Assembly: GCF_000143415.4 (NCBI RefSeq)
Contig: NW_003314266.1
Coordinates: 3,232,398 to 3,296,397 of the forward strand
Direction of reading: 5' to 3'
From: Selaginella moellendorffii
Lineage: Eukaryota > Plantae > Lycopodiophyta
Length of the DNA: 64,000 nt
The notes beneath the pieces are model-generated. The model had not been told where the DNA came from. It searched no databases and saw only the letters and a list, made by a program, of their open reading frames with translations. Made by a program: the position numbers and the translations under genes. Positions 1 through 64,000 of the stretch are shown here, one piece after another; positions within the stretch are counted from its first letter, which is position 1, and the number at the start of each line of letters is the position of its first letter.

Positions 1-502
1 AATCTCAATACACGAAAGTTCTTGTCAAGCCAGTGCAAAATAGAGCAAAAGAGAACTAAGAGCTAGGCCAAATATGCTCAGCAAAAAACACATAACAATT
101 CCATGCTTTATTTTGTTAAAGTGGGACTTATTTAGTAAAGTGGGACATTAATTAGCATGTGTCCACATGCCATTTCCTAGTACTTAATTAATATTTATTA
201 ATATTTCTATCAGTTTTTTAATTTATTTTTTTATATTTCACAATATTATAACACAAAATCATATGAAAAGTTTTTAATTTATAAATTATAAAGTTAAAAC
301 TTCAATTTTTTATTGTTGTTATAAAAATGGTATGTGGCCACACACCATAAGTGGGATAATGAAAAGTCCCACTTTAACGAAATAAAGCATTTCCTACCTT
401 ATATCCATTTAGCTAAATACAAATGCTAAGCCCAATTTACTAACATTTGAATAAAAGGGGCTGATAAAGGGAATCAGCAATACTGACCTCCTGCCGTCAT
501 GG
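1..502 (-). mobile_element. Partial LTR of 'family B/D' Gypsy element, host to the MITE and to the Tcn1-like insertion at 503
   Basis: Colinear with 2939-3150 once the 103-390 insertion is removed; reverse complement matches the LTR at 49108-50255. Confidence 0.8.
103..390. mobile_element. 288-bp MITE, non-autonomous relative of the large TIR transposon
   Basis: TIRs ATGCTTTATTTTGTTAAAGTGGGA / TCCCACTTTAACGAAATAAAGCAT. TSD TTCC at 99-102 and 391-394. An empty site (GAGTTCCTACC) is visible at ~3036-3046. AT-rich interior with subterminal AAGTGGGA repeats. Confidence 0.92.
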
Positions 503-2089
503 TGTAAGGAATCCCCCAATTCTTGCCACATTCCCGACTCTTGCCGGATTCCTGACTTGCGGACCACATTCCTGCCTCTCGAAACACGACCACATTTCTG
601 ACTCTCGAGACACTTCTCTATTCCTGATTCTTTGATTCTTGATTTTCAAACCACTTTCCTAATGATGATGTGGTGCCTCCTTGACCTCAGCTATATTTAG
701 GTTGTCCTTGATCCAGAGTGGTGGAGCTTCATCAACCTATAGTATATATAGGTTAACCTTGTTCCATTTCTCCACAATCTGAATCAATGCCAGTCTAAGG
801 CTTCTTCTTCGTCTCAACTAGCTTTTCTCTTTGTCTTTTGCATTTTTCAGTTTTGATCTTGTTGGGGATCTTGACAGTTTGATTCAGATTATATTTTTTG
901 CATTTGCTTTAGCTTGTTTTGATTGTTTGACCGCCTTTGCCTTTTTTCCCCTTTTCTTTCTTCCCCCTTGATATAGTTTTCAAGCCATCCTGATTTCTTC
1001 GCCGAAGTCCTTGCAAAAATGCAGTCTGAGAATACCAAGCTGAAGGTGGCCCTTCTTCACATGCAACAGGAGCTTGCTTCACTTTCGGCTCAAGGATCAA
1101 GCAGAGTTCTTGAACCAAATGTGAGTTTCCCGGTAAAGTTCTTAGTCAAGCGTTTGGAGCTTTGTGGATTCCTGAACCAGATGGAGCTGATCTTCGCACT
1201 TCAACATCGGTGATACCCCACTCCCAAGTCTCAAATCGGCACAATCGGGACATTGCTCGAAGGTGCAGCTTTGTCATGGTTTTCTCCTCTCCTGGAGAAG
1301 AGCATGAAAGGGGTCGTGGTTTCAGAGCTGATGGATCTTTAGTTGTTCAAAGAGAAGCTTGAAGCATGTTTTGGTGAGATGGATCAGGTTCGGGCTGCCA
1401 CCACAAAGATGAGACATCTCTCTTAGGGGTCTCATCTTGCCTCGATCTATGCTGTGGAGTTCCAACTCCTTGCCTTGGACACTCAGTGGGATGAGTGGGC
1501 CCTAATTGATCAATTTCATTTCGGCCTCAACAATGGTGTCAAGGATTTGTTGCTCACCATGGAGGATCCCACGGACCTATCGGACACCATCAACAAAGCT
1601 GTTCGATGCGACAATCGTCTCTTTGAACGTCGTCAGGAAAGTCGCCGCATCACCGTTTTCCCGTCCCAGACATAGGAATCCCAGCTTGAGTCTTCGGGGC
1701 ATACTCCTAAACCTACTACTCCAATCCCAATTGATATTTCTAGTACTCCCCGACTCATTAGAGGGAAGTTGAGTCCTACTAAGAAGCAATGTTAAGTATC
1801 TCAGAATCTTTGCCTCTACTGTGCTAATCCTAATCACAAAGCAGTTGTGTATCCCAAGAAGCCTTCCCAATTGCTCGAGTTCACTCTGCCTCAAGGTCCA
1901 CCTCTATTGCAGTCGGGAAACGACCCTATCCAAACAGAGTAGGAGCTGTCTGTTTAGACTCCCCAAATAAAAATAACATTTCTTCTTTATCAATCTTGTC
2001 ACCACCTTTCATCAAAGCCACCACCAATTCCCAAAACTTCTGCATCCCATGTCTCCTTTCTTTCACCAGACAATCAAGACTCAAGGCTC
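503..2089 (+). mobile_element. 5' part of an older Tcn1-like Gypsy element: LTR 503-876, degraded gag, start of protease
   Basis: TG...CA LTR homologous to 7481-7867. Gag fragments (1019-1213, 1454-1675) match the gag at 20408+ but carry stops. Truncated by the LTR insertion at 2090. Confidence 0.88.
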
Positions 2090-3221
2090 TGTAGTGCACG
2101 TGGTTTTGACCATTTATCCTATGGTGATTTACCATAGGATAACACCATGAAGTGAAACCTAAACCCTCTATATGCCACATGTCATATACCACGTGTCCAA
2201 AGGACAGTGGTGTGGAACCTGAGGTTCAGGGCCTTGGGCCACTGAACAAAAGAACAGTGTGAAACTCCCAAGTGTGGAGCCAAGGAGCAATGGCACTGGA
2301 GCATGGAACGGCTCCCGAGCACATAGCCCAAGGAGCAAAGCGACAGGAGCATGGAGCGACTTGGAACAGTCCTAGAGTATCCAGCATCCCAATGCTAAGA
2401 CCAGCACGCAAAACGAAGCCAAATAGAGTCTGGCGCTATTTTGGCATACCGGTGGCCTAATGCAAGGATATGGGTACTCCACCAACTAGCATGGTGTGGA
2501 GCTTGGGCTTAGACCCAAGCTGGACACAAAACAAGGACAAGTACGCAAGCTGGAGCTAGACTATGCCTCAAGTTAGTCAGCCATACCCAACTTACCCACT
2601 ATCCCTACTATACATTTGGAATCCTCCACATCCCCCCCCCCCTTGAGGAACACACGCTTTAGGCTTTCACCCGAAGCCACCTTTAGTACCAAGAGTTAGT
2701 CTCTGGGACAAGCTCAAAACTTACTAAATATGGAATTTCCTTAGATTGTGAATTTGGACACGAGATGAACACCATTGTGTTCAAGACAATCTCTACATTC
2801 CACAGACATGCCAAATGAGCAAATTTAGACACTTTCTATAAATAGCATTTGGGACTGAAATGAGACTAACAAAAAGAGCATGATAGCGAGGGTGTTTGGC
2901 AGACATAGTAAGCTATCATCTAGCAATATTGAGGGATTAATCTCAATATGCAAGGGTTCTTGTCAAGCTAGTGCAAGACAAGAAAAAGAGAACTATTAAG
3001 AGCTAGACTGAGTATGCTCAGCTAGAAACATATAGGAGTTCCTACCTTATGTCCATCTGTCTAAGTACAGGTGCTAAGCCCAGTAAACTAACACTTGAAC
3101 AAGAGGGGCTGATAAAGGGAATTAGCAATACCGACCTCCTGCCATCGTGGCAGTAAGGAAAGAGTGTCCGTAAGGACTAGCTGACAGGTAACTTTTGATA
3201 CCCGAAATCACATTTGCGACA
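2090..3221 (-). mobile_element. 3' LTR (~1.13 kb) of a minus-strand family-B element
   Basis: Reverse complement of 49108-50255, with TG..CA ends. Adjacent CTCTCCCCCCC (3222-3232) is the PPT on the minus strand. Confidence 0.85.
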
Positions 3222-6200
3222 CTCTCCCCCCCAAGGAAGATCGACATCCTCATCAATGCATACTCGAGTCTAGAATATTGCCAAGGAAACAACTCCAGAA
3301 AAAAGTTCACGGTATTCACACTATGTGAGAAATGCACCAACTTAAATGAGTTAGAAGGCAACCTCTTTGTCTAACACGGATGCGCTACCAGCTCAAACAC
3401 CTTCTGGCCATCGCCGACAAAGGAAATGACCAATGAAGTTAGCCACCCTTGCTGCTCTGAGTGTCACCCAACTTACAAAAGTGTGATACGCCCCTGCCCG
3501 CAGATGGCATAGAGAGAAAAGCCAAAGGCCCTAACCCTCCGAAGCAAAGAAACCAAACCCGTCAGTAACGTTTAGATAGACTACTATAAACAGGCAGTTA
3601 GAGTTGTTTACATGGTCACACCCTTTTAATGGAATAAGGAACATCGATAGAGAGGCGGGTTATGTGACTAGTCAACAGTAGCTACCCCATGACTAGATAT
3701 TTCACCATGCACACGAAGTGTCGAAGCTAGTCTGCCTATATTGGCCCAAATTCAAAGATCAATAGATGGACAATATAAAAGTCATAAACAATGATATCTT
3801 AGAGACTTAATTATCAATGAATAAACCTTAGATTATATTAGAAAAGTATTTCAGGTGAGTTATCATCCAATAAACCAATATTATAGTATAGAAACCACCA
3901 AAATCATCATAATTGGTAAACATAGGAATCACCATCCAACAAAAGTCAATAGAAAGTCTATTATCAAGGAAACTCAATGATGAAACCTAACTACCGAAGA
4001 TTGCAGACAGAATGCCAAAAAACTTATGAAAGAGAACTCAAAGAACACAAAGTATCATTGACTGGCAAGCAAAATGCTCGCGAATATATCATGCAAAGGA
4101 AATAACATCCCAATCTATCAGAACTGACTTAGGCAATGATCAACAGAACAAAATGAATGTTGCAAGATTAAAAAACATAGCGTTCATGCTAACTATTGCA
4201 CTAGCCAATCTGAATAGATTCCAGTCACAATACAAAGGAACTCAAATTGTTTAAGCAAGTGTCAGCAACATCCTATCGATATTTCAAACCGAAGAGACTA
4301 ATCCAAAGCAAACCACAAAAAACATGTGGTATTGCAAAAAGCCATAAGCTATTAGATAGCATAACTAACTATCATAAAAGATCATCAATCATCCCATCAA
4401 TAGAGAGATGCATAATCATCGTTGAAAAAAGAATCTACCATCCCAAAGAACAATAGAACATTCAATATCAACAATAATCAAGCAAAACCTTCGACAAGGA
4501 TAATCAACTACCCTAAATGACAGTCAATCATCATCAATGATTGCTAGATGCAAAAGCCAACTTCATGTAAGGAACCAACTCCCTGAGGTGTCGTAGGCTA
4601 AAGGATCCCCGAAAGCATGACCGAAATGACAAAGAGTTCATCGGATGGGACCGAGTCTAAGATCGAGTCCAAGACCGACTCTGAGACCGAGTTCGAGATA
4701 AAGTCCGGGATCAAGTCCGAGGCCGACTCCGAGACCGAGTTCGAGACCGAGTTCTAGACAGAGTCCGAGATCTGAGATCGGGTTCGAGACCGAGTCTGGC
4801 TGCAGAGGGTTCCAAAAGTATTGTAGGGATAGTGACGTCTAGGAACCAGTCTTGAAGGAACTCTCTAGTGGTGTTTTCAAACTGACTTGAGGTTGAGACT
4901 GAGGCCGAGGGGCCTTGGGTGGGAGTGAGCATGGACTCGGGTGGTGCTGGAGGGGCCACCTAAGGAAGTGCTCAAGAGCAGCTCCCACTCCCGAAAAGGA
5001 AACCGACTATGGTGCTCCTGGCTCATGTGGAGTGGTGCCCCACTTGAGTACCTTGCGGCTCATTAATCCTCACCCTTCCTAGGTGAGGATTGGGCCTTCC
5101 CTTCCCTGGGCCTTCCCTTGGGGATGGAAGTGGGGGGGGTAGAGGTACCCATACCGGGCCGTTAGGCCACGGTGTTTCGCCCTGGCGTCCCGAAACATGT
5201 GTTGCACCTAAAACTTGGGATTTAGAGGGTCCCATGATTAAGTCTTGTGGTACCAAGGGATGTTAGGAACCTGGAGGCTTGGTGTGCTTGGCTACTTGTG
5301 CCTACGGGGAATGTAGCCAAACTTTATGTCCAATCTAACTTGGGGAGGTGGATTGAGAGAGATTTGGGAATCCATGGATGGATGGCTAATGCTCCATTGC
5401 TTGTGAAGTGAGTAGCTAAAATCAAGTAGAAGCTGGTACAATAGACGGGAACTTTAGCAAAGGAACTTAGCTAAAGCCAAGGCAGTGTTGATCGGATAGA
5501 TAAGGTAAGTTGGCAAATTGGAAAGGAAAAATTTATGGCTTACATTTCAATATTGAAGTTAATAAGCCAAAATGCCTTCCCCAACAACTTCTAACAAATG
5601 GAGGAATGAGCATAAAACTCAAAGAACCAAAAGCTCGAAGAAGTCTATAGCTAAGTCATGCCTAATAATGATCACAAGTCTTGCATGAACTAACTTCAAT
5701 GCTAAAGAAGAAATCATGATGCAACCCACAATATCTTCCTTAATGCATCCATAAGCCAAACTTCATAATGCCAAAGCTAATGAAAAGCATATCTACATCA
5801 ATCCAAAAGCTAAAAACTATGGAGCTATGCTCAACAAGTGATCACTAAACGATCCTCCATAAATCCATCTATAGCAAGACGTAACTCACTTTATAACAAG
5901 CTCAAGAAGAATCATCAATGATCAATATATCCCATCTTGAATTCAACAAGGAATCCAACATACCAACATCGATCATTAACTCTTCCTCTCGTAAAGTTAG
6001 TGCTGTCTACGACTAAATTACTTTTCAAGGAAAAACTCAAACCTCAACCTTTATTAAACAATCTCATCTAAAACACACTAACTTAAACTTGCCACTCAGT
6101 TCATTTGAACATCAACATAGTTGTTAACTAGCAAATGCATGAATGCCAATAACACAAAGCCATAACCAAATCATCAACACTATCTTCATCGAGACTAATG

Positions 6201-7480
6201 AAACTCAATATCAATCTTACAAAGAGATATTTCATTTCACTCAAATATCAATATCAACAATGTCAATAACAAGGCATCACTTTAATGCTATCAACACCAA
6301 AACAAAACTAAAAGAAAGCAAGAGTGAATCACCAGTCAAAACTCTCTAGCAACTAAGCTAACCAAAGTCGAAGATACCTTAGTTGGTATCAGAGACCAAT
6401 CCTTCAGCAAAATTTAGTTATAGATAACACTTCCTCAAAGAGTGAATCACTATATCCAAGACTCTATGAAATCCAACACTACAGACAAAATGTACTCAAA
6501 TGATATCAAAAAAGGTAGAATCAATATGCCAACATAGGAAAACCATACAAACCTAATGACATAATCCTCTGCAAGCCCATCACTGCTAAATCATCATCAA
6601 GCGAAACAAGTATTAGAGGTCCTCGACACAGTTTATAAACAACCATGAGTCATAAAGCAACAAACAATCACTCTTCAACTTGCCTTTATAAGACCCAAAC
6701 ACTAAACTTATGTCATCAGGTCATATACTTATCCAATATGAATGTAATACCCCAGACGAGATAGAGGTTTATAGACAAGCACAAACTAAATGACCACTCG
6801 AATCCAACTCAACCGCAATAAGCTCACTAATGCATTTAGTCAATAGCTCTAAGCATGCCTTAAAGAGGTTAGCTATGCATGATCAACACTTAGTCGAAAC
6901 CAAAGTGAGGACCATGAGATAGACTCATATTGGTACACAACCTCCTCATTGACAAAGTTAGAGTATGGGTACTAACATCTTAACCTTAAAAAACTAAGCT
7001 GGACATCACTATCTTCAACCAAGGTGCAAGGCTACCAAGACTAAGTTAAGATCAGTGAGAGCTCACTACTCTCATAGAGTTTAACGAAATGCAAGGTGCA
7101 ACCTACAACCAAGCATAATATTATAGAAGAAAGGCACAAAAGTCGCCCTTTTTAGAAAAGTGGAATAGCCACTTTTCTACACCAACTCCAGACTCTATTG
7201 CCTTAGCCCCAAAAGTCAACATCCCTTTCGGGTCGTATCATACAAATTACCTATTAAGGTTTAAGCCAACTGAAGTCAATTCCAAACCCTTCACTAGTTT
7301 GTATTGGCTTATGAAAACAGAGAGGTTTCTGAACAAAATGGTCATTAGATCAACCAGTGGAAAAATCTAAGAAAATTTGTGGAAAATTTTCCATCCTAGA
7401 AAAAGAATGATTCTCAGTTTAGGAATGCAAACTTTCATGACTCAACCAACTTCCTCCTACCAACAACTTCACATAGGTTC
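3222..7480 (-). mobile_element. Degenerate, non-coding internal region of the family-B LTR element (LARD-like)
   Basis: 3222-3480 matches the 3' UTR of the chromovirus at ~33770-34038. 7350-7480 matches 51385-51510. No long ORF. Confidence 0.6.
4648..4797. repeat. Degenerate 12-bp tandem repeat (GACCGAGTYCGA-like)
   Basis: About 12 imperfect units read directly; produces the RS/RT-rich spurious ORF. Confidence 0.75.
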
Positions 7481-7869
7481 TGTCAGGAATCCCCCAATTC
7501 TTGCCACATTCCTGACTCTCGCCGGATTCCTGATCTGCAGACCACATTCCTGACTCTCGAGACACTTCCCTATTCCTGACTCTCGAGACACTTTCCTATT
7601 CTTGACTCTCAAGACACTTCCCGATTCCTGAGTCTCGAGCCACATTCCTGATGATGATGTGGCGCCTCCTCGACCTCAGCTATATTTAGGCCGTCCTCGA
7701 TCCAAGAGTGGTGGAGCTTCATCAACCTATAGTATATATAGGTTAGCCTTGTTCCATTTCTCCACAATCTGAATCAACGCCAGTCTAAGGCCTTTTCTTT
7801 GTTTCCACTAGCTTTTCTCTTTGTCTTTTTGCATTTTCCAATCTTGATCTTGTTAGGGGTCTTGACAGT

Positions 7870-7884
7870 TTGATTCAGATTGTG
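7870..7884 (+). promoter_or_regulatory. Self-priming PBS, complementary to the LTR R-region start
   Basis: TTGATTCAGATTGTG is the exact reverse complement of CACAATCTGAATCAA at ~7763-7777, just downstream of the LTR TATA box (TATATATA, 7733-7740). No TGG-type tRNA PBS is present. Confidence 0.8.
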
Positions 7885-8694
7885 TTTTTTTGTTTTAAGC
7901 TCTATTTCGTTAAAGTGGGATTTATTCAGTAAAATGGGACTAGGTACAAATTTTCAAGTATTTGAAAATGACGTGAAATTATATGTTTTTTGTCCAGGGG
8001 CTAGACATATCTGGGGCATGGTGACTAGCGCGATGACTTTGTGTCCAGACTGAGTCCATCTGGTTGTATAATAAATCTCATTGTCAAGGTGAACAAGCCG
8101 AATCTGAAGCTAAAGAAGAGCGATGGCATGCGCGCACACACTATTTGTTTGTTCATTGAGCGTGTGGTGAGCTTTCCAAGATGAACGTCATTCCTATTAG
8201 CCAGACTATAACTTAATGGTGAGAACATTTAGATATTATTCAATGTTATCTTTTTCTAATGAATCTAATTGTGAAGGTGTAGCAAGAGGCATTGCTAGTC
8301 TGGAGAAGTCATTTAACTCATTTGACCCTTAGTGTATTTTCATGAAACTAAATAACATTCATATTATTAAGGAATTTCTCTAGTACCTTTTTTTTACGAC
8401 ATAGAGGCTTGCATTTCTTTCAAAGGTGATTTAGTAAAAGGCCTGAGGGCACATGCCATTCTATTTCTCAGACCGGTATTAAAATATACTAGTGCAAAGG
8501 GAAAAAGGTATTTGGTGATCAAGTAAATGGCATGAGGGCACACGCCATTATAAGCCTAAGCGCTAGTGGACACCTCCTTTTTGGTGTCACGCCTCACGCC
8601 TCACGCCATCACGCCATGCCATCACGCCTCCTCTGATTCAGATTTGGATTGTTCACCTTGAAATAAAATACATTAGAAACTTAGTAAAGGAATA

Positions 8695-11600
8695 TTAATG
8701 AATCTCACCTTGAACCCGGGTTATGAATGCTCTTGCTACATCTCTTGCATGGTCTGGCAAGGTGATGGTGGCACTCTGCTTCCGCATCCAACCATGCACA
8801 ACATTATCCACCGATATTCTCATGCAAGGATCCCTTGGATTCAACACCCATCTCTTTTCTAGGCAATCCTTCGTATATCCGGAACTTGGCTTGAACCACT
8901 CCACAGTTACATTGAAGGAGTTAGTTTCCGCGTCCTCCTCTGCATCAGTGATGCAGCGCCCCACCCATATCATTTGTTTTTTATTACTGGGTCTGACAAG
9001 CATGACCATTCCTTTGCAGACCTGTACTGGATTGAATGCTGAATCCGGCTTCTTGTTCCTCGGCCCACAATAGTGATCCTCAACATCGTTATCTGTCACT
9101 GCATTTCCAGAGGACATTGTTCCGCTACTATCTGGTGCTCTGGGTTCTGGCCAAAAGGACTCTTCCAATTCTTCATATACAACCGGCCCATTTTGGATAG
9201 CAGATATAATCTTCTCCCAGTATTTGAGCAAAGGCTTGCACCTCTTAAAATAGGATTCTCCACCAAACACCAACCCCCTCTTCCAGAAGGCAATATGCTG
9301 TCTAATCCCGGCCACTATACTTTCCTGGTCTTTGAGTCCATCCGGGTGCATCGGCCGTGGGGAACCCTGAGGAATCATAGGTTCCCCAGTTATGGGATCT
9401 CTCTTGAAGAGTTCAATGCCATCCATTGGCAGCCACACTGTGTCCCATTCTCTCATCTTGTACCTCATCACTGGAGCACCGTCACGCATGCTGAAATGAA
9501 ACTGAAGAGGCTTGGAGTGGCCAATCAGTGTTTCGAATCCGTCCCTGATGTAGCCTCTTACAAACCCCTTAAAGTCTAGAACCTCTGTCACAAGTGCAGC
9601 TTCAACAGTGCCTTTGATGCAATTTTGGAATTCATCGTAGAGTTGTGGGAGGGTGAGGACATTGGATCGCCGGAGGGACTCTGCCAGGTGACTGAACATG
9701 GCATCGACGTCTTCATGAGTGTGCCCAACCATGAGAAAGCCAAGTGTAACCATTTCAAATATGCCTTTGGCAACAAGCATCGCCAAGTACGCGAAGACGT
9801 ACATGTTTTTGTTCTCACTGCCAGCATTGTCTGTTTGGAGCAGAAGATGGGGTGGAAGGCCACATCGGCCGCAAGAACTTCCTTGAGATTCTGCTTCGTT
9901 TGGATGAGGCTGTGCATTCACCGGGCGACCAACCTCGTCGGAATGGCATGAGGCCTCACGTGATAACCCTACAATCTGACGGCCAACATATTCACTGGGA
10001 TGGCATGGGGCCCCACGCGATACTGCAAGCCTTTGCTCCTCCTCCAGCTGAACCCTGTATGGGGTTCGATCGACAAGGGCCTTATGCAAGGGTTGGCCGT
10101 TCAGCTCAGTCTGCACACTTTGCAGAGACCTTAAGTGTTTTACTAGGGACGCAATCATCATGTTTGCACCCCTGCCACCCCATAGAGGTACAAAGAAGTT
10201 CCCATAGTTCTGGGCACCATGCCAATGAGTGATTATGCCAAACAGAGACACAGGCAGCTGCATGGATGAAGAGATTGCCTTGGGGGTAGGATTGAGTCGA
10301 GGTAAACACGTCTTTTTCTGGTCCATTTTGTCGTGGATGATGCAGAGGTAAGAGTCAGGTCTCTCCATGGAGAGAATCCTGTTATGATATACAGTCCTGC
10401 AACTTCTCTGCTCGATGTTGTGGTCGAGCCGCCTTCTAACCAACGTCTTTCGCTCTTGAGCGCTGCAAGAATTCTTCGACAAAGCCATTTTGATAGCAGT
10501 GCACTCGTCACACTTTGAAAAGCTGGAGTACTTTCCTATACTCACATCCCTGAACCTGTTGCTCCACAATCTACTAAATCTAGATTGGCTCAGCTTCCTG
10601 TAGCCATTACTCTGGAGTTCCCGATTCACATCTTCCAATATGGCCCCCTTGGTATACATGGAAGGGAGAACTTGTTGGGTGTCTCGTGTTCCATCTTCCA
10701 AGAGGCGGGTTTTATGTGGTTGCTGCTCGCTACATGTCTCGACAAACCTCTTGAAGATTGCCTCTCCATATACAACATGACCCTTGGTTTTGTGCGTACC
10801 GTCGTTCCCATGGACTGCCTGTTGAACCCTTTGTTCCTCGAACTCAGTTTTGATTCTGTAGAATGTGCTTCGAGGGACTCCATAAATGATTCTCCATGCC
10901 TTCATGCAGACCAAACCCCTCTGGAAGACCATGCCCCCCACCTGATGTTCTGAAGCATCAACAGATGACCGTAATGCCTCATACACAAAATTGCGAGCTG
11001 CCTTCCAGGACAATGTCTTGTATCTTGCTCTCTCCTCTTCAATAGCATCCCAATCAGCATGTTGACAGCACCTCCTCTTGCAACAAGCAACTGTCGAGAC
11101 CATTCGAACCTCCATCGCCATTTTCTGCCTTTTCGGTTCGTTGCTCAGATCCCTTTGGCTGCGCTTTAGGAAGGTGTACTTTCTTTTCCCATGAAGAGAT
11201 GTTCTGTCATCAGTTGTAGTGGTGTTTGATTGTGAATGCTTCACATTCTCAAACACTAAGTGCCTCAATTTCCACCGCACAATGCTTCTAATAGTCAGAC
11301 TGTTTTCTTCTGTGTCAACAACCTCTAAAATCGCAACTCCAATATCATCCCAGCCCAATTCTTGATTAGCAACCGCATCTCTTGGATCGACAACTGTGGC
11401 TAAGCCCTCAGCTACCACCTCCCCCTCGGGGTTGTTTAGAAACACCTTTGCCTGAATCCATGTAGCACGGTTTTTAAGATCCACGGAGGGAACATGCGTC
11501 ACACTTGCGCTGTCCCCAACATCTGCTTTCTTCTGCAGATTTTTCAAGGCAACAACAACATTTACCCCGACGACCATCTCTCCTCGTTCAATAGCGACCA

Positions 11601-11760
11601 CATTCCCATCGAAGACAGTCTCTACTGATACAGCAGCATTGCCTTCCCCAAGCCTTTGACAGTGTATAACAAAATTCCGATCCATAGACACAAGGGTCCC
11701 TTTTGCAACTCTCTTCCCACCATTCAAAATGTAAACCTTTTCCCCAACCCTGAAGGCCAT
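8695..11760 (-). CDS. DDD-type transposase (DUF7869/Sola-like), 1021 aa, open frame
   Basis: Motifs SKCDEC..H, IIHDKMDQKK, LLLQTDNAGSENKN and FLMVGHTHEDVDAMFS. Upstream CCKRRC..H and VCMKAW Cys cluster. Located inside TIRs. Confidence 0.85.
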   Translation of the reverse strand: MAFRVGEKVYILNGGKRVAKGTLVSMDRNFVIHCQRLGEGNAAVSVETVFDGNVVAIERGEMVVGVNVVVALKNLQKKADVGDSASVTHVPSVDLKNRATWIQAKVFLNNPEGEVVAEGLATVVDPRDAVANQELGWDDIGVAILEVVDTEENSLTIRSIVRWKLRHLVFENVKHSQSNTTTTDDRTSLHGKRKYTFLKRSQRDLSNEPKRQKMAMEVRMVSTVACCKRRCCQHADWDAIEEERARYKTLSWKAARNFVYEALRSSVDASEHQVGGMVFQRGLVCMKAWRIIYGVPRSTFYRIKTEFEEQRVQQAVHGNDGTHKTKGHVVYGEAIFKRFVETCSEQQPHKTRLLEDGTRDTQQVLPSMYTKGAILEDVNRELQSNGYRKLSQSRFSRLWSNRFRDVSIGKYSSFSKCDECTAIKMALSKNSCSAQERKTLVRRRLDHNIEQRSCRTVYHNRILSMERPDSYLCIIHDKMDQKKTCLPRLNPTPKAISSSMQLPVSLFGIITHWHGAQNYGNFFVPLWGGRGANMMIASLVKHLRSLQSVQTELNGQPLHKALVDRTPYRVQLEEEQRLAVSRGAPCHPSEYVGRQIVGLSREASCHSDEVGRPVNAQPHPNEAESQGSSCGRCGLPPHLLLQTDNAGSENKNMYVFAYLAMLVAKGIFEMVTLGFLMVGHTHEDVDAMFSHLAESLRRSNVLTLPQLYDEFQNCIKGTVEAALVTEVLDFKGFVRGYIRDGFETLIGHSKPLQFHFSMRDGAPVMRYKMREWDTVWLPMDGIELFKRDPITGEPMIPQGSPRPMHPDGLKDQESIVAGIRQHIAFWKRGLVFGGESYFKRCKPLLKYWEKIISAIQNGPVVYEELEESFWPEPRAPDSSGTMSSGNAVTDNDVEDHYCGPRNKKPDSAFNPVQVCKGMVMLVRPSNKKQMIWVGRCITDAEEDAETNSFNVTVEWFKPSSGYTKDCLEKRWVLNPRDPCMRISVDNVVHGWMRKQSATITLPDHARDVARAFITRVQGEIH

Positions 11761-12116
11761 TCTGAAAGTGCAGAAAAGAAGTTAAGACCATACAAAAAAT
11801 GATTGGAGAATGGCCTAAATCATAACATACCAAATAGCATGAGGCCACATGCCATTATTCAAACATGCTATTGACACCCACGTGAAATTTCACATTCACA
11901 AAATTGGCATGAGGCCTCATGCCATCTTGATATACACACAGCTGCAGGCAAGTAAAAACATACATGACAATACGCTAGCCATGAAATTGCAAGGGCCCAA
12001 GATGGCATGTGGCCTCATGCCATTTCTAAATGTGGTCCTAAACCATTCCATGGTGAACATACCAGGAAGCACAAGTGCCGAATATAAGGAGGAAGCGGTA
12101 GCCACACCAAAGACAG

Positions 12117-12190
12117 TGCCGCTCGCAACACCGCAACTACTCGTAGCGCCGCTCGCAACACCGCAACTGCTCGTAGCGCCGCTCGCACAA
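12117..12190. repeat. 30-bp tandem repeat, ~2.5 copies (GCCGCTCGCAACACCGCAACTRCTCGTAGC)
   Basis: Read directly; mirrored in copy 2 at ~43355-43426. Confidence 0.8.
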
Positions 12191-13046
12191 ACTGCCACTC
12201 GCATAAACTGCCGCTCGCAATGGCGCTCGCAATGCCGCAACCGCTTGTAGACACATAAACCACAGCTCACAACGCAGCTTACACAAGCAGCGCTCACTGT
12301 GCTCAGCAGAACCAAGAACACGGCGCACAAAAATGATAGACCTAGGAATGAGTTCGAGAATTCAAAAATAACACACGCTTGAACGTCACATCAAATCCTT
12401 TGACAAACCAGATCTTATGATTCCTCTGACAAATTTCAAACTAAGTAGCTTCTAGACTTTGCTGTCGGAGGTTGAACTTTGTCACATCATGTCCTTGCCT
12501 CGATCCAGCTGTGCTATGTCAGTGATTCGAACTTTGCCATGCCGTGTCAGCAATCCGCACCAAGATTATTCGCCGTGTAAAGGAATAATTATGCTGTGTG
12601 TGTACGTCCATTTATGGCAATATAAGGCCACATGCCATTCAAAGAATAATGCTAGTCGAGCATTTTTTGGTGCATTTTTGGGTTCAAAATTGCATGAGCC
12701 CATACGCTATAAAGTTTACCTGTACCAAAAATAGAAACAGCTTTATTTACTTGGGAATTTAAGTGGTTGAGGCATTTTTAAACTTACAAACATATGCCCT
12801 ACTTACATTCCTTTGGTTGCTTAAAATTCAAAAATATTATAAACCTTTCTTTTTGCATTTTCAATGTTTTCAATTATGGTTTTTGATTTTCGCAGGACCA
12901 GCCTAGCAATCTATTTGCATCCCGTCATGTTTATAGCTAGCTTTCGTTTGTCCCCTTCGCTAGCCTGAGATACATCTGCTCGGCATCTGCCTCTTACAGC
13001 ATTTGCCCAGAAAGGGCATCTTTCTTCACGCAGCATTTGCCACATG

Positions 13047-13071
13047 TTTAGGGTTAGGGTTTAGGGTTTAG
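13047..13071 (+). repeat. Short plant telomere-like tract (TTTAGGG-like x3.5) inside the transposon
   Basis: TTTAGGGTTAGGGTTTAGGGTTTAG. Copy 2 equivalents at ~41595-41620 and ~42467-42497. Confidence 0.8.
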
Positions 13072-14540
13072 CAATTCAGTAGCTTGATAAACATGCAAAT
13101 ACAGAACTTGATGCAAAATCCTTTGATATGTCACAATGCCCCTAGGACCATAAACACATTTCAATAGAGAGGGTCCTTTCATTTCATAACTCCTTACGTA
13201 GATCTTGGTGAAACTAGAGTTAGTGAAGTTGGTTTCTTGTGATCCCGCATCTGATTGTGATGTCCCTTTGCAGTGTCAATGGAAAGGTCAATGCACACCA
13301 AACTGTAGAATCTTGGAGCAAAATAACGGTCGGATCTATGGCAAATGCCCCTGAAACATTGTAAGGCTCGTGTGGTCTCATGTGGTGTCCGATCGAGATG
13401 CTTCTTTGCAGGGTCATCAAAAGAATATTGTATACCATTCTGTAAAATCTAGTTGCGATCTAACGGTTGGATCTCCAGAAAACTCAAAACAATCTTGCGC
13501 GTGTTAGAATATTCTAGGAATATACTCCTATGTGCTCCTGAAAATGGCATGCGACCCCACGCCATTCAAGAGATAACGCCAGATGACGCCGAGCATTTTT
13601 TGATGCATTTTTTGGGATCAAAATTGCATGAGCCTACACGCTTGAACGTCACATCAAATCCTCTGACAATTTATTTAGCTGAACATCTGGCATTTTTGGA
13701 AATACAAGATGCTTTGGAATATCCAATCATGCATGGTATAAATATAGCGAGTGGTATTAAATGATATCCCAATCATGATCTTTCTATTGGATTTCGCGTG
13801 CATGCAGTCCGAGGAATGATGATGTTGCGGATTTCTTTTGGATTTCACGTGCATGCATGCGCGCAGCGATCCAGAAATTAATGGTGGCGCCCAAGTTCGA
13901 GGAATGATGATGTGGCGGGATTACCAACCGTCGTGACATTTCGCGCGTGTGAGGTTAGGTTTTGCATTTTGCTTCGTACTCGCACTCGCACACTCGTGCT
14001 CGCATCGCGCTCCCACTTCTCTATAGGTTTCTCGTGTGCATCAGCGTCCACTCGCGCTTGCATCACACTCGCGCTCGCATCGTGCTCGTGTGCATCGGCG
14101 TCCACTTCAAGACACACCCAATTTGTAACTTCGCCGCCAACTCTGCCGCCCACTCCACGCAGCCCACTTGGTGTCCCGGGAGATTTCAGCGCCACTCTCC
14201 AGCTGTAAGTGGCAGAGTAGCCTTGCTGCTACGATCCGCTGCACACACAGTGCACATTCGCCAGCGAGTCCGGTTGTCACGCCTCCATTCGGCTTCAAAT
14301 GGTAAGTCTTTTAGGCCAAGTAGAAAATGGCATGAGGCCACATGCCATTCAGTAGCAACATTGGCATGCACCGATTGGGCTCTCGAGTGCAGTCCGGTTA
14401 TAAATGGCGTGTAGCCTCACGCCATCTTAGGATGCAGCCTCATGACATCTGATGCAGTGGTGAATGGCGTGTGGCCTCACGTTATTTCCAGCTGCTAGCT
14501 TTTCATCTGTCAGCTCTAATTGTTGTGCATTTCTGAATAA

Positions 14541-17500
14541 GTGAGGAATTGCGTTCTTCTTCCAGCCACTGTCAATGTGGATGCAGAGAAGGGGGAGGAG
14601 CTCACCAGTTGGACTTTCGAGATGGAAGGCGAGGATCTAAGGCTGTACAACACAGATGGTGGGAGAAAAGAATGCATGGGGATCCTCATCCAAGTGACAG
14701 ACACTCCATGCAGTTCCATGCAAGAATATGGACTGGCACTTGTGGTAGAGACAGCGTCCGCCTTCAAGATCCACCTTACACATCCTAGCGGCTTCCCGGA
14801 GGGGGCCAGCGGCTATGAGGAATTCCTAGAGGGAGCTAGGGAGAGGTTGTCCAGGAGGCCCACAATTTCAAAGACGCTGCGGGTCTATAAAGATCACATG
14901 GAATCCACGGACCTCACCTACGGCGATGTTCAAAAACTATATTCCAACATTGAGCCGTTGAGAGTGCCTCCAGTTCACGAAGCGAAGGGGAAGGGGGTCG
15001 ATCTGGAAACTACCCCAAAGCAGAAAAGGGTGGTCAAGCTCAAGCCGACGTCCGACTCTCCTCCAAAAAAGAAGCTACTCGGTGATGCCATTGCCTCGGG
15101 TTCGAACACTACACCCACCAAAAAGAAGAGCCGCAAAGAGCAGAAAGAGCAAGAAGAGGCAGCAAAAATCGTCGCAGATAATAGTACTTGTTACTATTCC
15201 AACAAAGTATATACAATCAACGTGAGCCGTATCGACATCCAAAGCAAATACAACCACAGGCTAGTATCTGATGAGTGGGTGGAGAAACTGAAGCAGAAGA
15301 TGCTGGCAAGTCCAGTAACACCCGACATCGCAGACGTGATCCCCTACTACCGAACAATGAAGGGCGAGACGAGGTTTCCAGACTTGATCAATAGGAAGGT
15401 GTTGGACAATCAGAACATCCGGTTCTATGCCGTCTCCGGGCAGCATTCTAGCTTGGCGATGCAAGAGATAGTTGTGGATATTATGGTGGGCGAGGAGGTG
15501 AAGAAAGTCTTCAAGACAAGAGTTGTCCGCCTGATAAAAGGCAACTCGCCCCTCCGATCTATCATATACATCTCCCACGCGCAGAATGTCAAGCAAGAAA
15601 CGTGCTACAAATCGGGTTTGCACGAGACATTGGCACGAACACGGAAGCTCTGGGTTCAACTGAAGAAGCCACAAAAACCAGGACAAGGACGTGCACTAGC
15701 AACTAGCGCCTGGCAGGTAAGCCTCGTTGCATGTGGCATAGCATGTGGCCTCACGCCATTTCCATTGCAGGAATTCTCGAGTCTTCTCTTGAAAACACTG
15801 GGGGTCAATGACACACTCAGCATCCATAACATTCTACTCGCGACAAAAGTTGTTTTTGACAAATGGGTAGATGTGCTGAGGAGGTACCATGACGGGGAGT
15901 TGCTAAACTCAATGGGTGTGGAGGACGGCCGGAAGCCCAATGATTTGAAGCTCAACGCCTTGCATTTCTCGCGGTCTCTAGACGACGACGACCTTCTGAC
16001 AGTGGCTAATGCTCTTCTACGTGGTGAGGTAGTCTTCAACAAGACCAAAATGACTCCCGGCCATATTGTGACATACGAGGACTTGTGCACGACTCTGAGA
16101 GCTCGTGCGCTATTGAAGGATTGGATCTTCGAGCAAGTGGCCGTGGAGAGGGTGAGCATCGACACCACGCAAGAGATGATGGAAGCGCTGGATTTGTCAA
16201 ATGAAGACATCGACGGGTACGTGAAGGGGGCCCCCAAGTTCATCGATCTGCTGCGGGATGCCACAAAAAGTAAAGCTGAGAAGTTGGATCAGTATCCAAA
16301 TTTCATTAAGATTGATGTCGACCGCCGGCTTCAGAAACAGCTCGACCCCGCAGCAGAGGCCTATCGAGAACCTTACCGGGTATACTTGAATTCGGATGAG
16401 GATCAAAGGTGGAGGAGCATCGTTTCCCGCAGAGATGAGCAGGTCAAGAACATCTTTTGTGTGATGGACTTCACAAACGAGGAGATCACTCATGCAGACG
16501 AAGTCAGCTCCATCATTGACTTAATGGTGGGACTTGCGGAGGTGGAATCTTCAGTCCACTATATGATCTACGACTCCGAATCCTATCACAAGTTCTGGAA
16601 GGCCTTGAACGAGGTGAAGGCTCGGTTGAAAGGCAAGGAGATGCGGGAGATCCATGGGATAATGGCTAAGAAGAAGATACCGACGAATGTCCGCATCTTC
16701 ACACTCGCCCTTGTTATTGGTCCTGCAGCAGAGTGGGACTGGAGTGACTTCCCAACTTCGTTCGACAAGGCCAATCGAATTGATCTGAGGGAGGTCAATT
16801 TACCCGTGCCTGAGGAACTGAAGACGGCTATGGAGCTTTCGAATCCAAAGAAAGCTCCAGGTGCAGCATGGGAAATGCTCAGCTGGGTCTTCAACGCAAT
16901 AGCGGGTGGGTCACCTGCTTCCGACTCCAAGGGCAAATGCGTTGTCGAGTACAACTGCGGCGGACTATTCTTTCGAGCCGCACTACTCAAGGGTGTCCCG
17001 TGTGTTGCGGTGACAAACTCCATTGAAGAGGTGACTTCAATGGAGCATATAATTACAGTTGCCAAAGAAAAACAGTATCTTCTTTGCGAACCTGGTGAGT
17101 ACGCACTTTAAGTTTAAATGTTATCTCACAAGCTCTGTATGCAGGAGCGTGGCCACCCCCAGATGCTGAAACGGCGTTAATAGCTACTGTTGAAGATACC
17201 CATGTTGGGCCGAGCTCACAACCTGCACAAGGTAAGGTCACGTGAGGCCTCATGCCATTTTGATTATAGATCGTTGTGAATATTCAGACACGAGGACTGA
17301 AAAGCGCACTGGTGGCGCGTCGAAGAAGGACAAACAGACAAGCAATAGGAAAAAAGGAGGTACAAATTATATTTGCAATGGCGTGTGGTCTCATGCCATT
17401 CCTTGCAGGAGACACTTCTTTAAAGGCAAAACAGGCAAGCACCAGCCAAGCTCAAACTGACAGTGGTCATAAAAAGCGAAAACAAGTTGGACAGTCGTCG

Positions 17501-19890
17501 GGATCAGAGGTGTTTGATTCGAAAAGGAAGAAGGGCAACGAAAAGATGATAGGTTATGCCTCGCGGTTATGGCGTGTGTGCTCATGCCATTCATTGCAGA
17601 TCAAGGGCTGAGTGAAAGCAGGGAGTCACCACCTCCTGACTCAGATTCCTATGGCCGACTCCCCTTCCCCAATCTCAATGGAGAGGTATAATGGATGAGG
17701 GATGCTTTTCAAGTCAGGGCCACGTTTTTCTCATCTCGTCGTCTTCGAAGGGTGCGAGAACGTGCAGAAACCATGTTAAGACAGTCGGGTGAGGATACGG
17801 TCCTAGGTCACGCACTAAAACAAGCTATGGATGTCTTGTATTTTGAGATGGAGACTTAGCCAGATGATTTTCCCAAGATGGTCCTGGAAGAACAAGCCAT
17901 CCAGCCTGAGTAGCCTATGGAAGAAATGCAGGAGGGGGATGAGGAGCCAGAGAAAGATAATGAGCAGGAAGAGCAGAAGGACGAAGAGGAGGACAAAGAA
18001 GAGGAGGACGAAGAAGAGGAGGACGAAGAGGACTTGGATGGTCCTCACAATGGTGACGATCACAATAACGACGACGACGATGATGACGACGATGGCCAGC
18101 CTGAGGTGGCCAAAGAGCAGCGGAGGAAGGTCATACAAGACAAACCATCAGGTAAATAATAGTACATCCATTCCTAACGTTTTACCATTTCTAACATTGT
18201 CCATGTAGGTCGCAGAGCAAATGGTAAGTAGAGATTATTCAGTTGAATTTACAAACTCTAGCCTTTAGTGTCGAGGAAGGATAGTGCCAAGCAAGGGTCG
18301 AAACGTATGTCCAATCCTTCAGAATCAGCAGTGCGCCCAAGTGATATCGGTCCTAGTTCCTCAATAGCAGTTGATGGTAAATACAGTATAGTCGATTCAA
18401 TGTGCTAATGAGTTTGTTTTTAGTAGCACGGGAGGATACCATCTCAATCGAAGGGAGATATTTGGACATGCATATGGATCCACCACTGGACTCTACTTGC
18501 CTGCAAGAGTCATCAGAGCTGGTGGAGGCTACTATCCATATCAACGCCAAGCAAGCTGACCACGATCCACTTGATGCTGCCCATACCACTGAGTCGATCT
18601 TGTCCACGTATCCAACTGACGGTGACCAGGCGCCATTGGACCCGCATGAGGCCGCCCCAGCCACCGAGCCGGTCGTATCCTCATTTCCAACGGACTCAAC
18701 GTGTGCCCAATCGTCTGACTACGCGCCGTTGGAACCTCCCTACACCGCCCCTGTTGCCTGTTCGGTCATGTCCACTTTGCCAACGGAGGCACCAGCTGAA
18801 ATGGCGTGTGATCACACGCCATCGGAACCACCCCATGCCACTGTTGAGCCAATTGTACCAGAGTCTACAGCTGAAATGGCATGTGCCCACACGCCATCGG
18901 ATGCAATTGACCCCACATTGCAGAGGAGAGTATTTCCGCCCTTCACGTTTCCTCGACCAAAACCCTCTCAACGACCATCGGGAGCACCATTCGCTAATAT
19001 TGTAGATGGTAAAATTGACTTGTATCATTTTTTATGCTGACGCATTTCATTTCAGAGTCACGGCGAAGGTACTGTATCATTTTTGATCTGAACGGTGTCC
19101 TTTTCTCCCATGAGCGTGGCTCGTCCTCGAATGTCATTGCACCCTCCAAAGCCTGCGGTCGCAAGTTGGTCAAAAGAGACAGATTCACATTAATCACACG
19201 GGAGAAACTGCGGGATCTAATAATGACCATGCGACACTTAAAACAGAGGGCCGGGTTCAATTTGCAATTGGGAGTTTGGACATCCATGATGCGCCACAAT
19301 GTATTAACGTTGCTACAGATGATGCACGATCAGACGCGAGTAATATTACCATTTGACTTTCTCCTAACGCAGGAGGATTGCTTGACTATGGTCCATGTGA
19401 GGGGTAGCAAGCCCATCTTCGTCAAGCCAGAGGCTGTAGTGATGAACCGGACTGCTAGGTCAAGTGAAATCCTCATCATCGATGACTCGCCGATTAAAAC
19501 TGCAGCGAACACGCACACATATGCAGTGCACCCCATCTTTTGCAGTATGGAAACTAGGGAGAAGAAACCGTATGTTCTGGGGGACCTTGCAAAACGGCTT
19601 GGAGCGATGGTGATAGAGAACCGGCCAGTCCAGGAGGTGGAACGGTATATCAGAAGCCATTTGATCGGACAGACACCAGTCATCATTTATGGCATGTATA
19701 TTGTCTAGCCAAGCACTATCCGCATCTCCATAATCTGCTAAACCGGATGGGTTCTTCGACCACTGAACATGAGCGTGGACGTATTAGAGAAGAGATGGCA
19801 TTACTATTGGGTTTAAATCCTGATAGTGTGGAGAGTGATGAAAATCCAAGATTATTGTATAGGCGTTGGAGGCAAAAAATAACAGTCTGA
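14541..19890 (+). pseudogene. Multi-exon cargo gene: ParB/Srx-like + degenerate N4/N6 MTase-like + acidic/Pro-rich + FCP1-like HAD domain; 3' part inactivated in this copy
   Basis: 856-codon ORF followed by frame-preserving GT-AG introns at 15717-15770, 17095-17144, 17232-17287, 17360-17408, 17553-17599, ~18152-18208, ~18224-18268, ~18377-18423 and ~19009-19055. Three premature stops in the 17600-18151 exon and a 28-bp deletion at ~19640 relative to copy 2. Start codon uncertain. Confidence 0.72.
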
Positions 19891-20407
19891 GATGGCATGT
19901 ATTTATTTAAAAATGTAACTTATTATGGCATGGGGTTCCATGCCATTGTATTAATATCAGAAGACAATTCTTTGAGAGGATTTGCATTATACTAGAAGTG
20001 TTACAGCATGTTATTGGAAGTCTACGAAGTTGTTTTATTAATAAGGGGAAAGTAAAGATTGAATGGGGACTTGGGCTCCACCTAGACTTGGAGCAACTGA
20101 GCCAATATTAAAAGGATGGAAAGAAATTGGACGACGATGACAAGGAGAAGAGAGAGGTGAAACAATGGCAGGGGGAGGAGAAGTGATTGAGTAGACATTT
20201 CCTTGTTTAAAATAAAATGGCATGTGCCTCAATGCAGTTGAATTTTGTTATATTTATATACTATATAAAGGTTTGGAAACCTTATTTTACAAGTGGGATA
20301 ATGACAATTCCCACTTTAACGAAATAGAGCTTTTTTTTTATTTAGCTCGTTTTGATTGTTTGATTACCTTTGCCTTTTTTTCCCCCTTTTTCCTTTCTTC
20401 TTGCCAA

Positions 20408-21378
20408 TGGAGTCTCCAAGCCATCCTGATTTCTTTGCTGAAGTCCTTGCAAAAATCCAGTCTGAGAATACCGAGCTGAAGGCAACCCTTCTTCGCATGC
20501 AGCAGGAGCTTGCTTCACTTTCGGCTCAAGGATCCAGCAAAGTTCCTGAACCGAAGGTGAGCTTCCCGGCGAAATTTTCAGGCAAGCGTTCAGAGCTTCG
20601 CGGATTCCTGAACCAGATGGAGTTGATCTTTGCACTTCAACATCGGCGGTACCCTACTCCCGAGTCTCAAATCGGCGCAATTGGGACGTTGCTCGAAGGT
20701 GCAGCTTTGTCATGGTTTTCTCCTCTTTTGGAGAAGAGCATGAAAGGGGTCGTGGTTCCAGAGCTGATGGATCTTCAATTGTTCAAAGAGAAGCTCAAAG
20801 CATGTTTTGGCGAGACGGATCGGGTTCGGGCTGCTACCACAAAGATGAGACGTCTCTCTCAGGGGTCTTGTCCTGCCTCGATCTACGCTGCAGAGTTCCA
20901 ACTCCTTGCTTTGGACACTCAGTGGGATGAGCGGGCCCTGATTGACCAATTTCGTTTTGGCCTCAACAACGGTGTCAAGGATTTGTTGCTCACCATGGAG
21001 GATCCCAAAGACCTGTCGGATGCCATCAACAAAGCTGTTCGATGTGACAATCGTCTCTTTGAACGTCGTCAGGAAAGTCGCCGCGCCGCTGTTTTTCCGT
21101 CCCAGACTCAAGAATCCCAGCTTGAGTCTTCGGGGCATACTCCTGAACCTACTGCTCCAGTTCCAATGGATATTTCTGGTACTCCCTGACTCATTAGAGG
21201 GAAGTTGAGTCCTGCTGAGAAGCAACGTCGAATATCTCATAATCTTTGCCTCTATTGTGCTGATCCTAATCACAAAGCAGCTGCATGTCCCAAGAAGCCT
21301 CCTCGACTGCTCGAGTTCACTCTGCCTCAAAGTCCACCTCTATTGCAGTCGGGAAACGACCCTGTCCAAACAGAGTAG
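20408..21378 (+). pseudogene. gag: Gag of the Tcn1-like element (premature TGA at 21187-21189)
   Basis: FPAKFSG..LRGFL, QG..ASIYAAEF..LA and FRFGLNNGVKD motifs. CLYCADPNHKAAAC zinc knuckle after the stop. The stop is CGA in the paralog at ~1751. Confidence 0.88.
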
Positions 21379-21395
21379 GAGCTGTCTGTTTGGAC
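21351..21395 (+). promoter_or_regulatory. -1 ribosomal frameshift signal: GGGAAAC plus downstream stem-loop
   Basis: G GGA AAC in the gag frame, short spacer, then an 11-bp stem GTCCAAACAGA/TCTGTTTGGAC. Pol is in the -1 frame. Confidence 0.78.
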
Positions 21396-24300
21396 TCCCC
21401 GAATAAAAATCACTTTTCTTCTTTATCAAGCTCCTCACCACCTTTCATCAAAGCCACCACCAATTCCCGCAACTTCCGCGTCCCATGTCTCCTTTCATTC
21501 ACCGGACAATCAGGACTCAAGGCTCTGGCATTACTGGACTCGGGTGCAACTTCCTGCTTCATGCACACGGACTTTGCTGCCCGACATCACGTTCCTCTTT
21601 CTCCTACCATATGGGATTTGAGGGTTGAAGGCATCGGCGGGCATTTTGTGTCTCCATCTTCTGGACTTAGGGAAACGTTGCCCGTTCGAGTACACATCGG
21701 GTCCACCGTCACCGATATCGCCTTCAACATCATCAACAGCAAGTCCTCCTCTGTGGTGCTTGGTCTTCCTTGGTTCCAACTACATCAGCCTCAGATCTGT
21801 TGGAAGGAATTACAGCTCATCTCTCCCACGGCTTCCCCTGCTGTTCATCGAGTCCGAATCAGGAAAAGTTCCCTAAACTCAAATCGGGGTTCTGTTCCTG
21901 ACTCTATAAAGTTTTCACCCTCTTCTTTTTCCTCTCTTCCATCTTACACTGGACCGTATTCTCGTCTCATTATTCCATTTAGTCGTACGCCTCCTCCTAT
22001 CTCCACAATCACTATGAAAGAACTCCTTCATGAAGAACCTCTTTTTCTTTTTGCTTTGCATGTTTCTCCTGTCAGTCTTCCTGAGAAGTATCATGATTTT
22101 GGGGATGTGTTTGACAAGAAAAAAGCTAGTGTACTACCTGTTCATCGGCCTTATGATTGTCCCATTGATTTACAGGAAGGAGCGTCACCTCCGTGGGGGC
22201 CTATCTATGGGTTATCCCCGTCCGAGCTTAAGGCTCTCAAACAGTACGTGGATGAGAACCTTGCCTCGGGCTACATTCAGCTTTCGCAGTCCCCGGCTGG
22301 AGCGCCTGTCTTCTTTGTCAAGAAGAAGGATGGGAGCATGCGCCTAGTCATCGACTACCGAGGTTTGAACAAGGTGACTGTTCGGAACCGTTATCCGCTG
22401 CCCCTGATCTCGGACCCGTTGGAACGCCTCGGCGGTGCCCGCTTCTTCACCAAGATCGACCTCCATGGAGCATACAACCTGATCCGGATCCGGCCTAGTG
22501 ATGAATGGAAGACTGCGTTCCGAACCCGCTATGGCCACTTTGAGTACACTGTCATGCCATTTGGCTTGACAAATGCTCCAGCAGTTTTCCAACACATGGC
22601 GAATGACGTCTTTCGGGAGTTTCTTGATCAGATGGTGATCGTCTATCTCGATGACATCCTCATCTACTCAAAAACTCAGGAGGAGCATGACGAACATGTT
22701 CGCAAGGTGCTAGCGAAGCTGCGAGAACACGGCCTATACGCAAAGCTTGAGAAATGTTCCTTTGATCACCAGTCTATGGAGTTCCTTGGGTACATTGTCA
22801 CTCCTGAGGGTATCACGATGGATGCTGCCAAAGTCAAGACTATTCTCAAATGGGAGCCTCCACAATCAATGTCAGACGTTCAGGTTTTCCTTGGCTTCGC
22901 CAACTTCTACCGCAAATTCATTGATCACTACTCTGACATTGTCCTTCCTCTCACACATCTCACTCGCAAGGATGTTCCCTTCTCTTGGTCTGCTGCTGCC
23001 CAGCAGGCCTTCGACACACTCAAGGCGGCCTTCAGTTCTGCTCCTGTCTTGATCCATGCTGATTCCTCACAACCTTTCTTCATCGAGGCTGACGCCTCCG
23101 ACTTTGCCATTGGTGCTGTGCTGTCTCAACTCGGAGCGGATCACAAACTTCATCCAGTCGCTTTCCATTCTCGGAAATTCCAGCCTGCGGAGATCAATTA
23201 CGAAATCCACGACAAGGAGCTCCTTGCCATCGTGGATTCCTTTGGAGAGTGGCATCGTTTCTTGGAGGGGGCAAGCCATCAAACAACAGTCTGGACGGAT
23301 CACAAAAATCTCGAGTACTTTGCCACTTCCCGAGTTTTAAGCCGTCGTCAAGCAAGGTGGGCACAATTCCTGAGTCGGTTTGACTTTGTTATCAAGTACA
23401 GACCTGGAAAGTTTCAAGGCCTTCCTGATGCTCTTTCAAGGCGCTCCTATCTCAGTCTCAGGCTTGGTAATCCTGCCTTCGATCAACAGGATCAAGTTAT
23501 CCTCGGTCCTGATCGGCTTCAAGTTATGGCAATTTCCTTGGCTCCTCAGGACTCCTCCTTGATGGATGCAATCAGAAACGATCTTCAATCCGATGATCTC
23601 ACTATCGACATTTTCCCCCATCTTCAGGCTGGACACCCAGTGACTCCCGACTGCCGGCGATTTGACGAGTTTGAGTTCTTAGATGGCTTATTGTACCGTG
23701 GGGAGCAGCTTTACGTTCCTGAAGGTGATGATCGAAGGTTGGTCCTGATGGCGTGCCACGATAGCCCGACTGCTGCTCACTTCGGCATTGCAAAAACCTA
23801 TGAGCTAGTTGCACGGGACTTTTGGTGGCCTCACATGGACGACTATATCAAAGCTTTTGTTACCTCCTGTGACACTTGTGCCTGGAATAAAGTACCTCAC
23901 CACCTTCCTTCAGGTTTGCTTCGTTCCCTTCCGGTCCCTTCAGGTCCTTGGGAATCCATCTCCATGGATTTCTTGAGTGATCTTCCGAGTTCTAGAGGCT
24001 TCAACAGCATTTTAGTCGTGGTGGATCGCTTCACAAAGATGGCGCACTTCTTGCCATGTACCAAGGAGTTTTCGGGCGAGGACATGGCAAAACTGGTATT
24101 CAGGGAAATTTTCCGACTTCATGGGATTCCTACAGATGTGGTTTCGGATCGGGGGCCTCAGTTCATCTCTCATTTCTGGCAACAGTTTTTGCAGCTGCTT
24201 GGAGTGAAGGCCAACCTCTCTTCGGCATATCATCCTCAAACTGATGGGCAGTCCGAGTGAACGATTCAGACGTTGGAACAATTCTTGAGGTGCTTCATCA

Positions 24301-25109
24301 ACTATCATCAGGATAACTGGTTCGATATCCTTCCCCTTGCTGAGTTCTCCTATAACAACTCTGTTCACTCCTCTCTTCGAGTTTCCCCCTTCTTTGCGAA
24401 CTCTGGCCGAAATCCCCGATTCAATCTCTCACTTCCTTCTCCATCTGAATCCTCTCGTTCAAATCCCCGCTCTGAGGCATTTATCTCCAACCTCCAGGAA
24501 ATCCACAACTCCATCTCCTTCCACCTCCATCGTGCTCAGGAATTTCATAAAATATTTGCCAATGTCCATCGTCAAGATTGTCCCCCTTACAATATCGGGG
24601 ATAAAGTCTGGCTCCTCAGGCGAAATATCTCCACCACCAGGCCCTGTCCAAAACTCAATTTCAAACGCCTTGGTCCCTTCCCTATCACTGCCATCATTAA
24701 TCCTGTCACTTATCGCCTTGCACTTCCCTCCTCATATCAAATTCACCCCGTTTTTCACTCCTCTCTCCTTGAGCCTTATATTCCCAGTCCTATTCCAAAT
24801 CGGGTCATTCCTCCACCTCCACCAGTGCAGCTCGAGGATGGGTCTGAGTACGAGGTTCAGGACATCCTTGATTCCAATATTTCACGGTCTAAACTCTACT
24901 ATCTGGTGGACTGGAAGGGTTACGGACCTGAGGAACGCACTTGGGAACCTGCCGACAACCTGCTTCATTCTCCTGACCTTGTTCAGGACTTCCACCGCCG
25001 CTATCCTTCTCGTCCCAGTCCTCATTCTTTTTCTCCATCTCCCATCCCTCGCCGCTCATCTCATCCTCCTCTTCGTTCTCGTTCACATCCTCGTTCCACT
25101 CGTTCTTGA
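21351..25109 (+). pseudogene. pol: Pol (PR-RT-RNaseH-INT-chromodomain) with a single premature TGA at 24258-24260
   Basis: [45 protein letters not shown] (GPY/F module) and YEVQDILDS..YLVDWKGY. Confidence 0.93.
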
Positions 25110-25507
25110 GGAGGGGGTGCTGTCAGGAATCCCCCAATTCTTGCCACATTCCTGACTCTCGCCGGATTCCTGACCTGCAGACCACATTCCTGACTCTCAA
25201 GACACTTCCCTATTCCTGACTCTCGAGACACTTTCCTATTCCTGACTCTCGAGACACTTCCCGATTCCTGAGTCTCGAGCCACATTCCTGATGATGATGT
25301 GGTGCCTCCTCGACCTCAGCTATATTTAGGCCGTCCTCGATCCAAGAGTGGTGGAGCTTCATCAACCTATAGTATATATAGGTTAGCCTTGTTCCATTTC
25401 TCCACAATCTGAATCAACGCCAGTCTAAGGCCTCTTCTTTGTTTCCACTAGCTTTTCTCTTTGTCTTTTTGCATTTTCCAATCTTGATCTTGTCAGGGGT
25501 CTTGACA

Positions 25508-26454
25508 CTCGGCTTGGCTCTTAGTTCTCTTTTGCTCTGTCTTACACTAGCTTGACAAGAACCCTTGCATATTGAGATTGGTCCCTCAATATTGCTGGAT
25601 GATAGCTTACCGTGTCTGCCAAACACCCTCGCTATCATGCCCTTTGTGTTAGTCTTAATTCTGTCCTAAATGCTATTTATGAAAAGTGTCTAGATTTGCT
25701 CATTTGGCATATCTACGAAATGTAGAGATTAGCCTGAACACAATGGTGTTCGTCCCGTGTCCAAATTCGCAATCTAGCACCATTCCATATTTAGTAAATT
25801 TTGAGTTTGTCCCAGAGACAAACTCCTGATACTAAGGGAGGCTTGGGGTGAAAACCCAAAGCGTGTGTTCCTCAAGGGGGCGGGGGGGGGGGGGGGGCTG
25901 TGGGGGTTCCAAATGTATAGTAGGGATAGTGGGTAGGTCGGGTATGGCCGACTAATCTGAGGTATAGTCTAGTTTCTGCTTGCGTGCTTGTCTTTGGTCT
26001 GTGTTCGGCCTTGGGTCTAAGCCCAAGTTCCATTCCATGCTAGCTGGTGGAGTACCCATGTCCTTGCGTTAGACCACCAGTATGCCGAAATAGTGCCAAA
26101 CTCCATTTGGCTCCGTTTTACATGCTGGTCCTGGCATTAGGATGCTGGTTACTCTAAGACTGTTCTAAGTCACTCCGGGCTCCTGTCCCTTCACTCCTTG
26201 GGCTGTTTGCTCAGGAGTTGCTCAATTGGTCCAATTCCATCACTCTTTGGCTCCATGCTTGGGAGTTTGGCACTGTTCCTTCGTTTAGTGGCCCAAGGCC
26301 CTGAACCTCGGGTTCCACACCACTGTCCTTTGGACATGTGGCATATGACACGTGGCATGTGTCACGTGGCATAAAGAGGGTTTAGGTTCCGCTTCATGGT
26401 GTTATTCTATGGTAAATCACCATAGGATAAAGGGTCAAAACCACGTGCACTACA
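25508..26454 (+). mobile_element. Partial family-B LTR
   Basis: Matches 49315-50255; ends CACGTGCACTACA. Confidence 0.85.
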
Positions 26455-27507
26455 TTGGGTGTCCCAATGATGGCTTCTTTGACAATGAACATTCTCTTTA
26501 CGACATTGACTTACTATATCGCAATATAAGCAATTTATCCCCCATAAGGGTATATCTAACTTCCTTATCCCAATAAGAAGTTTTAGGTAGTTACCTTCTA
26601 CCAGTTTAACCAATTATGTTACACCCTTTGCTTAGTTACCTCATAATTGTCAAATCCTACAACTCATTGCTGGTGCTTCCACACCTCCATCATTATTTGG
26701 GTTACCACACTCCAACCGCATGCCTTCTAGCTTAGGCTATGTCATTTTCATTTCTGTTAGGATTCCTTTGGGAAGGGGTTCTCATGAACCTGCCAACTTG
26801 ACCTTAAAGCATCACGCCTTGGCACATTTGGTGTCTCCACACCATTGGCTCTACAAGTGTACCTTTACGACACTTCCCATTTGTGTCTGGGTCTTTGCCA
26901 AGACCAAAAAAGTCATTTCTCATGCCAACTATCAATTAGCACTGCACCATAGTATTTACTCACAACTCTATGCCAAAGTTGTTTTCTCTTGGGAACACCT
27001 TCCCCAAGACTTTAGTATAGCACATCTTGCCATCGATGGGATACCCACTGTTCTCATACTTGGATCTTATGATCCTCCCCATCCTTCGTGGGGTACAACA
27101 CACCTCAGTCCAAATGCTTCCACCAGTTCTTTAGAACCATTCCTTGACTCCACTTGAGTCATCTAGCTTTTTGGACTTCACTAATCTGGCCACCTATAAA
27201 GTCCCATTTTGAGGTGCCAACTCGTTAGAATACAACTTCTTGTATTCATGTCCTACCTATAAAGACTATTCTTGCAAGTGTTATTCCGACACTTGATTAT
27301 TCTTTGTTCTCTAGGGGCAACTTTTGCCCCTTAAGACTACTTGTCCATGTTATGAGAATACCCACTCATCCTCTAAGTACACCCCCAACTTCTTGGGTTG
27401 TTCCAACATTTATAAAAGGTAGCCCCGGCTACCATTTCAAGGACTTGTGTCTTATCCGTATTGGACCTCTCACAGTCATCAATTCCGGTCTCAAATTCAT
27501 GAGCACT
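26455..27507 (-). mobile_element. Fragment of family-F LTR element internal region
   Basis: 26455-26790 matches 61771-62108; 27310-27505 matches 56757-56950. Confidence 0.7.
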
Positions 27508-30440
27508 AGCACGCTGACAAGCTGGTGTCCAATGAAATGGTATACTACTCTTCGTCAACTCAGTCAACAGAAGGGCAATTCTTGCAAAATTATGGACAAA
27601 CTTGCGATAGTATCCTGCCAAACTGAGAAAAAACGAACATCTGATACAGTGGTCGGGACTTCCCATGACTTCACCACTTCCACCTTCTTTGGATCGACCT
27701 CAATTACGCCACTACCAACTATATGTCTGAGAAAGTTTATGCGTAATTGTCCAAAAGCGAATTTACTTTCCTCAGCATATAATTTGTGTTCGCACAACTT
27801 TTGAAACACCAGCTCCAAGTGTTTCAAATGATCCTCCAACATTTCACTGAAGACTAGAACATCATCGATATATAGGACAACAAATGTGTCCAAATAATCT
27901 CCAAATATTCTATCCATCATAGTGCTGAACGTTGCCAGAGCATTGTATAACCCAAACAGCATGACAAGGAACTCATAAGATCCATACCGAGTCTTAAAGG
28001 CTGTTTTCTCCACATCCTGATCTGCCACCCGTATCTGATGATACCCGGATCACAAATCAAGTCACATAAAATACTTAGCCTTTAAGAGTTTGTCAAACAA
28101 GTTATCAATGCGAGGCAAAGGATAACTGTTTTTGACCGTGATTTTATTGAGTGCCCGATAGTCGATACACATCCTCATGGTTCTATCCTTTTTCATAACA
28201 AAAAGGACCGGTGCTCCATAAGGTGACTTGCTTGGTTGGATATGACCTTTGTCAAGAAGCTCCGTGAGTTGCTTCTTGAGTTTAGCCATCTCCTTGATGT
28301 TCAATCAATACAAAGCTTTCATTGGTAGTTTAGAACCCAGAATAACCTCAATCTTATGATCAACCTCACAGCTAGGAGGTAGCCCTAGCGGCAAATCCTT
28401 CAGAAAGATATCCTGATTCTGCGTCAATAACTCTAATATCTTCTTTTGTTCAGGATCAACTCCATCGCTGATTCAAATTGAGTCACCAACACCCTCAGCT
28501 TCCATCACTTGAACCCAAAAGGTCTAACATCCCTTCTTAGCTGCTTTATGAGTGGCCCTCGTAGTCAGGAACTCAGCATCCCAATCCTTTAAGGAGCACT
28601 TTTGCAACTGGAAAGACACATTAGGACGTCCTTTTGACTTCAATATGATAGGACTTTGTCTAGCACCATAAATCCCTTTAATATATTTGTTGAAGAAATC
28701 CATACCAAACACCATTTGAAAATCTGGTATCTTCAACACTACCAAGTCCACTCTTTCTTTCCACTTGGATATTTTTATTGAAACATCACTCTCAAATTTT
28801 CTGGCTACTTGCCCATCTTCTGCAAACCGGAAGTGCATAGGTGACATTTACTCAGCATTCAATCCTAACAACTTAAGTAAATCTTCGGATATCATGTTGT
28901 GTGTAGCTCCCGTGTTGATCATCACTCGGATTTGGTGTCCACAGACAAAGCCTACCATCAACAGATCAGTGTTTGCATTGACTGCGAGAAAAACTTGAGG
29001 AAAGCAACAAAATTAACTCACCTCCTCTTCCTCATAGTCTGCATTGACCAACTCGTCAACCCCTTCGGCTTCACCACCACCGTCTTCCCTCATGAAATTA
29101 ACACGAGACCTTGTCTTATGCTTGTTGGGACATTCCAAGGACCTATGTCCCGACTCTCCACAATGGAAGCAATGACCCACACTACCCGTTCCGCTATGAG
29201 CAGGTTTTGCATGTTGCTACTACTTGTACCCACCAGGAGGAGGAATAGAGGGCATAGGACCAGAAGAAGCTGTTGGTGGTCTCCAACCACCACCATCTTT
29301 GTTAACTATTGCTTGTGAGCCTCTACGGAACCTTCCTTCCACCCTCTATTTCTGATCACCTTGTTTATTCCCAGAATTCCTATTCTTATCTGAGGTACCA
29401 ACATACGGCTGCTGATATTGTTCCATGAGTGAGTGACTAAAGGCAACTTGCTGCGCTGCCTCCTTACACTCTAGGTATGTCTTCAGGTTAAACTTTTAAA
29501 TCTCATTGCAAGAAAGTGAACTTAAACCCTCTAGAAAATAACTTTGAGCATCTTCATCACTCATTTTTTTGCAATCATAATGCGCTTCTGAGCAAACGCA
29601 TTAATGTAATGCATGAGGTCCCCTCACTGCTTTAACGGCCACAGCTCCGCATGAAGTCTTAGACCAAGATCATTCGGCAAATATTCCTTATGGATACAAG
29701 ACCGCATCTTGGTCCAACTTCTAGTTTGCCCTTTTTCAGCACACACCTGGTGCCACAAAGTTTTGGCATGATCAATAAGAAAGGATTGCGCGCACGCAAC
29801 TTTCGTACGATCATCTACATCTACCACTATCTCTAGCAAGAGTTTCCTCCTCTCGATTCACCCGTCTAGAGGTTTCAGCGTCATCAGCACGGTTCCTTTT
29901 CACCATCCTGCTAACTGCATGCATGCCTCTATTAGTAACTGAACATGCATACAACATTCTTACCGAATGGTGCAATCCCACTAATACTACACAAGTTGTT
30001 TCGGATCTACCAGAAGAGTCTCTACGTATGCCACTTGAGTTAGAAAACCCGACAAAAGTTGGATAGAAATCGCTGAGACAATTCCTCTGATACCAAATGT
30101 AGCGCACCTGAATTTGGAGCCGAACTCCAAGCCCGTTGCACTATGAAACGAGGGTCCGGTACAATCCCATGAGCACCAGCTCCCCGTATCCAACACCTGC
30201 ACACAAAATGGTATCAGACGGAATCTTGCAAAAATTTGGAATACCGGTGGCCTAACGCGAGGAGGAGGGTACCCCACCAACTAGAGCAGCATGGAGCTTG
30301 GGCTTAGACCCAAGCCGGACATAAAAATAAGGAGCAACACAGCCCAGCGGGAGCCAAACTAATGTCTCAAGTGGTCAGACATGCATTCCAACCACTATCC
30401 CTACTATACATTTGGAACCCCCTATAGCCCCTGCCCCCAA
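27508..30440 (-). mobile_element. Inverted 5' part of Met-primed chromovirus D: partial LTR (30108-30440), PBS, degraded gag-PR-RT
   Basis: Minus-strand ...GCGCTACA followed by TTTGGTATCAGAG (tRNA-Met PBS). RT fragments [19 protein letters not shown] and YIDD. Confidence 0.85.
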
Positions 30441-33400
30441 CCCTTTTGGGTTCAAGTGATGGAAGCTGAGGGTGTTGGTGACTCAATTCGAATCAGGGAC
30501 GGAGTTGATCCTGTACCAAAGAAGATATTGGAGTTATTGATGCAGAATCAGGATATCTTTCCGAAGGATTTGCCGCCAGGGCTACCTCCTAGCTGTGAGG
30601 TTGATCATAATATTGAGGTTATTTTGGGTTCTAAACCACCTATAAAAGCTCTGTATTAATTGAACATCAAGGAGATGGCTAAACTCAAGAAGCAATTCAC
30701 AGAGCTTCTTGACAAAGGTCATATCCGACCAAGCAAGTCACTTTATGGAGCGCTAGTCCTTTTTGTTATGAAAAAGGATGGAACCATGAGGATGTGTATT
30801 GACTATCGAGCACTCAATAAGATTATGATCAAAAATAGTTATCCTTTGCCTCTCATTGATGACTTGTTTGACCAACTCTTAAAGGCTAAGTATTTTATGT
30901 AACTTGATTTGTGATCCGGGTATCATCAAATACGGGTGGCAGATCAGGATGTGGAGAAAACAGCCTTTAAGACTTGGTATGGATCTTATGAGTTCCTTGT
31001 CATGCTGTTTAGGTTATACAATGCTTTGGCAACGTTCAGCACTATAATGGATAGAATATTTGGAGATTATTTGGACACATTTGTTGTCCTATATATCGAT
31101 GATGTTCTAGTCTTCAGTGAAATGTTGGAGGATCATTTGAAACACTTGGAGCTGGTGTTTCAGAAGTTGTGTGAACACAAATTATATGCTAAGAAAAGTA
31201 AATGCGCTTTTGGACAATTGTGCGTAAACTTTCTCAGACATATAGTTAGTAGTGGTGTAATTGAGGTCGATCCAAAGAAGGTGGAAGTGGTGAAGTCATG
31301 GGAAGTCCTGACCATTGTATCAGATGTTTGTTCCTTTTTTGGTTTGGCAGGATACTATTGCAAGTTTGTCCACAATTTTGCAAGAATTGCCCTTTCGTTT
31401 ACTGAGTTGATGAAGAGTAGTATACCATTTCATTGGACACCAGCTTGTCAGTGCGCTTTTGTACAGTTGAAGGAGATCTTGACTACTGTTCCTGTTCTCA
31501 GGATCCTAAATCTTGATAAACCCTTCGAAGTGCATTGTGATGCATTTGGCTATGCTGTTGGTGCCATGTTGCAGCAAGATTGTGACAAAGTGGTTGATGT
31601 TATGCTAAGGCAACATGGTTGTCCTGTTGCATTCTAGTCTAAGAAATTGGATGAAACTCAAAGAAGATGGCCAACGCATAAGAAAGAGATGTTTGCTATA
31701 GTGTCAGCCCTGGAACACTGAAGACACTACTTGGTGGACATACCAAGGTTTATATGGATAGTAACACATTGAGCTACTTTGCTACGCAGCCTAAGCTTAT
31801 GCCAAAGCCGGCTCGTTGGCAAGAGAAGCTTGCTAGATATGATATTGAAATCATATATAAACCTGGTAAAGACAATATTGTCTCGGATGCATTGAGTCGT
31901 CAGGCTCAATTCCGGGCAATATCGGCAATCAATTCGGACTGGTTAGAGGATGTTTGGGCTTTGTATAGAAGTGATCCATTGGCGAAGGCAATCTTACACC
32001 GTGCGGAGTTGTCGAAGCAAAACCCTGGTAGTGAAGCAGCAAAAGTTGCTAGTCAAACCAATGTAAAGCTTCACTACTCAGTTCGGGATGGCTTATATTC
32101 TATAAGCAAGAAAGATTGTATCTTCCCTTTAAGGATCTGCAACAGTTGTTTCTGCAGGAACATCATGATGTTCCAGCAGCGGGACATGGTGGAAAGCCAA
32201 AGACTCTGGCTTCATTGAAAAAGGGATTTTTCTGGTCTGGTATGGAAGGTGATGTAGCGGACTATGTTTGTTCCTGCCCTATATACCAGCTATGTAATTG
32301 CAAAACTGAGACACAGGCTGGAAAGTTGCAGTGCATTCCAGCACCGGCGTGGCCATTTCAAAGTGTGACACTTGATTTCGTCACTTGCTTGCCGAAGTCT
32401 AAGGGTTATGTTACTTTGATGGTGGTTGTGGATCGGTTGTTGAAGATTGCACACTTCATTCCAACTGTGGAAACAGTGAATGCGAAGCAAGCAGCAAAGC
32501 TCTTTTTCCATGAAGTAGTGTGTGTTCGTGGTCTTCCCGAAGAGATGATCTTGGATAGAGATTCGAGGTTTATGGGGAAGTTTTGGGGCACACTATTCCA
32601 ATTGTTTAGTATTAAGTTGAAGTTTAGTACGGCTTATCATCCTCAAACTAATGGGCAGACTGAACGTGTGAATGCGCAAGTTAAGGATTATCTGTAGTAT
32701 TATATCGTGGCGAACCAACGCAACAAGGTTGAGCATTTACACACAAAAGAAATCTGTTATAACAACACATTTCACAACACTATTGGCTGTTCTCCATGGG
32801 AGATGCTGCAAGGGAATGCTCGTGGGTTCTTCAACAGATTGTTGTAGCGAAACTAATGTCTGAAATGTTGGTCTCGGCTATTGAGACTTATGTAGAGCAG
32901 CTACACCAAGGTTGTTCTTCAGCTACTAAGGCGATGGGCAAAGCTCATGATAAGTATCAATGTGATAAGGATCAGCATCTTTAGGATGTATCCTATCAAG
33001 TGGGAGATTAGGTGTGGCTATCTTCCCAGAACTTGAACATTAAGGGATCTTTGTCTCGGAAGCTATTATCGAGATATGTTGGACCCTATTGGGTGTTGAA
33101 ACGAATTGGTGATATATCCTATGGGTTGGATCTTTTTGCGGAGATGTCCCATGTTTATAATGTATTTCATGCCAATCTCTTGGCTCCTTATACTATGGAT
33201 GTTGCATGACACGAGAAGATTCATCCGCCACCAGATGTTGTGGACAGTGAACCAGAATATGAAGTTGAAGCTATCTTGGATTCTTGGTCTCGGAGACAGG
33301 CTCGTGCGAAGGAATATCTAGTTAAGTGGAAAGTTTACCCATCTTGTGCATCAACTTGGGAACCTCTTAGGATCTGACACATACTAATGAGCTTGTCACG

Positions 33401-34719
33401 GAGTATGAAAACCATAATAAAGAATAATTTTGTAATTCTTGTAATAAATCTTGCAAATTAATAAAGTAATATATTTTTATAAATCAAAGTGTCGTTTCTC
33501 TCGTTCATTAGTACTTGTGTCAGTTTTGGTAGGTTGACTTCAGCACTTCGGTGCATGGGTCCAATTCATAACCATAGGGATAACTATTATAGACTGATCA
33601 CAAATCCCCGCCTCTCTCTCGATGACTCACTATTGCAAAGGGGCATGGTCGTGTAAACAACTTAATTTGCCAATTTATAATAATTGTCTAAATCTTCCCG
33701 ACAGGGTTGATTTCTTGCTCAAGGGAAGTTGGGCCTTTGGCCTTCTCCTTATGTCCCTGCGGGCAAGGATGTATCATTCCTTTGTAAGCCAAGTGGTACT
33801 CGGAGCAACAAGGGTGGCTAACTCCATTAGTCATTTCCTTGTCAGTGACAGCCGGAGGGTGTCTGAGCTTTAACGTCTTTGGATGTAGAGAGGAGAGGTC
33901 ATTCTATAACTCATTTAAGTTGGTGTGTTTCCCACATAGTGTGCTTTTCATTAACTTTCGGAGTTCTTTCCTTGACGGTTTGCTAGACTCAGATATGCAT
34001 CGACGAGGATGTCGATCTTCCTCAAGGGGGGGAAGAGTGTTATGAATGTGACTTCGGGTATCGAAAGTGATTTTGTGTTAGTCTCAGTTCAGTCCCAAAT
34101 AGTATTTATGGAAAGTGTCTAGATTTGATCATTTGGCATATCTATGGAATATAGAGGTCGGCCTGAACACAATGGTGTTCGTCCCGTGTCCAAATTCGCA
34201 ATCTAGGGACATTCCATATTTAGTAAGTTTCGAGCTTGTCCCAGAGACTAACTCCCAGAGTATTAAAGAAGGCTTGGAAGCTCTATTTCGTTAAAGTGGG
34301 AATTGTCATTATCCCACTTGTAAAATAAGGTTTCCAAACCTTTATATAGTATATAAATATAACAAAATTCAACTGCATTGAGGCACATGCCATTTTATTT
34401 TAAACAAGGAAATGTCTACTCAATCACTTCTCCTCCCCCTGCCACTGCTTCACCTCTCTCTTCTCCTTGTCATCGTCGTCCAATTTCTTTCCATCCTTTT
34501 AATATTGGCTCAGTTGCTCCGAGTCTAGGTGGAGCCCAAGTCCCCATTCAATCTTTACTTTCCCATTATTAATAAAACAACTTCGTAGACTTCCAATAAC
34601 ATGCTGTAACACTTCTAGTATAATGCAAATCCTCTCAAAGAATTGTCTTTTAATATTAATACAATAGCATGGAACCCCATGCCATAATAAGTTACATTTT
34701 TAAATAAATACATGCCATC

Positions 34720-37700
34720 TCAGACTGTTATTTTTTGCCTCCAACGCCTATACAATAATCTTGGATTTTCATCACTCTCCACACTATCAGGATTTAAACC
34801 CAATAGTAATGCCATCTCTTCTCTAATACGTCCACGCTCATGTTCAGTGGTCGAAGAACCCATCCGGTTGAGCAGATTATGGAGATGCGGATAGTGCTTG
34901 GCTAGACAATATACATGCCATAAATGATGACTGGTGTCTGTCCGATCAAATGGCTTCTGATATACCGTTCCATCTGCCATTTGGTTGATTTCTGCAGCCA
35001 CCTCCTGGACTGGCCGGTTCTCTATCACCATCGCTCCAAGCCGTTTTGCAAGGTCCCCCAGAACATACGGTTTCTTCTCCCTAGTTTCCATACTGCAAGA
35101 GATGGGGTGCACTACATATGTGTGCGTGTTCGCTGCAGTTTTAATCGGCGAGTCATTGATGATGAGGATTTCACTTGAGCTAGCAGTCCGGTTCATCACT
35201 ACAGCCTCTGGCTTGACGAAGATGGGCTTGCTACCCCTCACATGGACCATAGTCAAGCAATCCTCCTGCGTTAGGAGAAAGTCAAATGGTAATATTACTC
35301 GCGTCTGATCGTGCATCATCTGTAGCAACGTTAATGCATTGTGGCGCATCATGGATGTCCAAACTCCCAATTGCAAATTGAACCCGGCCCTCTGTTTTAA
35401 GTGTCGCATGGTCATTATTAGATCCCGCAGTTTCTCCCGTGTGATTAATGTGAATCTGTCTCTTTTGACCAACTTGCGACCGCAGGCTTTGGAGGGTGCA
35501 ATGACATTCGAGGACGAGCCACGCTCATGGGAGAAAAGGACACCGTTCAGATCAAAAACGATACAGTACCTTCGCCGTGACTCTGAAATGAAATGCGTTA
35601 GCATAAAAAATGGTACAAGTCAATTTTACCATCTACAATATTAGCGAATGTTGCTCCCGATGGTCGTTGAGAGGGTTTTGGTCGAGGAAACGTGAAGGGC
35701 GGAAATACTCTCCTCTGCAATGTGGGGTCAATTGCATCCGATGACGTGTGGGCACATGCCATTTCAGCTGTAGACTCTGGTACAACTGGCTCAACAGTGG
35801 CATGGGGTGGTTCCGATGGCGTGTGATCACACACCATTTCAGCTGGTGCCTCCGTTGGCAAAGTGGACATGACCGAACAGGCAGCAGGGGCGGTGTACGG
35901 AGGTTCCAATGGCGCGTAGTCAGACGATTGGGCACACGTTGAGTCCGTTGGAAATGAGGATACGACCGGCTCGGCGGCTGGGGCGGCCTCATGTGGGTCC
36001 AATGGCGCCTGGTCACCGTCAGTTGGATACGTGGACAAGATTGACTCAGTGGTATGGGCAGCATCAAGTGGAGCGTGGTCAGCTTGCTTGGCGTTGATAT
36101 GGATAGTAGCCTCCACCAGCTCTGATGACTCTTGCAGCCAAGTCGAGTCCACTGGCGGATCCATATGCATGTCCAAATATCTCCCTTCGATTGAGATGGT
36201 ATCCTCCCGTGCTACTAAAAACAAACTCATTAGCACATTGAATCGACTATACTGTATTTACCATCAACTGCTATTGAGGAACTAGGACCGATATCACTTG
36301 AGCGCACTGCTGATTCTGAAGGATTGGACATACGTTTCGACCCTTGCTTGGCACTATCCTTCCTCGACACTAAAGGCTAGAGTTTGTAAATTCAACTGAA
36401 TAATCTCTACTTACCATTTGCTCTGCGACCTACATGGACAATGTTAGAAATGGTAAAAGGTTAGGAATGGATGTACTATTATTTACCTGATGGTTTGTCT
36501 TGTATGACCTTCCTCCGCCGCTCTTTGGCCACCTCAGGCTGGCCATCGTCGTCATCATCGTCGTCGTCGTTATTGTGATCGTCACCATTGTGAGGACCAT
36601 CCAAGTCCTCTTCGTCCTCCTCTTCTTTGTCCTCCTCTTCTTTGTCCTCCTCTTCGTCCTTCTGCTCTTCTTGCTCATTATCTTTCTCTGGCTCCTCATC
36701 CCCCTCCTGCATTTCTTCCATAGGCTGCTCAGGCTGGATGGCTTGTTCTTCCAGGACCATCTTGGGAAAATCATCTGGCCGAGTCTCCATCTCAAAATAC
36801 AAGACATCCATAGCTTGTTTTAGTGCGTGACCTAGGACCGTATCCTCACCCGACTGTCTTAACATGGTTTCTGCACGTTCTTGCACCCTTCGAAGACGAC
36901 GAGATGAGAAAAACGTGGCCCTGACTTGAAAAGCTTCCCTCATCCATTGTACCTCTCCATTGAGATTGGGGAAGGGGAGTCCACCATAGGAATCTGAGTC
37001 ATGAGGTGGTGACTGCCTGCTTTCACTCAGCCCTTGATCTGCAATGAATGGCATGAGCACACACGCCATAACCGCGAGGCATTACCTATCATCTTTTCGT
37101 TGCCCTTCTTCCTTTTCAAATCAAACGCCTCTGATCTCGATGACTGTCCAACGTGCTTTCGCTTTTTATGACCACTGTCAGTTTGAGCTTGGCTGGTGCT
37201 TGCCTGTTTTGCCTTTGAAGAAGTTTCTCCTGCAAGGAATGGCATGAGACCACACGCCATTGCAAATATAATTTGTACCTCCTTTTTTTCTATTGCTTGT
37301 CTGTTTGTCCTTCTTCGATGCGCCACCAGTGCGCTTTTCAGTCCTCGTGTCTGAATATTCACAACGATCTATAATCAAAATGGCGTGAGGCCTCACGTGA
37401 CCTTACCTTGTGCAGGTTGTGAGCTCGGCCCAACATGGGTATCTTCAACAGTAGCTGTTAATGCCGTTTCAGCATCTGGGGGTGGCCACGCTCCTGCATA
37501 CAGAGCTTGTGAGATAACATTTAAACTTAAAGTGTGTACTCACCAGGTTCGCAGAGAAGATACTGTTTTTCTTTGGCAACTGTAATTATATGCTCCATTG
37601 AAGTCACCTCTTCAATGGAGTTTGTCACCGCAACACACGGGACACCCTTGAGTAGTGCGGCTCGAAAGAATAGTCCGCCGCAGTTGTACTCAACAACGCA

Positions 37701-40075
37701 TTTGCCCTTGGAGTCGGAAGCAGGTGACCCACCCGCTATTGCGTTGAAGACCCAGCTGAGCATTTCCCATGCTGCACCTGGAGCTTTCTTTGGATTCGAA
37801 AGCTCCATAGCCGTCTTCAGTTCCTCAGGCACGGGTAAATTGACCTCCCTCAGATCAATTCGATTGGCCTTGTCAAACGAAGCTGGGAAGTCACTCCAGT
37901 CCCACTCTGCTGCAGGACCAATAACAAGGGCGAGTGTGAAGATGCGGACATTCGTCGGTATCTTCTTCTTAGCCATTATCCCATGGATCTCCCGCATCTC
38001 CTTGCCTTTCAACCGAGCCTTCACCTCGTTCAAGGCCTTCCAGAACTTGTGATAGGATTCGGAGTCGTAGATCATATAGTGGACTGAAGATTCCACCTCC
38101 GCAAGTCCCACCATTAAGTCAATGATGGAGCTGACTTCGTCTGCATGAGTGATCTCCTCGTTTGTGAAGTCCATCACACAAAAGATGTTCTTGACCTGCT
38201 CATCTCCGCGGGAAACGATGCTCCTCCACCTTTGATCCTCATCCGAATTCAAGTATACCCGGTAAGGTTCTCGATAGGCCTCTGCTGCGGGGTCGAGCTG
38301 TTTCTGAAGCCGGCGGTCGACATCAATCTTAATGAAATTTGGATACTGATCCAACTTCTCAGCTTTACTTTTCGTGGCATCCCGCAGCAGATCGATGAAC
38401 TTGGGGGCCCCCTTCACGTACTCGTCGATGTCTTCATTTGACAACTCCAGCGCTTCCATCATCTCTTGCGTGGTGTCGATGCTCACCCTCTCCACGGCCA
38501 CTTGCTCGAAGATCCAATCCTTCAATAGCGCACGAGCTCTCAGAGTCGTGCACAAGTCCTCGTATGTCACAATATGGCCGGGAGTCATTTTGGTCTTGTT
38601 GAAGACAACCTCACAACGTAGAAGAGCATTAGCCACTGTCAGAAGGTCGTCGTCGTCTAGAGACCGCGAGAAACGCAAGGCGTTGAGCTTCAAATCATTG
38701 GGCTTCCGGCCGTCCTCCACACCCATTGAGTTTGGCAACTCCCCGTCATGGTACCTCCTCAGCACATCTACCCATTTGTCAAAAACAACTTTTGTCGCGA
38801 GTAGAATGTTATGGATGCTGAGTGTGTCATTGACCCCCAATGTTTTCGAGAGAAGACTCGAGAATTCCTGCAATGGAAATGGCGTGAGGCCACATGCTAT
38901 GCCACATACAACGAGGCTTACCTGCCAGGCGCTAGTTGCTAGTGCACGTCTTTGTCCTGGTTTTTGTGGCTTCTTCAGTTGAACCCAGAGCTTCCGTGTT
39001 CGTGCCAATGTCTCGTGCAGACCCGATTTGTAGCACGTTTCTTGCTTGACATTCTGCGCGTGGGAGATGTATATGATAGATCGGAGGGGCGAGTTGCCTT
39101 TTATCAGGCGGACAACTCTTGTCTTGAAGACTTTCTTCACCTCCTCGCCCACCATAATATCCACAACTATCTCCTGCATCGCCAAGCTAGAATGCTGCCC
39201 GGAGATGGCATAGAACCGGATGTTCTGATCGTCCAACACCTTCCTATTGATCAAGTCTGGAAACCTCATCTCGCGCTTCATTTTTTGGTAGTAGGGGATC
39301 ACGTTTGCGATGTCGGGTGTTACTGGTGTTACTATTCCAACAAAGTATATACAATCGACGTGAGCCGTATCGACATCCAAAGCAAATACAACCACAGGCT
39401 AGTATCTGATGAGTGGGTGGAGAAATTGAAGCAGAAGATGCTGGCAAGTAGTACTATTATCTGCGACGATTTTTGCTGCCTCTTCTTGCTCTTTCTGCTC
39501 TTTGCGGCTCTTCTTTTTGGTGGGTGTAGTGTTCGAACCCGAGGCAATGGCATCACTGAGTAGCTTCTTTTTTGGAGCAGGAGAGTCGGACGTCGGCTTG
39601 AGCTTGACCACCCTTTTCTGCTTCGAGGTAGTTTCCAGATCGACCCCCTTCCCCTTTGCTTCGCGAACTGGAGTCACTCTCAACGGCTCAATGTTGGAAT
39701 ATAGTTTTTGAACATCGCCGTAGGTGAGGTCCGTGGATTCCATGTGATCTTCATAGACCCGCAGCGTCTTTGAAATTGTGGGCCTCCTGGACAACCTCTC
39801 CCTAGCTCCCTCTAGGAATTCCTCATAGCCGCTGCCCCCCTCCGGGAAGCCGCTAGGATGTGCAAGGTGGATCTTGAAGGCAGACGCTGTCTCTACCACA
39901 AGTGCCAGTCCATATTCTTGCATGGAACTGCATGGAGTGTCTGTCACTTAGATGAGGATCCCCATGCATTCTTTTCTCCCACCATCTGTGTTGTACAGCC
40001 TCAGATCCTCGCCTTCCATCCCGAAAGTCCAACTGGTGAGCTCCTCCCCCTTCTCTGCATCCACATTGACAGTGG
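34720..40075 (-). pseudogene. Cargo gene, copy 2: 3' exons open, 5' exon broken by a 123-bp inversion
   Basis: ORFs 39399-39947, 37527-39395, 36479-37069, 35598-36236 and 34720-35604 are near-identical to the copy-1 exons. Confidence 0.72.
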
Positions 40076-41125
40076 CTGGAAGAAGAATGCAATTCCTCGC
40101 CTATTCAGAAATGCACAACAATTAGAGCTGACAGATGAAAAGCTAGTAGCTGGAAATAACGTGAGGCCACACGCCATTCACCACTGCATCAGATGTCTTG
40201 AGGCTGCATCCTAAGATGGCGTGAGGCTACACGCCATCTGTAACCGGACTGCACTCGAGAGCCCAATCGGTGCATGCCAATGTTGCTACTGAATGGCATG
40301 TGGCCTCATGCCATTTTCTACTTGGCCTAAAAGACTTACCATTTGAAGCCGAATGGAGGTGTGACAACCGGACTCGCTGGCGAATGTGCACTGTGTGTGC
40401 AACGGATCGTAGCAGCAAGGCTACTCTGCCACTTACAGTTGGAGAGTGGCGCTGAAATCTCCCGGGACGCCAAGTGGGCTGCGTGTGGGTGGCGGAGTGG
40501 GCGGCGGAGTTGGCGGCGAAGTTACAAACTGGGTGTGTCTTGAAGTGGACGCCGATGCACACGAGCGCAATGCGAGCGCGAGTGTGATGCAAGCGCGAGT
40601 GGATGCCAATGCACACGAGAAACCTGTAGAGAAGTGGGAGCGCGAGTGGGAGCGCGATGCGAGCGTGAGTGGGAGCGCGATGCGAGCGCGAGTACGAAGC
40701 AAAATGCAAAACCTAACCTCACACGCGCGAAATGTCACGACGGTTGGTAATCCCGCCACGTCATCATTTCTCGGACTTGGGCGCCACCATTAATTTCTGG
40801 ATCGGCGCGCGCATGCGTGAAATCCAAAAGAAATCCGCAACGTCATCATTCCTCGGACTGCATGCACGCGAAATCCAAAAGAAAGATCATGATTGGGATA
40901 TCATTTAATACCCTCGCTATATTTATACCATGCATGATTGGATATTCCAAAGCATCTTGTATTTCCAAAAATGCCAGATGTTCAGCTAAATAAATTGTCA
41001 GAGGATTTGATGTGATGTTCAAGCATGTGGGCTCATGCAATTTTGATCCCAAAAAATGCACCAAAAAATGCTCGGCGTCATCTGGCGTTATCTCTTGAAT
41101 GGCGTGGGGCCGCATGCCATTTTCA

Positions 41126-42983
41126 GGAGCACATAGGAGTATATTCCTAGAATATTCTGACACGCGCGAGATTGTTTTGAGTTTCCTGGAGATCCAACCA
41201 TTAGATCGCAACTAGATTTTACAGAATGGTATACAATGTCCTTCTTGATGACCCTGCAAAGAAGCATCTTGATCGGACACCACATGAGACCACACGAGCC
41301 TTACAATGTTTCAGGGGCATTTGCTATAGATCCGACCGTTATTTTGCTCCAAGATTCTACAGTTTGGTGTGCATTGACCTTTCCATCGACACTGCAAAGG
41401 GACATCACAATCAGATGCGGGATCACAAAAAACCAACTTCACTAACTCTGGTTTCACCAAGATCTACGTAAGGAGTTATGAAATGAAAGGACCCTCTCTA
41501 TTGAAATGTGTTTATGGTCCTAGGGGCATTGTGACATATCCAAGGATTTTGCATCAAGTTCTGTATTTGCATGTTTATCAAGCTACTGAATTGCTAAACC
41601 CTAAACCCTAAACCCTAAACATGTGGCAAATGCTGCGTGAAGAAAGATGCCCTTTCTGGGCAAATGCTGTAAGAGGCAGATGCCGAGCAGATGTATCTCA
41701 GGCTAGTGAAGGGGACAAACGAAAGCTAGCAACCAAAGGAATGTAAGCAACCAAAGGAATGTAAGTAGGGCATGTGTTTCTAAGTTTAAAAATGCCTCAA
41801 CCACTTAAATTCCCAAGTAAATAAAGCTGTTTCTATTTTTGGTACAGGTAAACTTTATAGCGTGTGGGCTCATGCAATTTTGAACCCAAAAATGCACCAA
41901 AAAATGCTCGACTAGCATTATTCTTTGAATGGCGTGTGGCCTTATATTGCCATAAATGACACAGCATAATTATTCCTTTACACGGCGAATAATCTTGGAG
42001 CACATAGGAGTATATTCCTAGAATATTCTAACACGCGCGAGATTGTTTTGAGTTTCCTGGAGATCCAACCGTTAGATCGCAACTAGATTTTACAGAATGG
42101 TATACAATGTCCTTCTTGATGACCCTGCAAAGAAGCATCTCGATCGGACACCACATGAGACCACACGAGCCTTACAATTTTTCAGGGGCATTTGCCATAG
42201 ATCCGACCGTTATTTTGCTCCAAGATTCTACAGTTTGGTGTGCATTGACCTTTCCATCGACACTGCAAAGGGACATCACAATCAGATGTGGGATCACAAA
42301 AAACCAACTTCACTAACTCTGGTTTCACCAAGATCTACGTAAGGAGTTATAAAATGAAAGGACCCTCTCTATTGAAATGTGTTTATGGTCCTAGGGGCAT
42401 TGTGACATATCAAAGGATTTTGCATCAAGTTCTGTATTTGCATGTTTATCAAGCTACTGAATTGCAAAACCCTAAACCCTAAACCCTAACCCTAAACATG
42501 TGGCAAATGCTGCGTGAAGAAAGATGCCCTTTCTGGGCAAATGCTGTAAGAGGCAGATGCCGAGCAGATGTATCTCAGGCTAGCGAAGGGGACAAACGAA
42601 ATCTAGCTATAAACATGACGGGATGCAAATAGATTACTAGGCTGGTCCTGTGAAAATCAAAAACCATAATTGAAAACATTGAAAATGCAAAAAGAAAGGT
42701 TTATAATATTTTTGAATTTTAAGCAACCAAAGGAATGTAAGTAGGGCATGTGTTTGTAAGTTTAAAAATGCCTCAACCACTTAAATTCCCAAGTAAATAA
42801 AGCTGTTTCTATTTTTGGTATAGGTAAACTTTATAGCGTGTGGGCTCATGCAATTTTGAACCCAAAAATGCACCAAAAAATGCTCAACTAGCATTATTCT
42901 TTGAATGGCGTGTGGCCTTATATTGCCATAAATGGACGTACACACACAGCATAATTATTCTTTTACACGGCGAATAATCATGG
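41126..42983. repeat. Tandem duplication (~0.87 kb + ~0.98 kb) of the intergenic spacer in copy 2
   Basis: GGAGCACATAGGAGTATATTCC starts at both 41126 and 41997; single copy in element 1. Confidence 0.88.
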
Positions 42984-43520
42984 CGCGGATCGCTGACACG
43001 GCATGGCAAAGTTCGAATCACTGACATGGCACAGCTGGATTGAGGCAAGGACATGATGTGACAAAGTTCAACCTCCGACAGCAAAGTCTAGAAGCTACTC
43101 AGTTTGAAATTTGTCAGAGGAATCATAAGATCTGGTTTGTCAGAGGATTTGATGTGACGTTCAAGCGTGTGTTATTTTTGAATTCTCGAACTCATTCCTA
43201 GGTCTATCATTTTTGTGCGCCGTGTTCTTGGTTCCGCTGAGCGCAGTGAGCGCTGCTTGTGTAAGCGGCGTTGTGAGCTGTGGTTTATGCGTCTACAAGC
43301 GGTTGCGGCATTGCGAGCGCCATTGCGAGCGGTAGTTTATGCGAGTGGCAGTTTGTGCGAGCGGCGCTACGAGCAGTTGCGGTGTTGCGAGCGGCGCTAC
43401 GAGTAGTTGCGGTGTTGCGAGCGGCACTGTCTTTGGTGTGGCTACTGCTTCCTCTTGATATTCGGCACTTGTGCTTCCTGGTATGTTCACCATGGAATGG
43501 TTTAGGACCACATTTAGAAA

Positions 43521-44152
43521 TGATACAGCAGCATTGCCTTCCCCAAGCCTTTGACAGTGTATAACAAAGTTCCGATCCATAGACACAAGGGTCCCTTTTG
43601 CAACTCTCTTCCCACCATTCAAAATGTAAACCTTTTCCCCAACCCTGAAGGCCATTCTGAAAGTGCAACAAAGAAGTTAAGACCATACAAAAAATGATTG
43701 GAGAATGGCCTAAATCATAACATACCAAACAACCTCAATAGCATGAGGCCACATGCCATTATTCAAACATGCTATTGACACCCACATGTAAGTTCGCATT
43801 CACAAAATTGGCATGAGCCCTCATGCCATTAGTGGTACCACTAATGGCATGAGGGCTCATGCCAATTTTGTGAATGCGAAATTTCATGTGGGTGTCAATA
43901 GCATGTTTGAATAATGGCATGTGGCCTCATGCTATTGAGGTTGTTTGGTATGTTATGATTTAGGCCATTCTCCAATCATTTTTTGTATGGTCTTAACTTC
44001 TTTTCTGCACTTTCAGAATGGCCTTCAGGGTTGGGGAAAAGGTTTACATTTTGAATGGTGGGAAGAGAGTTGCAAAAGGGACCCTTGTGTCTATGGATCG
44101 GAACTTTGTTATACACTGTCAAAGGCTTGGGGAAGGCAATGCTGCTGTATCA
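43521..44152. repeat. Spacer-less inverted duplication with 316-bp arms, centred on GGTACC at 43834-43839
   Basis: The left arm is the reverse complement of the right arm with only a handful of mismatches. It duplicates the transposase 5' UTR and first 45 codons (ORF 43293-43655 starts MAFRVGEK). Confidence 0.93.
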
Positions 44153-47086
44153 GTAGAGACTGTCTTCGATGGGAATGTGGTCGCTATTGAACGAGGAGAG
44201 ATGGTCGTCGGGGTAAATGTTGTTGTTGCCTTGAAAAATCTGCAGAAGAAAGCAGATGTTGGGGACAGCGCAAGTGCGACGCATGTTCCCTCCATGGATC
44301 TTAAGAACCGTGCTACATGGATTCAGGCAAAGGTGTTTCTAAACAACCCCGAGGGGGAGGTGGTAGCTGAGGGCTTAGCCACAGTTGTCGATCCAAGAGA
44401 TGCGGTTGCTAATCAAGAATTGGGTTGGGATGATATTGGAGTTGCAATTTTAGAGGTTGTTGACACAGAAGAAAACAGTCTGACTATTGGAAGCATTGTG
44501 CGGTGGAAATTGAGGCATTTAGTGTTTGAGAATGTGAAGGATTCACAATCAAACACCACTACAACTGATGACAGAACATCTCTTCATGGGAAAAGAAAGT
44601 ACACCTTCCTACAGCGCAGCCAAAGGGATCTGAGCAACGAACCGAAAAGGCAGAAAATGGCGATGGAGGTTCGAATGGTCTCGACAGTTGCTTGTTGCAA
44701 GAGGAGGTGCTGTCAACATGCTGATTGGGATGCTATTGAAGAGGAGAGAGCAAGATACAAGACATTTTCCTGGAAGGCAGCTCGCAATTTTGTGTATGAG
44801 GCATTACGGTCATCTGTTGATGCTTCAGAACATCAGGTGGGGGGCATGGTCTTCCAGAGGGGTTTGGTCTGCATGAAGGCATGGAGAATCATTTATGGAG
44901 TCCCTCAAACCACATTCTACAGAATCAAAACTGAGTTCGAGGAACAAAGGGTTCAACAGGCAGTCCATGGGAACGACGGTACGCACAAAACCAGGGGTCA
45001 TGTTGTATATGGAGAGGCAATCTTCAAGAGGTTTGTCGAGACATGTAGCGAGCAACAACCACATAAAACTCGCCTCTTGGAAGATGGAACACGAGACACC
45101 CAACGAGTTCTCCCTTCCATGTATACCAAGGGGGCCATATTGGAAGATGTGAATCGGGAACTCCAGAGTAATGGCTACAGGAAGCTGAGCCAATCTAGAT
45201 TTAGTAGATTGTGGAGCAACAGGTTCAGGGATGTGAGTATAGGAAAGTACTCTAGCTTTTCAAAGTGTGACGAGTGCACTGCTATCAAAATGGCTTTGTC
45301 GAAGAATTCTTGCAGCGCTCAAGAGCGAGAGACGTTGGTTAGAAGGCGGCTCGACCACAACATCGAGCAGAGAAGCTGCAGGACTGCATATTATCATAAC
45401 AGGATTCTCTCCATGGAGAGACCTGACTCTTACCTCTGCATCATCCACGACAAAATGGATCAGAAAAAGACGTGCTTACCTCGACTCAATCCTGCCCCCA
45501 AGGCAATCTCTTCATCCATGCAGCTGCCTGTGTCTCTGTTTGGCATAATCGCTCATGGGCATGGTGCCCAGAACTATGGGAACTTCTTTGTACCTCTATG
45601 GGGTGGCGGGGGTGCAAACATTATGATTGCGTCCCTAGCAAAACACTTAAGGTCTCTGCAAAGTGCGCAGACTGAGCTGAACGGCCAACCCTTGCATAAG
45701 GCCCTTGTCGATCGAACCCCATACAGGGTTCAGCTGGAGGAGGAGCAAAGGCTTGCAGTATCGCGTGGGGCCCCATGCCATCCCAGTGAATATATTGGCC
45801 GTCAGATTGTAGGGTTATCACGTGAGGCCTCATGCCATTCCGACGAGGCTGGTCGCCCGGTGAATGCACAGCCTCATCCAAACGAAGCAGAATCTCAAGG
45901 AAGTTCTTGCGGCCGATGTGGCCTTCCACCCCATCTTCTGCTCCAAACAGACAATGCTGGCAGTGAGAACAAAAACATGTACGTCTTCGCGTACTTGGCG
46001 ATGCTTGTTGCCAAAGGCATATTTGAAACGGTTACACTTGGCTTTCTCATGGTTGGGCACACTCATGAAGACGTCGATGCCATGTTCAGTCACTTGGCAG
46101 AGTCCCTCCGGCGATCCAATGTCCTCACCCTCCCACAACTCTACGATGAATTCCAAAATTGCATCAAAGGCACTGTTGAAGCTGCACTTCTGACAGAGGT
46201 TCCAGACTTTAAGGGGTTTGTAAGAGGCTACATCAGGGACGGATCCGAAACGCTGATTGGCCACTCCAAGCCTCTTCAGTTTCATTTCAGCATGTGTGAC
46301 GGTGCTCCAGTGATGAGGTACAAGATGAGAGAATGGGACACAGTGTGGCTGCCAGTGGACGGCATTGAACTCTTCAAGAGAGATCCCATAACTGGGGAAC
46401 CTATGATTCCTTAGGGTTCCCCACGGCCGATGCACCCGGATGGACTCAAAGACCAGGAAAGTATAGTGGCCGGGATTAGACAGCATATTGCCTTCTGGAA
46501 GAGGGGGTTGGTGTTTGGTGGAGAATCCTATTTTAAGAGGTGCAAGCCTTTGCTCGAATACTAGGAGAAGATTATATCTGCTATCCAAAATGGGCCGGTT
46601 GTATATGAAGAATTGGAAGAGTCCTTTTGGCCAGAACCCAGAGCACCAGATAGTAGCGGAACAATGTCCTCTGGAAATGCAGTGACAGATAACGATGTTG
46701 AGGATCACTATTGTGGGCCGAGGAACAAGAAGCCGGATTCAGCATTCAATCCAGTACAGGTCTGCAAAGGAATGGTCGTGCTTGTCAGACCCAGTAATAA
46801 AAAACAAATGATATGGGTGGGGCGCTGCATCACTGATGCAGAGGAGGACGCGGAAACTAACTCCTTCAATGTAACTGTGGAGTGGTTCAAGCCAAGTTCC
46901 GGATATATGAAGGATTGCCTAGAAAAGAGATGGGTGCTGAATCCAAGGGATCCCAGCATGAGCATATCGGTGGATAATGTTGTGCATGGTTGGATGCGGA
47001 AGCAGAGTGCCACCATCACCTTGCCAGACCATGCAAGAGATGCAGCAAGAGCATTCATAACCCGGGTTCAAGGTGAGATTCATTAA
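44018..47086 (+). pseudogene. Transposase, copy 2, with two premature TAG codons (46412-46414, 46562-46564)
   Basis: Near-identical to 8695-11760; the changes are CAG>TAG and TGG>TAG. Confidence 0.88.
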
Positions 47087-49107
47087 TATTCCTTTACTAA
47101 GTTTCTAATGTATTTTATTTCAAGGTGAACAATCCGAATCTGAATCAGAGGAGGCGTGATGGCATGTGGCCCTTTGCACTAGTATATCTTAATACCGGTC
47201 TGAGAAATAGAATGGCATGTGCCCTCAGGCCTTTTACTAAATCACCTTTGAAAGAAATGCAAGCCTCTATGTCGTAAAAAAAAGGTACTAGAGAAATTCC
47301 TTAATAATATGAATGTTATTTAGTTTCATGAAAATACACTAAGGGTCAAATGAGTTAAATGACTTCTCCAGACTAGCAATGCCTCTTGCTACACCTTCAC
47401 AATTAGATTCGTTAGAAAAAGATAACATTGAATAATATCTAAATGTTCTCACCATTAAGTTATATGTCTGGCTAATAGGAATGACGTTCATCTTGGAAAG
47501 CTCACCACACGCTCAATGAACAAACAAATAGTGTGTGCGCGCATGCCATCGCTCTTCTTTAGCTTCAGATTCAGCTTGTTCACCTTGACAATGAGATTTA
47601 TTATACAACCAGATGGACTCAGTCTGGACACAAAGTCACCACGCTAGTCACCATGCCCCAGATATGTCTAGCCCCTGGACAAAAAACATATAATTTCACG
47701 TCATTTTCAAATACTTGAAAATTTGTACCTAGTCCCATTTTACTGAATAAATCCCACTTTAACGAAATAGAGCTTTTGGGGTGAAAGCCCAAAGCATGTG
47801 TTCCTCAAGGGGGGACAGGGGGGGGGGGGGGGTTTAGGGGGTTTCAAATGTATAATAGGGATAATGGTTAGAATGTATGTCCGACCACCTGAGACATTAG
47901 TTTGGCTCCCGTTGGGTTGTATTGCTCTTTGTTTTGCATCCGGCTTGGGTCTAAGCCCAAGCTCCATGTTCCTCTAGTTGGTGGGGTACCCTCCTCCTCG
48001 TGTTAGGCCACCGGTATGCCAAAATTGTGCTAGACTCCGTCTGACACCATTTTGCATGTATGTGCTAGATACGGGAAGCTGGTGCTCGTAGAATTGTATC
48101 TGACCCTTATTTCGTAGTGCAACAGGCTTGGAGTTTGGCTCCAAATTCAAGTGTGCTACACCCAAGGCTAGAAAGCTTCTAAAGAAAGCTGGGTTAATGG
48201 TTTTGCCACCTTTGGTTGGTAGATAGTCTACAAGCTTCTAGCCTTGTCCATCTGTTGTTTCAAAGTGTTGTGGACCATGGTGGAGGGTTGGAGAATGTGA
48301 AGAGAAAAAGTTGTGGCTAAAAATAATCTCTAAGTTGCTGCAAATGTGTTCTCATCATTGCTCAGAAGGTTACACTATAAAGTACTTATTCTTTGGAGAC
48401 TTTTCTGTAAAAGCATACTTAATACAACATTAGAAATTCTCTAGTGGATATGAATTCCAAGGGAGGAAGAGTTCTATGGCTGAAAACTCCCTTGGTAACA
48501 TAAATGCGAGTAACACTAGTTCAATCTCGAGTGAAATGGCTTCATTTGGTGGCCAAGGTTGCATCTCTACTTCATCTAGATGGGCCTTGTGCTCCACAAG
48601 CCCAAGAGCCATTACTTTTTCCTGAAAACTCATGCAAATATTTCTCCTATCGATAGAGTTGTGTGGAATCTCTGAGCCAGAAAGAACTGGATTTGGCACC
48701 TCTAGCTATGTGAGGAACTGTTGTAGATTGTCCTCTTGTGTCCTTGCATGAGGATTTGTCTCAAAAAAGTCACTCTTCAAAGCCACCACAAAAACCATAT
48801 GCTCCTCAAAGTCAAGCATTTGTGGAATCTCAAAAATCTCACCTAGATCTTTTGCCCCTTGGAGCCCAAGTGAATGTGGTGATGTAGAGTGGATGGAGGA
48901 TAAGTTGAGGGGCAAAGTTGTCTAATCTATGTGGAAAAAGTTGACCATGTTACATTGCAAAGATTGAGACTTTGTCATCAAGATGGCAATTGATGAAGAA
49001 GCAATAGATCATTGTGAAGAGGAGCTTAGTGGTGCTGTTGCAACCTTAGCCATTTCTTAGGATGCCAAAGCCTACCTCTTAGCATTGAGAACCATCACTT
49101 AGCTGTT

Positions 49108-50255
49108 TGTCACAAATGTGACTTTGGGTATCGAAAGTTACCTGTCAGCTAGTCCTTACGGACACTCTTTCCTTACTACCACAATGGCAGGAGGTCAGTA
49201 TTGCTGGGCCCATTATCAATTCCCACTTGAGCTAGTTGAGAAACTGGTCAATGACCATGTACTTAAATTGGATAAACATAAGATAAGAACCCTATGTGTT
49301 TCTTGCTGAGCATACTCGGCCTGGTTTGAGAAACTCCTGTCATTGGCTTGCACTTGCTAGTATCAAGAACCCCCATGATATTGAGATTGGTCTTTCAATA
49401 TTCGCTATATGATAACTTACCGTGTCTGCCAAACACCCTCGCTATTATGCCCTTTGTGTTAGTCTCATTTCGGTCCTAAATTCTATTTATGGAAAGTGTC
49501 TAGATTTGCTCATTTGGCATATCTATGGAATGTAGAGATTGAATTGAACACAATGGTGTTCGTCCCATGTCCAAATTCGCAATCTAGCGCCATTCCATAT
49601 TTAGTAAGTTTCAAGTTTGTCCCAAAAACTAACTTCTGATACTAAGGGAGGTTTGGGGTGAAAGCCCAAAGCGTGTGTTCCTTAAGGGGGGAGGGGGGGC
49701 TGTGGGGGGTTCCAAATGTATAGTAGGGATAGTGGGTAGGTCGAGCATGGCCGACCAACCTGAGGTATAGTCTAGCTCCCACTTGCGTGTTTGTCCTTGT
49801 TCTGCGTCCGGCTTGGATCTAAGCCCAAATTCCATTCCATGCTAGCTGGTGGAGTACCCATATCCTTGCATTATACCACCGGTATGCCGAAATAGCACCA
49901 AACTCTATTTGGCTCCATTTTGCATGCTGGTCCTGGCATTGGGATGCTGGATACTCTAGGACTATTCCAAGTCGCTCCGAGCTCCTGTCCCTTCGCTCCT
50001 TGGGCTGTTTGCTCGGGAGTTGCTCCGTGGTTTGGTTTCGTCACTCTTTGGCTACATGCTTGGGAGTTTGGCACTGTTCTTTCGTTTAGTGGCCCAAGGC
50101 CTTGAACCTCGGGTTCCACACCACTGTCCTTTGGACATGTGGCATATGACACGTGGCATGTGTCACGTGGCATAAAGAGGGTTTAGGTTCCGCTTCGTGG
50201 TGTTATTTTATGGTAAATCACCATAGGATAAAAGGTCAAAACCACGTGCGCTACA
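49108..50255 (+). mobile_element. 5' LTR of a family-B element, followed by a tRNA-Met-like PBS and non-coding internal sequence to ~51510
   Basis: TGTCACAAATG...GTGCGCTACA followed by TTTGGTATCAAAG. Confidence 0.85.
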
Positions 50256-52362
50256 TTTGGTATCAAAGGATACGTCTCAGTGAGTACTATTCAATGAGGT
50301 TGGGCAACTAGTCTCATTGCATACGCAGAGATGAAAACGATGATTCGAGTGGGTACACATTTGGGCGTAAAGACTTTACAATTGTTCCTTGGGTATGGAT
50401 TTAGTTACCTTTTTGTACTGCATTACTACATTGCATGAGCTTGCTCTTGGGCTCATAAGAGGGATTGAGTTGTTCCGTTTGCACGAGTTTACGCTTGGGT
50501 TGCAATGCTCAATTCTTTTTCAGGACTTTGCTATTGCTCCTTGCATAGCTTGGTGTTAGATTAGTGTTGAGTTTGGTTAGAAAGAGAGTGGCATGAGCTT
50601 GTTTATGTTATGAATAAAAGTTGGTGGTGTTTAGTGTTGTAAATTTCTATTGGTGGAGTGTGGCATTTATGTTGCATTTTGTCAAAACGAGTTAGCACTT
50701 GATATTCAGGTAAACCTTTGTAGTAGTGACATGGGTGTTGCTCATAATGTTGCTTGATTGATAATCAAGTCATTGTAATACTTATATTATATCCATGTGA
50801 TAATGAGCAAAGTGTTTACGAAGTTGTTTGGTTAAACAATAATCAACCCCAAAGTGGTTGATGGTGAAGTTAGTCTACTTGCAAGTAGTAGCATTGAAGT
50901 AGCTTTGACTTGATTCTCGATGGTGGTCCATTATGCTAAGCTTAAGTTGATTCCTTGTTTCCTTGAGTGTTGGCCCATTGAGGTGTTGGAAAAGGTTATA
51001 GCATTCACTTGCTATGGCTTGTTGGTTGATTCGTTAGCACTTGGAATAGATCGTTGGATGGAGAAGGTGTGTAGTTGAGGCATTGACATTGCTAACACTT
51101 GTGCTAGTGGAGATGATATTGTTATTTCGAGTGATGAGGAATTTTCCTTGGAGCTAGAGTTTCCATGTCATTTTTCTTGTTAGTGTTTTGGCTTCATATT
51201 GGATCTTGAAGGTGGTTGAAGAAAAGTGTTAGTGCAATGTGGATATCCGAAGATGTGGTCTTCGTGATCAAGACTTGGATGTTCATTTTGCATTTTGCAG
51301 ATATCAGTATTGAATGTCGGAAGTATGGGCAAAAAGATGCTCTAGGCTTAAGCATACTATGGGTCATGAGAATTGGTGTTGAAATGAACCTATGTAAAGT
51401 TGTTGGTAGGAGGAAGTTGGTTGAATCTTGAAAATTTGTATTCCTAGACTGAGAGTCATTTTTTCTCTAGAATGGAAAATTTTTCACAAATTTTCTTAGG
51501 CTTTTCCAATGGCAACTTTGCTGAGACAAAATTGTTAGAACTACCATTGTCCAGCAGAATGCACCCTGGATGATTTCCAGCAATCCCTCAACTCAAATCA
51601 CATGGGATTCTGAAGCCAAGTCTATGGGATCATCACTCTAAATCCCATTGACTATACAGGCAATCATGGAGGTATACTTTTTGCCTGGATTCTCCTCGTA
51701 TTGCATTTCCTGAACCTTCTTCCTGCTCAAAGCTCTAGCACTCCAGCACTGAACCTGGATGAGTTCCAAGGCATCATTTGTAGGGCATTAGTGCCATCAA
51801 ATCAGGAATCCAAGCTTGATATGTGATACAACTCTCACCACCTCAAGAATTCTCCATCTTCCTGATGCACTTATGCATGTCTGCCAAGGATGCATGTGTG
51901 TCAACTTCAAGATTTTGGATATTACTGTTGAGAGCTTGCAATTCCAGCACCACCTCATCCACCATCCAAGCCTGAACAGATGATGGATTAGCAGCTTCCT
52001 CCATAGAATCCATAGCAACAAACTCACAGATTTTGTAACTCTAGCCTCTAATACCAATTGTTAGAACCTATGGAAGAATTATCATGTTGAAGTAGAGCAG
52101 ACTGCCACCTAGCCACCCCTAAGCCCTCTATACCACTGTTCACAGCAGTGAGCACACTCCACTGCCAAGTTATGAACTTATCCCCTGTTAAAATAAACTA
52201 ACTAAACTAAACTTAGTCATCCTTTAAGACACATGAATCCCAGGATTATAAAAATTCAGCTTCTTGACAGGATCCTCTCTGCGGTCATGAAATGCCTAGA
52301 CGAACTTCCTAGCCAACAGTGTCATGGGCATGCCCCAGTAGTCCTCATAGTTGACAACCCAG

Positions 52363-53325
52363 TCAAAGAGCACCATATTCCAATGCCTTGGTGGGAACCG
52401 CTAGAAGGATGTAGCCGGTGGAGACCCGATTCCACCAGATGGAATCCGCTTCCTCATACACGAGGACTTGTTTAGCGTCAAACTTTCCTAAAGTTCCATC
52501 GATCACAAATTGCGCAGGAGGACCCTGACACCGCAGGCCAAGCTCGAACGTGGAGATGCAGCCCACGGCTTCGATGCTCCTGATCTGGCATGGCTCCAGC
52601 GGCGTCAGTGAAGGCTCCATCTCGTTGTCATACACGTAGGCTGGAATGCTCCAAGGCGCTCCCCAGTAAAGGGCATTTGTGTGTGTACGACGCTGCTTGG
52701 GGCAGATGTTTCCATGAGCATAGCTCAGGTGATCGAGCAACGTCGTGTCGGGGCAGCCATATTGTTAGGCACCAGGTCAGGATAATAGGATAAAGAAAGG
52801 GCCCTGCAATCAAGTGATCACCCCTTTAGCCAGTTGGCTTAGGGTGTAAGGGATAGGATCCTAACATTGGTATCGGAGCCCAGTTCGATTCTCGTGGCTG
52901 ACGAGTGGGGCAGAAATATTCTGAAGGAATATTCAACATGGTGGATCTAGAGGGAGAACCAAGGTTTGGTAGACCCTAAGAGAAGGACCATGGTGACCGG
53001 ATGGTGGCCTAAGTATGATCGCGGACGATCATTCCCTGACGAGGGGGAGGATTGTTAGGCACCAGGTCAGGATAATAGGATAAAGAAAGGGCCCTGCAAT
53101 CAAGTGATCACCCCTTTAGCTAGTTGGCTTAGGGTGTAAGGGATAGGATCCTAACACATATGCAGTCAACTGCCGGTTGTAGTAGATATCGGAGAAGAGG
53201 AATAAGGAGGTGGTGCTGTTATCGTAGACGAGCTTGAGAGGAGCAGGAGCAGGAGCAGCTCGAGCTTCTGCGAGTGTGCTGCATCCGCGGGCAGATCCAC
53301 CGATAACTCCTGCCCCCACAAGCTA
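52363..53325 (-). pseudogene. Unknown-protein ORF interrupted by the TRIM
   Basis: Removing 52763-53161 fuses ..NRQLTAY|GCPDTTLLDHLSY.. in frame. No family recognised. Confidence 0.45.
52763..53156 (+). mobile_element. 394-bp TRIM (terminal-repeat retrotransposon in miniature)
   Basis: 104-bp LTRs (52763-52866, 53053-53156) with 1 mismatch. PBS TGGTATCGGAGC, PPT GAGGGGGAGGA, TSD CATAT on both sides. Confidence 0.95.
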
Positions 53326-53923
53326 AAATGTCAGCCGCGCTCTTGCGCTCTTCTACTCACTCACCTCCAAACCGCCGCCGCCACACCATGCCGTCTAACC
53401 CGCCGCACCGCGGGCAGATCCACCGATAGTTGCTGCGCCCACAAGCTAGATATCAGCCGGGCTCTTTCGCTCTACTCACTCACCTCAAACCCGCCACACC
53501 ATGCCGTTTAACCCTTGTCGAAAATTGTTTCTTTTAGGGCAAAGTCTAGATATTTACTTAGGATATTCCTTGAAATTCCTGAGTTTCACCTCTAAATGAA
53601 GCAAGATCACAAGAGACAAGTTGTTGTCTTTATTCCGTACAATTCTCATGAAATGCATGAGTGTGTTTGATCCCAATGCCTCCATGGAAAGAGATCCAAA
53701 GTGGTAGCAGGATATAGAGGAAACACAAGGTTTTTGAGAGGAGAGTAGTGCCTTTGAAATTTCTTTGTTGTGGCACTCTCAACCCCAATTGTGGTTCGAC
53801 ACCCTCACATACATGTTAACACATTTGCAACTTTGAGAGTTATGTGAAAAGTTGTTACGAATATGACTTCGGGTATCGAAAGCTACTTGTCAACTATCCT
53901 TTTGGATATTCTTTCCTGCCATG

Positions 53924-56750
53924 TGTCAAAACCCCCAACAAGATCAAGACTAGAAAATGCAGAAGACAAAGAGAAAAACTAGTGGAGACAAAGAAAAAGC
54001 CTTAGACTGACATTGATTCAGATTGTGGAGAAATAGAACAAGGCTAACCTATATATACTATAGGTTGATGAAGCTCCACCACTCTTGGATCAAGGACGGC
54101 CTAAATATAGCTGAGGTTGAGGAGGTGCCATATCATCATTAGGAATGTGGTTCAAGAATCAAGAATCAGAAAGTTAGGAATAGAGAAGTGTCTTGAGAGT
54201 CAGGAATGTGGTCTGTGGGTCAAGAATCTAGTGAGAGTCAGGAATGTGGCAAGAATTGGGGGATTCCTGACAACACCCCCTCCTCAAGAACGAGTGGAAC
54301 AAGGATGTGAATGAGAACGAAGAGGAGGATGAGATGGGCATCGAAGGACAGGAGATGGGGAATGAAAAGAATGAGGACTGGGATGAGAAGTATAGCGGCG
54401 GTGAAAGTCCTGAACAAGGTCAAGAGAATGAATTAGGTTGTCCGCAGGTTCCCAAGTGTGTTCCTCATGTCCGTAACCCTTTAAGTCTACCAAATAGTAG
54501 AGTTTAGACTGTGAGATCTTGGAATCAAGGATGTCCTGAACCTTGTACTCAAACCCATTCTTGAGCTGCACTGGTGGAGGCGGAGGAATGACTCAATTTG
54601 GAATAGGACTGGGAATATAAGACTCAAGGAGAGAGGAGTGAAAAACGAGGTGAATTTGATATGAGGAGGGAAGTGCAAGGTGATAAGTGACAGGATTAAT
54701 GATGGCAATGATAGGGAAAGGACTGATGCGTTTGAAATCAAGTTTGGGACAGCCTAGTGGTGGAGATATTTCGCCTGAGGAGCCAGGATTTATCCCCGGT
54801 ATTGTAAGGGGGACAATCCTAACAATGGACATTGGCAAATGTTTTGTGAGATTCCTAAGTACGATGGAGGTGGAAGGAGATGGAGTTGTGGATTTCCTAG
54901 AGGTTGGAGACAAATGCCTTAGAGCGGGGATTTGAACAAGAGGATTCGGATGGAGAAGGAAGTGAGAGATTGAATCAAGGACTTCGGCCAGAGTTTGCAA
55001 AGAAGGGGGAAACTTGAAGAGAGGAGTGAACAGAGTTAATATAAGAGAACTCAGCAAGGGGAAGGATATTGAACTAGTCATCCTGATGATAATTGATGAA
55101 GCATCTTAGGAATTGTTCCATAGTTTGAATCATTCGCTTGGACTGTCCATTAGTTTGAGGATGATATGCCGAAGAGAGGTTGGCCTTTACTCCAAGCAGC
55201 TGCAAGAATTGTTGCCAGAAATGAGAGATGAACTAAGGTCCCTCATCCGAAACCACTTCTATAGGAATCCCATGAAGTCAGAAAATTTCCCTGAATACCA
55301 GTTTTGTCATGTCCTTGCCTGAAAAGTCCTTGGTACATAGCAGGAAGTGCACCATCTTTGTGAAGCGATCCACCATGACTAAAATGCTGTTGAAGCCTTC
55401 AGAACTCAGAAGATCACACAAGAAATCCATGGAGATGGATTCCCAAGGACCTGAAGGGACCGGGAGGGAACAAAGAAAACTTGAAGGAAGGTGGTAAGGT
55501 ACCTTATTCCGAGTACAAGTGTCATAGGAGGTAACAAAAGCTTTGATGTAGTCGTCCATGTGAGGCCACCAAAAGTCCTGTGCAACCAGCTCATAGGTTT
55601 TCACAATGTCGAAGTGACCAGCAGTCAGGTTATCGTGGCACGCCATCAGGACCAACCTTCGAGCATCACCTTTAGGAATGTAACGCTGCTCCCCACGGTA
55701 CAACAAGCTATCTAAGAATTCAAACTCGTTAAATCGCCGGCAGTCGGGAGTCATTGGGTGTCCAGCCTAAAGATGGGGGAAAATGTCACTAGCGAGGTTA
55801 TCGGATTGAAGATCGTTTCTGATCACGTCTATCAAGGAGGAGTCCTGAGGGGCCAGAGAAATTGCCATAACTTGAAGTTGATCAGGACCGTGGATAACCT
55901 GATCCTATTGATTGAAAGCAAGATTACCAAGCCTAAGACTGAGATAGGAGTGCCTTGAAAGAGCATTAGGAAGGCCCTGAACCTTTCTAGGTCTATACTT
56001 GATAACAAAGTCAAACCGACTCAGAAATTGTGCCCACCTTGCCTAACAAAAGTTCAAAACTTGGGAAGTGGCAAAGTACTTGAGAGTTTTGTGATTCATC
56101 CAGACCATTATTTGATGGCTCGCCCCCTCCGAGAAACGATGCCACTCTCCAAAGGAATCCACGATGGCAAGGAGCTCCTTGTCATGGATTTTGTAGTTGA
56201 TCTCCATAGGTTTGAATTTCCGAGAATGGAAACTGACCGGATGAAATTCCTGATCCGCTCCGAGTTGAGACAGCACAGCATCAATGGCAAAGTTGGAGGC
56301 GTTTGCTTCAATGAAGAAAGGTTGTGAGGGATCAGGATGGATCAAGACAGGAGCAGAACTAAAGGCCACCTTGAGTGTGTCGAAGGCCTACTGGGTAGCA
56401 GCAGACCAAGAGAAGGGAACATCCTTGCGAGTAAGATGCATGAGAGGAAGGACAATGTCGGAGTAGTGATCAATGAATTTGCGGTAGAAGTTGGCGAAGC
56501 CAAGGAAAACCTGAACGTCCTATATTGATTATGGAGGCTCCCATTCAAGAATAGTCTTGACTTTGGTTGGATTCATCGTGATACCCTCAGGAGTGACAAT
56601 GTATCCATGGAACTCCACAAACTCTTGATCGAAGGAACATTTCTCAAGTTTTGCGTATAGGCCGTGTTCTCATAGATTTGCTAGCACCTTGCGCACATGC
56701 TTGTTGTGTTCCTCCTGAGTTTTTGAGTAGATGAGGATGTCATCAAGGTA
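53924..56750 (-). mobile_element. 3' part of an older Tcn1-like element: degraded RT-RH-INT-chromodomain and 3' LTR (53924-54272)
   Basis: Reverse-complement homology to ~22643-25507 with many stops and frameshifts; PPT at ~54275-54285. Confidence 0.88.
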
Positions 56751-57332
56751 GGTCTGGGGGCAACCTTTGCCCCTTAGGACTACTTGTCCATGTGATGAGA
56801 ATACCAACTCATCCACTTAATACACCCCCAACTCCTGGGGTTGTTCCAGCATTTATTAGAGGTAGCCCCGGCTACCTTTTCAAGGACTTGAGTCCTCTTC
56901 CGTATTTGACCTCCCACGGTCATTACTTCTGGTCTCACATTCATGAGCACCAACCTCAACTATATGAGGAAAATCTTGTGACTCCTTTATTGTTTTGGAG
57001 TCTCTATCTTTCCCGTGATCCCAACTTTAGTTGTTTACCATAACAACCTTAGCCAATTTGCTGAGACAAATGCTCATCCGGATCACATCCTCAACTCAAT
57101 GAGGAAAACCTTGCACTGTTCCCAAGATCCCAAAGTCGTTCCATTATTGGCCCTTTTCTATCCACCACCTCGTCTACAAGTTCACACATGAACTGTAATG
57201 GAGAGCCATGTCTTCCCGACCTGCTACTCCTCAAGGATAGGCCCACTTCTCGGACCTTCCGTTGCCAACACCAATGGTGATATACTTGAGCACCAATAAA
57301 AGTCGGACTAAGGAACAGCTCCGATACCAAGT

Positions 57333-59160
57333 TGTAAGCGACTAAATTTTCCATTCTACTTTAGTCACTTAACCACACCTCTGACCACTTGGAGGAGTCT
57401 CATTCACAACCTCCATAAGTCCAATCCAGGACTTGGGACTTGCTAGCCCCGAGAATGGCATCCATGCCACTCAACATTTGCACTTGGTCCAAGTGCTCCA
57501 CGTGTCCGATCCCATGACCGACACTCAAAGGTACCACCGACATAGCAGCCCGTTACGCTAAGGCCATGCCCATTCACCTTTGCCGCACTAGTGGTCCAAT
57601 ACCACTTGCATCACAATCCCGTCTCTCCAAGACTGGGCCATCTATCCACGAGTGGTCATCCTAGATCCACTCCTTAGCATCCTTAGGATGCCCACAGACC
57701 TGGGGAATTGCCTTCCCCGAAGTCCCTTTGTCAGTTCCTACTAAGTCCCTTTTCTGCCCCTGGCCGTGTTTGCCAACACTGCCACTGGATCGAGGCCCGT
57801 AGGCCCGACCACTAAGTCCCATGGTCCTCTGGGACTTCCTCACCACACGACTGTGTCCTTGGTCGCTACCCCAGAGGACTACTCCTCTTCCTTTCCACAG
57901 TCTAGGCCTTTGGGACAACATTTCGGAACACTGTGGCCTTACGCGAGCCACCTGGGTACTCTCCTCGCCTTCTGCCCTTGGGTGCTCTAGCCATGGGCTT
58001 AGAGCGGGTTCCGTTGAGCCACACCAGGTATCCAAGTAGGTAGTGCCACCCCCACTTGGACTGGGAGCATCGGCCAGTCAATCTCCCGGGGGAACTAGAG
58101 CCGGCTCTTGAACACTTCACCAAGCTACCCCGCTTGTCGGTCTGTGTTCACTCTAGTCTTGGACTTCCCAGGGGGCAGCTCATCACCAACCACTGGGTCT
58201 GGCTTTCCTGGGCCAAACTGGCTCCACTGCAGTCCTCCCCCTACTATACTTTTGGAGCTCTCCAAACCCCCCAGGGTCTGGGAGACGAACGCTTTGGGCT
58301 TTCACCCTCTCAGGCTCCGGACTCAGACTCGGACTCGGACTCGGACTCGGACTCGGACTCGGACTCGGACTCGGACTCGGACTTGGATTCAGACTCGGAC
58401 TCGGGCTCGGGCTCGGTCTCGGCCTCGGCCTCGGTCTCGGTCCCGATCTCGGTCTCGGTCTCGGTCTCGGTCCCGGTCTCGGTCCCGGTCTTGGTCTCGA
58501 CTTCTGACTCCATCTCGGACTCCATCTCGGACTCCATCTCGGACTCCATCTCGGACTCCATCTCGGACTCCATCTCGGGTCCATCTCGGGTCCATCTTTG
58601 GACTCCATCTCGGACTCCATCTCGGGTCCATCTCGGACTCCATCTCGGACTCCATTTCGGGTCCATCTCGGGTCCACCTCGGACTCCATCTCGGACTCCA
58701 CCTCGGACTCCATCTCGGGTCCATCTCGGACTCCACTTCGGACTCCAACTCAGGTCCATCTCGGGTCCACCTCAGACTCCATCTCGGACTCCATCTCGGA
58801 CTCCATCTCGGGTCCATCTCGGACTCCACTTCGGACTCCAACTAGGGTCCATCTCAGACTCCATCTCAGACTCCAACTTGGGTCCATCTCGGACTCCACT
58901 TCGGACTCCAACTCGAGTCTATCTCGGACACTCCCACGTGTCATGTGTTGGTCCTTTTGGGTCCCTTTTTGGAGCCTCGCCTTTTGCTCGCTTCGTGCTC
59001 GTTCCTCGAGCACTTCGTTGGGAGTTCCACTCCCAGTCTTGACTTTTCAAGTCGGAGCTTTTGGTCCAAACGTGTTACGCTCGTTTGGCTCTCGCTTCGG
59101 CCACTACCATGTGGCGCCCTTCCGGCTCCACTTTGGGGCCTAGGGATTTTGTGTCTCACA
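57333..59160 (-). mobile_element. 1.83-kb LTR of family F with an internal satellite
   Basis: TG..CA ends. Minus-strand PBS TGGTATCGGAGC at ~57318-57329 and PPT-like GGGTGGTGGAG at 59162-59172. Second copy starts at 62112. Confidence 0.8.
58316..58930. repeat. Compound satellite: (GACTCG)n, (GTCTCG)n, then (GACTCCATCTCG/GGTCCATCTCG)n
   Basis: Read directly; shorter version at 63115-63535. Confidence 0.93.
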
Positions 59161-62111
59161 ACTCCACCACCCATAGACGAAGTTCGATGTCCTCATCGAA
59201 CGGTAAACCCTTTCATAAAGTAACACCCACACGTGTTACCATTTCCATCCTTGGCACCTAGCCAATCTTTGTCTATGGTTTGACATCAAAGGCTCACCAT
59301 GCCTTGTCCATCCTTTAAGGAGCGTAGTCTCTCCAACTTAGAGATTGATTGGACCACATGTAATGGTTCTCTCCTTTTATTGGTTTAGTTCTCGCTAAAC
59401 CTTTTAGAGACCCTTCTCTAAGTCAATCCCACTACTCCTTCTCGAGTAGTCTCAATTTCCATCGATATAACCTTTGCACTTTGGAACTTTGAATTTTGAC
59501 TTCTTGGAGTCAATTTCCTAGGTGTCTCCGACACCTTGCCTTGCACCTTTTGTGCAACTCCACTTCCCATCCTAGGAAGTTCTCTACTCGAGGGCACCAT
59601 CATCCTCTCTTCTATTTCGTGCCAAAGTTCCAGTTATCATACTTTGTGCTAGGGCTGTTCATGGCCCTATCATTTGGCTACCTTACCGCTCCCTCCTTTG
59701 GAGCTTCCACTTTCGCCAAATCGGAGCATTTCGGAATCCCTCCTTGGAAACACACTTCCTTTCCCGCAACTTGTTAGCGTCCAACACATTAGTGTTCCTC
59801 GCCTAACTTTGTCACTTGGATTCCTTCCAAGGGATTCCACGGCCCTATCTTGGCCACTCATCTTTTGCTCCTATCCGTTGATTGTTGCACCAAGCAACAT
59901 CGAATCTCTACCTCCCTCCTTGAGGTATTGTTTCGGTTCCATAGCAAAGACTCTTCTTTGCCAAGTCCGGAGGATGTTCACCCCTAGTACGTCTCTTTAG
60001 CATCTTCTGCTATGGGCTCTATCCACGGCCCAACTTCGTGACCCTCCCATGGGTCTTTTATAGAGACTACTTTCCTCGGACTCACTATGCCATCGCACGG
60101 ACATAGTTTATTTCCCTTAGGTGCTCTTCCCACTTGGTTATCACGACCAAGCCACACCACCTTAAACAGTTCAATTCTAACATTTTGAACCAGGAACTTC
60201 ATTCCTTAGCCAACCAAGGACCTTGTCCTTATCTGGCCATAAGATCACCTAGTGATCTCACCTTGGCACCTTAACAGAGTTGCCAAGAGGTACTTGGTTT
60301 TCTAGACCTCCAAGTTGTTGACTATAACCCCGGGGGCATCCCCCACACTTGGCGGTGCACCCAAGCTAGCCCTTACGGCCAAGGGTTCATAGCAACTGAG
60401 ATTAGGTGTCCCCATCTCACTCACCACGACCTTGGTGCCACTTGCACCAAAGTGTTCAAGTTAGATATGCTGAGCTTTCACACTAAGCAATCTAACCGTG
60501 CATCACGACTCCGAGGCATCCCTCGCTTGGCGGTGTGCCCAAACCAGTCTTCCCACTGAGAGTCCATGACCACCGAAATATGAGTGTCCTCATATTCCAA
60601 ACCATCACCACACCCTAGTGATTTGGGACTCGAACCCAAGCACTAGAGGGTCGGGACTCGAACCCAACCTCCGTATATGCATCTACGGACGGCATCACAC
60701 AAGATGCCTGGCATGACTCCCCACGCCGGTGCACCAACTTATTTTTAAAGCGCGCTACAGATCACAACTTAGGAACCTAGTTCCTCCACACTGCCAAGTC
60801 CTCTCACTTGACATGTCTGTGATCATGCATGGACTCCTCCATACTCGGCCCCATGGCCCACCCCTTTTGAAGTTATCACCTTCAACTAGGGTATTTGTTC
60901 CCCCGACGTGCCAGTCTCGCTTGGCAAGTCCTCCGACCACTGTAACATGGTTCCTGCATAAGCGTGAAAGTCCTTGACCATCGACTTTCGTTCAAAGCCC
61001 TCTCTTTGAACACTCGGGAACTACTTCCCTAACCTTGATAGCCTTGCCTCATGGCAAGCTTCAAGACCACGCTTTTGCTGCGCCACTCTGATTTCGCGCG
61101 TTCCATGAACCATTTACACTTGGCCTTTCTAGGTACTAAGCTACCTAGAATCGTCTTTGGGAACCTTGAAGGAACTCTGTCCCTCAGCTTGTTAAGGCCT
61201 CCCTTTTTGCAAGCCCTCAAAATACCACATAGTCTAACATGGACAATTCCATATTTTAGACTCTCCATGGCATCACTGTTGCTAGCGGCAACACCCTCGA
61301 GCCCCCACTTGATTCTCCACTCCCAGCTGGCATAACCAACCTTGGTTATGCCCTTTGATTCCTATGGTTCAGTTCTATCCCCTTACTTCTTGCTTTTTGG
61401 CTTCACACCTTTCCTTTGGTCATTCTCCTCCAGACCAGGAGGATAGCTTTGCACTTTTCTATCACGCTTTAGCAAGTATTCTTAGGGATGAACCTACCCA
61501 ATAGCCTAGGGAGTGGTTCCTCAATCCGGATATGCTCACCTTATAATCCCACACACTGGGATTACATTGTTGCTTATGGGCCTTTACATGCCCATCACTA
61601 GCCTCGCCAAAATTCCATTTTTGGCTTTGTCCAACTCGGGTAGACAGTCCTCTCCTGTCTCCGCAACCTTGGACATTTGGATAGCACCTTCTACGCTAGG
61701 GACTTAGTCCCTTGGGCTTTATCCATTGCCCTTGCGACATCAAACACCACCTTCTGGTGTTCTAGAGTGTCCGGGTGTCCCAATGATGGCTTTCTTGACA
61801 ATGAGTATTTCCTTTTATGACATTGACTTACTATATCGCAACACAAGCAACTTATCCCCCGTAAGGGTATATCCGACTTCCTTATGCTATTAAGAAGTTT
61901 TGGGTAGCTACCTTCTACCCGTTAAACCGGTTATTTTCCACCTCTTGCTTAGTTGCCTCATAGTTGTCAAGTCCTACAACTCATTGCTTGGTGCTTTCAC
62001 ACCTCCATCATTATCTGGGTCACCACACTCCAACTGCATGCTCTGCAGCTTAGGCTATGCCATTCCCATTTCCATTGGGATTCCTTTGGCAAGGGGTTCT
62101 CATGAACCCAC
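59161..62111 (-). mobile_element. Degenerate internal region of the family-F element
   Basis: Lies beyond the PPT; 59363-59815 is repeated at 63535-64000; no intact ORF. Confidence 0.65.
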
Positions 62112-63239
62112 TGTAAGCGACTAATTTTTCCATTCTACTTTAGTCACTTAACCACACCTCCGACCACTTGGAGGAGTCTCATTCACAACCTCCATAAGTC
62201 CCATTCAGGACTTGGGGCTTGCTAGCCCCGAGAATGGCATCCATGCCACTCAACCTTTGCACTTGGTCCAAGTGCTCCACGTGTCCGATCCCATGACCGA
62301 CACCCAAAGGTACCATTGACATCTCGGCCCGTTACGCTAAGGCCATGCCCATTCACCTTTGCTGCGCAAATGGTCCAATACCACTTGCATCACCATCCCG
62401 TCTCTCCAAGACTGGGCCATCTGTCTACGAGGGGTCATCCTAGATCCACTCCTTAGCATCCTTAGGATGCCCACAGACCTGGGGAATCACCTTCCCCGAA
62501 GTCCCTTTGTCAGTTCCTACCAAGTCCCTTTCTGCCCCTGGCCGTGTTTGCCAACACTGCCACTGGATCGAGGCCCACAGGCCCGACCACTAAGTCCCAC
62601 GGTCCTCTAGGACTTCCTCACCACACGTCTATGTCCTTGGTCACTACCCCAGAGGACTGCTCCTCTTCCTTTCCACAGTCTGGGCCTTTGGGACGACATT
62701 TCGGAACACCGTGGCCTTACGCGAGCCACCTGGGTACTCTCCCCACCTATCACCTTTAGGTGCTCTAGCCATGGGCTTAGAGCAAGGTTCCGTTGAGCCA
62801 CGCCTGGTATCCAAGTAGGTAGTGCCACCCACACTTGGACTGGGAGCATCGGCCAGTCGATCTCCCGGGGGAACTAGAGCCGGTTCTTGAACACTTCACC
62901 AAGCTACCCCGCTTGTCGGTCTGTGTTCACTCTAGTCTTGGACTTCCCAGTGGGCAGCTCATCACCCAACACTGGGTCTGGCCTTCCTGGGCCAAACTGG
63001 CCTTTCCTGGCCAAACTGGCTCCACTGCAGTCCTCCCCCTTACTATACTTTTGGAGCTCACCAAACCCCCCAGGGTCTGGGAGACGAACGCTTTGGGCTT
63101 TCACCCTCTCAGGCTCCGGACTCGGACTCGGATTCGGACTCGGACTCGGACTCGGACTCGGACTCGGACTCGGATTCAGACTCGGACTCGGGCTCGGGCT
63201 TGGTCTCGGCCTCGGCCTCGGTCTCGGTCTCGGTCCTGA

Positions 63240-63271
<32 letters not shown>

Positions 63272-64000
63272 CCGGTCTCGGTCTCGACTTCGGACTCCAT
63301 CTCGGACTCCATCTTGGACTCCATCTCGGGTCCATCTCGGGTCCATCTCGAACTCCATCTCGGACTCCATCTTGGGTCCATCTCAGACTCCATCTCGGAC
63401 TCCATTTCGGGTCCATCTCGGGTCCACCTCGGACTCCATCTCGGACTCCATCTCGGACTCCATCTCGGGTCCATCTCGGACTCCACTTCGGACTCCAACT
63501 CGGGTCCATCTCGGGTCCACCTCGGACTCCACTCCATGGTTCTCTCCTTTTATTGGTTTAGTTCTCGCTAAACCTCTTAGAGACCCTTCTCTAAGTCAAT
63601 CCCACTACTCCTTCTCGAGTAGTCTCAATTTCCATCGATATAACCTTTGCACTTTGGAACTTTGAATTTTGACTTCTTGGAGTCAATTTCCTAGGTGTCT
63701 CCAACACCTTGCATTGCACAAATTGTGTGACTCCACTTCCCTATCCTAGGAAGTTCATTACTTGAGGGCACCATCATCCTCTCTTCTATTTCGTGCCACC
63801 TTGGGCACTAAGTTCCATTTATCACACTTTGTGCTAGGGTTGTCCATCGCCCTATCATTTGGCTACCTTACCGCTCCCTCCCTTGGAGCTTCCACTTTCG
63901 CCAAATCGGAGCAATTCGGAATCCCTCCTTGGAAACACACTTCCTTTCCCGCAACTTATTAGCGTCCAACACATTAGTGTTCCTCGCCTAACTTTGTCAC
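62112..64000 (-). mobile_element. Second family-F copy: LTR 62112-~63535, fused by deletion to internal sequence
   Basis: Colinear with 57333-~58750, then jumps to sequence matching 59363+. Confidence 0.78.

What the first reader, a model, noticed from the sequence alone, without database searches (positions are those of the whole stretch)
15190..17060. Cargo protein looks like a ParB/Srx domain fused to a degenerate beta-class amino-DNA-methyltransferase
Seen: TINVSRIDIQSKYNHRLVSDEWVEKLKQKM..ADVIP..RFYAVSGQHSSLAM (15208-15461) follows the ParB/Srx pattern (..R......v..L..sm...hhh....y.hhdGqHR..A), with Ser replacing the usual Arg. Downstream, YRVYLNSD..VKNIFCVMDFTN (16375-16477) and KKAPGAAWEMLSWVF..KGKCVVEYNCGGLFFRAALLKGVPCVAVTNSIEEV (to ~17040) parallel the motif IV (DPPY) ... 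motif I (GD.VLDPFxGSGTT..AA...GR..IGIE) order of beta-class N4/N6 MTases. Knowledge: ParB-MTase fusions are common in phages, and bacterial-type N4C MTases occur in bdelloid rotifers and Marchantia. Inference: a prokaryote-derived module rides a plant DNA transposon. Both catalytic motifs are eroded, so it is probably a DNA-binding or decoy protein rather than an enzyme.
Basis: partly seen in the sequence, partly recalled or inferred. Interest (0 to 1): 0.9.

Follow-up and report, generated by a model that had tools for sequence, protein, structure and literature searches.

The report
Transposon gene: ParB fold, dead methylase
A 12.4-kb cut-and-paste transposon in a non-seed plant carries a second gene whose protein has a true ParB/sulfiredoxin fold followed by the worn-down remnant of a bacterial-type DNA methylase; this pairing is already published for algal Sola1 transposons, so this is a decayed land-plant variant, not a new system.

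Summary
ORF 14541-17111 (+) is an uninterrupted 856-codon frame. It lies inside a complete transposon (7897-20332) with 24-bp terminal inverted repeats and a 4-bp target duplication.

**ParB/Srx domain: confirmed by fold.**
- An AF2 model of residues 200-392 has pLDDT 75.8.
- Foldseek returns essentially only ParB/Noc/KorB/Srx-type chains.
- The usual Arg box reads SGQHS here, and [S/D]GQH[S/T] in all ten family sequences aligned.

**Beta-class methylase ancestry: supported by profiles, not by fold.**
- A profile of the family's last ~110 residues finds M.RsrI as the best of 177,635 PDB sequences (E 0.0014).
- Pfam N6_N4_Mtase hits the liverwort relative below threshold (E 4e-4).
- hhalign against nine real beta-class methylases gives P 8e-5; controls give 0.47-0.98.
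- The window's own sequence alone gives P 0.54. It is tied to the family by P 6e-7.
- The AF2 model of this domain failed (pLDDT 45.6).
- The motif IV parallel is positional only. DPPY is absent from every relative examined.

**Context.** This scan has reported the same gene many times elsewhere in this genome. ParB-methylase accessory genes of Sola1 transposons are published (PMC12477816). RNA-seq shows almost no expression.

The parts
7897..20332 (.). Transposon copy 1, 12,436 bp. It has 24-bp terminal inverted repeats (AAGCTCTATTTCGTTAAAGTGGGA) at 7897-7920 and 20309-20332, flanked by the 4-bp duplication TTTT.
8695..11760 (-). 1021-codon ORF with Pfam DUF7869, the presumed transposase. It is transcribed divergently from the cargo gene.
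   Evidence: DUF7869 E 5e-42. The Sola1 assignment comes from earlier notes and was not tested here.
14541..17111 (+). Cargo gene main open frame, 856 codons. A likely acceptor lies near 14566 and a possible donor near 17095, so further exons probably lie on both sides.
15180..15602 (+). ParB/Srx-fold domain (ORF residues about 214-354). The Box II equivalent SGQHS lies at 15435-15449.
15717..15770 (+). Predicted 54-nt in-frame intron (GTAAGC...TTGCAG) containing a palindrome site at 15738-15759.
   Evidence: Homologues end in or are split after W-K/Q at the same column.
15771..16292 (+). Helical middle domain of unknown fold (residues 411-584). It is the best-conserved part shared with the Selaginella, liverwort and metagenomic relatives.
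   Evidence: Atlas features give only weak hits: 0.77 for DndB and 0.75 for DUF6551.
16293..17108 (+). Methylase-derived domain (residues 585-856). Motif IV position DFTN lies at 16467-16478, a motif X-like helix at 16842-16892, and motif I remnant VVEYNCGG at 16941-16964. The motif II position reads T-N at 17013-17018.
   Evidence: The fold test was inconclusive.
14327..14485 (.). Three copies of the element's 22-24-bp palindrome (consensus ATGGCRTGWGGCCWCAYGCCAT) just upstream of the cargo frame. Further copies lie at 17237, 17378, 17569, 18801 and 18876.
   Evidence: 38 sites in the window, 0 expected.
19034..19708 (+). NIF/FCP1-like phosphatase ORF downstream on the same strand. It is probably a later exon of the same gene, following an acidic stretch at 17917-18159.
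34278..47775 (.). Transposon copy 2, inverted and about 98% identical, with target duplication TTGG. Its cargo gene (37530-40097, minus strand) is broken by a stop at codon 51 and by a 123-bp inverted segment at 39327-39449.

Best explanation
The ORF is the main coding block of the accessory (non-transposase) gene of a large TIR DNA transposon.

Shown:
- Residues about 214-354 adopt the ParB/Srx fold.
- The last ~100 residues descend from the motif X-I-II part of a beta-class N6A/N4C DNA methyltransferase of the M.RsrI / PF01555 type.
- The gene belongs to an old, intron-bearing eukaryotic family, found also in a liverwort, in Selaginella and in unidentified eukaryotic contigs.
- The window's copy is the most degenerate member at the methylase motifs.

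Inferred:
- The methylase part no longer methylates. It has no DPPY-type tetrapeptide, a weakened glycine loop, and Asn instead of the acidic motif II residue. It survives as a structural or DNA/SAM-sensing module.
- The ParB-like part lacks the Arg box used by ParB CTPases and by sulfiredoxin. Together with the following helical region it acts as the site-specific binder of the element's own 22-24-bp palindromes, analogous to ParB-parS or KorB-operator complexes. This would mark or regulate the transposon, with the downstream acidic tail and FCP1-like phosphatase as effector parts.
For: ParB fold:
- (model and two structure searches).
- ESM features point to DUF3723 (0.96), ParB_N (0.92) and, below the 0.9 line, DUF6551 (0.89).

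Family and conserved intron.

Methylase ancestry:
- PDB profile search has M.RsrI on top at E 0.0014, aligned over HPTQKP...VLDFFAGSG.
- PF01555 hits the Calypogeia piece at E 4.1e-4, profile positions 163-214 of 221.
- hhalign P 8.3e-5 against 0.47-0.98 for reversed or shuffled controls.
- Family without the window sequence: P 1.3e-5.
- Window sequence against the rest of the family: P 6e-7.
- All named Atlas feature hits are N6_N4_Mtase clusters, at lead level only, 0.77-0.79.

Transposon context.

Published precedent: the Ectocarpus Sola1-1_Ec32 accessory protein has ParB plus an N4C/N6A methylase (PMC12477816). ParB-domain accessory genes lie next to inverted-repeat arrays in red-algal Plavaka elements (bioRxiv 10.1101/2025.02.11.637652).
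Against: - No Pfam, NCBIfam or PDB sequence hit for the window's protein itself.
- hhalign of the window sequence alone against methylases gives P 0.54.
- The AF2 model of the C-terminal domain is unreliable (pLDDT 45.6), and its structure hits are unrelated alpha/beta folds, TIM-barrel enzymes among them.
- The half that should carry motifs IV-VIII shows no detectable similarity to methylases (P 0.79).
- Binding of the palindromes by this protein is untested.
- Three RNA-seq runs of the species gave 2 reads in total, so neither expression nor splicing is shown.
- No transposase-like or phosphatase-like sequence was found beside the relatives in L003, L004 or L005.
Confidence: 0.72

Rival explanations
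1. The C-terminal domain is unrelated to DNA methylases. The motif resemblance is chance plus a generic nucleotide-binding beta-loop-alpha element.
For: Every detected match covers only about 50 residues. All scores are sub-threshold or modest: 20.8 bits against a Pfam cut-off of 26.7, and E 0.0014. The fold test failed. The first half shows no signal.
Against: Three differently built searches converge on the same family and the same register, HP.xKP helix plus hhD.F.G.G strand-loop. One scans all 24,736 Pfam models and one all 177,635 PDB sequences. Shuffled and reversed controls score at noise. The motif X helix directly before motif I is typical of PF01555 enzymes rather than of Rossmann folds in general.
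Confidence: 0.12
2. The domain is still an active, non-canonical DNA methyltransferase that modifies the element's own sites.
For: Some relatives keep a near-canonical SAM loop (VLDFFSGG, VIDAFSGG) and the acidic motif II residue. The published algal counterparts are predicted to be active enzymes.
Against: No relative examined has a (D/N/S)PP(Y/F/W) tetrapeptide. They read DFTN, DFSK, EFSA, DATT, DSAN and ADLR. The window's copy also lost the motif II acid (Asn) and part of the glycine loop.
Confidence: 0.05
3. The ParB/Srx domain works as an enzyme (nuclease, NTPase or kinase, as in other members of the fold) rather than as the palindrome binder. The palindromes would then be bound by the transposase.
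For: The fold includes kinases (SerK, SbnI), sulfiredoxin and nucleases among the hits. Several residues are invariant in the family: G, Q and H of the GQH triplet, R128, N150 and R169.
Against: The Arg of the DGxHR/GERR box, used for phosphate contacts in ParB CTPases and sulfiredoxin, is Ser or Thr in all ten aligned sequences. The best structural matches are DNA-binding ParB, KorB and PadC proteins.
Confidence: 0.2
4. At this locus the gene is simply a silent relic. The open frame in copy 1 reflects the youth of the insertion, not present function.
For: The two copies differ by about 28 non-synonymous and 12 synonymous changes outside the rearranged part, close to neutral. Copy 2 is broken. 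RNA-seq gives 2 reads in three runs. A 28-bp indel between the copies alters the end of the phosphatase ORF.
Against: This does not conflict with the identity of the domains. Family-wide conservation over plant-scale distances implies function in active master copies.
Confidence: 0.5

Closest known systems
Accessory gene of Sola1-1_Ec32, a giant Sola1 transposon of Ectocarpus (PMC12477816)
   Same: It is a large TIR transposon. The second gene lies on the strand opposite the transposase. The protein has a ParB-like domain followed by an N4C/N6A-type DNA methyltransferase domain, and is proposed to bind and modify its own element.
   Different: The algal methylase domain is recognisable as such, whereas here it is a remnant without catalytic motif IV. 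Here the gene continues into an acidic tail and an FCP1/NIF-like phosphatase. phmmer against 1.84 billion representatives returned only 12 weak hits, and none of the ten scanned against Pfam carries a recognisable ParB or methylase domain.
M.RsrI / Pfam N6_N4_Mtase (PF01555), beta-class amino-methyltransferases
   Same: The motif X helix (HP.xKP...L) runs directly into motif I (hhD.F.G.G) and then a beta-2 strand. This is the only significant PDB hit of the family profile.
   Different: There is no (D/S)PP(Y/F) motif. The score is below Pfam's cut-off. The fold is not demonstrated. The window's copy lacks the motif II acid.
Bacterial ParB/Noc/KorB/PadC and sulfiredoxin (ParB/Srx fold)
   Different: The GERRxR / DGxHR arginine box is replaced by [S/D]GQH[S/T]. 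There is no Pfam ParB_N hit. It is eukaryotic, intron-bearing and fused to other domains.
PAG3 of red-algal Plavaka transposons (bioRxiv 10.1101/2025.02.11.637652)
   Same: It is a ParB-like accessory protein of a giant DNA transposon that has arrays of inverted repeats next to the gene.
   Different: It belongs to a different transposon superfamily, and its partner domain is a 2OG-dependent oxygenase rather than a methylase remnant.

Membership tests
ParB/Srx superfamily | ParB/Srx alpha/beta core fold | tested here: met
ParB/Srx superfamily | Arg-containing phosphate-binding box (GERRxR / DGxHR / GCHR) | tested here: not met
   The window reads SGQHS (15435-15449). All ten aligned family sequences read [S/D]GQH[S/T].
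ParB/Srx superfamily | Match to Pfam ParB_N (PF02195) or a sister model | tested here: not met
   No hit for the window protein at E up to 10. One relative hits DUF6551 at E 0.13. Only protein-language-model features point there.
Beta-class N6A/N4C DNA methyltransferases (PF01555) | Pfam model above the gathering score | tested here: not met
   No hit for the window sequence. The Calypogeia relative scores 20.8 bits against a cut-off of 26.7.
Beta-class N6A/N4C DNA methyltransferases (PF01555) | Catalytic motif IV (D/N/S)PP(Y/F/W) | tested here: not met
   The window reads DFTN. Relatives read DFSK, EFSA, DATT, DSAN and ADLR. The region has no profile similarity (P 0.79).
Beta-class N6A/N4C DNA methyltransferases (PF01555) | Motif X helix followed by SAM-binding motif I (DPFxGSG) and the acidic motif II | tested here: inconclusive
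   Homology of this segment is supported at family level. The window's version is degenerate: EYNCGG, with Asn at motif II.
Beta-class N6A/N4C DNA methyltransferases (PF01555) | Rossmann-type methyltransferase fold with the circular order IV ... X-I-II-III | tested here: inconclusive
   AF2 model pLDDT is 45.6. Foldseek and VIA hits are unrelated. Only the predicted strand/helix order is compatible.
Sola1-transposon ParB-methylase accessory genes | The gene lies inside a TIR-bounded element with a target-site duplication, opposite the transposase | tested here: met
   24-bp TIRs. TSDs are TTTT and TTGG for the two copies. The transposase ORF is on the minus strand and the cargo on the plus strand.
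Sola1-transposon ParB-methylase accessory genes | The transposase belongs to Sola1 | not tested
   Only Pfam DUF7869 was found. The Sola1 label comes from earlier notes of this scan. The 4-bp TSD fits what I recall of Sola elements.

The most novel reading that the evidence does not exclude
Land-plant Sola-type transposons may encode a self-recognition module. A ParB-fold protein that has lost its nucleotide-binding arginines would dock on about 17-19 private palindromes per element. It would use a catalytically dead methylase domain as a DNA or SAM reader, and a fused FCP1-like phosphatase to act on RNA polymerase II at the element. That would be a transposon-encoded system controlling its own chromatin or transcription. 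Selaginella appears to have domesticated the middle-plus-methylase-like half as a host gene.
Probability: 0.25. Interest if true: 0.7.

Novelty: new variant of a known kind. Interest (0 to 1): 0.45.

Why it matters
ParB-plus-methylase accessory genes of giant DNA transposons are a recently noticed class, reported in brown, red and green algae. They are thought to let a transposon bind and mark its own DNA. This locus extends the class to a non-seed land plant.

In this lineage the methylase has become a pseudo-enzyme, while the ParB fold, a helical middle domain and the cis palindromes persist. That separates what is dispensable (methyl transfer) from what is kept (the ParB fold, the middle domain and the palindromes). 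It also gives a concrete protein-site pair to test. The Selaginella host-gene relative offers a possible domestication case.

Tried and rejected
- Pfam, NCBIfam and PDB sequence searches with the whole ORF found nothing.
- The word-indexed 5.8-billion-protein search with the ORF found nothing. With the C-half alignment it returned only one of the query's own rows.
- A profile of the ParB region against PDB sequences gave only chance hits.
- tblastn of the ORF against 50,697 phage records gave no match.
- Metagenome scans: the ParB motif pattern gave 66 pattern matches, none confirmed. P0019 gave one locus, L002, which is a bacterial glycosyltransferase cluster and a chance match. An earlier attempt failed for lack of conserved columns.
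- The AF2 model of the C-terminal domain from a 9-row alignment had pLDDT 45.6. Its Foldseek and VIA-align hits are unrelated alpha/beta folds (several of them TIM barrels) and are disregarded.
- PHROGs gave only E 0.3-0.5 hits. Three of the five are methyltransferase families; two have unknown function. This is too weak to count.
- RNA-seq was laid on 14400-19800. There were 2 reads in one run and none in two others, and no joints. The intron and expression could therefore not be checked. The contigs of run X1 may be DNA.
- A search for transposase-like or NIF-like sequence beside the relatives (L001, L003, L004, L005) found none. The claim in earlier notes that liverwort relatives share the whole design was not reproduced at this one liverwort locus.

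Full report
**What is there**

The window contains two inverted copies, about 98% identical, of one 12.4-kb element: 7897-20332 and 34278-47775. Both end in the same 24-bp inverted repeat. They are flanked by different 4-bp duplications, TTTT and TTGG. These are therefore two separate insertions of a cut-and-paste transposon.

Copy 1 carries three coding blocks:
- a 1021-codon ORF with Pfam DUF7869 on the minus strand;
- the 856-codon ORF 14541-17111 on the plus strand;
- further downstream on the plus strand, an acidic stretch and a NIF/FCP1-like phosphatase ORF.

A 22-24-bp palindrome (ATGGCRTGWGGCCWCAYGCCAT, up to 3 mismatches) occurs 38 times in the window against 0 expected. Of these, 36 sites lie inside the two copies.

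**Check of the observation**

All quoted peptides are present within a few bases of the stated coordinates. The proposed intron 15717-15770 has GTAAGC...TTGCAG ends, is 54 nt long and in frame, and holds a palindrome copy.

Distant homologues support the intron position. Their gene models either stop just after the aligned W-K/Q by reading into an intron, or are spliced there: L004 reads TGG AAG|GTGGGT, and the two Selaginella isoforms read WQ(AS)EF and WQEF. In the annotated Calypogeia model the intron lies three codons earlier.

**ParB/Srx domain**

No sequence library recognises the protein. phmmer against 1.84 billion representatives gave 12 weak hits, E 3.5e-9 to 2.6e-4. They come from Selaginella, from the liverwort Calypogeia fissa, and from unidentified Logan, ENA and JGI contigs.

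Ten sequences align over ORF residues 200-392, with an invariant G-Q-H inside [S/D]GQH[S/T]. AF2 on this alignment gave pLDDT 75.8. Two structure searches then agree:
- Foldseek against the PDB returns ParB, Noc, KorB, PadC, sulfiredoxin, SbnI and two other ParB-like entries in all top 50 rows (best E 2.3e-4, probability 1.00).

ESM features agree as well, with DUF3723, ParB_N and DUF6551. The fold claim is confirmed.

**Methylase-like domain**

The window's sequence alone gives nothing, and hhalign against nine genuine beta-class enzymes gives P 0.54. I therefore recovered the same domain from relatives:
- Selaginella P0001;
- P0019 (JGI);
- L005 (Logan);
- L004 (ENA), which carries the whole ParB-middle-C-terminal-acidic order;
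- L003 (Calypogeia).

Their motif I reads VLDFFSGG, VIDAFSGG, ILDFFSGE, VIDINTGG and IVEYGCGG, against VVEYNCGG here. The preceding helix reads NPFAKPRQLYHRL in Calypogeia and HPHVKSPHVF in L005, against NPKKAPGAAWEML here.

Four tests followed:
- (a) Pfam. The only family hitting the Calypogeia piece is N6_N4_Mtase: E 4.1e-4, 20.8 bits, below the 26.7 cut-off, profile positions 163-214 of 221.
- (b) hhalign of the six-member family against YhdJ plus eight phage methylases. This gave P 8.3e-5 over motif X-I. One reversed and twelve column-shuffled templates gave P 0.47-0.98. Without the window sequence, P is 1.3e-5 at probability 81%.
- (c) A profile of the last ~110 residues against all 177,635 distinct PDB sequences. 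The best and only significant hit is M.RsrI, the prototype beta-class N6-adenine methylase (E 0.0014). It aligns over HPTQKP...VLDFFAGSG...GRNSIC.
- (d) The window sequence against the independently realigned rest of the family. P is 6e-7 at probability 92%, over motif I-II.

So the ancestry follows by transitivity and is well supported for about 50-60 residues.

**What is not supported**

- The AF2 model of residues 585-856 has pLDDT 45.6, and its hits are noise. The Rossmann fold is therefore not shown. Only the predicted strand/helix order is compatible with a beta-class arrangement.
- The first half, where motif IV should be, has no similarity to methylases (P 0.79). With a greedy extension, the collinear alignment does place DFTN on DPPY, but at zero confidence.
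- No relative has a DPPY-type tetrapeptide.
- In the window's copy the acidic residue after strand 2 is Asn. It is E or D in four of the five relatives and Ser in P0019.

I read this as a methylase-derived pseudo-enzyme. The window's copy is the most eroded.

**State of the two copies and expression**

Copy 2's cargo gene has Q51 changed to a stop. The 123 bp coding residues 217-257 are inverted in place.

Outside that segment the copies differ by about 40 substitutions, about 28 non-synonymous and 12 synonymous. That is near-neutral decay after insertion. Many of copy 1's private letters differ from both copy 2 and the contigs of run X1.

Three RNA-seq runs of the species, each about 12% sampled, gave two reads in total. 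The gene is silent or nearly so in those samples, and the splicing is unverified.

**Comparison with what is known**

- The Ectocarpus TE survey describes a 1104-aa ParB-plus-N4C/N6A-methylase protein on the strand opposite the transposase in the 21.5-kb Sola1-1_Ec32. [quoted passage not shown]
- The Bostrychia genome paper describes ParB-domain accessory genes next to inverted-repeat arrays in Plavaka elements.
- ParB-linked methylases in eukaryotes were surveyed earlier (PMC4738411).
- This scan has flagged the same gene many times on other pieces of this genome, and follow-ups reached the same reading.

The present case is therefore a land-plant variant of a known kind. Its distinguishing points are the family-wide loss of motif IV, the GQH[S/T] box, the added acidic tail and FCP1-like phosphatase, and a Selaginella relative. 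That relative sits among ordinary host genes and lacks the ParB part.

**Mechanism**

This is inferred, not shown. The ParB-like part plus the helical region would bind the element's palindromes. The dead methylase would serve as a structural or ligand-sensing module. The C-terminal phosphatase would be the effector.

Confidence by part:
- About 0.9 for the ParB fold.
- About 0.8 for methylase ancestry.
- About 0.8 for catalytic death in this copy.
- About 0.35 for palindrome binding by this protein rather than by the transposase.

Noticed in passing
window 39327-39449 (copy 2) against 15189-15311 (copy 1): In copy 2, a 123-bp segment coding the first strand and helix of the ParB domain lies in the opposite orientation to its surroundings. 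This is a small in-place inversion inside the gene.
   Followed up: partly
L001:10001-11425 (Selaginella moellendorffii GL377575.1, proteins P0001/P0013): A Selaginella gene encodes only the middle and methylase-like domains, with IVEYGCGG and an acidic motif II residue. It sits among ordinary host genes (ArfGap, VQ), with no ParB-like sequence within 10 kb upstream. This may be a domesticated derivative.
   Followed up: partly
window 43521-44152: A perfect-junction 316-bp inverted duplication with 0 nt between the arms lies in copy 2, over the palindrome-rich region that corresponds to 11626-11834 of copy 1.
   Followed up: no
window 41126-42934: Copy 2 carries an internal tandem duplication with a period of about 870-980 bp (98-99% identical). 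It is absent from copy 1 and explains why copy 2 is about 1 kb longer.
   Followed up: no
window 20356-25155, with related pieces at 54365-56751 and 975-1274: A Ty3/chromovirus-type LTR retrotransposon (gag, protease, RT, RNase H, integrase, chromodomain) starts 24 bp after the right end of transposon copy 1. A 90% identical partial copy lies inverted near 54.4-56.8 kb.
   Followed up: no
window 19640 region against 34975-34998: A 28-bp indel between the two copies changes the reading frame at the end of the NIF/FCP1-like ORF. The ORF is 224 aa in copy 1 and 294 aa in copy 2. Which state is ancestral is unknown.
   Followed up: partly
window 58225-58967 and 63012-63624: Two related arrays of 12-nt and 23/35-nt tandem repeats lie inside a 4.8-kb direct duplication (57333-59815 against 62112-64000).
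   Followed up: no
window 14203-14300 and 14566: Two GTAAGT donors (one directly after an ATG at 14297-14299) and a pyrimidine-rich CAG acceptor at about 14566 suggest one or two tiny 5' exons upstream of the long frame. The mechanical GTG start at 14541 is therefore probably not the real start.
   Followed up: no
L004 (ENA ERZ25067493, contig ctg70717): An unidentified eukaryotic contig holds the full ParB-middle-methylase-like-acidic architecture, with the best-preserved motif I (VLDFFSGG). It has one in-frame stop and one frameshift in a 2x-coverage assembly.
   Followed up: partly

Follow-up and report, generated by a model that had tools for sequence, protein, structure and literature searches.

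Two copies of a putative Sola-like DNA transposon are found in the window (the whole stretch of Selaginella moellendorffii DNA analysed here, 64 kb in length), and the palindrome that is the subject of this work is located inside the second of them. The main features of both copies are the following, with the strand given where one was assigned:

7897-20332: copy 1, 12,436 bp, with target site duplication (TSD) TTTT
34278-47775, + strand: copy 2, 13,498 bp, with TSD TTGG, in the opposite orientation to copy 1
8695-11760, - strand: transposase open reading frame (ORF) of copy 1, intact, 1021 aa, a potential target
44018-47086, + strand: transposase frame (DUF7869) of copy 2, with two nonsense codons
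39327-39449, no strand: in-place inversion of 123 bp in copy 2, inside the second (ParB-like) gene, equivalent to 15189-15311 in copy 1
11926-12020, - strand: segment of 95 bp in copy 1, missing from copy 2

Both copies have terminal inverted repeats (TIRs) of 24 bp, starting AAGCTCTATTTCG, and the layout of each comprises a transposase gene (Pfam DUF7869) and a divergently oriented second gene. We describe the host element as a putative Sola-like TIR DNA transposon on the basis of the TIR, the 4-bp TSD and DUF7869, this domain being the only Pfam match of the transposase, whose homologues are unnamed. A two-gene layout with a ParB-like/methyltransferase protein has been described for Sola1 of Ectocarpus (PMC12477816), and a literature search for DUF7869 found no mention of it. 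Since their 4-bp TSDs differ (TTTT versus TTGG), copies 1 and 2 are independent insertions. They are ca. 98% identical, with 1.8% of the aligned sites being different (228 differences, 82% of them transitions). Both are also rich in a 22-bp palindromic motif (core GGCATG-N6-CATGCC), which has 23 matches in the 64-kb window versus 0.2 expected, nearly all of them inside the two copies.

Some other repeats are present in the window. Copies 1 and 2, separated by 13.9 kb and inverted with respect to each other, constitute a 12-kb inverted repeat with 98% identity that could cause rearrangement or, on read-through, long dsRNA. Copy 2 has an extra tandem duplication of ca. 870-980 bp in the intergenic repeat region at 41126-42934 (units 41126-41425/41997-42296 and 41744-41958/42720-42934), to which it mostly owes its greater length compared to copy 1. 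A separate repeat family is represented by tandem arrays of 12/23/35-bp repeats (58225-58967 and 63012-63624), which are common to two segments, 57333-59815 and 62112-64000, ca. 4.7 kb apart.

An intact copy and a dead one

In copy 1 not only the transposase but also the second gene has an intact ORF (14541-17111, 856 aa). The transposase frame of copy 2 is interrupted by two nonsense codons, CAG>TAG at 46412-46414 and TGG>TAG at 46562-46564, and the codon differences between the copies, 35 nonsynonymous versus 16 synonymous, suggest that this gene is in roughly neutral decay. The 123-bp inversion has 7-bp inverted repeats at its borders (TGTTACT/AGTAACA and AATAGTA/TACTATT) and gives the second gene of copy 2 a stop where copy 1 reads through; it is a second derived lesion of this copy, template-switch-like in its appearance. 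The two transposase nonsense codons and the inversion in the second gene indicate that copy 2 is dead, and the palindrome therefore resides in a dead element that shares the window with a possibly functional one.

Structure of the palindrome

The sequence-only reading of this locus had described a near-perfect palindrome of 632 bp without spacer, lying as an inverted duplication over the 5' end of the transposase gene. Our analysis confirmed both points. The inverted repeat 43521-43836/43837-44152 consists of two 316-nt arms, 99% complementary and separated by 0 nt, and the 64-kb window has no second close-range inverted repeat of more than 30 nt. The four mismatches between the arms are at right-arm positions 43881, 43884, 44004, and 44005, corresponding to left-arm positions 43792, 43789, 43669, and 43668, respectively. 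The parts of the structure are:

43521-43836, - strand: left arm, a derived inverted copy, antisense of 135 bp of coding sequence (CDS) and 181 bp upstream, with all four mismatches
43837-44152, + strand: right arm, original and collinear with the remainder of copy 2, with the transposase start codon at 44018
43830-43843, no strand: centre, 14 bp (TAGTGGT/ACCACTA), without counterpart in copy 1
43520-43522, + strand: outer-left junction, ATG, the first 3 nt of a 22-bp motif kept whole in copy 1 (12002-12023)
43808-43829 and 43844-43865, no strand: mirrored pair of 22-bp motifs
43738-43759 and 43914-43935: second mirrored pair of 22-bp motifs

The duplicated tract, as seen in the right arm, includes 181 bp of upstream sequence, the start codon and the first 45 codons (135 bp of CDS). 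This start codon is considered genuine because the transposase N-terminus (MxFxxGxxV...GEGN) is conserved in homologues that are 35-38% identical, and also in P0014, a 764-aa protein of another family copy. Upstream of the ATG there is a candidate 69-nt GT..AG intron (43948-44016), and the sequence suggests a second donor-like site at 43481. A transposase fragment with 97% identity from one more family copy (P0001, a Logan contig) has lost codons 4-84 in frame directly after MAF, so that this copy, too, has a transposase gene rearranged at its 5' end.

Comparison with copy 1 allows the rearrangement to be followed in some detail. In the orientation of copy 2, the order in copy 1 is region A, a first motif (M3, 12002-12023), 68 nt of unique sequence, a second motif (M2, 11904-11925), region B (11626-11925) and the rest of the gene, whereas copy 2 has region A, the ATG of M3, inverted B (the left arm), the 14-bp centre, B (the right arm) and the rest of the gene. 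The net exchange is of 95 bp of copy 1 (11926-12020) versus 307 bp of inverted B plus the 14-bp centre, so that the earlier statement that ca. 100 bp of copy 1 had been replaced is borne out, with 95 unrelated bp occupying this place in copy 1. The centre contains a KpnI site (GGTACC, 43834-43839).

It had also been claimed that copies of the 22-bp motif abut both the centre and the outer junction. This was only partly right. Around the centre, mirrored copies are found 7 bp off on each side; the outer boundaries give a different picture. At the left one only the 3 nt ATG of the motif are kept, and TG (43521-43522) belongs to both of the joined sequences, i.e., a microhomology of 2 bp, while the right one (44152/44153) has no motif and is the mere end of the duplicated tract. 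In copy 1, M2, M3 and their flanks form a 28-nt stem (11902-11929/11998-12025) around a 68-nt loop; folded as single-stranded DNA, this stem-loop has -36.4 kcal/mol (z -5.6). The upstream breakpoint falls after the third nt of M3, where this stem has its foot. With three motif copies within ca. 400 bp, such proximity of breakpoint and motif would arise by chance with a probability of ca. 0.2 (a rough estimate), making the association suggestive but not statistically compelling locally.

Polarity, donor, and age

Part of the CDS is present in inverted form in the left arm, which is consequently the derived one. The same feature rules out that the palindrome was ancestral and copy 1 a deletion derivative, a possibility also opposed by the 95 bp of copy 1, the non-motif part of which has no similarity to the arms. 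As for the donor, copy 2 is distinguished from copy 1 in this segment by four substitutions and a 9-bp indel, all of which are present in both arms. These copy-2-specific variants indicate that copy 2 itself or its sister chromatid was the donor, and they rule out copy 1 as the source even though its orientation is that of the left arm.

Wherever the arms differ (4/4 sites), copy 1 has the base of the right arm, and therefore all four changes arose in the left arm. They form two tight pairs (P ca. 0.001 for four random sites) and three of the four are transversions, versus 18% transversions between the copies. Given this clustering and spectrum, ordinary drift is an unlikely source for them; the pattern is in keeping with low-fidelity synthesis when the palindrome was formed, or else with miscalled bases in a hairpin that is hard to sequence. 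Had the palindrome been as old as the split between the copies, its 316-bp arms should have accumulated ca. 5.7 differences, versus a single transition seen, and for this reason it is probably younger than the copy 1/copy 2 split, unless the arms have been homogenised.

Origin of the palindrome

The reading that we prefer, with a probability of about 0.65, is that the palindrome is real and derived, a fold-back duplication within a dead Sola-like transposon copy, and represents a scar of DNA repair or replication with latent hairpin-RNA potential. Polymerase theta is capable of snap-back synthesis, and a plausible course of events would begin with the 28-nt stem-loop of the two motifs stalling a replication fork or being cut. 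On the gene side, the 3' end left by resection would then snap back around GTAC and undergo low-fidelity extension for ca. 316 nt (alternatively, the nascent strand would switch templates), after which the new 3' end (...CA) would pair with the upstream end (...TG) and be ligated by polymerase-theta-type end joining. These steps would explain at once why there is zero spacer and a self-complementary centre, why 2 bp of microhomology and a local deletion are found, and why the errors are confined to the new arm. Priming of the snap-back from a 1-2-bp stem around GTAC is the weak part of this proposal, and the origin may alternatively lie in two replicative switches or involve the sister chromatid. 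Fold-back inversions via single-stranded DNA hairpins and microhomology have been documented in yeast and human (PMC7467729, PMC3907307), and the fragility of palindromic sites is known (PMC7999016).

If the reads bear it out, this would be a clean natural case of a small fold-back duplication without spacer, in which junctions, donor and error pattern are all readable because a reference copy with 98% identity is available in the window. It would also be useful for the study of template-switch/Pol-theta-type repair in an early vascular plant, and it is relevant to the question of whether the palindromes scattered through these Sola-like elements are fragile.

Silencing potential

Any RNA crossing the palindrome, on either strand, would be expected to fold into a near-perfect 316-bp hairpin, a suitable substrate for Dicer-like enzymes. 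When positions 43421-44252 are folded as RNA the predicted energy is -657 kcal/mol, versus -238 +/- 7 for shuffled sequences (z -59), and the predicted structure closes on a 4-nt GUAC loop (GTAC in the DNA). A near-identical potential target exists as well, namely copy 1, with its intact 1021-aa ORF, TIRs and TSD, to which the arms are 99% identical. This opens the question of a trans-acting silencer similar to Mu killer (Muk) of maize, in which RNA from the upstream promoter of the transposase, or from read-through, would cross the palindrome and give siRNAs repressing the intact copies, either post-transcriptionally or by methylation, on family members such as copy 1. The sequence-only reading had put this forward; we regard it as unlikely.

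Several observations are in line with such a role. Arms of 316 bp fall within the lengths that work in engineered hairpin constructs, and the hairpin predicted here has arms of that length closed by a 4-nt loop. In the coding part of the arms, 94 of the 115 21-mers match intact copy 1 perfectly. Precedents exist in maize, both in Mu killer (PMC3440606) and in composite insertions of Ac (bioRxiv 10.1101/2020.01.07.897926). The critical issue is where transcription would start, since a hairpin RNA requires a start outside the palindrome; a start within the 181 bp of the right arm would lead to two divergent sense RNAs of identical sequence instead of dsRNA. Copy 1 has a TATA-like CCTTATATT (12081-12089) on the transposase strand, ca. 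325 bp upstream of the start codon, that could be a promoter, and the matching site in copy 2 would put the start ca. 30 bp before the left arm. However, in copy 2 this site is altered to CTTGATATT (43454-43462). The host copy, moreover, shows neutral decay only.

The small-RNA machinery of the host also has to be considered. Lycophytes have DCL1, DCL3, and DCL4 and no DCL2, and S. moellendorffii is reported to have neither a 24-nt siRNA peak nor CHH methylation (PMC5569507). Heritable transcriptional silencing of the Mu killer type is less assured for this reason, while 21-nt post-transcriptional silencing by the predicted hairpin is possible. The reading as Mu killer is a structural analogy only, and the simplest one is that the palindrome represents one more disabling mutation in the decaying copy 2. 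As a potential source of hairpin RNA, it provides a concrete locus at which public small-RNA and methylation data could show how silencing initially recognises DNA transposons in lineages other than seed plants.

Artefact and other explanations

The palindrome could also be an artefact of assembly or cloning, a chimeric fold-back clone or read having entered the consensus while the genome is copy-1-like at this place. We find this quite unlikely, even though fold-back chimeras are a known class of artefact. The hallmarks of an assembly fold-back (identical arms, an adjacent gap or contig end, a broken continuation) are absent from the consensus sequence: the structure, a short one, is embedded in unique sequence that continues correctly and collinearly on both sides, the arms have four differences, and the 64-kb window contains neither N nor gap. 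A specific loss of 95 bp together with a 2-bp microhomology junction also argues against it, and the copy-2-specific variants in the left arm show that it was not built from misplaced copy-1 reads. The doubt that persists comes from the difficulty of sequencing long palindromes and from the four clustered mismatches, which could be low-quality calls. Instability and difficulties in cloning or sequencing are to be expected of a near-perfect palindrome of 632 bp, and cloning in Escherichia coli tends to delete palindromes, not to create them. Exact look-ups of the window ORFs and of a chimeric ORF spanning the junction found no match in protein collections, which is uninformative rather than negative.

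The same structure may be imagined with a different origin, which we consider very unlikely, where a break near the motif is replicated or hairpin-capped, the sister ends fuse head to head via microhomology at GGTACC/GTAC, and a second break 316 bp away is rejoined upstream. Palindromes with zero spacer are a hallmark of this type of events (PMC3834830, PMC7999016), and the palindromic GGTACC at the centre could serve as cohesive microhomology. The cost is a dicentric/acentric intermediate plus two more precise events to obtain a balanced 316-bp insertion, whereas one tract of repair synthesis accounts more simply for the same structure.

Equally improbable is that a hairpin "killer" allele has been generated by the Sola-like element itself, the 22-bp palindromes acting as fragile or template-switch points that gave rise to the inverted duplication, and 21-nt siRNAs from its hairpin RNA silencing the family without canonical 24-nt RdDM. 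If true, self-silencing would be built into the architecture of the transposon.

The last possibility involves a feature that spans the outer-left junction:

43655 to 43293, - strand: chimeric ORF, 120 aa, made of 45 aa of transposase N-terminus and 75 novel aa, antisense of the upstream region

A divergent promoter in the duplicated 181 bp could produce a leftward transcript, with this chimera working as a small repressor like KP of the P element, and indeed the mirrored ORF is present, opened by the mirrored start codon of the left arm, and its 45 N-terminal residues are the conserved protein start; yet it is hardly credible, as just these 45 transposase residues are kept, the 120-aa product is unmatched in protein collections by exact look-up and homology search (uninformative rather than negative), and there is no sign of conservation or expression.

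Comparison with known systems

As a fold-back duplication, the palindrome of copy 2 resembles the inverted duplications found in gross chromosomal rearrangements of yeast, in human inverted duplications and in ODIRA: in all of them the inverted copy adjoins its template, the junction has microhomology, sequence has been lost at the break and short inverted repeats lie nearby (PMC7467729, PMC3907307, PMC4689423). Fold-back inversions in yeast and human are usually terminal or large and have a spacer between the arms, whereas here we have a local insertion of 316 bp with zero spacer and both flanks restored.

Inverted repeats of transposon fragments with the potential to give dsRNA are also known from the Ac/Ds composite insertions of maize (p1-ww-id alleles). 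The Ac composite insertions can be transcribed from the element's own promoter and generate dsRNA and siRNAs (bioRxiv 10.1101/2020.01.07.897926). Inverted duplications of Ac/Ds arise by alternative transposition at the element termini and re-replication; in contrast, both junctions of the copy 2 palindrome are internal, far from the TIRs, and have microhomology of the repair type.

The likeness to Mu killer of maize lies in the natural inverted duplication of the 5' part of a transposase in a defective derivative, both loci being in principle able to give a fold-back RNA homologous to an autonomous element. In Muk ca. 1.3 kb of mudrA plus TIRA are duplicated and the rest of the element is absent; its transcription proceeds through or from a gene at its flank, and genetic work has proven it to be a dominant silencer (PMC3440606). 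The palindrome of copy 2 differs in having internal arms of 316 bp, no TIR and the rest of the element present but dead, in being known from sequence alone, and in its host, S. moellendorffii, which reportedly has no 24-nt siRNA peak. Sharing with Muk only the first defining feature and a near-identical potential target, it is not classed as a Mu-killer-type silencer.

Finally, the long near-perfect stem and minimal loop are those of the type of Dicer-like substrate seen at natural and engineered hp-siRNA loci of plants (PMC10827316). Membership in this group is defined by the production of small RNAs, and the copy 2 palindrome, characterised here at the level of its DNA, resembles in its structure a candidate hairpin-RNA locus.
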